Position numbers and translations under genes: made by a program
Origin: an uncultured virus (IMG/VR IMGVR_UViG_3300026095_000001)
Lineage: Duplodnaviria > Heunggongvirae > Uroviricota > Caudoviricetes > Crassvirales
IMG/VR virus record: IMGVR_UViG_3300026095_000001
Length of the DNA: 20,000 nt
Reading direction: 5' to 3' (one strand)
Notes under the pieces: model-generated
What the model was told of the DNA's origin: nothing
The model's input: the letters and a program-made list of their open reading frames with translations, nothing else
Databases searched by the model: none
In this document: in pieces, positions 1 through 20,000 of the stretch
How positions within the stretch are numbered: the first letter of the stretch is position 1
Layout: the number at the start of each line of letters is the position of its first letter

Positions 1-1
1 C

Positions 2-3000
2 GCCAATAGCTACATCATGGGTCACCAGTATTATAATCAACTGGTGCAGCAGGGGGTTCTTCCCGGCGATGCCGCGCACAAGGCCGACCAACTGATCACA
101 AAGAATCTTCTTACTGATATGGTCATGACGCCGTTGCAGATGGGGCTATTGAAAATGCCAATGGGGAACGCAGCAGCAAAAATCCTTGGATATGGCGCGG
201 AGGGGTTGACATCCGGCGTGCATTTCACCATTCAAGATTTCAACCAAAAGAACACCGATAATCCCGCGATGCACATCATTGATTATTTGCAAAGCGGCGA
301 TTGGAAGGAACCGATGTTAACGGGGGCTGTGCTTGGCACTATGCAAAAGGCGGCGGTCGATGGGCTACACAATTGGTCCGTGAATTCCGAGACAAAAAAC
401 ATGTTCAGCTATGGGCGAAAATACGGCACGGATGTGCGGAATAGTTTGCCCAGCAATGAGACGATTGCCAACAATGTATTGTCGGCCATTGAAATGAGAG
501 ATACCCCTGGAAGGCCACAGGAGCTAAAGGACTTAGTCGATGCCATGCAAGAAACCGGCGTATACCGGGAGCATGAGGCAAAGCGCGTCAAAGACATTAT
601 TGATGATGTCGTAGCGGCAAAAGCAATGACGCCGAAGTTCGGGAACCCACTCCAGCGAATGGCAGTTTTCAATGAATTGTTGAACATTCGAAGTGCCAAT
701 GAATTCAAAGAAAATGCAGGCGGAGAAGCGGGCGAAAAATATATCAATCAGCTGAATAAAGTTAGTGAAGCCAGGATACAGCGGATCATGGCAGATGAAG
801 AACCGTTGTATTTTATCAACGGCAACGAAACGAATAAGATACAACTTATGCGCGCGCTGGAGGAGAATCCTGAGTTGCTTTCCAGTAAAGCGGTGCGGAT
901 CGATGTTCGCAATGATCCTACTACGCAAAAACAAATAGCCGATTTAAAAACAAAGCAAGATGCCATTCAAAAGCAAAGCACAGCAAAGGCTGATGTTCGC
1001 CCTGCATCCAGCGATAGCGAAGCGGTGGGCGGACGAAATGAAGGCCAAAGGGCAATCGATAAAAAAGCTTCCGGAGAAGAAGCCAACGCCGACCAGAGGG
1101 TAGAAGAAAGTCGACACAGCCTCACCCCACATGATGAGCAGGGGATTGTTTCCGGACAAAACCAGCTCGGTCTATCAGATGAGGGCGTAGTAAAAGCCCA
1201 TGAACTAAAAGATGAAGTGCGAGCTAATAAAAACGTTACGAAGGTCATCTCCAGCGATTTAGCCAGGGCGAAAGAAACGGCGGACATTGTTGGCGGAGAC
1301 GACATCCCCGTCGAAACACGACCCGAATTGCGCTCATGGGACCTCAAAGATTTCAGCGGGATGAAAGACAAAGATTTCAAGGAAGTCTTAAAATGGTTCG
1401 GCGATCACCCAAATGAAGTAAAATACCAGGGGGATATCGAAAGCGCGAAAGGGAAAGAGCTGGGGGAAAGCTTGAATGATTATGCCAACAGAGCCATTAA
1501 AGCCCGTCAGGATGTGGAAGATAATGATCCCGGTTCATTCCTTATCAGCCACTCCAACAACATGAATGTATGGGAAGCGTATAAGGCTAATGGGCGGGTA
1601 TGGGATGAGCATGCTATTAAAGATTATATCTCTCGACCCTCTCCGGAGCCAGCAACGATTCAACCAACGGAAGCAGAAAATGCCACGGGTCACCAAGTTG
1701 TAAATGATATCGAGAGCGGCAAGATATCGGATGAACAATTAAAGGACACCGCTCGTCTATTCATAGAAGATGAAGCATACCAACCAGAGCCCGCTGATGC
1801 GATTTATGCACCTGATGCAGCAAAAGCCGGAAATAATGAACCTGATGAAGCATCTCGACAGTACTCAAAAAGAAAAGGTCCTGAAAAATATGTTCCGCCA
1901 TCTGGCGAAGGGGGCGAGCCTCCAAACCAAGATTCAGGCGCCGAACCCCTTCCCGAAAGTGGAGGCACCCCCGACGCGTCTAGGTTGACACGTAACGCTA
2001 AGCAGCTTCTAATAGCCGGTCGTACAGACGATCAGATTGTTACCTATCTCAAACGCAAAGGGCTGGGCGAAGAGGAGGCATTGGCAGCATTAGGTGCGGC
2101 AAAGGCAAATCCAATTGATGAGCAACAAAAAGCAAAGTCGATCCAGGAAGTAATGGATAAATACTTCGGCAAAGAGGATGACTGGCTAGGTAATAAAGAG
2201 CTGGCGAAGGTTAATTCGCAACAAACCACCAGAGAATACCATGAGGCTTTAAAAGAGTCCGTTAAGCAGGACAATACGCAGAAAGGTACATCCTGGAAGG
2301 ATGTAGACAAGGCCATACAGATTTATCTGGATAGTAAGCGAAATCCGGAACATATCAAGATGTACTATGATAAGCTCACACCTGATCAAAAAAAGATTGT
2401 TGATCTATCACAGCATTTAAATGAACGTCAAAAAGAAATTGCGGATGCCATTCGGGAGGAGTATGATGCGATTGGGCAACAGGCAAAAGACGCGTCTTTA
2501 ATTAAAGACGTTATCGATAACTATGTAGCCAGGGCCTGGGAGCTTAGGAATGGTAAACCAGCCACACAAGAGAACTTCAAATTCAATACGTCTAGTAAGC
2601 ACCAATTACAAAGAACACTAGAAACCATTTTGCAGGGTTACGCGGAAGGGATGAAGTTGAAAATTGAGGGGGCCACCAATAACCTTCACGTCTTAAAACA
2701 AGAAATCAACAACGTCATAGAGAATCGTAGGTTGTTGGAGCAGGGACTTTCGCTGAAATACGCCTCTGGAGAAAAATATCCCAGCGGTGGCCGCATAAAG
2801 AAAACATTGTTTTCTACAACGGCAGAACCAGGATATAAAAAAATAGAATCCGGCGCTTTTAAAAAGTGGGAATATGCTGGCAAATTAAAAGATTACCCTG
2901 AACAGGAAGCGGTCGCGCTAGGTCGGCGAAAGGATATTCTCGTTACAGAGGATGGAGTTGTAATGAAGAAAGCAGATGTTTATGCGCCCGAAGAGGTTGC

Positions 3001-4420
3001 AAAGTCGTTGAACAATATCCTCGCTAGTCGCAGGTCATCCAGCGGGTTCGTGAATGGGATTGCGGCTTTTAACAGCGCAGTGAAACAATCCATCTTATCG
3101 TATTCTGGATTTCACTTTATTGCCTTTACGCGGGCGCATGTCCTTAGTACCAAATTCAGCAAGCCTGCCGACGTCTCGCCGATCACGGCATATAAGGCGG
3201 GGCTGCAAATGTTGGCAGAACAGCATCCCATTGGTCAGAAGCTGATCCAGAAGGGGATGACACTTAACCGTCAACCGGATTGGGTTGAAGGAGTTGAGGC
3301 GCACAATACATGGCTAGGAAAGCAAATGGATAGGCTCTCCTTTACGAAGGCAGCGAAAGATAAGTTAATTGATCTCAATACGCAGTTTCATCACTATCTG
3401 TTTAATACCTACGGAGCCGGTCTGAAAATGTTTGACGGCGTAAACATGGTAAAGCAGGAGCTGGCAAAGAATCCAAATGCCAATCCGGATGAAGTATATG
3501 CCCGCGTGGCAAAACTAATGAATGATACGTACGGCGGTATCAACTGGGATCGGATGAGAGGGACCCACATGCAAAACCCGACCAACCGCCGAGTGGCCAG
3601 TATGTTGCTCCTGGCCCCCGATTGGACCGCGAGCAATTTACGAATGGCGCGAAAATTTTTTGCGCGGGGGGATGAAGGGGGATTGTACCGCAGAGCATGG
3701 GGGCGAGTCCTGCTACGGGGGGCTATGCTGACGACAGCAGCCAATGCAATTATGGCAGTTTGGGATGACAAAGATGATAACGGAAACGACCTCACCTGGA
3801 CAGAAGCCATGCAGCGAAGGTATTCCAAATCGTGGGAGTTGGGTAAGCTGCGCTCTACTATGATTGATATTACCCCTCTCTACCGTGCCATCGGTGGCGA
3901 CTCACAGAAACGTGCATACTTCAGCATTTTCGGAGCATACACCGATCCCATTAAGATGCTGACAAATCCAACTGATTTTTTGGAAAGCAAGGGATCATTT
4001 GTATCAAAGGTCGGCCTAGAAGCGCTCACTGGTCAGAATTGGCAACATCGAGAGTTTACTACACTCGATGAACTATTAGGCATGGATGATAAGGGAACTT
4101 TTACCAAAGCCATGCGAGAGCACAAGAAAGGAGAAATTAGCCCTACGACGGGAAAGCCCTATGTAAAGGATCAAGCAGGGCACGCAGCTGGCGAGGAAAA
4201 AGGCGGCAAATTAACTGGGGAATTAACAAAGTGGCCGCAAGGCGGCGCCCATCCAGTCACCTGGATGCAGGCGCCCGCATTCATCCTGAATGAAGTCCGA
4301 GGGATGATGCCTACGGCTGTTCAAAGCATGTGGCAAATCGCAGACGGGGAGAATGATATGGCCACGGGAATTTTGAATGCAGCCGGTTCAGGTGTGCTAA
4401 CCAATAAAGAAAAGAAATGA
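2..4420 (+). CDS. Giant virion/ejection (large polyvalent-type) protein, 5'-truncated, with an internal histidine phosphatase domain
   Basis: The frame is open from the window edge (gcc aat agc tac atc ATG17), so the protein is at least 1472 aa. It is largely helical with disordered linkers. The C-terminal region (..KVGLEALTGQNWQHREF..) resembles the C-termini of phage large polyvalent/internal virion proteins (LPD38-like, tentative). It lies next to the head genes. Confidence 0.7.
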   Translation, partial: ANSYIMGHQYYNQLVQQGVLPGDAAHKADQLITKNLLTDMVMTPLQMGLLKMPMGNAAAKILGYGAEGLTSGVHFTIQDFNQKNTDNPAMHIIDYLQSGDWKEPMLTGAVLGTMQKAAVDGLHNWSVNSETKNMFSYGRKYGTDVRNSLPSNETIANNVLSAIEMRDTPGRPQELKDLVDAMQETGVYREHEAKRVKDIIDDVVAAKAMTPKFGNPLQRMAVFNELLNIRSANEFKENAGGEAGEKYINQLNKVSEARIQRIMADEEPLYFINGNETNKIQLMRALEENPELLSSKAVRIDVRNDPTTQKQIADLKTKQDAIQKQSTAKADVRPASSDSEAVGGRNEGQRAIDKKASGEEANADQRVEESRHSLTPHDEQGIVSGQNQLGLSDEGVVKAHELKDEVRANKNVTKVISSDLARAKETADIVGGDDIPVETRPELRSWDLKDFSGMKDKDFKEVLKWFGDHPNEVKYQGDIESAKGKELGESLNDYANRAIKARQDVEDNDPGSFLISHSNNMNVWEAYKANGRVWDEHAIKDYISRPSPEPATIQPTEAENATGHQVVNDIESGKISDEQLKDTARLFIEDEAYQPEPADAIYAPDAAKAGNNEPDEASRQYSKRKGPEKYVPPSGEGGEPPNQDSGAEPLPESGGTPDASRLTRNAKQLLIAGRTDDQIVTYLKRKGLGEEEALAALGAAKANPIDEQQKAKSIQEVMDKYFGKEDDWLGNKELAKVNSQQTTREYHEALKESVKQDNTQKGTSWKDVDKAIQIYLDSKRNPEHIKMYYDKLTPDQKKIVDLSQHLNERQKEIADAIREEYDAIGQQAKDASLIKDVIDNYVARAWELRNGKPATQENFKFNTSSKHQLQRTLETILQGYAEGMKLKIEGATNNLHVLKQEINNVIENRRLLEQGLSLKYASGEKYPSGGRIKKTLFSTTAEPGYKKIESGAFKKWEYAGKLKDYPEQEAVALGRRKDILVTEDGVVMKKADVYAPEEVAKSLNNILASRRSSSGFVNGIAAFNSAVKQSILSYSGFHFIAFTRAHVLSTKFSKPADVSPITAYKAGLQMLAEQHPIGQKLIQKGMTLNRQPDWVEGVEAHNTWLGKQMDRLSFTKAAKDKLIDLNTQFHHYLFNTYGAGLKMFDGVNMVKQELAKNPNANPDEVYARVAKLMNDTYGGINWDRMRGTHMQNPTNRRVASMLLLAPDWTASNLRMARKFFARGDEGGLYRRAWGRVLLRGAMLTTAANAIMAVWDDKDDNGNDLTWTEAMQRRYSKSWELGKLRSTMIDITPLYRAIGGDSQKRAYFSIFGAYTDPIKMLTNPTDFLESKGSFVSKVGLEALTGQNWQHREFTTLDELLGMDDKGTFTKAMREHKKGEISPTTGKPYVKDQAGHAAGEEKGGKLTGELTKWPQGGAHPVTWMQAPAFILNEVRGMMPTAVQSMWQIADGENDMATGILNAAGSGVLTNKEKK
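960..1103 (+). CDS. Overprinted 47-aa basic small protein (+1 frame inside the giant gene): MPFKSKAQQRLMFALHPAIAKRWADEMKAKGQSIKKLPEKKPTPTRG
   Basis: Read by hand from ATG960 to TAG1103. It matches the pattern MPFKS.AQ.R.M.A.HP.IAKRW......LPE that I recognise from small stand-alone phage ORFs. There is an A at positions -3, -6, -12 and -13 from the ATG, the Bacteroidota initiation context. Confidence 0.75.
   Translation: MPFKSKAQQRLMFALHPAIAKRWADEMKAKGQSIKKLPEKKPTPTRG
1100..1670 (+). other. Histidine phosphatase (phosphoglycerate-mutase-like, branch 1) domain within the giant protein
   Basis: Motifs appear in canonical order: RHSLT (RHG motif; R366/H367 counted from ATG17), GQNQLGLSDEG..KA, VISSDLARAKETA (R417), PELRSWDLKDFSG, GESLNDYANR, FLISH (H512). 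Confidence 0.85.
1770..1988 (+). CDS. Possible second overprinted small protein (72 aa, +1 frame)
   Basis: Same +1 frame and same aagATG context as 960..1103. The sequence looks like amphipathic helices, while the main frame here is a P/E/G/D-rich linker. No family recognised. Confidence 0.4.
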   Translation: MKHTNQSPLMRFMHLMQQKPEIMNLMKHLDSTQKEKVLKNMFRHLAKGASLQTKIQAPNPFPKVEAPPTRLG

Positions 4421-5007
4421 CCTATACCAAAAAAGCATTTGAACAATGCCAATTCAATCCGTTCCAAGGGGGCAAGCTTATATCGGCGTATCCGGTTTTG
4501 GCAGAAATCGTTGCGCCGGAATGGGCGAATGATGCGCACATCGATCTGCTGTTGCGCTATACCATTATGGTGTATGATCCGAAGAGCCCGATAGCCATTG
4601 CGGAACGGGACCTCAACTACCGCAAAGGCATCGCCATGGAACTGCTGGTAGTCGAAGATGAGGGGCTGAAAGACGCGCTCTTCACCTGTACGTATCCCAT
4701 CCTGGTAGACCTGACCGTGAAGTATTTAGTCCGGTTCGTTCGAAGTAAAGAGTGGGCAGCGATCTGTGCCATCGAATTCAAGTTTTGGGAAGCCATCCGT
4801 CTGATCATGCAGCCCATCAGTAACGAGAAAGAGGATAAGGCGCAGCTCGATGCGGCGAATAAAAAGGAGGTCCTATCTGCCTCCATTGACGAAGGGCTCA
4901 ACAAGATCGACCAGTATTATCGTCGATTCTTTGGCGAAGATGAAGAATTGTTGAACAAGGCTAAGAAGCGGTTGACGCCCGAGTTGATGGCCGGTAAAAT
5001 TACGTAG
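4417..5007 (+). CDS. Hypothetical phage protein, possible terminase small subunit (by position)
   Basis: 196 aa and helical. ATGA overlap with the upstream stop; ends 1 nt before TerL. The function is inferred from position only. Confidence 0.6.
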   Translation: MTYTKKAFEQCQFNPFQGGKLISAYPVLAEIVAPEWANDAHIDLLLRYTIMVYDPKSPIAIAERDLNYRKGIAMELLVVEDEGLKDALFTCTYPILVDLTVKYLVRFVRSKEWAAICAIEFKFWEAIRLIMQPISNEKEDKAQLDAANKKEVLSASIDEGLNKIDQYYRRFFGEDEELLNKAKKRLTPELMAGKIT

Positions 5008-5008
5008 G

Positions 5009-7027
5009 ATGTATTATCCCATAGAAGGGGGCAGCGTCGAATTGATCCAGGACTACCCTTGTCAGCTACCGCCTGTAGGCTATGGTAAGAACCGGCTAAC
5101 GGGAGAGCTGGAATACATTGGGGTCATTAAGACCGATCCGAAGAAGGAAAAGCAGAAATGGCGCCGCTTCGAACTGCCGAAAGACTATGCGAAAAAAAAG
5201 AAAGTAGAGGAAGCTCGACAAAAGGAGGACCCGGATCATTTTAACCCGGACCTGGAGAAGCTGCGGTCGCAACATTGGAAGTATCGCCTATGCGGCTTGT
5301 GGATATATATTAACGGCACTCCGACTTATATCCCATGGTCCTACTACATGTACCTCCAATGGTGTCCGTTGGATGTGGGTTATCCAGCGTACCGGGATAC
5401 AGATCGACGATTCTATTACGTGTGGGAATATTGTGTAGAGGACCCGCGTTGTGCTGGGCTGGTAGACATCGAGCGGCGGCGCATGGGAAAAACCTATAAG
5501 AGTGGTTCCATCTTGTTAGATCGGACTTCTATTGCTGCTCACCATCATGGTGGCATACAAAGCAAAACAGGTATGGATGCCAAGGCGGTGTTTTTAAAGA
5601 CGGTCGTGCCCTTCTTTAAAAAGTATCCGGATTTCTTTCGTCCGATTTACGATCAATCGAAAGGGCTGTCTCCGTCTACGGAATTGCGCTTCTTTCAGAC
5701 CACTATTCGCGGAAAGCGGTCCGATATGTTGATTGATCAGCCCGAACTGGAAAGCTGGATTGATTGGGGCAGTGCGGAGCCGTTCCATTATGATGGCTCC
5801 AAGCTGAACACCTATATCATGGATGAGTACGGTAAGACGCAGGAGGTATCCGTATGTGACCGATGGGACGTGGTGCGCTTCTGTTTGGATCAGGATGGTG
5901 AATGGTGTGGCAAGGCGCTACTGACGTCGACGATCGAGGAAATGGAGAACGGGGGTACGGAAGCCAAGCAGATTTGGGAGCAAAGCGATCCAAAACAGCG
6001 CGATGCGAACGGGAGAACGAAGACAGGATTGTACCGCTTCTTTTTACCGGCCTTTGAAACCACCTATTTTGATGAATTTGGCATGCCCGAAACGGAACGC
6101 GCCAAGACCTATTATCTGAATCAACGCGCCGGATTAGCGAACGAACCCCGGCAGCTGTCGTCCATGATCCGAAAGAACCCTTTTACCATTGAGGAGGCCT
6201 TTCGGATAGACGGCGACCGGTGTTTGTACGATTCCCAGAAGCTCAATGAACAACTCGATTGGCTGTCCTGGAGAGAGAACTTAGTGGAACGGGGGAATTT
6301 CGAATGGGAGAACGGCGCGCGGTTTACGAAAGTGATCTGGAAGAAAATGGTGAACGGGCGCTTTCAAATGCCGACGTCCTTCCAGTTTGAAAATCCCAAC
6401 GCTGTCATTCAGACAGCCGCCGGATACGCGCCGAACAATACCGTACGGTTTGCTATGGGATGTGACCCGTTTAAGTACGATAAAGTGAAGGATCAGCGCA
6501 GATCGAAATGCGCCGCCTATGCCTTTCAAAAGTTCAACCCGAATGATGAATTTTTCTCAGATGCTTTTGTCTGCCGATATACCTACCGCGCATCGACGAC
6601 CGGGATGCAATACGAGGATGTGCTAAAAATGGCGTGGTATTTCGGCTGTCAAATCCTTTTTGAAAGCAACGTGGATAATTGGAAAGAATATTTCCGTAAT
6701 CCAGCATTCAGCAAAGTGAATTGCTCCGCCTTCTTAATGACGTTGCCGGGAGAGACAGAACCAGGCCTATACAGTGATGGCGGTGGGCGCACCCATCAGC
6801 TGATCTGCGATCTCACCGAAGACTACATTGAAAAATATATCAAAAAGGTATTTTTCAAAGAGCTCATCAGCGATTGGCTGATTTTTAACCTGGACCGAAC
6901 AACCGAATTCGATGACTCCATGGGCAGCGGCCTTGCTCTTATTGGGGCACGGAAGAAGCTATACCGCACCAACAATGAACTTCATCGGGAAGTAACCGAC
7001 TTTATTAAAATTTATACCGCACTCTAA
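5009..7027 (+). CDS. terL: Terminase large subunit
   Basis: Walker A-like RRMGKT, Walker B YIMDEYGK, coupling motif LLTST, and RNase H-like nuclease motifs GCDP, ILFESN and FDDSMG. Directly upstream of the portal-like gene. Confidence 0.93.
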   Translation: MYYPIEGGSVELIQDYPCQLPPVGYGKNRLTGELEYIGVIKTDPKKEKQKWRRFELPKDYAKKKKVEEARQKEDPDHFNPDLEKLRSQHWKYRLCGLWIYINGTPTYIPWSYYMYLQWCPLDVGYPAYRDTDRRFYYVWEYCVEDPRCAGLVDIERRRMGKTYKSGSILLDRTSIAAHHHGGIQSKTGMDAKAVFLKTVVPFFKKYPDFFRPIYDQSKGLSPSTELRFFQTTIRGKRSDMLIDQPELESWIDWGSAEPFHYDGSKLNTYIMDEYGKTQEVSVCDRWDVVRFCLDQDGEWCGKALLTSTIEEMENGGTEAKQIWEQSDPKQRDANGRTKTGLYRFFLPAFETTYFDEFGMPETERAKTYYLNQRAGLANEPRQLSSMIRKNPFTIEEAFRIDGDRCLYDSQKLNEQLDWLSWRENLVERGNFEWENGARFTKVIWKKMVNGRFQMPTSFQFENPNAVIQTAAGYAPNNTVRFAMGCDPFKYDKVKDQRRSKCAAYAFQKFNPNDEFFSDAFVCRYTYRASTTGMQYEDVLKMAWYFGCQILFESNVDNWKEYFRNPAFSKVNCSAFLMTLPGETEPGLYSDGGGRTHQLICDLTEDYIEKYIKKVFFKELISDWLIFNLDRTTEFDDSMGSGLALIGARKKLYRTNNELHREVTDFIKIYTAL

Positions 7028-9396
7028 TGGCAGAAGAACAAGCAATGCAATCATACCCTCCTCACGACATTGATCCGAAGAAGAAAGACAAAGCCTGGGG
7101 GCTTCAATACGCGAAGGCTTGTTGGTATGACTGGAATTATACGATACCACGTACCGTATTCTACAACGCCGCCGATAAGTACGAGGAGCTTAGGTTGTAC
7201 GCGATCGGAAAGCAGCCTATCAATAAGTACAAAAAGTTGATGGGGGTAGATGAACAGACAAACCAAACTTATCTCAATCTGGATTGGACCGTGCGTCCCT
7301 TCATTGCACAGAAGCGCGATGTGGCCATTAGCAAGATGCTGCTGCAAGGGCATTCGGTCATAGCGACGCCTATTGATCCGACCGCTAAGGCGGAGTTAGA
7401 TCAGTTTTTCGCGGAAGCAAAGGCAAAGATCGCCATGCGGCAAGTGGCGCAGCAGACAAATCCGGAACTAGCACAGCATCCCCTGCTACAGCCCAATGCC
7501 GGGGAGCCCATGGATTGGGAAGAGATGCAAATGCGCGTCGATTTTGGGGAGCAATTCAACCGGGCGAAAGATGCAGAAGAGGCGATCCAATTGGGGTTCT
7601 ACGAGAATGACCTGGAGCTGTTCGAACAAAAGATATACGAAGATTTGTTTGATCTTGGTGTGGCCGGATATAAGGAATGGCTTGGAGACGACAACAAACC
7701 CAAATTCAGAAACGTCAATCCGGAAGCCGTCGTCACCAATTACTGCAAATGGAAGAACTTTAAGGACCTTATCCATGCAGGTGAAGTGATCGATGTTTCG
7801 CTCATCGATTTGGCGACCATGGAAAACGAGGACGGCACGACGACTTTTACGCAGGAAGAAATTGAAAGTATGAAAAACGCCGTGGCGGGGAAATGGAGCA
7901 ATCCTTCCATGGTAGGGCGGAGCACCAACTATTTCAAAGGCTATGATAAGTTCAAAGTAAAAGTGCTTGATCTCGAATTCTTTTCGTATAACATTCTCAA
8001 CTTCAAGGAATGGAAAGACAAACGTGGAAACACCCGATTCAAATTCAATGATGCGCTTCCCGACAAGCGGGATAACGATAAAACTAAGTACGACCAGCGA
8101 CGCGTGAAGGTGGTTTATTGTATCAAATGGGTTGTAGGGACCGACTACGCGTATGATTTTCACCTCAAGCAAGATATGAAGCGCAGTGTGGACCCCAAGA
8201 AAAAAGCGGAGACCTCGCTAAGCTATCGTTTTATCGCTCCCAATTTCTATGAAATGCGCGCCTTGGGCATGATGGAACGCCTTATGCCACTAATTGATGA
8301 ATATCAAATCGATATTTATAAGATACAGAACATTTCTAACCGCATTGTGCCGAATGGCTGGTGGATTGATTTAGATGCACTCGAAAACGTAGCATTGAAC
8401 AAGGGTGGGGAAAATATGAAACCGTTGGACCTGATTCAAATGTTCATGGAGACGGGGGTTTTGGTCGGGCGGTCGCAAGGGGTAATGGGTGACAACGTCA
8501 ACTACAAACCCATTATTCCCATACAAAACAGCATTGCATCCGAGATCGTGGCACTCTTTCAAAAGATGCAGATCACGATGAATCAAATACAGGCGATGAT
8601 CGGCCTCAATGACATTACGGATGCCAGCACACCCAGTCCCAAGCTGTTGAATGGCGTGGCGACGATGATGGATCAGGGGACGAATAATTCGCTTTATCCC
8701 ATGATCCTGGCTAAGAAATACCTCATGACCCAGCTGGCCAATGATGTCCTGATTCGTATTCAACAGGGGCTACGGAAGGGAGGCGTAAGCGGATATGCAC
8801 CGGCGCTGAATTCGAATACCCTTAAGTTCATGGAGATATCCAGCGCCCTCAGCCTGCGGGACTACGGGATCATGCTGGATGAGAAGCCTACCGATGAGCA
8901 AAAGCAAATGCTCATGCAGCAGTTGCAATTCGATATACAAAACGGATTTCTGGATACGTCCGATGCGTTTTACATTATCAACGTATATAATGTTAAGCAG
9001 GCACAACAGATACTTTCGTATAGGGCAAAACGCAATAAACAGGAGATGGAACAGGCCAAGCAGGCAGCAGCTATGCAGCAGCAGCAGGCGCAAGCGCAGC
9101 AAACAATGATGGCCGGGCAGGCACAGCAACAGCTCGAAGCACTGAAACACCACAATGCGATGGAATTGCAGATGCTAAAGGGTCAGCAAGCCATGGAAGA
9201 ACTGAAGCTGAAAATGGGTGTCCAGGCGCAAGCGGCGCAGCAAGCCAATCAGGTTAAACTGGCGGGCCATGTTATCCAGGCCAATACCCAGGAGAATATG
9301 CAGAAGCGAGAAATGGGGATGCCGGAGGAACAATTGCAGGGAGGACCGCCTGCACCGGATATAGAACGCAACATTCCGGAGGAGGCCATGACCTGA
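7027..9396 (+). CDS. Portal protein (podovirus type, with a Q/A/M-rich C-terminal coiled coil)
   Basis: 789 aa, coupled to TerL by a TAATG overlap. The N-terminus (K..WGLQYAKA..W) and the long Q-rich helical C-terminus fit large podoviral portals. Confidence 0.85.
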   Translation: MAEEQAMQSYPPHDIDPKKKDKAWGLQYAKACWYDWNYTIPRTVFYNAADKYEELRLYAIGKQPINKYKKLMGVDEQTNQTYLNLDWTVRPFIAQKRDVAISKMLLQGHSVIATPIDPTAKAELDQFFAEAKAKIAMRQVAQQTNPELAQHPLLQPNAGEPMDWEEMQMRVDFGEQFNRAKDAEEAIQLGFYENDLELFEQKIYEDLFDLGVAGYKEWLGDDNKPKFRNVNPEAVVTNYCKWKNFKDLIHAGEVIDVSLIDLATMENEDGTTTFTQEEIESMKNAVAGKWSNPSMVGRSTNYFKGYDKFKVKVLDLEFFSYNILNFKEWKDKRGNTRFKFNDALPDKRDNDKTKYDQRRVKVVYCIKWVVGTDYAYDFHLKQDMKRSVDPKKKAETSLSYRFIAPNFYEMRALGMMERLMPLIDEYQIDIYKIQNISNRIVPNGWWIDLDALENVALNKGGENMKPLDLIQMFMETGVLVGRSQGVMGDNVNYKPIIPIQNSIASEIVALFQKMQITMNQIQAMIGLNDITDASTPSPKLLNGVATMMDQGTNNSLYPMILAKKYLMTQLANDVLIRIQQGLRKGGVSGYAPALNSNTLKFMEISSALSLRDYGIMLDEKPTDEQKQMLMQQLQFDIQNGFLDTSDAFYIINVYNVKQAQQILSYRAKRNKQEMEQAKQAAAMQQQQAQAQQTMMAGQAQQQLEALKHHNAMELQMLKGQQAMEELKLKMGVQAQAAQQANQVKLAGHVIQANTQENMQKREMGMPEEQLQGGPPAPDIERNIPEEAMT

Positions 9397-9466
9397 TGTA
9401 CGGTTCCTTGTAGACTTCTGGGGTGAAAGGCGCATTTTCGTCGCGGGTAACACCTCATCTTACTGC

Positions 9467-9474
9467 TACATTTG
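9467..9474 (+). promoter_or_regulatory. Bacteroidota sigma-A -7 element (TAnnTTTG), possibly driving a leaderless mRNA
   Basis: TACATTTG in the portal-downstream intergenic gap, 3 nt before ATG9478. No clear -33 element. Confidence 0.5.
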
Positions 9475-9477
9475 AGG

Positions 9478-9804
9478 ATGCCTGAATATTACAAGAAGGT
9501 AGTATGCCGGCAGTTCACGCTCTCGCCGGAAGAAAAGGAGGCCATTGCCAAGAAGCAAACGGTCACTTTCGAGGGACAGCCTGTCCGGGAGTCTGCGGGA
9601 GGGAGGTACCATATCTTGCTCCCGATCGGCGATCGATTAATCCCCGTACACGAGTCGGATTGGATTATTCGAAATCCTGAGATAGAGATCAAGCGCGACC
9701 ACGAATTCAAAAATCAGTACGTCTCTTTTGATAACATCGATACGGTAGCGTTAGAAACTCGACTGAGCGATATCCGGGCACAGAAAGCCAAAAATTCAAT
9801 ATGA
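9478..9804 (+). CDS. Small hypothetical phage protein (108 aa from ATG9478)
   Basis: ATGA overlap with the next gene. The pattern YKK..CRQF ... SDWIIRN ... EFKNQY loosely resembles the widespread phage family KKPV.IEA..F...GDWII...F..TY. Confidence 0.7.
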   Translation: MPEYYKKVVCRQFTLSPEEKEAIAKKQTVTFEGQPVRESAGGRYHILLPIGDRLIPVHESDWIIRNPEIEIKRDHEFKNQYVSFDNIDTVALETRLSDIRAQKAKNSI

Positions 9805-10934
9805 AGGTATTTTACGCAGATGACGCTACGCCGGGCTATGGCGGTATCCCTACGGATGTGATTGCCGCGCTGGCAAAGAACGGCGTGCAGACCAAAGAAG
9901 AAGGCGGTGAAGAAATTCCCAACATTGTAACCAAAGCAGAGGAACCCGCCGCTCCTGAGCCGGCTGCTACGCCCGAGGAGGTTAAGCCACCGGCTCCCGT
10001 TGTCACTACCACCACGACGAGCGCTGCTGAACTTACGAAAGTAGAAGTAAAGGAGCCGCCCGTCACGGTCAATTGGCGGGATGAATTGAAGAAAGCGCAG
10101 CTGGCGGAAGTATTGAAAGAGTTAGGCTTTGATGATAAAATGGTAGGTTTTGCCAACACCTGGAAGGCAGGTGGTGACCTTACCAGTTATCTTAAGGCTG
10201 CACTCATTGATTACAACAAGATGTCGCCAGAGGATTTGATGCGCCAGCAGCTGGCGGAGGAATATCCGGAATTCAGCCCCGAGGATTTAGCCGAATTGTA
10301 TAGGGCAAAAATTATAGATCAATACAAGCTAGACCCAGATGTCTACAGCGAGCAGGAAGTGAAACGCGGAAAGCTGCTGTTAACAGCAGATGCCAAGAAG
10401 ATAAGGCAAGAGTTAACGAACCGGCAGCAAGAGTACATCCTGAATGCAAAACCTCCCGAGCTTCCTGATCCAACCAAAGAGTTGGAGGCGCAGGCTCGGC
10501 AACAAGATGAAGATCGCCAAAAGGCGTTGGATATATATAAGGCCGCATTCGATAGCCATCAAGCTACCAAAGACCTGTTGTCAAACAAGGTGTTGACCAT
10601 AGGAGAAGGTGAAGATCGGTTTAATTATGAAGTGGCGGACCCGAATAAGGTGCTGAGTATTTTGCAGGACCCCGTTCTCTGGGCGCAAACCGTTTTCAAT
10701 CCGGACGGCACACCGCAAATAGAAAAGCAACTGGCCATGTCGGCCGTAGCGATCGACCACAAGGGCGTGTTTCGTGAAATCTTCAAAGCAGGCAAAGCGC
10801 AAGGCGCGAAGCAAGCTCTGGAGCAATTAGAAAATGCTAAGAAACCAGATGCCCCAGCAGCGGCATCGGAAAAACCACTCACACCCGCCCAGGCATTAGC
10901 TAAGAGCGGCATCCTGACGTTTGATAACTTTTAG
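9801..10934 (+). CDS. Capsid scaffolding/assembly protein
   Basis: 377 aa with an acidic P/E/A/T-rich disordered N-terminus followed by helical coiled coil. It lies immediately before the capsid gene. Confidence 0.72.
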   Translation: MKVFYADDATPGYGGIPTDVIAALAKNGVQTKEEGGEEIPNIVTKAEEPAAPEPAATPEEVKPPAPVVTTTTTSAAELTKVEVKEPPVTVNWRDELKKAQLAEVLKELGFDDKMVGFANTWKAGGDLTSYLKAALIDYNKMSPEDLMRQQLAEEYPEFSPEDLAELYRAKIIDQYKLDPDVYSEQEVKRGKLLLTADAKKIRQELTNRQQEYILNAKPPELPDPTKELEAQARQQDEDRQKALDIYKAAFDSHQATKDLLSNKVLTIGEGEDRFNYEVADPNKVLSILQDPVLWAQTVFNPDGTPQIEKQLAMSAVAIDHKGVFREIFKAGKAQGAKQALEQLENAKKPDAPAAASEKPLTPAQALAKSGILTFDNF

Positions 10935-10978
10935 GAAGCCTGCTACACAACTTTTATTCACTACTAATTTATTTTGCC

Positions 10979-12328
10979 ATGGCAGCAGGTGCACAGGGCA
11001 CGATGAACAAAGCGTTCGTCAGCGCTATATCATTCCTTGATCAGAGGGACATCAATCCAAATTTGCTCGACCAAAGCCGTGATGCGGAATTTACCGATAT
11101 CATGAAGCTGGTGGGGCGCTACAAAGAAGCAAAGGTCCCCATCTATAACTATTTTGTCAACAACGATGTATTCGCCGATGGGGTAGTCTCCTCGGTGTCC
11201 AGCGGATACGGCACGGCCATCATGACGGTGGTCCTAACGTCTGCCAGCTCTGGATATGTACGCGTGGGAGACCTAGTCCGAAGCTCGAATACTAACATGA
11301 TAGGGCAGCAGGCCTGGGTGAAGACTGTAACGAGTGTATCTGGCGTGGATACAATTGTCTTGCAGTCTGTCAACAACAACCCATTGTACGCCGTTGCTAC
11401 TGATATCCTGGCCTTTTCTTCTAATGCATTTGGTGAAAAGTCGGATGCGCCGGTAAACCGTAAGTACGGCGTTACGCGGTACATCAACCAAGTGCAGATT
11501 TTCCGGGAAGTGGATGAGATCACGGATATCCAAAAGGTTTCCAAGATCGAAGTCTCCATCAATGGGCAACCGTATTACACACCGTTGAACCACATTTACA
11601 AGCTGAAATCCCTGAATGGGTTTATTTCAGCGCAGATGATCGCGGGCGTACAGTCAACCACTTTGTATGCTGATAGCAACCCTTATCTCGCGGATGCCAA
11701 TGGTAACCCCATTCAGACAACCATGGGGCTGGATCAATACGTCACCACCTATGGGATTTCTGGGCAGGTAGCTACGCTTGGCACCGTCGGATTCACCGAT
11801 GTTAACACGATGATCGATAACTTCATCGCCAACAAAGCGCCTCATCAACAGATGGGCTTCTGCGGTAGCCGCGCGAAACGACCCTGGGATGTCTGGTTGA
11901 AGAACCTTGGCTCTTCCGGCGTTACTTCAGTACGTCTGATCATCGATGGCCGTTCGGTTGATATGGAAGTAGATCACTTCCGGTACGGCAATTTTGAATT
12001 CGACTTCATTTACTTGCCGATCATTGACCATCCCCAGCTTTTTGGGCCTACGGTTGTACCGGATATCAACGGTTCAATCTACTGGGTCCCTAAGGATAAA
12101 ATACGGGTAGAAGGCGGAGGTATGGAAGCCCGCTTGCAAATTCGTTATCTGCCCAAGCCAATGGCGGGCGGAAACAGCATGAGCAACGGGATCATTACCG
12201 AATGGCATACCGGCGCCTTGGCTCCCATCCCCACGAACAGTGTCATGGTATGGCATACCGATTGGTATACCAACCAAGGCCTGGAAGCGCTTGGGCTCAA
12301 GCATTTTCAAAAATTCCGTGTTGTATAA
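10979..12328 (+). CDS. Major capsid protein (HK97 fold expected)
   Basis: 449 aa, follows the scaffold, has an AT-rich leader and a terminator after it. Capsid-like motifs: SNAFGEKS, NQVQIFRE..EIT, TTMGLDQYV. Confidence 0.85.
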   Translation: MAAGAQGTMNKAFVSAISFLDQRDINPNLLDQSRDAEFTDIMKLVGRYKEAKVPIYNYFVNNDVFADGVVSSVSSGYGTAIMTVVLTSASSGYVRVGDLVRSSNTNMIGQQAWVKTVTSVSGVDTIVLQSVNNNPLYAVATDILAFSSNAFGEKSDAPVNRKYGVTRYINQVQIFREVDEITDIQKVSKIEVSINGQPYYTPLNHIYKLKSLNGFISAQMIAGVQSTTLYADSNPYLADANGNPIQTTMGLDQYVTTYGISGQVATLGTVGFTDVNTMIDNFIANKAPHQQMGFCGSRAKRPWDVWLKNLGSSGVTSVRLIIDGRSVDMEVDHFRYGNFEFDFIYLPIIDHPQLFGPTVVPDINGSIYWVPKDKIRVEGGGMEARLQIRYLPKPMAGGNSMSNGIITEWHTGALAPIPTNSVMVWHTDWYTNQGLEALGLKHFQKFRVV

Positions 12329-12337
12329 GCATATATC

Positions 12338-12365
12338 AGCAGCCCCGTAAGGCTGCTATTTTTCT
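12338..12365 (+). terminator. Rho-independent terminator after the capsid gene
   Basis: AGCAGCC-ccgtaa-GGCTGCT followed by ATTTTTCT. Confidence 0.8.
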
Positions 12366-12383
12366 CACTTTAACCAAAATTCA

Positions 12384-13271
12384 ATGTTACGCGCTGTCAA
12401 AGGCTACAACGATCTATCCGAAGGGCTCCGCAAAAAGCTCAATGAGGAGCGGACGCTTGTCGGCAAATATGCTCGGTACAAATTTTACATCGCCCGCAAA
12501 AATCCCGATGGGCAACACAAGCCTGGCGAGGAGTACATCTATCCGGCCTTGTATACACTCACGCCTGTCACCTTTTCTATCGTGGAAGATAGGGTACCCA
12601 AACAGATTGGGCTCTATGATGGGTATGAGGTACATAATGACGAACAGGAAGTACGTTTCCGGCGTGTCAATTTGCGGGACCGGGACGAAGGTATATTAAC
12701 CCTTGACATGAGTGTGCCGGAACACGTGGAGGTGTTCGAATACCTGGAGCTACACCCAAAGAACGAAAATGGATTTTTCCGGGATAAGAACATCCCGGCC
12801 ATGTTCTGTCGGACCGATGAGTTGAAGGAAGCCAAGCAACGCCTTCGCACCAAAGAATTGCGGGGACAGGCTATGGTAGTGGCAACGCGTATGAACGAAC
12901 AGGAGGTGAGAAATTTCGCTGCTGCCATGAACTGGAATGAGCTGGAGGATCACGAAATCCTGAAAGATAGGATGATCGAGATTGCGGACAAGGACCCTGA
13001 GTTCTTTCGCAAGTTCGTTGATGATCCCGCTAATGAATACAGGGCGACAGTCCGCCGCGCCATTGATGCGAATATTATTTCCTGGATTCCACTGGAAAGC
13101 AAGTTCACCTGGACATCCAATGGAAGTGTCATAGCGGTCCTCGATCGACAGGGCGCGGCGAAGTTCCTGGAAGGCATGGCGGAATGGCTCATCACTTCCA
13201 AGAACGGCCCAGAAACCTATAAGAAATTGAAAACGCTTCTTTCTGGAAAAGAGGTGGTTCATAAAGAATGA
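12384..13271 (+). CDS. Head-associated hypothetical protein (post-capsid gene)
   Basis: 295 aa with a good A-rich start context. It occupies the slot directly after the capsid gene; no function recognised. Confidence 0.8.
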   Translation: MLRAVKGYNDLSEGLRKKLNEERTLVGKYARYKFYIARKNPDGQHKPGEEYIYPALYTLTPVTFSIVEDRVPKQIGLYDGYEVHNDEQEVRFRRVNLRDRDEGILTLDMSVPEHVEVFEYLELHPKNENGFFRDKNIPAMFCRTDELKEAKQRLRTKELRGQAMVVATRMNEQEVRNFAAAMNWNELEDHEILKDRMIEIADKDPEFFRKFVDDPANEYRATVRRAIDANIISWIPLESKFTWTSNGSVIAVLDRQGAAKFLEGMAEWLITSKNGPETYKKLKTLLSGKEVVHKE

Positions 13272-13296
13272 TGATTCGGTTGAATTTTGGTTAGAG

Positions 13297-13330
13297 TCTC
13301 GCCGATGTCTTCACACTGGCGGGAATTTAT
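13297..13330 (+). terminator. Stem-loop / weak terminator after the 295-aa gene
   Basis: TCTCGCCG-A-TGT-cttc-ACA-C-TGGCGGGA followed by ATTTAT. Two G-U pairs form only on the + strand. Confidence 0.55.
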
Positions 13331-13343
13331 CGAAAACAGACTT

Positions 13344-14585
13344 ATGCCCGATCTATCGCAATACATATCGATTGGGGTGACGTTGGATAAGAGCCAGCCG
13401 ACGCCCACGCTCCGGATAATTGATAACTCCAATTATCCCATGGGTGTCGCGCAGACCATCGCTGGAATCCTTTCTGTCACACAGCCGGATAACATAACCG
13501 TGGCGAATACCAACTTTTCCAGCCCCGACATCTATTGGGATAGCGGCGCGTTGGTGCCAGCAGACCTGGAGCTCCGTCTTGACAATTCCAACACTTTTCA
13601 ACGCGGGGGAAGCGGCTACCGGATCACCTATACGGTACGGGCGCCTGGGTATTCCGATACGGTGTTGATGAAGGTTTTTCCATTGACCTATACGCCGCCC
13701 AGCATTGTCATTTCCAATAACTTTGACATCTTCACGCCTGATCTCAGTGTGCAAGATGCAACCGGATACACACAATCGTCGCAAGATTTCGTTTCGGTTG
13801 CCAGGAGCTGGAGCGCCGATATCATTTCCGTGTTAGGCGTGACGCAAACCATTTCAGGAACAGGGCAAGTATTCGATTTGAATTACTTGGGTAGCTACTA
13901 CGATTCCCAATATGATATTACGCTCACCATCTTTCCGCAATGGCGGCTTCAGGGGGTATACAATTTCGTGACCATTATCGATGATCTCGTCGATACCCTC
14001 ACGCTCTATGCGCAAATCCCTCCGACATTATCCGCATTGCAAGCATCTTTGGCAGCACTAAAAACACAACTGGATGCGGCTGTCTGCGATTGCAATACCT
14101 ATATCATTTTATTTGATCGGTATAATCTGGCTTCCTCTATATATGCTCAGCTGGTAGCGAGGGGACAAAGCGGATCGCTGGCTGGACTCGATACGTATGT
14201 CTATCAGCTGGAGAAGATATTTAACAACAACGTCAACCCGACCTACGTCAATACCAATACGCTCATACCCCCCTACGACTGGGGCACCGGCAGCGGATCG
14301 GTGGCCTGGACGAATATTACTGGAAAACCGAATACCGTTACCGTCGAGTGGCTAGTGGGTGATGTCGGGTTCCCCGGACCTGGATCGACTACGTTTACGA
14401 ACGCCAATCTGACCAACGTGCCTGTAGGCAGGGTGTATGTATTCAGAAACGGCCTGCCGCAATTCTCCTCTAATCCAGGTGATGGGGACACGTACTATTC
14501 CAAGAATACGGCAGACAATTTTCTCACTTTTTCATTAGCGCTTGCGTCCAGTGAAAAGATTATCGTCCTAATACTACCATTGTGA
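13344..14585 (+). CDS. Virion structural / tail-associated protein (413 aa)
   Basis: Start reassigned to ATG13344 (MPDLSQY), downstream of the hairpin. Beta-rich and T/S/V-rich, with the fibre-type motif WTNITGKP and a C-terminal VYVFRNG..Q module. Confidence 0.7.
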   Translation: MPDLSQYISIGVTLDKSQPTPTLRIIDNSNYPMGVAQTIAGILSVTQPDNITVANTNFSSPDIYWDSGALVPADLELRLDNSNTFQRGGSGYRITYTVRAPGYSDTVLMKVFPLTYTPPSIVISNNFDIFTPDLSVQDATGYTQSSQDFVSVARSWSADIISVLGVTQTISGTGQVFDLNYLGSYYDSQYDITLTIFPQWRLQGVYNFVTIIDDLVDTLTLYAQIPPTLSALQASLAALKTQLDAAVCDCNTYIILFDRYNLASSIYAQLVARGQSGSLAGLDTYVYQLEKIFNNNVNPTYVNTNTLIPPYDWGTGSGSVAWTNITGKPNTVTVEWLVGDVGFPGPGSTTFTNANLTNVPVGRVYVFRNGLPQFSSNPGDGDTYYSKNTADNFLTFSLALASSEKIIVLILPL

Positions 14586-16918
14586 TGAAAAAGATTCTTT
14601 TTATAGTACCACTTTTGGTCGCATTAGTATGCACAGGACAACAGATACAATATCTGGGGGGTCCTACCACGCAGATTTACATACGCGGGGAATTGCGTGT
14701 AGACACCGTAGTCTATTTTCCGCTACGCGATACCAACTTTACCCCCTCTCGAATTGGGGGGCTGGTGGTGAAGGGAACACAACCATATATTTGGACAGGT
14801 ACGAAATGGACGGCCATGTGGACGGGGAGCCCCATTTGGGGACAGATTGAAGGTACGTTATCGGATCAAACAGATTTGCAGACAGCGCTCAACGCCAAAC
14901 AAAATACCATTTCGGCCGGGTATGGTATTAAAATAGCAACGAATACTATTTTATTTGATTCGGCCAACGTACGGAAAGTCGATACGGTATATCGGCTCAC
15001 GGATTCTACATTGGCATTTAAGATTAATGGCATTTCTTATTCCGTACTCCTTCGCGGAACAGCGGCGGGAGGTATTAACTCTCTTGTATTGAGTGTCCCT
15101 TCCGCTCTTTTCACGACGCCAGTCACGTTCAGCAATACGGGAGGGGCCTGGACCGGTACACTGAGTACGCCGAACCAGTCAGCCAATGCTTTTTTCGCTG
15201 GACCTTCGATTGGCTCGCCTGCCCAGCCCGCATTCCGGCAATTGGCCACGGCTGACCTTCCTACGGGCATTCCCAATGGTAATCTGGCGACACCTTATTT
15301 GAATTTTGGTATTGGGACCTCCGGTAGTGATGTTAATTGGAACGCCACACCGGTGAACCTCGGTGGCACTGCTACCCTCAACGTGCCGGATGCAAGCGCT
15401 TCGAACCGGGGAGCGCTGAAAGCCGTCGACTGGAGCTTTTTCCATGGAAAACTAGATTCGGTCCATATTTCCAATGACTCGGTATACAATTGCGCCAATG
15501 GTACTTGCACGTTACAGAGTGTGCTGGTCGACGCGCTGGCCAGAGCGTTGGGGTCCGCGCACCTTTTCGTAGGTAACGGGAGTAATATAGCGACCGATGT
15601 AGCGCTATCCGGCGATGCCTCTATCGTTAATACCGGCGCATTAACAGTAACGGGACTTAAAGGGAAAGCATTACCCAGCCTTACGCCGGGTGTCCTTCAA
15701 TACAATGGCACCAACTGGCTGCTGAACAGCGCAGGCGTCACCGCCGCTTACAATGGGTTGACCGACAGCAGCGGCACCGTGAAACTGGGAGGGGCGCTGA
15801 ACCAGAATACGGAAATCGATGATTCGACTACCGATCCATACTACATCCATTTTAAGACAACGCCGGCGCCGGGGGCCTCCTATAACCTCGGTCCCTTCCC
15901 GCGTTTTTTCTTCGGCGAAACGGTTACGGTGCCTACGGCGGCAAATACGAACTACATTAACGATACCCACGACAACCTCAACTCACCCATTGTCGTGTCC
16001 CGGAATGTAGCGATACCGGATTTCAATAACGTCCCCTTTTTGACGCTCACGTCCGGAGATGGTCTGCAAATCAATGGCTGGCTTTTCAAAAACTTCACGT
16101 CCGTGGCCGGCAAATACGAGCCGCGTCTAATGACCTTCAATAACCAGGATTCGGCTATCCAGCAACATGGGTACTACCACATCGCCTATATGAAACATGG
16201 GCGCATGACGGGATCAGTCTCCAGCGCTTATGTCTTCGCATATGAGAACGTCGACTCCTTCAGTCTCTCGAATAAAACCGGCAGCATGGTGAACCACGTG
16301 GCTTCGTTTGTCCTGGAGACCGGCAGCTTCCATCCCTTTACGGTAGACAGCGCATGGCATGCACGTATCGGCGATACTGGTTCCATCGGGAACATTACGG
16401 CGGATGGGCAACTGGAGCTGGTCAATGACCAGACCCCCTGGGGAGTCATCAATAAGAACAATCTAGGAAAAAATGTATTCAGGGGCAAAGTGACCATCGG
16501 GGGATTTTTTCCGGCGACCGACACCAGTCATCAACTGACGGTGATCGGTGATGCAAAGATCAACACCAATCTTTATTCGAATCACCTGCTTGGACTGGGG
16601 AGCGCGCCGGCCAGCAGCGCGCTGGGGACGAATGTCACCAGCCTCACGATAACGGGAAGCGATGCTTATATGAAATTAGTGCTGGTGACCTCCGGTGCGG
16701 TCTCTGGAAGTCTGGGAACCATTACCTATGCGACGGCATGGGCCAATACCCCAATTGGTGTGATCAGCTATGGCGATGCGATAACCGGTGCAGCGGTAGC
16801 GGGATCAGGCGGGGGATACATCGCCTATGGGGCGACCAGCACGACTCAAGCGACGTTGTCCGGAGTGATTACAGGAGCGGGGACGTATACTTTTTATGTA
16901 CACACAGGAGGAAATTAG
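14585..16918 (+). CDS. Tail fibre-like protein with an N-terminal signal peptide (777 aa)
   Basis: TGATG coupling to the upstream gene. Signal peptide MKKILFIVPLLVALVCTG|QQ. Fibre-type motifs WGQIEGTLSDQTDLQTALNAKQ, FFAGP..G..AQPAFRQL..ADLP and PDASASNRGAL..DW; G/T/S-rich overall. Confidence 0.75.
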   Translation: MKKILFIVPLLVALVCTGQQIQYLGGPTTQIYIRGELRVDTVVYFPLRDTNFTPSRIGGLVVKGTQPYIWTGTKWTAMWTGSPIWGQIEGTLSDQTDLQTALNAKQNTISAGYGIKIATNTILFDSANVRKVDTVYRLTDSTLAFKINGISYSVLLRGTAAGGINSLVLSVPSALFTTPVTFSNTGGAWTGTLSTPNQSANAFFAGPSIGSPAQPAFRQLATADLPTGIPNGNLATPYLNFGIGTSGSDVNWNATPVNLGGTATLNVPDASASNRGALKAVDWSFFHGKLDSVHISNDSVYNCANGTCTLQSVLVDALARALGSAHLFVGNGSNIATDVALSGDASIVNTGALTVTGLKGKALPSLTPGVLQYNGTNWLLNSAGVTAAYNGLTDSSGTVKLGGALNQNTEIDDSTTDPYYIHFKTTPAPGASYNLGPFPRFFFGETVTVPTAANTNYINDTHDNLNSPIVVSRNVAIPDFNNVPFLTLTSGDGLQINGWLFKNFTSVAGKYEPRLMTFNNQDSAIQQHGYYHIAYMKHGRMTGSVSSAYVFAYENVDSFSLSNKTGSMVNHVASFVLETGSFHPFTVDSAWHARIGDTGSIGNITADGQLELVNDQTPWGVINKNNLGKNVFRGKVTIGGFFPATDTSHQLTVIGDAKINTNLYSNHLLGLGSAPASSALGTNVTSLTITGSDAYMKLVLVTSGAVSGSLGTITYATAWANTPIGVISYGDAITGAAVAGSGGGYIAYGATSTTQATLSGVITGAGTYTFYVHTGGN

Positions 16919-16947
16919 CAACCATTGAGGCAAAATACTATCATTAT

Positions 16948-17304
16948 ATGAAGGCATTACTTTTTTTCTGCCTATTTGTGCCCCTTTTGGCGGCTGGGCA
17001 ATCGCAGGCGAAGCCCATATTGAAGGCGAAGATCAATATTGATTCAGCCGCGATCCATTATCCGAATTCTGTCGTGCATGTCAATGCCGACTCCTGCAAG
17101 GGGCATGTGACGCTAACGCAATGGCTGCAAATAAGCGGCCCTACCCGGGCGATCTTCACGCCTATTCTCGGTACTTCCATGGCTATTTCCGGGTTGCAGC
17201 CGGGCACATACCGTTTTCAATTATTCATCAATGGTAACAATGATGATACGGCCTCTGCTTATATCAATGTTAAAATGTATCCGCCTGTATTTCGTAAGCA
17301 GTAA
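16948..17304 (+). CDS. Exported Ig-like (PKD/K319L-type) single-domain protein (118 aa)
   Basis: Start reassigned to ATG16948. Signal peptide MKALLFFCLFVPLLAAG|Q, then the PKD-like pattern W.QISGP...ISGLQPGTYRFQL. Confidence 0.72.
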   Translation: MKALLFFCLFVPLLAAGQSQAKPILKAKINIDSAAIHYPNSVVHVNADSCKGHVTLTQWLQISGPTRAIFTPILGTSMAISGLQPGTYRFQLFINGNNDDTASAYINVKMYPPVFRKQ

Positions 17305-17540
17305 TGGAAACAGTGCTGCTTCAATATGGAATTCTAGGGGTAGTCGTATTGGGATTAAGCGGCTACATCTTGCGCATTGAATCTCGTCACCGCAAAGAGC
17401 GGAAAGAATGGCAGGATATTCAATCGAGTCAATTTAAACGAATGAATGAACTGGGCGATGAGACGAACGAAGTGATTAGGGAGCATACCAACATGTTGTC
17501 CGGACTCAAAACCCTATTAGAAAACAAAAAATTCAGATGA
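17304..17540 (+). CDS. Holin-like protein (single N-terminal TM plus coiled coil; BhlA/UviB-like)
   Basis: TM segment LLQYGILGVVVLGLSGYIL followed by a charged helix; located in the lysis region. Confidence 0.6.
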   Translation: METVLLQYGILGVVVLGLSGYILRIESRHRKERKEWQDIQSSQFKRMNELGDETNEVIREHTNMLSGLKTLLENKKFR

Positions 17541-17827
17541 CACCGTTGCTATTTGCATCCGAGATGATGCTGGTCGCGATCGCCACGATGGCCTTTGTCA
17601 TATTCTGGGATTTGTATAGGAGCCAGGACGGAAGGCTTCGGCTGATCATGATGGCGTACATGCTGGTCGAAATATTAATTTATCTGGGATCAGGCGTTTT
17701 TTTCTGGATGACAGAAAAAGGATATACGCACATTAATATAGTTGCTTTCAGCCTCTTGGTCTTGCCTTTCAAACTAGCTATCAAAACCATTCTATTGATA
17801 TGGGTCCGCTGGAACGATGGATTATAA
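17537..17827 (+). CDS. Small 3-TM membrane protein (holin/antiholin candidate)
   Basis: 96 aa with three hydrophobic stretches; ATGA overlap with the upstream gene. Confidence 0.65.
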   Translation: MTPLLFASEMMLVAIATMAFVIFWDLYRSQDGRLRLIMMAYMLVEILIYLGSGVFFWMTEKGYTHINIVAFSLLVLPFKLAIKTILLIWVRWNDGL

Positions 17828-17837
17828 ATTATACACT

Positions 17838-18092
17838 ATGAATACATCTTTTTTTTCGGAACTCGTTGCCCGACTCGGCAAGAGGAACCCAAAATTTTTC
17901 GATTACATCCAAGTGGCCGCGCTTGTACTGGGATCCCTGTCGGCTGCTTTCAACTTCATCGATGAGAGGGGCACCATGTTACCTCCCTGGCTAACCTGGA
18001 TAAAGAGCACTACTGTCATGATTACCAGCGCGGTGACGGCCATTGTCGCTCAATTGCCAAACAAAGACGTTAACGAGTCAACCAAAAAATAA
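17838..18092 (+). CDS. Putative 2-TM holin
   Basis: Amphipathic N-terminus (..ARL...PKFF..IQ), two TM helices and a basic C-terminus. ATG17838 is preferred; ATG17817 is the alternative start. Confidence 0.65.
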   Translation: MNTSFFSELVARLGKRNPKFFDYIQVAALVLGSLSAAFNFIDERGTMLPPWLTWIKSTTVMITSAVTAIVAQLPNKDVNESTKK

Positions 18093-18095
18093 TAT

Positions 18096-18554
18096 ATGAG
18101 TCTTAAAAGTTTTATCGATGGCATATGGTCGGCCATTAAAGGCCTATTCCATAAGCTGGAACAGGAAGAAAAGAAGCTCCTCCCCATCGTGATCACGGTG
18201 GTGCAGAACATCAAGAATTTCACGGATAGTCCTGTCGCGGATGTCATTACGGCCCTCATTCCAGGTGATGTGGATGACAGGATCAGAGAGAGGCTGGAAG
18301 ATTATCTGCCCAAAATCTTGATGGAGCTGAACATGCTCAATACCTGTCAGGCGCTTCCGGATGCCAATGCACAGCTGCAATGCATTTTACAAAACCTGAA
18401 GTTATCCTCAGACTCGGCGAAGGATATCTATTATCATGGGTTGGCTTCGTTGATCCTGACGGACCTGTCGGATGGAAAACTTTCCTGGAGTGATTGCGTG
18501 GGGATCGCAGAGTACTATTACAAAAACATTTGGAAGGAGCAGCCGGCAGCGTAA
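18096..18554 (+). CDS. Hypothetical protein (152 aa, amphipathic N-terminal helix)
   Basis: A-rich start context and contiguous with the lysis genes; no family recognised. Confidence 0.7.
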   Translation: MSLKSFIDGIWSAIKGLFHKLEQEEKKLLPIVITVVQNIKNFTDSPVADVITALIPGDVDDRIRERLEDYLPKILMELNMLNTCQALPDANAQLQCILQNLKLSSDSAKDIYYHGLASLILTDLSDGKLSWSDCVGIAEYYYKNIWKEQPAA

Positions 18555-18557
18555 CTA

Positions 18558-18842
18558 TTATATAGCGTTGATATCTTTCATTTGTTGCAGGCGAGAAATA
18601 ACTCCGTCGCGCATTTCTTTCCCATATCCTTCGAATACATTTTCATTGAGCAAATGTATGACCCGATCATGGGGCATTCCATTTTGGACCAAATCCTTAT
18701 AAAGTGTGATCCAGCATGGAACCATATTGTTATCATGTAGTTTTTCGAAAATAATGGCAAGCGGAATGCCTTGGCTATGATACATAGCTCCTATGCCGTT
18801 CATAACGGGCTTCCCGTCCTTAGTGATGCCGACTTGCTTCAT
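18558..18842 (-). CDS. Small inverted accessory gene resembling the 'LYDTYGFP' helical segment of alanyl-tRNA synthetase
   Basis: 94 aa filling the gap between + strand genes. NGIGAMYHSQGIPLAIIFEKLHDNNMVPCW aligns by eye with the AlaRS pattern G..AF.LYDTYGFP.DL......E.N..VD. Confidence 0.6.
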   Translation of the reverse strand: MKQVGITKDGKPVMNGIGAMYHSQGIPLAIIFEKLHDNNMVPCWITLYKDLVQNGMPHDRVIHLLNENVFEGYGKEMRDGVISRLQQMKDINAI

Positions 18843-18862
18843 GAGTTACAGGTTTTATGATG

Positions 18863-18943
18863 AAAAAGAAGCCAACCCTTTCACATAGTCAAGTTGGCTT
18901 CTGATAAAAAGAACTAATCCTATTGCTAGGCGTCTCAAAGATA
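18863..18943 (-). ncRNA. Candidate sRNA unit 1 (promoter + ~70-nt RNA + terminator)
   Basis: Minus strand: TATCTTTG at 18943-18936 with TTG 18 nt upstream; CCTA-GCAA-TAGG hairpin; 10-bp terminator stem 18902-18893/18876-18867 followed by a U-tract. Confidence 0.55.
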
Positions 18944-18959
18944 AGGAGTTCCCTCGAAT

Positions 18960-19044
18960 AACAAGAAAGCCCCATTGAAATGGGGCTCGATATCTCTAAC
19001 CAAAGTAACGGTCTCTTGCTGAGACAATACTTATGGCAAATATA
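18960..19044 (-). ncRNA. Candidate sRNA unit 2
   Basis: Minus strand: TATATTTG at 19044-19037; GTCTC-AGCAA-GAGAC hairpin; single-stranded GTTACTTTGGTTAGAG; 8-bp terminator stem 18987-18980/18975-18968 followed by TTCTTGTT. Confidence 0.6.
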
Positions 19045-19061
19045 ATATGATTAAATGACAC

Positions 19062-19151
19062 AAAAGGCGGGAGCTGTAGAAACAGCCCCCTAGTTTTAAA
19101 CTATAGACCCGTTGCGCTTATGAAGCAGCCCGGTCTGAGGCTGTAAATATA
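19062..19151 (-). ncRNA. Candidate sRNA unit 3
   Basis: Minus strand: TATATTTA at 19151-19144 with TTTG 18 nt upstream. Terminator GGGGGCTGT-ttct-ACAGCTCCC-gccTTTT, whose G-U pair works only on the minus strand. Confidence 0.5.
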
Positions 19152-19161
19152 TATAAAAAGG

Positions 19162-19626
19162 ATGAAAGACAAAATAACAGCTGAACGCATCGAACAATTG
19201 CACCCCGATGTACGCGAGCGCTTCACAGATTTCATCAATGAAGTAGAACAAACACTGGGTGTCACAATTCGGATGGAGCCGCCGCTGCGGACGTTCGCCG
19301 AACAACAGGCCATTTGGGACAGAGGGCGGACCATGCCGGGGAAGATCGTAACCTGGGCTCCTCCTGGCAGCTCGTATCATAACTATGGGCTGGCCGCTGA
19401 TCTTTGCCCTTTCAAAGCAGACTACAGTGACCTGGATTGGAACTATGATTTCAGCAAGTGGAAATCCATTGCTACAAAGCATGGCCTTACCTGGGGCGGC
19501 GACTTTCCCAAAGGGAAGACAGACCCGGATCATTTCCAATATACGGCGGGCCACAACTGGCGCGACTTGCTGCATAAATACGAGACGAAAGACTTCCTAC
19601 CGGGGACGGAGTATGTGAAGCTGTGA
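19162..19626 (+). CDS. Endolysin, M15 family (L-Ala-D-Glu peptidase, CwlK/Ply500-like)
   Basis: Zn-peptidase motifs R.FAEQ....RGRT.PGKIVT.A.PG.SYHNYGLAAD and WGGDF....DPDHFQ. Confidence 0.92.
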   Translation: MKDKITAERIEQLHPDVRERFTDFINEVEQTLGVTIRMEPPLRTFAEQQAIWDRGRTMPGKIVTWAPPGSSYHNYGLAADLCPFKADYSDLDWNYDFSKWKSIATKHGLTWGGDFPKGKTDPDHFQYTAGHNWRDLLHKYETKDFLPGTEYVKL

Positions 19627-19660
19627 AATAAAAGAAGGTCCCCGAAATGGGGACCTTCTT
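19626..19660. terminator. Bidirectional terminator between the endolysin and the integrase
   Basis: Perfect 12-bp inverted repeat AAGAAGGTCCCC-gaaat-GGGGACCTTCTT (19632-19660) between convergent genes. The U-tract is stronger on the minus strand. Confidence 0.85.
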
Positions 19661-19706
19661 ACGAAAAAATCAACATGCCTGTGGAGGGGATAAAGATACG
19701 GTTTTT

Positions 19707-20000
19707 TTAGAACTTCCGGCGCACGTCGTGGCGAACCCTGTCCAGTCTCAGCCCCAGCCCCTTCGATAAGTACCGCTCCGTCATGCTGGGCTTACTATGC
19801 CCACAAAGCTGCTGAATGGCGGCAAGAGCGATACCTTCCTGCCAGAGATGAATGCACCGTGTATGTTTGAAACAATAGGGGGTTAGCCGATCATCCAGCC
19901 CGTGCGGCTCCCGCACCTGCATCCGGAAAACTTCAGAATAAAACGACTCCCGGATGGGCTTCGGTCCTGGCGGACCGTCCTCTCCAAAGATGTAATATTC
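19707..20000 (-). CDS. int: Tyrosine recombinase/integrase, C-terminal part (5' end outside the window)
   Basis: Frame open to the window edge: EYYIFG...YCFKHT...IQQLCGHSKPSMTERY, giving the box II motifs and the catalytic Tyr. Confidence 0.9.
   Translation of the reverse strand, partial: EYYIFGEDGPPGPKPIRESFYSEVFRMQVREPHGLDDRLTPYCFKHTRCIHLWQEGIALAAIQQLCGHSKPSMTERYLSKGLGLRLDRVRHDVRRKF

Follow-up and report, generated by a model that had tools for sequence, protein, structure and literature searches.

The Small Reading Frame and Its Giant Host Gene

The window analyzed here, i.e., the whole stretch of DNA of 20,000 nucleotides, raises the question of whether a short open reading frame (ORF) lying out of frame inside a giant gene is itself a gene. 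The ORF at 960..1103 (+ strand), with its ATG at 960 and its TAG at 1101–1103, encodes a basic protein of 47 amino acids (P0001) with the sequence MPFKSKAQQRLMFALHPAIAKRWADEMKAKGQSIKKLPEKKPTPTRG. It is located entirely within the ORF 2..4420 on the same strand; its own frame, window frame 3, is offset by +1 from frame 2, in which the host is read. Over the same bases, the giant frame reads DAIQKQSTAKADVRPASSDSEAVGGRNEGQRAIDKKASGEEANADQRVEE. A TAA at positions 945–947 shuts the small frame four codons ahead of ATG960. An earlier note on this DNA had described the ORF with this length and frame together with the linker read in the host frame, and the sequence and both translations were found to be exact. 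The observation is confirmed and is far beyond chance. The sequence, a match to the protein family phrog_1375 and the scan of reading frames presented below together indicate that ORF 960–1103 is very probably a real, independently initiated gene nested, with a +1 offset, inside a giant gene of probable polyvalent type, the linker of the host protein being its by-product.

The contigs of four DNA sequencing runs were compared with the window as evidence of presence only. A contig of the independent run X2 extended over 757–1291 with no difference and no indel relative to the window, and a contig of run X4 extended over 792–1030. The runs listed as containing the stretch included no RNA run. 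Given the contigs of X2 and X4, the two overlapping frames are not an assembly artefact.

The host gene (2..4420, + strand) codes for a giant protein probably of the virion/polyvalent type, at least 1472 amino acids in length and open at its 5′ end at the window edge. The host-frame linker (959..1111, + strand; amino acids 320–370 of the giant) has an acidic/polar composition and shows weaker conservation than the small frame. It is followed by a histidine phosphatase domain, His_Phos_1 (1112..1564, + strand; PF00300, E 2.2e-20, amino acids 371–521), which starts three codons past the stop of the embedded gene. This was the sole domain match in the giant of the window, the 5′ part of the gene lying outside the window. 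The relatives of the giant protein include those at loci L083 (54% identity) and L001 (65% identity over 366 amino acids), the latter diverging from the window giant downstream of the embedded ORF. The giant protein gave no match in a tblastn search of 50,697 phage records, and the nearest record, G001, a 5.9-kb fragment, also had no match to it.

The genomic context is that of a head and packaging region. The gene for the terminase large subunit (TerL; 5009..7027, + strand; phrog_6681, E 2.4e-88) and that for the portal protein (7027..9396, + strand; phrog_6547) lie downstream; the portals encoded ahead of the scaffold-like host genes in L042 and L056 are members of phrog_6547 as well. A 377-amino acid protein (9801..10934, + strand) was found to be a distant relative of these acidic scaffold-like hosts of 382–440 amino acids (blastp E 1.8e-9 to the L102 host in an eight-sequence database), and its gene contains no embedded copy.

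The 47-Amino Acid Protein Belongs to a Very Large Phage Family

P0001 matched phrog_1375 with an E value of 4e-6 (28.1 bits; residues 3–44 on profile positions 17–59 of 70), and its closest relative in a collection of 5.8 billion proteins showed 79% identity (E 6.5e-14). At E ≤ 0.01, small relatives numbered 35 among 68 candidate proteins of 25–83 amino acids, and in-frame fusions to long proteins numbered 28 among 81 candidates of 84–2000 amino acids. One protein, P0061, carries a second copy of the module, internal and in frame. A search with a profile of the peptide yielded 4249 cluster representatives at E ≤ 0.001 (clusters at 50% identity), 874 of them at E ≤ 1e-10. The best 150 representatives were 51 to 1163 amino acids long with the domain nearly always beginning at residue 1, and the N-terminus was MPF in 131 of them. 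The alignment of 36 sequences (A1) revealed P2, F3, S5, A7, Q8, A20, L37, and P38 to be invariant and M1, K4, K6, R10, P17, and E39 to be kept in at least 90% of the sequences. P0001 has all of these residues, including the hallmarks of the family, the N-terminal M-P-F-K-S-K-A-Q at the start codon and LPE(K) ahead of the basic tail. The earlier note had described this motif as that of a recurring small basic phage ORF, and the family alignment and the phrog_1375 match bear this out. The stand-alone homologues for which it had proposed a search were also found, namely, the 35 small candidates as well as annotated coding sequences of isolated phages, Streptomyces phage FlowerPower gene 48 and Mycobacterium phage Barnyard gp9.

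Stand-alone copies occur in contigs of metagenome-assembled genomes labelled with many phyla and in actinophages, and their named neighbours are mostly TerL, TerS, portal, scaffold, or head-closure proteins. In tblastn searches of the same 50,697 phage records, P0001 retrieved nothing at E ≤ 0.01 and the family member P0024 retrieved 11 records at E ≤ 1. By sequence comparison, the 47-amino acid protein is a member of a very large phage family, whose module is found elsewhere as a stand-alone protein or at the extreme N-terminus of longer proteins. The family, in spite of its 4249 clusters, is nameless and has no Pfam model. The MPFKS motif, the phrog_1375 number, and DUF3008 were not found in the 8.4 million papers and preprints searched, and among the papers listed on overlapping or nested phage genes, none, as judged by title and start of abstract, dealt with the MPFKS family.

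Structure prediction of P0001 using AF2 (mean pLDDT 80.7) showed helices at residues 6–15 and 17–30 followed by an extended basic tail. P0001 had no Pfam match at E ≤ 1, none of the 36 family members had a meaningful one, and NCBIfam returned no family. The PDB gave a best E of 2.5 in a sequence profile search and of 7.7 in a Foldseek search with the AF2 model. Pfam searches with eight fused or scaffold-like proteins gave nothing pointing to a function; among 49 long fused forms, 46 were without a domain and the three matches were to DUF5661 (twice) and GGDEF_2 (once). The sole lead towards DUF3008 was a cluster in which 37% of the members carry it, the Atlas feature score to this cluster being 0.86. 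Membership of DUF3008 (PF11450) was rejected, as 0 of the 36 family members matched even at E ≤ 10. The protein is best read, on the predicted model, as a basic two-helix module of the head/packaging region with a Lys/Pro-rich tail. We tentatively suggest that it could be an accessory of the head/packaging module, translated from the late mRNA that would also give the giant protein, and possibly serving as a nucleic acid-binding basic handle or as an internal component of the virion.

Embedding Recurs in Other Phages and in Unrelated Host Genes

To describe the genomic setting of the family, 89 unique DNA sequences of small ORFs (≤80 amino acids) from the fetched loci and the window were compared. 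The loci were the best 80 of 370, picked by likeness to the peptide, together with four fetched with the giant protein. Fifteen of the 89 copies were present inside stop-free frames of at least 1000 amino acids (hosts of 1071–3117 amino acids), 14 inside frames of 300–999 amino acids, and 44 were non-nested, shares that are not frequencies because the loci are not a random sample. The 14 intermediate hosts are acidic scaffold-like genes of 382–440 amino acids adjoining the portal gene. Nested homologues, which were to be sought along with the stand-alone ones, are thus at hand in 15 giant and 14 scaffold-like hosts. The relative frame was identical (offset 2) and the ATG was present in all 29 embedded copies. 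The codon for Phe3 was TTC in 29 of 29, the other 60 copies having TTC in 39 and TTT in 21. One embedded copy, that of L103, has a stop after 22 codons. An intact ATG-MPFKS ORF was kept in all four relatives of the giant (54% identity and below; query, the N-terminal 553 amino acids), and the ATG with an open +1 frame was retained in the 15 giant hosts overall; the loss of this start in homologous giants, which would have spoken against the earlier note, was thus not observed.

The hosts of 1071–3117 amino acids are divergent proteins, probably of the polyvalent type. Those of L043 and L074 contain an LPD23 domain and a DarB-like C-terminal region, and that of L077 showed a weak ART-PolyVal match. 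In blastp comparisons, the hosts of the window and L007 shared the overlap alone, and those of L043 and L055 shared nothing. As the host families differ (giant polyvalent versus scaffold-like), one fixed partnership of host and embedded protein is argued against. A tree of 77 peptides (47 columns) had 2 of 71 inner branches well supported and required 7 changes of the nested state versus about 22 with shuffled labels. On this tree, a single origin of embedding is neither established nor contradicted.

No host gene approaches the small family in breadth, and hence the host linker frame is probably the younger of the two. The earlier note, whose title speaks of a gene "overprinted" in the giant one, therefore has the direction wrong there, although its own sentence calling the linker a by-product agrees with the order given here. 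The small gene would be the older reading, and genes that were extended or lay next to it would have come to be read through it. Of its two alternative frames, a single one tends to lack stops, and openness of this frame would require Phe3 to be encoded by TTC. Loss of the stop of an upstream gene may have been one route to embedding; an upstream ORF of at least 60 amino acids ending in a TTT+AA stop, found in 3 of 22 TTT-bearing copies, lends it thin support.

An extended reading, to which we attach a rather low probability, is that the MPFKS module is a portable gene, hidden by phages time and again within linkers of virion proteins that are not related to each other (scaffold-like proteins and injected polyvalent giants), whereby its synthesis would be tied in cis to that of the host protein. 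Since the same bases encode a Lys-rich peptide and a Glu-rich linker, the basic peptide could act directly on its own host protein. Were this true, the peptide might be, for example, a charge-matched chaperone or a capsid-loading adaptor, a single synonymous TTT>TTC change at Phe3 would open the host frame, and the family would be the first with a traceable transition among separate, fused, and embedded forms.

The Putative Start Region of the Embedded ORF

The putative translation initiation region (941..959, + strand) is A-rich, is devoid of a Shine-Dalgarno motif and contains the TAA at 945–947. Adenines are present at −3, −6, −12, and −13 of ATG960, and also at −2, −7, −8, −10, −11, and −14. 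The T of ATG960 coincides with the third position of an Asp codon in the host frame. Among the 125 ATG triplets between 21 and 4417 in any frame, ATG960 alone has all four of the former. These four adenines had been pointed out in the earlier note as initiation determinants of Bacteroidota; all are in place, and the data on Flavobacterium johnsoniae agree, adenines at these positions being positive determinants of translation there (Baez et al., 2019; PMC6847099). An SD-like motif was absent in 9 of the 10 other genes of the window, and the motif TAnnTTTG was not found in window positions 1–1200. The relatives of the window TerL were all from phages of Flavobacteriia hosts or uncultured, with less than 60% identity. 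The phage of the window probably has a Bacteroidota host.

The 50-nt window around ATG960 folds at −1.1 kcal/mol, the mean of the host ORF being −8.4 kcal/mol (873 windows), and 1.8% of these 873 windows fold as weakly or more weakly. In 10 of 15 loci, the start region of the embedded ORF ranked among the most weakly folded 5% of windows in its host ORF. Part of this weak folding follows of necessity from the A-rich codons that specify the conserved N-terminus. A GGAG-type motif was present 7–13 nt 5′ of the embedded ATG in 5 of the 15 giant hosts, and three of these five loci have 47–55% GC (computed without L093 and L096). Ribosomes would start at ATG960 inside the mRNA of the giant gene, at a region which, being A-rich, weakly folded, and SD-free, would represent the type of start used in Bacteroidota. 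The site is a candidate for internal, Shine-Dalgarno-free initiation within a long coding sequence of a phage that probably infects Bacteroidota.

The same A-rich stretch could instead promote a programmed +1 frameshift on the A run 946–950, giving a truncated giant that ends in the MPFKS module and no free 47-amino acid protein. The host codons TTA AAA ACA (944–952) would permit a Lys-tRNA to re-pair one base forward, just past the TAA at 945–947, and a TTAAA motif 12–16 nt upstream is common to several Bacteroidota-type hosts. However, the room for such a slip is just four codons here and, given a small-frame stop 1–6 codons 5′ of the embedded ATG in 9 of the 15 giant loci, 1–6 codons there; all 29 embedded copies nevertheless have the ATG. 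The loci L043, L074, L077, and L093 have no A run and carry GGAG at Shine-Dalgarno distance instead. As MPF stands at residue 1 in 131 of the best 150 representatives, the MPFKS module works as an N-terminus. We consider the frameshift improbable and initiation at ATG960 the preferred reading. An MPFKS-giant fusion like P0062 would arise if ribosomes in the small frame slipped by −1 into that of the giant at ATA AAA AAG (the IKK codons); such a slip was rejected because six of the eight giant hosts examined (L007, L043, L055, L072, L074, and L077) are without KK at this place.

Frame-Specific Conservation Favours the Small Frame

Over the first 26 codons, the window and L001 differed at nine nucleotides, distributed 2/0/7 over small-frame positions 1/2/3; small-frame identity was 96% and host-frame identity 72%. 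Across the 78 pairs of 13 nested loci, the differences were 600/447/761 at small-frame positions 1/2/3; they pile up at the small-frame third positions and are fewest at the host-frame third positions. Frame scans of the window with 40-codon windows gave a +1-frame identity at the ORF of 0.95 against L001 and 0.85 against L083, versus 0.675 and 0.575, respectively, in the host frame. Elsewhere in the gene, the maximum of the +1 identity was 0.45 (L001, n = 239) and 0.53 (L083, n = 342), and +1 identity exceeded host identity solely in windows overlapping the ORF. Further pairs were scanned with 30-codon windows, and five of them had a window inside the ORF, a sixth being without an ungapped window there. 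Three were clear outliers (L056-L102, 0.80 versus 0.50; L102-L107, 0.83 versus 0.43; L055-L072, 0.90 versus 0.57) and two were not (L046-L106, 0.60 inside the ORF with a maximum of 0.73 outside; L043-L077, 0.77 inside versus 0.73). In the scaffold-like group, the two frames were about equally conserved (0.73 versus 0.76).

These substitution patterns show purifying selection on the small frame. In the codon-position counts and the frame scans, the small frame is favoured, and the claim of a fully nested gene with the host linker as its by-product is supported by the homologues and the frame conservation. The acidic linker of the host would largely be a by-product, kept merely stop-free.

The conservation could also have been inherited rather than selected, if the ORF were a dead relic of a module that was once in frame or separate and is now out of frame and untranslated. 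In-frame fusions of the module to long proteins do exist, P0061 has an internal in-frame copy, and the embedded copy of L103 is truncated. The hosts have, however, diverged past recognition, yet the embedded peptides keep 50–96% identity, the ATG and the stop, the differences are concentrated at small-frame third positions and the +1 identity is an extreme outlier at the ORF, so the probability left to a relic is slight. No larger a probability falls to the view that the giant frame is untranslated through the overlap and represents two genes with the small gene between them, the host frame being open by chance. The alternative frame was open across the small ORF in 9 of 44 stand-alone copies, and thus chance openness is not rare; moreover, the domain content changes at this point, with the His phosphatase domain beginning three codons past the ORF and L001 diverging downstream. 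In the absence of a stop codon, though, a host-frame ribosome must read through. The 15 hosts of 1071–3117 amino acids and the 14 of 382–440 amino acids are all open, always in one frame, and the protein alignment of the window with L083 crosses the overlap in a single frame (713 aligned residues, amino acids 1–725). In the scaffold-like hosts, the sole start codon upstream of the conserved host residues precedes the embedded ORF. Least probable of all is that the nucleic acid itself is conserved (as a site of packaging, recombination, or regulation) and the ORF is incidental, for although the ORF marks a module junction of the giant gene and terminase genes are nearby, the third-position substitution bias is that of the small frame, and the family is annotated and called as stand-alone proteins with their own starts, has SD motifs in 24 of 44 non-nested copies and is present in many different genomic positions.

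Comparison With Known Systems

The embedded gene described here, which would be translated from its own start within the giant gene, can be set beside several known arrangements. Standard gene callers forbid long overlaps on the same strand, and as a consequence, such a gene is invisible in exactly those genomes where it is embedded. Genes E in D and K in A/C of phiX174 are overprinted (de novo) viral genes. As in these pairs, the same bases would be read in two frames, with one product compositionally biased and disordered-looking. Unlike in phiX174, the small frame is widespread and probably the old one and the host linker the derived one, so that the direction is reversed. De novo birth inside the giant gene was rejected, the small family being far wider (4249 representatives) and the hosts mutually unrecognisable.

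The 47-amino acid protein resembles the products of the stand-alone phrog_1375 genes, FlowerPower gene 48 and Barnyard gp9, in its N-terminal motif, two-helix core and basic tail. Those are separate genes, whereas the window copy and 28 others are embedded in the frame of another gene. The giant hosts, in turn, are multi-domain proteins of 1071–3117 amino acids like the large polyvalent proteins described by Iyer et al. (2017; PMC5512222), with matches to polyvalent-type domains in L043, L074, and, weakly, L077 and to the histidine phosphatase domain alone in the window giant. The main text of that work contains neither "overlapping" nor "frameshift" nor "alternative reading," and "embedded" appears once, in an unrelated sense; an out-of-frame gene in a linker is therefore absent from the polyvalent picture as described in that text.

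The arrangement is also similar to that of the lambda Rz/Rz1 spanins, in that a larger same-strand gene wholly contains a small one, which is read in the +1 frame from its own (here putative) start and is routinely missed by annotation. The products of Rz and Rz1 interact, and the hosts of the MPFKS genes, unlike those of the spanins, are giant virion or scaffold-like proteins and no partner of a fixed family. The 47-amino acid protein also differs from spanins in having no lipobox, signal sequence or membrane segment, and its locus is outside the lysis cassette. The spanin survey recorded 182 embedded, 228 overlapped, and 118 separated systems, and it found no spanin family with members both embedded and in another architecture (Kongari et al., 2018; PMC6139136). 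In contrast to those families, the MPFKS family comprises copies that stand alone, copies fused to the N-terminus of longer proteins, and embedded ones. One gene is here seen separate, overlapping, fused, and embedded, a natural series of the kind that the survey sought and did not find. Such a series allows tests of how genes come to be embedded and of what the overlap can impose on a host protein.

The embedded ORF and its site

The 47-aa ORF (ATG960–TAG1103, + strand, frame 3) is fully nested at +1 within the giant virion-protein ORF (2..4420, + strand, frame 2; at least 1472 aa, left open by the 5' end of the window). The translation of 960–1103 is exactly the peptide claimed in the earlier note, the full nesting at +1 was likewise reproduced, and the same bases in the host frame do encode the linker described there (aa 320–368), which is acidic/polar. 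A small-frame stop (TAA, 945–947) is located four codons upstream of ATG960. Contigs of independent sequencing runs contained no mismatch or indel over 757–1291 (run X2) and 792–1030 (run X4), and therefore the two overlapping frames are not an assembly error. The giant showed 65% identity to its counterpart in L001, a locus with a related small ORF, upstream of the small ORF and no homology downstream, the L001 protein having no Pfam match; His_Phos_1 (Pfam) starts at aa 371 of the giant, three codons past the small ORF stop. Hence, the embedded ORF marks a module-swap junction (window 1101–1120; L001 6141 onward).

A second contig (226 nt) of run X1, a sample that is possibly the source of the window, matched only the embedded ORF (window 958–1081), with 18 differences and upstream sequence unlike that of the window, which points to another phage in that community carrying a related copy. 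Two more same-strand ORF overlaps are present in the structural region, of 181 nt (14582–16918/16738–17304) and 316 nt (12202–12699/12384–13271); a scan of 14582–16918, 16738–17304 and 12384–13271 found no PHROG match.

The protein family

The peptide matched phrog_1375, a family of unknown function (E 4e-6), and its closest relative in a collection of 5.8 billion proteins showed 79% identity (E 6.5e-14); of 68 candidates of 25–83 aa in this collection, 35 reached E ≤ 0.01. A profile of the family alignment (36 sequences) retrieved 4249 representatives of 50%-identity clusters at E ≤ 0.001, 874 of them at E ≤ 1e-10. The phrog_1375 match and these representatives bear out the claim of a recurring small basic phage ORF, and by these similarities the peptide is a member of a real, very large family. 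All aligned sequences but two have MPFKSKAQ or a near variant at their very start, the exceptions carrying one extra residue before the motif and a 12-residue extension, respectively; P2, F3, S5, A7, Q8, A20, L37 and P38 are invariant. Among the best 150 of the 4249 representatives, 63 were ≤83 aa, 30 were 84–149 aa, 54 were 150–499 aa and three were ≥500 aa, with MPF at the start in 131. This length spread, together with the MPF starts, indicates that the module exists either as a small protein on its own or as the very N-terminus of a longer protein. One fused member (P0061, 294 aa) carries a second, more divergent copy in frame near its C-terminus. Annotated members in isolated phages include Streptomyces phage FlowerPower gene 48 and Mycobacterium phage Barnyard gp9.

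Selection on the small frame

The earlier note had looked to loss of the ATG or gain of stops in relatives as evidence against its reading; an intact ATG-MPFKS ORF was kept in 4/4 giant relatives. Those found with the giant were L083 (54% identity), L084 (26%), and L085 and L086, whose match is confined to the overlapped stretch. Over the first 26 codons, the window and L001 differ at nine bases, seven of which are third positions of small-frame codons and none second positions, giving 96% identity of the small peptide vs 72% in the host frame. In pairwise comparisons of 13 nested loci (78 pairs), differences numbered 600/447/761 at small-frame positions 1/2/3 and were therefore fewest at the host-frame third position. 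Codon alignments of the giant genes were scanned with 40-codon windows against L001 and L083. Identity in the +1 frame at the embedded ORF was 0.95 and 0.85, respectively, vs 0.675 and 0.575 in the host frame; outside the overlap it reached at most 0.45 (239 windows) and 0.53 (342 windows), and it exceeded host identity only in windows touching the ORF. Further pairs were scanned with 30-codon windows, comparing +1 identity inside the ORF with the maximum outside. L056–L102 (0.80 vs 0.50), L102–L107 (0.83 vs 0.43) and L055–L072 (0.90 vs 0.57) were clear outliers; L043–L077 (0.77 vs 0.73) and L046–L106 (0.60 vs 0.73) were not, and L056–L046 had no ungapped 30-codon window within the ORF. These substitution patterns show that selection acts on the small frame. 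The embedded copy at L103:5001–5180 (scaffold-like host, Crocinitomicaceae-labelled MAG contig) has a stop after 22 codons, the remainder no longer reading as family, and looks to have decayed inside an intact host frame.

Recurrence of embedding and the host genes

Viral contigs scanned with the family alignment yielded at least 370 relatives among at least 600 pattern matches, from which the best 80 loci were taken; a scan of species-representative genomes added 21 loci, mostly MAG contigs, and one with the first 553 aa of the giant gave four. Among the 89 unique small-ORF DNA sequences (≤80 aa) pooled from the three scans and the window, 15 lie in stop-free frames of ≥1000 aa (1071–3117 aa), 14 in frames of 300–999 aa and 16 in frames of 100–299 aa, and 44 are not nested, shares that are not frequencies, as loci were picked by likeness to the peptide and four by likeness to the giant. 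The small ORF was at +1 of the host in 29/29 clear embedded cases. All 29 have TTC at Phe3; the other 60 copies have TTC (39) or TTT (21), and TTT at this position gives TAA in the host frame. The sixteen copies in 100–299-aa frames have stop-free offset-2 frames; four checked for starts (L011, L024, L030, L054) have ORFs of 125–174 aa with upstream start codons, and four host ORFs of this class scanned against PHROG gave no match. Such frames may belong to host genes of a third type, or be open by chance.

The giant hosts show hardly any relationship to one another by blastp: those of the window and L007 have only the overlapped stretch in common, and those of L043 and L055 nothing. Some bear features of polyvalent proteins: L043 and L074 have LPD23 and a C-terminal region resembling DarB, and L077 has a weak ART-PolyVal match. 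The medium hosts form a homologous set of acidic proteins (382–440 aa; 20–23% Asp+Glu), in which the sole start codon ahead of conserved host residues is found 23–55 codons before the embedded ATG. A phrog_6547 portal directly precedes the medium host in L042 and L056, and the portal of the window belongs to the same PHROG. The post-portal gene of the window (9801–10934) is a distant relative of the medium hosts (E 1.8e-9, database of eight sequences) but contains no embedded copy. The same small gene thus sits within host genes of two unrelated types, giant and medium.

As no host is nearly as widespread as the small family, the small frame is probably the older and the host linker a derived reading. 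On this reading, the term 'overprinted' in the earlier note would apply to the linker, the reverse of its usual direction. Across the 44 stand-alone copies, the offset-2 frame is open in nine and the offset-1 frame in six. In three stand-alone copies (L045, L094, L095), an upstream ORF of ≥60 aa (74–134 aa) ends 11 nt into the small gene at a TAA formed by the Phe3 TTT and the following AA; a single change that is silent in the small gene would extend the upstream frame through it. The peptides are too short for their tree to give a number of origins.

Probable translation start and likely host

The adenines noted at −3, −6, −12 and −13 of ATG960 are all present, a combination found at no other of the 125 ATG triplets between 21 and 4417. 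According to Baez et al. (2019; PMC6847099), A at these positions raises initiation in Flavobacterium johnsoniae, as seen by profiling and reporters, and mRNAs of this species are without Shine-Dalgarno (SD) sequences. GGAG, GAGG and AGGA were absent within 25 nt upstream of 9/10 other gene starts of the window (SD-like motif check at 4417, 5009, 7027, 9801, 10979, 12384, 13287, 14582 and 18096), which fits a host not using SD pairing. The TerL relatives comprised 89 phage records, all below 60% identity (26–31% among the matches listed), 86 of them phages of Flavobacterium, Cellulophaga, Tenacibaculum or Maribacter and three uncultured. A Bacteroidota host is likely. The window DNA occurs in rhizosphere and soil metagenomes.

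A GGAG-type motif, written into host codons, precedes the embedded ATG by 7–13 nt in 5/15 giant hosts (L043, L074, L077, L093, L096; GC 47–55% in the first three, for which it was computed), and was found in 0/14 medium hosts vs 24/44 non-nested copies. A 50-nt stretch around the embedded ATG ranked within the least-folded 5% of host ORF windows in 10/15 loci (1.8% for ATG960), weak folding being partly forced by the A-rich conserved codons of the embedded ORF. The small protein would be produced by internal initiation at ATG960 in the giant mRNA, with an adenine-type start.

Possible function

Searches of Pfam, NCBIfam, PDB sequences and Foldseek gave no match naming the peptide or family. 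The nearest named Atlas cluster is a putative DUF3008 one (0.86), a link left unconfirmed by HMMER. Around stand-alone copies, most of the neighbours that have a name are TerL, TerS, portal, scaffold/head-assembly or head-closure proteins, with a few others (RusA, methyltransferase, regulator). Given these neighbours, a role in the head/packaging module is tentatively proposed. Fusion partners include DUF5661, DUF6582, Gly/Ala-rich stretches and 980–1210-aa proteins without known domains. AlphaFold2 modeling on the family alignment predicted helices at residues 6–15 and 17–30 and an extended basic tail (mean pLDDT 80.7). In such a role the protein would serve as a basic N-terminal handle of two helices, binding either nucleic acid or an internal virion component.

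Comparison with known systems

A literature search found neither the MPFKS motif nor the PHROG identifier in any of the papers covered, and a term search of the main text of the polyvalent-protein paper (PMC5512222) returned no mention of overlapping frames. The small gene in the giant has the same architecture as lambda Rz1 in Rz. In the excerpted text of Kongari et al. (2018; PMC6139136), however, no spanin family spans the embedded and another architecture, whereas the MPFKS family does span embedded and other architectures. In usual overprinting a new frame arises in an older gene, whereas here the embedded frame would be older and the host linker newer.

Follow-up and report, generated by a model that had tools for sequence, protein, structure and literature searches.

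Gene X, the downstream neighbour of the major capsid protein (MCP) gene in an uncultured virus of the Crassvirales, is flanked by two short arms of complementary sequence, one reaching its start codon and the other lying just past its stop codon. Judged by sequence comparison, this complementarity is genuine and specific to each lineage's own arms, and covarying changes preserve it in 35 loci. The element occurs in a set of uncultured phages from soil and water and has a constant order: capsid gene, terminator hairpin, leader arm, X, trailer arm, second hairpin with a T-run, and next gene. We propose, giving the idea about an even chance, that the arms form a 5'-3' RNA helix in cis that masks the start of X, which lacks a Shine-Dalgarno (SD) sequence, once the gene has been transcribed, thereby capping its translation. 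The window referred to below is the whole 20,000-nucleotide stretch of DNA that was analysed, and its features in this region are:

10979..12328, + strand: MCP gene, the upstream neighbour, 449 aa (Pfam SU10_MCP, E 5.9e-06)
12338..12357, + strand: hairpin HP1, terminator-like, a match of the terminator scan, then ATTTTT (12358-12363)
12367..12385, + strand: leader arm (arm 1), A/C-rich, adjoining and overlapping the gene X start codon
12384..13271, + strand: gene X, 295 aa, from ATG 12384 to stop codon TGA 13269-13271
13279..13297, + strand: trailer arm (arm 2), U/G-rich, the complement of arm 1, 7-8 nt past the stop
13297..13324, + strand: hairpin HP2, adjoining arm 2 directly, with loop region TGTCTTCAC (13306-13314)
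13325..13343, + strand: short leader of the next gene, which in folds of the isolated spacer can pair locally with arm 2
13344..14585, + strand: next gene, 413 aa, its start ATG 13344 set by homology; no family found

The stretch TAACCAAAATTCAA occupies 12371-12384, its last letter being the A of ATG 12384, and TTGAATTTTGGTTA (13280-13293), 8 nt beyond the stop codon TGA, is its exact reverse complement. This 14-nt match had been reported in the preliminary description, and its coordinates were confirmed in the sequence. RNAduplex reproduced the longer pairing claimed there, with 19 consecutive pairs between 12367-12385 and 13279-13297 (-23.5 kcal/mol) that include two U-G pairs (U12370-G13294 and U12385-G13279), and the + strand hairpin said to follow the downstream copy directly is present at 13297-13324 (-13.7 kcal/mol). 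The region labelled “3' UTR” there is a spacer of 72 nt (13272-13343) ahead of the next gene. For the start of that gene, tblastn alignments begin at query residue 1 and DNA conservation starts at the same ATG, 13344; TTG 13287 and ATG 13305, taken from the list of open reading frames (ORFs), were rejected on this homology. Scanned from 13305, the next-gene ORF gave no Pfam or PHROG match.

The capsid protein of the window is 80-82% identical to its homologues in G002 and G003, two related genomes, and homologues of X (24-72% identity) are found in 34 further distinct loci. Sequence searches with X against Pfam, PHROG and the PDB gave no match. For the AlphaFold model of X (pLDDT 87.8), all fold relatives are uncharacterized proteins from Bacteroidota and crAss-like phages; Foldseek against the PDB gave no match at E<=0.001, VIA-align gave partial matches only (Z about 7), and some segments of the model bear a weak resemblance to nucleic-acid-binding folds (SAP-like, RecA C-terminal-like). 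The Gundel_1 ORF 4958-5725, guessed to be the top BFVD match, fails the X profile (probability 0.2%) and was discarded. Among GenBank phages, blastn with 10979-14585 and tblastn with X, MCP and the X of locus L069 gave no match, and tblastn with the X of L075 gave non-significant matches only (E 4-9). In G001 (5.9 kb), the nearest record, nothing matches this region.

An A-rich leader facing a T-rich spacer may be complementary by chance, and within the window this reading has some footing: in 21 of 300 dinucleotide shuffles, one or more perfect inverted repeats of 14 nt arose within 1200 nt. With up to two mismatches allowed, the 14-mer had 3 occurrences against 0.29 expected, and none of 200 shuffles reached 3. 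In a within-genome control, the X duplex ranked first among 16 genes in the window and second among 99 in G002; with a fixed 32-nt trailer window it was outside the five strongest in G003. The other high-scoring duplexes in this control were irregular and G+C-rich. By itself the window is borderline evidence (p about 0.07). Because it is not decisive, the case rests on conservation in relatives.

Covariation of the two arms across related loci

A metagenome scan gave at least 7 related loci. All counts are based on 35 distinct loci with a complete gene X, the window and 34 others. Among 54 MCP-anchored loci, 16 have no X in the available stretch, most of these ending within or just after the MCP gene; L035 and L070 extend at least 1 kb downstream of it, yet gave no X match. 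Six loci were left out of all counts, four with X running off the contig and two (L039 and L054) with a short or broken X.

The leader-trailer duplex is found in 35/35 loci, with energies from -8.3 to -25.1 kcal/mol. It contains a median of 17 pairs (maximum 23), and its longest uninterrupted run has a median of 13, reaching at least 9 in 32/35 loci and at least 20 in 1/35. Relative to the A of the AUG, the leader arm has its 3' end between -13 and +2 (median -4), and the trailer arm starts -2 to +21 nt after the stop (median +2), at 9 nt or less in 32/35. The shortest arms are 8-12 nt, and arm sequences vary between lineages. Matched lineage-specific changes in the two arms, including indels, can be read in AAAATTCAA (window), AAAATCAA (L005) and AAAAATCAAAA (L006), and L003 and L007 share a matched variant that begins ACTATAACC. 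As in the icaR type of arrangement, a 3' stretch is complementary to the start region of the same gene; in the phage loci the two also covary.

A MAFFT alignment of the whole region in 7 close loci put the shifted, indel-bearing arms out of register, and we therefore compared cognate with non-cognate duplex energies without an alignment. Arm-only windows were adopted because a test on whole-spacer duplexes was confounded by the G+C-rich hairpin stems. Cognate duplexes had a mean of -17.0 kcal/mol against -11.55 (sd 4.17) for 1190 non-cognate pairs, and for the six closest lineages the true arm pairing was the best among all 720 permutations. The cognate arm is the single best partner in just 8/35 rows and 13/35 columns, because related lineages share arm motifs. 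A chance origin could appeal to the complementary compositions of the two regions, which leave even the non-cognate mean this low, but random re-pairings of the arms equalled the cognate total in 0/20000 trials and the feature is present in 35/35 loci, down to 24% X identity. By this cross-lineage test chance complementarity is already refuted, and we give it practically no weight. The preliminary description had proposed looking for covariation of both arms in homologous loci; both are conserved together throughout, with covarying sequence. A remote X homologue, gp094 of the cultured Cellulophaga phage phi38:1, has both hairpins without the helix (-0.6 kcal/mol), and the helix is therefore dispensable for some members of the X protein family. 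At gp25 of Flavobacterium phage elemoE, likewise a cultured phage, there is a weak A/U complement of 9 bp.

The repeats might instead act as DNA, either as recombinase sites of an invertible segment or as sites for a DNA-binding protein, and a complete gene does sit between them. Against such a role, X is on the MCP strand and downstream of the MCP gene in all tblastn matches, with one gene order and orientation; contigs of four DNA runs, the only sequencing runs listed as containing the stretch, have no inversion joint, although contigs can hide rare variants; two DNA runs span both arms collinearly; and no recombinase family was found among the 17 window ORFs scanned. Arms that are so short and lineage-variable also speak against it, as do the mismatches in the best ungapped segments, where U-G prevails over A-C, a preference not favoured at DNA sites: there are 16 U-G, 2 A-C and 10 other mismatches, the U-G events not being independent (roughly 7-8 separate ones by manual reading). 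The + strand duplex is the stabler by more than 1 kcal in 21/35 loci and the - strand duplex in 8/35; a G-poor leader by itself biases wobbles to U(leader)-G(trailer), 38 vs 6. Since the mismatches are mostly U-G, the pattern points to + strand RNA pairing, with which it is compatible, rather than DNA. This extends to the related loci what the preliminary description had read from the G-U pairs of the window, and we regard a DNA-level function as very improbable.

Hairpins, predicted folds and the start-region context

HP1 (-12.3 kcal/mol, z -5.05) is equalled by 0/200 shuffles. Per-locus folds give a strong G+C-rich hairpin at its position in nearly all of the 35 loci; the exceptions are L027, which has a tRNA-Met instead, and L029, with a weaker, different fold. 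For HP2 (z -2.6), 5/200 shuffles fold equally well. The HP2 loop TGTCTTCAC is found in 6/7 aligned close relatives and reads TGTCTTAAC in L006, and the stems vary; in 22 distant loci an equivalent two-tier hairpin, with compensatory changes in 8/10 pairs, precedes a T-run. Masking of the start region leaves the conservation of the HP2 loop unexplained. A small ORF across the loop was considered and dropped, neither its start codon nor its frame being conserved. Folded alone, the spacer 13272-13343 (-21.6 kcal/mol) has arm 2 paired with 13325-13340; a switch of arm 2 between the X leader and the next-gene leader was also rejected, being confined to the window and a few close relatives. Rfam 15 gave no match at E<=1 in 12200-13500 and none at gathering score in 18 related loci.

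In the thermodynamic ensemble of the whole cistron the helix is predicted to be present. Whole-cistron folds have it in the MFE structure in 28/35 loci and miss it in 7/35, and at least 7 leader nucleotides are paired to the trailer at P>0.5 in 31/35, with fewer in the remaining 4/35 (L060, L066, L072 and L075). Without the trailer, positions -20..+3 are unpaired with a mean probability of 0.64; when the trailer is included this drops to 0.30, and the value is lower in 33/35.

No Shine-Dalgarno precedes gene X, and the pairing has an A/C-rich leader as its target in place of the SD of the icaR type. SD-like motifs were found before 0/16 genes in the window and before 7/99 and 4/100 in related genomes; gene leaders in these genomes are A-rich and G-poor. 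The Bacteroidota host promoter (-7) has the consensus TAnnTTTG. This motif occurs within 150 nt upstream of X in 0/35 loci, which fits expression by read-through. Two other origins of arm 2 were tried and rejected: a promoter of this kind, the motif being unconserved and preceding arm 2 in 2/35 loci, and the minus-strand ORF 12750-13262, for which L001 has no ATG beyond the equivalent site (by eye). Cultured relatives of TerL are Bacteroidota phages in 86/89 records. In Flavobacterium johnsoniae, initiation is reported to be tuned by start-region secondary structure and upstream adenines (PMC6847099).

Proposed masking of the start and rival RNA readings

The reading we favour is that the X cistron closes on itself. 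A late transcript would read through the hairpin after the capsid gene, and arm 1, reaching the AUG, would pair with arm 2 just past the X stop, about 900 nt away. During transcription of X the leader would be open and ribosomes could load; once arm 2 has been made, the helix would close over about -20 to +2 and block further initiation. Because of this block, each transcript would yield a limited burst of X, set far below capsid protein. The start and stop codons would come to lie side by side, and terminating ribosomes that reach arm 2 may transiently re-open the helix. Self-closure that occludes initiation, an RNase III site and a small RNA (sRNA) derived from the 3' UTR had all been put forward in the preliminary description. 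The first of these fits best, with a leader arm that ends close to the AUG (median 4 nt before it) and predicted accessibility falling as above, but the data do not distinguish it from the other two.

In the nuclease alternative, the helix, possibly stacked on HP2, would be a processing or decay signal cut by a double-strand-specific enzyme such as RNase III; the X cistron would thereby be excised or inactivated, and the capsid mRNA would end in HP1. Its support from covariation and strand bias is that of the masked start, and in the window the 19-bp helix adjoins HP2 without a spacer, allowing a stack of about 26 bp. Cleavage by RNase III requires a stem of roughly two helical turns (20 bp or more), however, and the uninterrupted runs and pair totals given above mostly fall short of this, which speaks somewhat against an RNase III site. 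Stacking is possible in the window clade only, and is not general because a spacer or an extra small hairpin intervenes between arm 2 and HP2 in many distant loci. In the icaR mRNA, the 5'-3' pairing is reported both to block initiation and to make an RNase III substrate (PMC3868564). We consider a nuclease signal unlikely for the phage element.

Much the same weight goes to a helix that protects or promotes, either by sealing the flanks of the X cistron against ribonucleases or by bringing stop and start close enough for ribosomes to re-initiate. In the B. subtilis hbs mRNA, a 14-bp interaction of the 5' and 3' UTRs is reported to modulate RNase Y cleavage (PMC5737220), and the AUG (median 4 nt away) and the stop (median 2 nt) lie at one end of the helix. 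The helix covers the very region that ribosomes need in an SD-less system, however, and net activation would therefore require active unwinding.

Slightly less probable still is a small RNA, released from the 3' end of the X transcript and consisting of arm 2, HP2 and the T-run, whose single-stranded seed would pair in trans with the leaders of X and of other phage genes sharing the motif. An unpaired seed, a stable hairpin and a T-run, the layout of an sRNA derived from a 3' end, recur across the listing of the 35 loci. The G003 leader motif ACTATAACCA(A) stands right before the ATG of at least 4 other genes, and in the window a spacer contains a third exact copy of CTCTAACCAAA (18994-19004). 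But the core 8-mer is not enriched (12 matches in G002 and 8 in G003, against 11 and 6 for a reversed control), the third copy in the window lies within an insertion absent from G002, and the extra G002 match (9259) is in another gene context. TAnnTTTG before arm 2 in only 2/35 loci argues somewhat against independent transcription, and X's own leader is the best and only constant partner in every lineage. One of the G003 genes preceded by ACTATAACCA(A) is an HNH homing endonuclease.

A more speculative version of the closed cistron, to which we give a similarly small chance as to the sRNA, is a translation-gated device in which each ribosome terminating on X would melt the helix and license one new initiation. 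With the AUG and the stop at the same helix end, at the median distances from arm 1 and arm 2 already given, the number of ribosomes loaded during transcription could be kept up, with permanent closure of the mRNA when traffic stops; an SD-less messenger would in effect have a closed loop that counts ribosomes. X itself might bind the conserved arm 2-HP2 module and exert autogenous control, which is conceivable given the weak resemblance to nucleic-acid-binding folds noted above.

Relation to known systems

To our knowledge, leader-trailer pairing within one bacterial mRNA has been described for very few individual genes (icaR, hok and hbs). Covariation within the hok family supports the structure of that mRNA. 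In RNA phages such as MS2, long-distance interactions control ribosome access. We found no phage precedent for a leader-trailer helix of this kind in the open-access literature searched.

The closest parallel is the icaR mRNA of S. aureus, in which a stretch of the 3' UTR pairs with the mRNA's own translation start region and hinders initiation (PMC3868564). In both cases a 3' stretch is complementary to the start region of the same mRNA. The icaR gene is a chromosomal regulator gene with a long 3' UTR, its pairing targets a Shine-Dalgarno and RNase III has been shown to cleave the duplex (PMC3868564). The phage element, by contrast, targets an SD-less A/C-rich leader, has its trailer arm 0-21 nt past the stop, and sits between two terminator-like hairpins of a polycistronic late region. 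There is no homology between the icaR and phage elements.

In the hok mRNA of plasmid R1, the long-distance 5'-3' interaction known as tac/fbi closes the mRNA into a translationally inactive form; the partner of fbi is the extreme 5' end, so that masking of the SD is indirect. The hok mRNA encodes a small toxin, has an antisense partner, Sok, and is activated by 3' trimming (PMC9841398). X, unlike hok, is a 295-aa protein in a phage head/tail module, and no antisense gene was found; the closed-mRNA principle is all that the two share. The B. subtilis hbs mRNA has a leader-trailer pairing of similar size, 14 bp, but there it modulates RNase Y cleavage and hence stability rather than masking the start site (PMC5737220).

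Among phages, the T4 genes e, soc, 49 and I-TevI carry local inhibitory hairpins at their start regions, which are avoided when a promoter inside the hairpin starts transcription (PMC3014915). The partner in the phage element lies about 900 nt downstream instead, past the stop codon. In the E. coli L20 mRNA a long-range pseudoknot is reported to control ribosome access (PMC1888825). The logic of MS2 and L20 differs in that opening is coupled to translation of an upstream cistron or to binding of a repressor protein.

The phage element would be a further case of leader-trailer pairing, in a double-stranded DNA phage and at an SD-less start of the Bacteroidota kind, and its covariation support spans 35 lineages in which the protein has diverged to 24% identity. 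For annotation, a systematic search for short complementary stretches around cistrons appears worthwhile. If the masked start is real, the phage would set the dose of a late protein far below that of capsid protein with 10-20 nt on each side of the gene, and the element would offer a compact natural test bed for the gating of initiation by mRNA structure in SD-less bacteria.

Complementary arms at the two ends of gene X

The window is a block of phage head and tail genes in which gene X follows the major capsid protein (MCP) gene; the genes, arms and hairpins that concern us here are as follows.

Features of the window
5009-7027, large terminase
7027-9396, portal
10979-12328, MCP, SU10-type
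12338-12357, HP1, G+C-rich hairpin between MCP and X (z -5.05)
12371-12384, core of arm 1 (leader arm), TAACCAAAATTCAA, its last base the A of the X start codon
12384-13271, + strand, gene X, 295 aa
13280-13293, core of arm 2 (trailer arm), exact reverse complement of TAACCAAAATTCAA, 8 nt past the X stop
13297-13324, HP2, hairpin adjoining the downstream arm (-13.7 kcal/mol)
19162-19626, endolysin

The exact 14-nt reverse complementarity claimed in the preliminary description is present, as is its extension to 19 bp with two U-G pairs (12367-12385 with 13279-13297), for which we compute an RNA duplex energy of -23.5 kcal/mol; HP2 does lie straight after the downstream copy. The name 3' UTR for the stretch past the stop needs correcting: by homology the next gene begins at ATG 13344, which makes the stretch a 72-nt spacer. 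Folded alone, the spacer (13272-13343) pairs arm 2 with the next gene's leader (13325-13340), extending HP2 (-21.6 kcal/mol). In this model a switch of arm 2 between the start regions of X and the next gene is possible; the alternative fold is present in only a few close relatives.

By itself the window is weak evidence against chance: 21 of 300 dinucleotide shuffles also contain a perfect inverted repeat of 14 nt whose copies lie within 1.2 kb. Ranked against other genes by start/stop-flank duplex, X is first of 16 in the window and second of 99 in the related genome G002; the other top-ranking duplexes are irregular and G+C-rich. In a further genome, G003, X falls outside the top five under the fixed window, and its trailer arm starts 19 nt past the stop.

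Elsewhere in the window, an ORF at 17-4420, upstream of the terminase gene, encodes 1467 aa with a His_Phos_1 (histidine phosphatase) domain at residues 366-516; the remainder has no family match, and an ORF of 1713 aa occupies the corresponding position in G002. A perfect local inverted repeat of 12 nt at 19632-19660, right after the endolysin gene, is probably that gene's terminator hairpin.

Covariation of the arms in related loci

With X as query we found 3 viral and at least 7 metagenome loci, and with the better conserved MCP 50 viral and 4 genome loci. An X homologue lies downstream on the same strand in 38 of the 54 MCP-anchored loci, running off the contig in four and short or broken in two (L039, L054). 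Leaving out those six and counting in the window, L005 and L006, we have a complete X in 35 distinct loci, whose proteins share 24-72% identity with that of the window. Most of the 16 MCP-anchored loci without X stop within or just past MCP; L035 and L070 have at least 1 kb downstream of MCP and no X match. A metagenome contig excluded from all counts (L008, 493-1041) agrees with L006 ahead of X and through the first 175 X residues, then departs into unrelated sequence with an early stop, so that its X is 182 aa long; chimeric assembly or disruption of the gene may be the reason.

Arm sequences vary by lineage, yet the two arms of each lineage match each other.

Leader and trailer arms in the window and related loci
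Window: leader TAACCAAAATTCAA, trailer the exact reverse complement
L005: leader CTAACCAAAATCAA, trailer TTGATTTTGGTTAG
L006: leader ACCAAAAATCAAAA, trailer TTTTGATTTTTGGT
L003: leader ACTATAACCAAAAAA, trailer TTTTTTGGTTATAGT
L031: leader TCAACAATCAAAAAAC, trailer GTTTTTTGATTGTTGA

In an alignment-free test, the 33 nt ending at the AUG were paired with the stop codon and the next 32 nt. Co-conservation of both arms, proposed earlier as a check on the pairing, was found throughout: a leader-trailer duplex is present in 35/35 loci (-8.3 to -25.1 kcal/mol), and mean energies are -17.0 kcal/mol for arms of the same locus versus -11.55 kcal/mol (sd 4.17) for arms of different loci. None of 20000 random re-pairings reached the observed total, in a test that ignores the kinship of the loci, and the control of leader against reverse-complemented trailer gave only -2.6. 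Because related lineages have arm motifs in common, the own partner comes out on top in no more than 8/35 rows and 13/35 columns. When arm windows were set by hand for the six closest lineages, the own partner came first in 6/6 columns and 5/6 rows, and the true pairing outscored every other one of the 720 permutations. That the complementarity arose by chance is accordingly a reading to which we give almost no credence.

The helix has a median of 17 pairs in total across the 35 loci, with a longest uninterrupted run of median 13 (at least 9 in 32 loci, at least 20 in one). The leader arm ends between -13 and +2 from the A of the AUG (median -4), and the trailer arm starts -2 to +21 after the stop (median +2). 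Helices that mostly fall below 20 bp argue somewhat against a double-strand nuclease site, a role we consider unlikely.

Probable pairing as RNA and the conserved layout

The preliminary description favored RNA over DNA pairing, and the mismatches bear this out. Best ungapped matches contain 16 U-G, 2 A-C and 10 other mismatches, the U-G cases not being independent and representing about 7-8 separate events. A-C mismatches are what a minus-strand RNA tolerates, and a DNA site or recombination repeat is not expected to show any U-G over A-C bias. Wobbles with U in the leader number 38 versus 6 in the opposite polarity; this polarity follows from the G-poor leader, which does not account for the scarcity of A-C. 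Stability favors the plus-strand duplex by >1 kcal in 21/35 loci and the minus-strand duplex in 8/35. DNA inversion between the arms is very improbable: gene order and orientation are identical in all loci, contigs from four DNA metagenome runs contain no inversion joint, and the 17 window ORFs scanned include no recombinase family. Both the inversion and the chance readings are poorly supported.

The order across loci is constant: MCP (in six loci an inserted gene takes its place just before HP1), HP1, an A/C-rich leader with arm 1, X, arm 2, HP2 with a T-run, and the next gene. HP1 is strong and G+C-rich, usually with a T-run, and the leader is unstructured. In many distant loci a small additional hairpin, its loop often GAAA, separates arm 2 from HP2. 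In L027 a tRNA-Met gene (4029-4100) between the capsid gene and X replaces HP1, and leader-trailer complementarity is kept. HP2 itself is a conserved structure. Its two-tier form in distant loci comprises an outer stem, a UGG-containing internal loop, a 5-bp inner stem, a NUUN loop and the T-run; in an alignment of 22 such loci (A5; for example, L034 5513-5586), 8/10 pairs have compensatory changes, and the UGG and closing C-G are invariant. Six of seven close loci aligned have the loop TGTCTTCAC and L006 has TGTCTTAAC, on stems that vary. Rfam gave no family match to the region or related loci, HP2 included. The X start region and the post-stop stretch share a selected, lineage-specific, plus-strand-compatible complementarity between two conserved hairpins.

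Sequence comparison of protein X gave no match in Pfam or PDB and no function from PHROG. Its structure model is confident (pLDDT 87.8) and finds its only matches among uncharacterized proteins, namely those of Tenacibaculum phage Gundel_1, of Cellulophaga phage phi14:2 and of crAss-like viruses; Foldseek against PDB gave no fold at E<=0.001. Parts of the model weakly resemble a SAP domain (residues 145-217, of which 73 align at Z 7.1) and the C-terminal domain of RecA (residues 215-291, of which 61 align at Z 7.2), both below fold-call level. Remote homologues follow MCP in cultured phages (phi38:1 gp094, hhalign 95.5%; Elemovirus gp25, 91%), annotated "hypothetical" between neighbors annotated "virion structural". 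The helix is absent from phi38:1 (-0.6 kcal/mol), which has the two hairpins. In Elemovirus an A/U complement of 9 bp covers the AUG, its -7.5 being the strongest value among six genes, and a TAnnTTTG motif lies after the hairpin and ahead of the gene. On these comparisons, the helix is a trait of the uncultured clade and not of the whole X family. In the Flavobacterium phage elemoE (L076), one cassette recurs after each of two consecutive genes (7530-7595 and 8370-8428): a terminator hairpin and a T-run lead into (C/T)GTATCTTTGCAAA, inside which lies a TAnnTTTG promoter-like motif. It looks like a repeated terminator-promoter unit.

Expression of X and candidate roles of the helix

SD-like motifs precede 0/16 genes in the window, 7/99 in G002 and 4/100 in G003; leaders are A-rich and G-poor. 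A set of 89 records holds the only cultured relatives of the terminase: 68 come from Flavobacterium phages, 15 from Cellulophaga phages, 2 from Tenacibaculum phages and 1 from a Maribacter phage, the other three records being uncultured. The host is therefore likely Bacteroidota-like and SD-blind. TAnnTTTG, which we take to be the host -7 promoter consensus, occurs within 150 nt upstream of X in 0/35 loci, in line with read-through of HP1 as the route to X expression.

The same motif precedes arm 2 in only 2/35 loci, arguing against an independently transcribed small RNA. A small RNA made from the 3' end is rather doubtful: the architecture fits, as do extra motif copies in G003 and the window, but such copies are not general. 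The window's third exact copy of CTCTAACCAAA (18994-19004) lies in a spacer just after a hairpin, placed like arm 1. It falls in an insertion relative to G002 (18555-19161) that contains a 94-aa minus-strand ORF (18558-18842) and the spacer itself, 320 nt long and with several hairpins; in G002 the homologue of ORF 18096-18554 has the endolysin immediately after it. In G003 (L018-L021), at least four other genes have the lineage's leader motif, ACTATAACCA(A), immediately ahead of their ATG; one of them, an insertion between terminase and portal, encodes an HNH/NUMOD4 homing endonuclease, and another encodes a DUF7873 protein. The copies may represent a leader used in common, or arm 2 may target them in trans.

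Copies of ACTATAACCA(A) in G003
17902, + strand
21507, + strand
52156, + strand
74053, - strand

Thermodynamic folds of about 1.05 kb of RNA per locus, which ignore ribosomes and kinetics, place the helix in the minimum-energy fold in 28/35 loci and pair at least 7 leader nucleotides to the trailer at P>0.5 in the ensemble in 31/35. Mean unpaired probability of -20 to +3 is 0.64 in RNA ending before the stop codon versus 0.30 with the trailer present, and is lower with the trailer in 33/35 loci. In F. johnsoniae, start-region secondary structure and upstream adenines tune initiation (PMC6847099); on that basis, a 10-20 bp helix over -20 to +2 should inhibit strongly. That the helix instead protects the mRNA or promotes re-initiation seems improbable.

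The nearest known systems are icaR (PMC3868564), hok tac/fbi (PMC9841398) and hbs (PMC5737220), with a common principle and differing details, and among phages the T4 start-region hairpins (PMC3014915), which are local. The X element differs in a target without SD in a phage late operon, a trailer arm beside a terminator, and deep covariation; we found no phage precedent for a leader-trailer helix in the open-access literature searched. We give about an even chance to the reading that the helix masks the X start region and caps X output per transcript. The leader would be open during transcription of X, the helix would form and mask the start region once arm 2 emerges, and X output per transcript would thereby be capped well below that of MCP.

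Follow-up and report, generated by a model that had tools for sequence, protein, structure and literature searches.

The 319-nt gap at positions 18843-19161 of the window, the 20,000-nt stretch of phage DNA analysed here, carries three minus-strand terminator-like hairpins, each located 45-55 nt downstream of a Bacteroidota -7 box with a -33-like element. The three units, designated C, B and A in order of increasing coordinates, are arranged alike on the minus strand: in each, a -33-like element and a -7 box are followed by a short 5′ hairpin, then by a U/G-rich tract that stays single-stranded, and finally by a GC-rich hairpin with a T-rich tail. This layout is not a chance product of base composition. 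Judging from these signals, short minus-strand RNAs are likely produced from the units. We tentatively favor a composite model, itself somewhat short of probable, in which a moron-like insertion has its minus-strand transcription controlled from the gap, next to one older, conserved unit. The sequences themselves show the motifs and hairpins, their strand polarity, p94 as a real gene, the insertion and the recurrence of unit A in relatives; that the promoters work, that transcription stops at the hairpins, how long the RNAs are and whether they regulate anything is what we infer from the DNA.

The window derives from a temperate tailed phage or prophage, of which it represents the right-hand part; here a plus-strand structural/late block ending in p152 is followed by p94 on the minus strand, the gap, an endolysin gene, a terminator and an integrase gene (Table 1). 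The open reading frames within the gap are only 8-30 codons long. Given that a Shine-Dalgarno motif was found at 0 of 17 gene starts in the window and that p152 homologues reside in prophages of 2 of the 401 sampled Bacteroidota genomes, the host is likely a member of the Bacteroidota, and the same two findings bear out the Bacteroidota setting proposed in the initial annotation of this DNA. Several of the gene starts have A-rich upstream regions, and p152 homologues were found at prophage ends adjoining tRNA genes in one Mucilaginibacter genome and one other Bacteroidota genome. A host other than a gut Bacteroides is likely. The only plus-strand promoter motif seen before the endolysin in the window was TAGTTTTA, which is not conserved in the related loci L001 or L006; since no conserved plus-strand promoter was found ahead of this gene, the late plus-strand transcript probably crosses the gap to reach the endolysin.

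Table 1. Features of the gap and of the genes around it, with coordinates of the window.
Feature	Position	Strand	Remarks
p152	18096..18554	+	final gene of late block before the gap; 78 homologues in protein collection
p94, 94 aa	18558..18842	-	bounds the gap on the left; cargo of the putative moron-like insertion
Unit C hairpin and U5 tract	18862..18902	-	stem 18902->18867, 12 bp including 2 G.U, 12-nt loop; tail TTTTCATCAT
Unit C single-stranded U-rich tract	18903..18918	-	from folds
Unit C 5′ hairpin CCTA-GCAA-TAGG	18919..18930	-	-2.5 kcal/mol; directly after predicted start near 18931
Unit C -7 box TATCTTTG	18936..18943	-	exact TAnnTTTG; -33-like CTTG 18962-18965, 18-nt spacer
Unit B terminator and tail	18955..18988	-	hairpin 18988->18967, 9 bp, 1 G.U, loop TTCA; tail read as TCTTGTTATT or TCTTGTTATTCG
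Unit B single-stranded tract CGTTACTTTGGTTAGAGATATC	18989..19010	-	from folds
Unit B 5′ hairpin GTCTC-AGCAA-GAGAC	19011..19025	-	-5.7 kcal/mol
Unit B -7 box TATATTTG	19037..19044	-	exact consensus; -33 TTTG 19061-19064, 16-nt spacer, within T-tract of terminator A; predicted start near 19032
Unit A terminator and tail	19057..19090	-	hairpin 19090->19069, 9 bp, 1 G.U, loop TTCT; tail read as GCCTTTTGTG or GCCTTTTGTGTC
Unit A conserved block	19091..19111	-	CGGGTnTnTAGnTTnAAACTAG vs G003 (z 5.1, 0/300 shuffles); core TTAGGTTTA in L006
Unit A -7-like box TATATTTA	19144..19151	-	last base A, not G; -33 TTTG 19170-19173, 18-nt spacer; predicted start near 19139
M15-family endolysin	19162..19626	+	PF13539 2.2e-10, PF02557 4.1e-9; phrog_2649 endolysin 3.8e-28
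Symmetric 12-bp terminator, endolysin/integrase interval	19632..19660	both	-22.0 and -22.5 kcal/mol
Tyrosine integrase, C-terminal part	19707..20000	-	PF00589 1e-8; phrog_1 1.6e-10

Promoters were called from consensus motifs only, with TAnnTTTG as the Bacteroidota sigma-A -7 consensus (PMC9723704 and PMC7366714) and with TTTG near -33, as expected for a Bacteroidota sRNA promoter. Predicted transcription starts and RNA lengths follow from placing the -7 box at -12 to -5 (PMC9723704). All three minus-strand boxes claimed in the initial annotation, at 18936, 19037 and 19144 with spacings of 101 and 107 nt, were present where it had put them; those of units C and B match the consensus exactly and that of unit A is off at its last base. 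The -33 elements of units B and C sit within the T-tract of the terminator that precedes each.

The three terminators were called on the minus strand both by a consensus scan and by a separate scanner, so that each unit has the same-strand intrinsic terminator (GC-rich hairpin and U-tract) looked for in an sRNA gene, and the scanner found no plus-strand terminators in the gap. The minus-strand polarity proposed earlier on the basis of wobble pairs and U-tracts was likewise confirmed: G.U pairs number 1 in stem A, 1 in stem B and 2 in stem C when read on the minus strand, with none on the plus strand, T-tracts follow the stems on the minus strand, and U-tracts after the hairpins are absent from the plus strand save for a weak TAGTTTT after A. 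In 4 of the 5 hairpins of the units, a G.U pair of the minus strand becomes an A.C mismatch on the plus strand, and the minus-strand forms of the hairpins are more stable than the plus-strand forms by 4.3 (A), 1.2 (B) and 2.3 (C) kcal/mol. Folding of the whole gap in comparison to shuffles gave z -3.9 for the minus strand and z -2.85 for the plus strand. The 5′ hairpins with GCAA that had been noted in two of the units exist but are weak (Table 1), and pairwise comparison of the units gave z < 1, which agrees with the description of a shared architecture without shared sequence. By virtue of their minus-strand position in the gap, the units are also, as had been pointed out, antisense to any late read-through into the endolysin.

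Shuffling controls showed how seldom such a layout is expected. Among 1000 dinucleotide shuffles of 18801-19200, none had at least three terminators, 2 had at least two, and 6 had at least one cassette of a box plus a terminator. Counting both strands of the 20 kb, there are 9 exact TAnnTTTG motifs, where shuffles predict 11.2; two of the nine fall in the gap. With a cassette defined as a terminator-like hairpin preceded at 25-75 nt by a TAnnTTT[GA] box, 4 of the 11 hairpins of the window qualified, namely the three units and the integrase 3′ UTR (box 19698 -> 19660-19632), as did 5 of the 39 such hairpins of G003, a related phage (76.6 kb). A single box-plus-terminator pair can thus arise by chance, as the integrase 3′ UTR and the G003 hairpins illustrate, and three adjacent ones are much less likely to do so.

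The gene that bounds the gap on the left, p94, is a real gene to judge from its 262 homologues and a shared start. Exhaustive HMMER searching retrieved these 262 representatives with a cut-off of E<=1e-3, or 35 when it was tightened to E<=1e-10; most are 90-130 aa long, and the start residue is common to several of them; a word-index search matched p94 to itself only. An AlphaFold model built from 57 sequences reached a mean pLDDT of 96. No Pfam or PHROG match of its own was obtained for p94, and comparison of the model with the PDB by Foldseek gave nothing at E<=0.001; with VIA-align, Z was at most 5.8, the matches being generic helical proteins with no alanyl-tRNA synthetase (AlaRS) chain among the matches listed. 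There is a weak sequence likeness to AlaRS, in what we take to be its tRNA-recognition part. The p94 profile gave two weak matches in the 401 Bacteroidota genomes, both inside long open frames and probably AlaRS genes, and tblastn against INPHARED phages gave one distant match in an Aeromonas phage (23.5% identity).

Unit C lies directly ahead of this gene. From the end of its hairpin to the p94 ATG is a stretch of 24 nt, in which no -7 box can be placed; box C is therefore the only visible promoter for p94, and unit C is most likely the p94 promoter with a hairpin leader. The unit had originally been counted as an independent sRNA gene; it is more simply read as the promoter and leader of the gene that begins 24 nt beyond its end, and may thus be a 5′ UTR. 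The hairpin would be either a leaky terminator/attenuator or a 5′-UTR hairpin, leakiness being suggested by a loop of 12 nt, more than is usual in intrinsic terminators. When the leader was inspected for attenuator features, a hairpin and U5 tract were present, with no Rfam cis-regulatory family and no alternative antiterminator fold visible by eye.

Terminator B resembles the terminator of the integrase/endolysin interval (z 5.3) and a hairpin in G003 (z 3.4). In unit A, the -33 TTTG falls inside the first codons of the endolysin (Lys codons) and the box overlaps A/T-rich DNA immediately ahead of the endolysin start codon; given this overlap and the Lys-codon origin of TTTG, any conservation of the unit A box and -33 element may serve the endolysin instead.

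Relatives of the junction were surveyed in 25 metagenome loci, 2 viral loci and 1 genome locus. Among these loci, p152 was joined to the M15 endolysin only in L001/L002 (the IMG/VR record G003), L006 and L005, the last of which does not differ from the window anywhere in the gap, leaving two independent relatives of the same order, L001/G003 and L006. The p152 gene of the window is 83% identical to L001:2436-2900; eight other p152 homologues (P0003-P0010), mostly from Logan assemblies, show 78-88% identity. In both same-order relatives p152 lies ~100 nt from the endolysin, and p94 and units B and C are absent there. Since p152 and the endolysin adjoin without p94, B and C in both same-order relatives, the window looks like it carries a moron-like insertion of ~0.5 kb, roughly from 18555 to 19060, and the GC content of the inserted stretch is lower (0.41-0.43). 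A moron, in the definition of Hendrix and Juhala, is an extra transcription unit in a temperate phage. In keeping with this, p94 is an extra gene that is missing between the same neighbors in relatives, is lower in GC and has its own candidate promoter, box C, upstream. Unlike in a moron, the terminators lie upstream of p94, no terminator-like hairpin follows it on its own strand, and it is accompanied by two more promoter-terminator units.

Unit A, on the other hand, recurs in both L001/G003 and L006 as a box, a conserved block of 11-22 nt, an unalignable hairpin and a minus-strand T-tract. The boxes read TATATTTA in L001 and TATCTTTG in L006 and lie 9-14 nt upstream of the endolysin ATG, with a -33 TTTG at spacers of 19 and 22 nt, respectively. 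In these relatives the hairpin comes directly after the p152 stop and its minus-strand T-rich tail reads CTATTTTTAAGC (L001) or TCTATTTCAGGC (L006); the hairpin of G003 has a G.U pair on the minus strand only, and its counterpart in L006 is symmetric. RNAalifold applied to unit A from the three sources returned no pairs, as MAFFT cannot align unrelated hairpins, and no covariation was scored. Structural conservation in relatives, on which the initial annotation had staked its reading, was therefore borne out in part: the position and design of unit A are preserved in 2 of 2 relatives, whereas alignment of its hairpins fails and for units B and C no relatives were found. On the composite model, unit A is older than the insertion.

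In distant relatives, p152 is the last prophage gene, with either tRNA genes or a terminator, ordinary or two-way, behind it; an ordinary terminator comes right after p152 in L010, L011, L013, L020 and L022-L026. A blastn search of 18400-19700 against INPHARED phages gave no match. In viral contigs, the endolysin query retrieved 1 locus and the p152 query 2 loci (genome contigs, 1 locus), a degenerate unit A pattern was found in G003 only, and no match was obtained for p94, its homologue P0080, the L006 endolysin or the exact unit B string. When the DNA of 18555-19161 was compared with the 401 Bacteroidota genomes, scattered matches of 23-43 nt were obtained with per-genome E values of 0.003-0.01, which we read as noise, and units B and C were found neither in IMG/VR nor in these genomes.

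The initial annotation had cast the three units as trans-acting RNAs that block translation initiation. The three A/C-rich plus-strand tracts that it quoted as likenesses of initiation regions are indeed present in the gap; the proposed pairing itself found no backing, given that seed pairing with the 16 start regions of the window was no better than that of shuffled tracts, the fraction of shuffles pairing equally well being 0.44, 0.57 and 0.31 for the three single-stranded tracts. A scan of the whole window for targets of these tracts returned their self-complements only. The comparison with Rfam that it had called for yielded no match at E<=1 for the window, and the hits for the gap alone at E<=10 were noise far below gathering scores. 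According to PMC11697453, Rfam holds a model of FopS; in the gap, neither a covariance-model match nor an R1 seed match to the GibS/FopS family was found.

Taking these data together, the composite model would work as follows. All three hairpins would act as one-way, minus-strand intrinsic terminators, such that late plus-strand transcription could pass them to reach the endolysin while minus-strand transcription would be cut into short pieces. Unit C would be the p94 promoter with a leader of ~89 nt comprising the 5′ GCAA hairpin, the U-rich tract, the large-loop hairpin and U5; most of its transcripts would stop as an RNA of ~68 nt, the remainder continuing into p94. Units B and A, in turn, would be self-contained promoter-to-terminator units giving non-coding RNAs of ~75 and ~81 nt, of which the unit A RNA would be antisense to the intercistronic leader of the endolysin. 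Several observations speak against the composite model. Efficient termination at hairpin C would leave p94 hardly expressed, the unit A box is off consensus, and box-plus-terminator pairs are likewise seen at the integrase 3′ UTR and at 4 other hairpins of G003; in addition, the 5′ hairpins are weak, there is no terminator after p94, and the independent relatives number only two.

The hairpins might, as the main alternative though a rather unlikely one, be plain terminators or insulators that block antisense entry into p94 and the late operon, in which case boxes A and B would be fortuitous, the p94 promoter alone would be real and no discrete regulatory RNAs would be made. The ordinary terminators found right after p152 in distant relatives fit this idea, as do the chance-like cassettes of the integrase 3′ UTR and of 5 of the 39 G003 hairpins; the likeness of terminator B to the integrase/endolysin terminator is what a duplicated terminator would show, and the box of unit A lies in the A/T-rich upstream region of the endolysin with its -33 element derived from Lys codons. 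Yet a box stands 45-55 nt away in all three adjacent terminators in comparison to about 5 of 46 elsewhere, and two of these boxes are exact when just nine exact ones exist in 20 kb. Moreover, one terminator would suffice for insulation, and little minus-strand transcription is expected to arrive in the first place, given the strong terminator after the integrase at 19660-19632. A role on the opposite strand, with the hairpins stabilizing or processing the late polycistronic mRNA between p152 and the endolysin, seems to us extremely improbable: the late transcript probably crosses the gap and the plus strand does fold better than shuffles, but the A.C mismatches that replace minus-strand G.U pairs in most of the hairpins and the restriction of T-tracts after the stems to the minus strand argue against it, and part of the plus-strand path is antisense to p94.

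The reading of the initial annotation, three independent trans-acting sRNAs whose U/G-rich strands pair with A/C-rich initiation regions of phage, host or competitor mRNAs, is in our view decidedly unlikely. It draws on the architecture of GibS/FopS-type Bacteroides sRNAs, which pair with start regions, and on a FopS-like sequence reported in a Bacteroides phage (PMC7366714 and PMC11697453 for the former and PMC11697453 for the latter), and unit A does display the conservation typical of an sRNA, with a conserved block before a variable terminator. Against this stand seeds that pair with the 16 start regions of the window no better than shuffles do, the lack of an Rfam family match, the failure to find B and C conserved in IMG/VR or in the 401 Bacteroidota genomes searched, and the fact that unit C abuts a gene start. 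A version of it in which three unrelated sRNA genes are expressed in the lysogen and act in trans on start regions of the host or of rival phages is very unlikely as well; in this case p94 might bind RNA as a partner of the set, or regulate itself through its hairpin leader, a part suggested by its weak likeness to the tRNA-recognition part of AlaRS. If such a lysogen-expressed trans-acting trio were true, it would be the first set of this kind in a Bacteroidota phage outside the FopS/GibS family.

Returning to the composite model, the array is best described as a candidate of a known kind, well-founded on its sequence signals but not a discovery. GibS and FopS of Bacteroides thetaiotaomicron pair with translation-initiation regions, and among Bacteroides intergenic sRNAs a transcription start site together with an intrinsic terminator marks the validated candidates (PMC7366714 and, for GibS and FopS, also PMC11697453). 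The units share with GibS and FopS a promoter motif of the sigma-ABfr type, a single-stranded 5′ part, a Rho-independent terminator hairpin and a length of <100 nt, the latter being predicted here; they differ in having no sequence or Rfam match, in not being mutually paralogous and in being known from sequence alone. Prophage sRNA genes and arrays are well documented, e.g., PasB/EcOnc22-24 and StxS of E. coli and SprY of an S. aureus phage (PMC7547250 and PMC8501977). Like the prophage sRNA genes described there, the units would be short, non-coding promoter-to-terminator units in variable regions of temperate phages, and the arrangement proposed for unit C and p94, with a terminator immediately behind the promoter and before the gene, resembles that which gives rise to the short RNA StxS. 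In contrast to those E. coli and S. aureus sRNAs, which on the same accounts were validated experimentally, the units here are predicted, belong to another phylum and promoter type, have no homology to them and show no antiterminator.

The RNA predicted for unit A invites a comparison with OOP of phage lambda, a short cis-antisense RNA. Like OOP, it would be a small RNA (predicted ~80 nt) with its own promoter and terminator and antisense to a phage message, i.e., the endolysin leader. Unlike OOP, it would overlap neither a coding region nor a start codon, its start being predicted ~23 nt upstream of the ATG.

This region is distinguished by putative one-way terminators that lie within a late operon and whose T-tracts each overlap the -33 element that comes next; moreover, one unit is tied to an inserted gene, and another recurs at the gate to a lysis gene. 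To our knowledge, little has been learned about regulatory RNAs in the Bacteroidota, and next to nothing about those of their phages. If transcribed, the gap would offer a compact test bed of 300 nt containing sigma-A-type promoters and one-way terminators, three of each, along with a candidate attenuator in a leader and a candidate antisense RNA at the lysis-gene gate, and the one-way design would be a way to place an insertion in a late operon without cutting off the endolysin. Separately, an orphan minus-strand cassette was noticed in G003 just downstream of the lysis block, consisting of TATTTTTG, 43 nt, a 9-bp hairpin and T5 (41049->40977).

The terminator of unit B, one of the three minus-strand units of -7 box, hairpin and terminator in the gap between the 94-aa gene p94 and the endolysin gene, was found to share CCCCATTTC and a CTTCTT-TTATT tail with the terminator between the integrase and endolysin genes (local alignment z 5.3; 1/300 shuffles). 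This could reflect a duplication, or just the composition common to terminators. The unit B terminator is also similar (z 3.4) to the hairpin of a further orphan cassette in the related phage G003, which lies immediately past the final plus-strand gene of the lysis block, and the resemblance extends to a change of C-G to U-A on each side. Behind the window's integrase, a TATCTTTA box follows the integrase stop by 9 nt and precedes the integrase/endolysin terminator by 30 nt; we regard it as a chance match or, alternatively, as possibly giving a very short 3′-UTR RNA.

Features in the window and in L001, the p152-endolysin junction locus of G003
Feature	Position	Strand	Description
15-codon ORF	window 18857-18904	plus	MMKKKPTLSHSQVGF; extends across hairpin C
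Terminator B	window 18967-18988		unit B hairpin
Integrase/endolysin terminator	window 19632-19660		
TATCTTTA box	window 19691-19698	minus	TAnnTTT[GA] box 25-75 nt upstream of terminator-like hairpin
Orphan cassette	L001 4117-4189 = G003 40977-41049	minus	TATTTTTG, 43 nt, 9-bp hairpin, loop AGCA, then T5 tract
tRNA genes	L001 4366-4531; 5038-5112	plus; minus	tRNA-Pro, tRNA-Ser, tRNA-Met

The interval between the lysis genes and the integrase is a variable region within this phage group. In G003 it holds tRNA-Pro and tRNA-Ser genes, and tRNA-Met adjoins the integrase. The window contains no tRNA genes. In more remote relatives (L004, L016-L018, L029, L009, L012 and L037) the homologue of the plus-strand gene p152 is the final prophage gene and is adjoined by one or two host tRNA genes, a border that is probably the attachment site.

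The gene p94 occupies window 18558-18842 on the minus strand. Its protein family (262 representatives, ~90-130 aa each) carries no annotation and is mostly viral, going by ESM Atlas rows. Eight of 57 members matched PF01411 (AlaRS) weakly (best E 1.7e-4), and the family profile aligned with residues 380-420 of E. coli AlaRS (PDB 3hxu) at E 0.04, centred on a Y-E/D-T-x-G-L/F-P-L motif. The predicted p94 structure is a confident model (pLDDT 96), with no outstanding match among PDB folds (top Z 5.8). The loop of hairpin C, upstream of the p94 start, contains an ATG-TGA start-stop pair on the minus strand.
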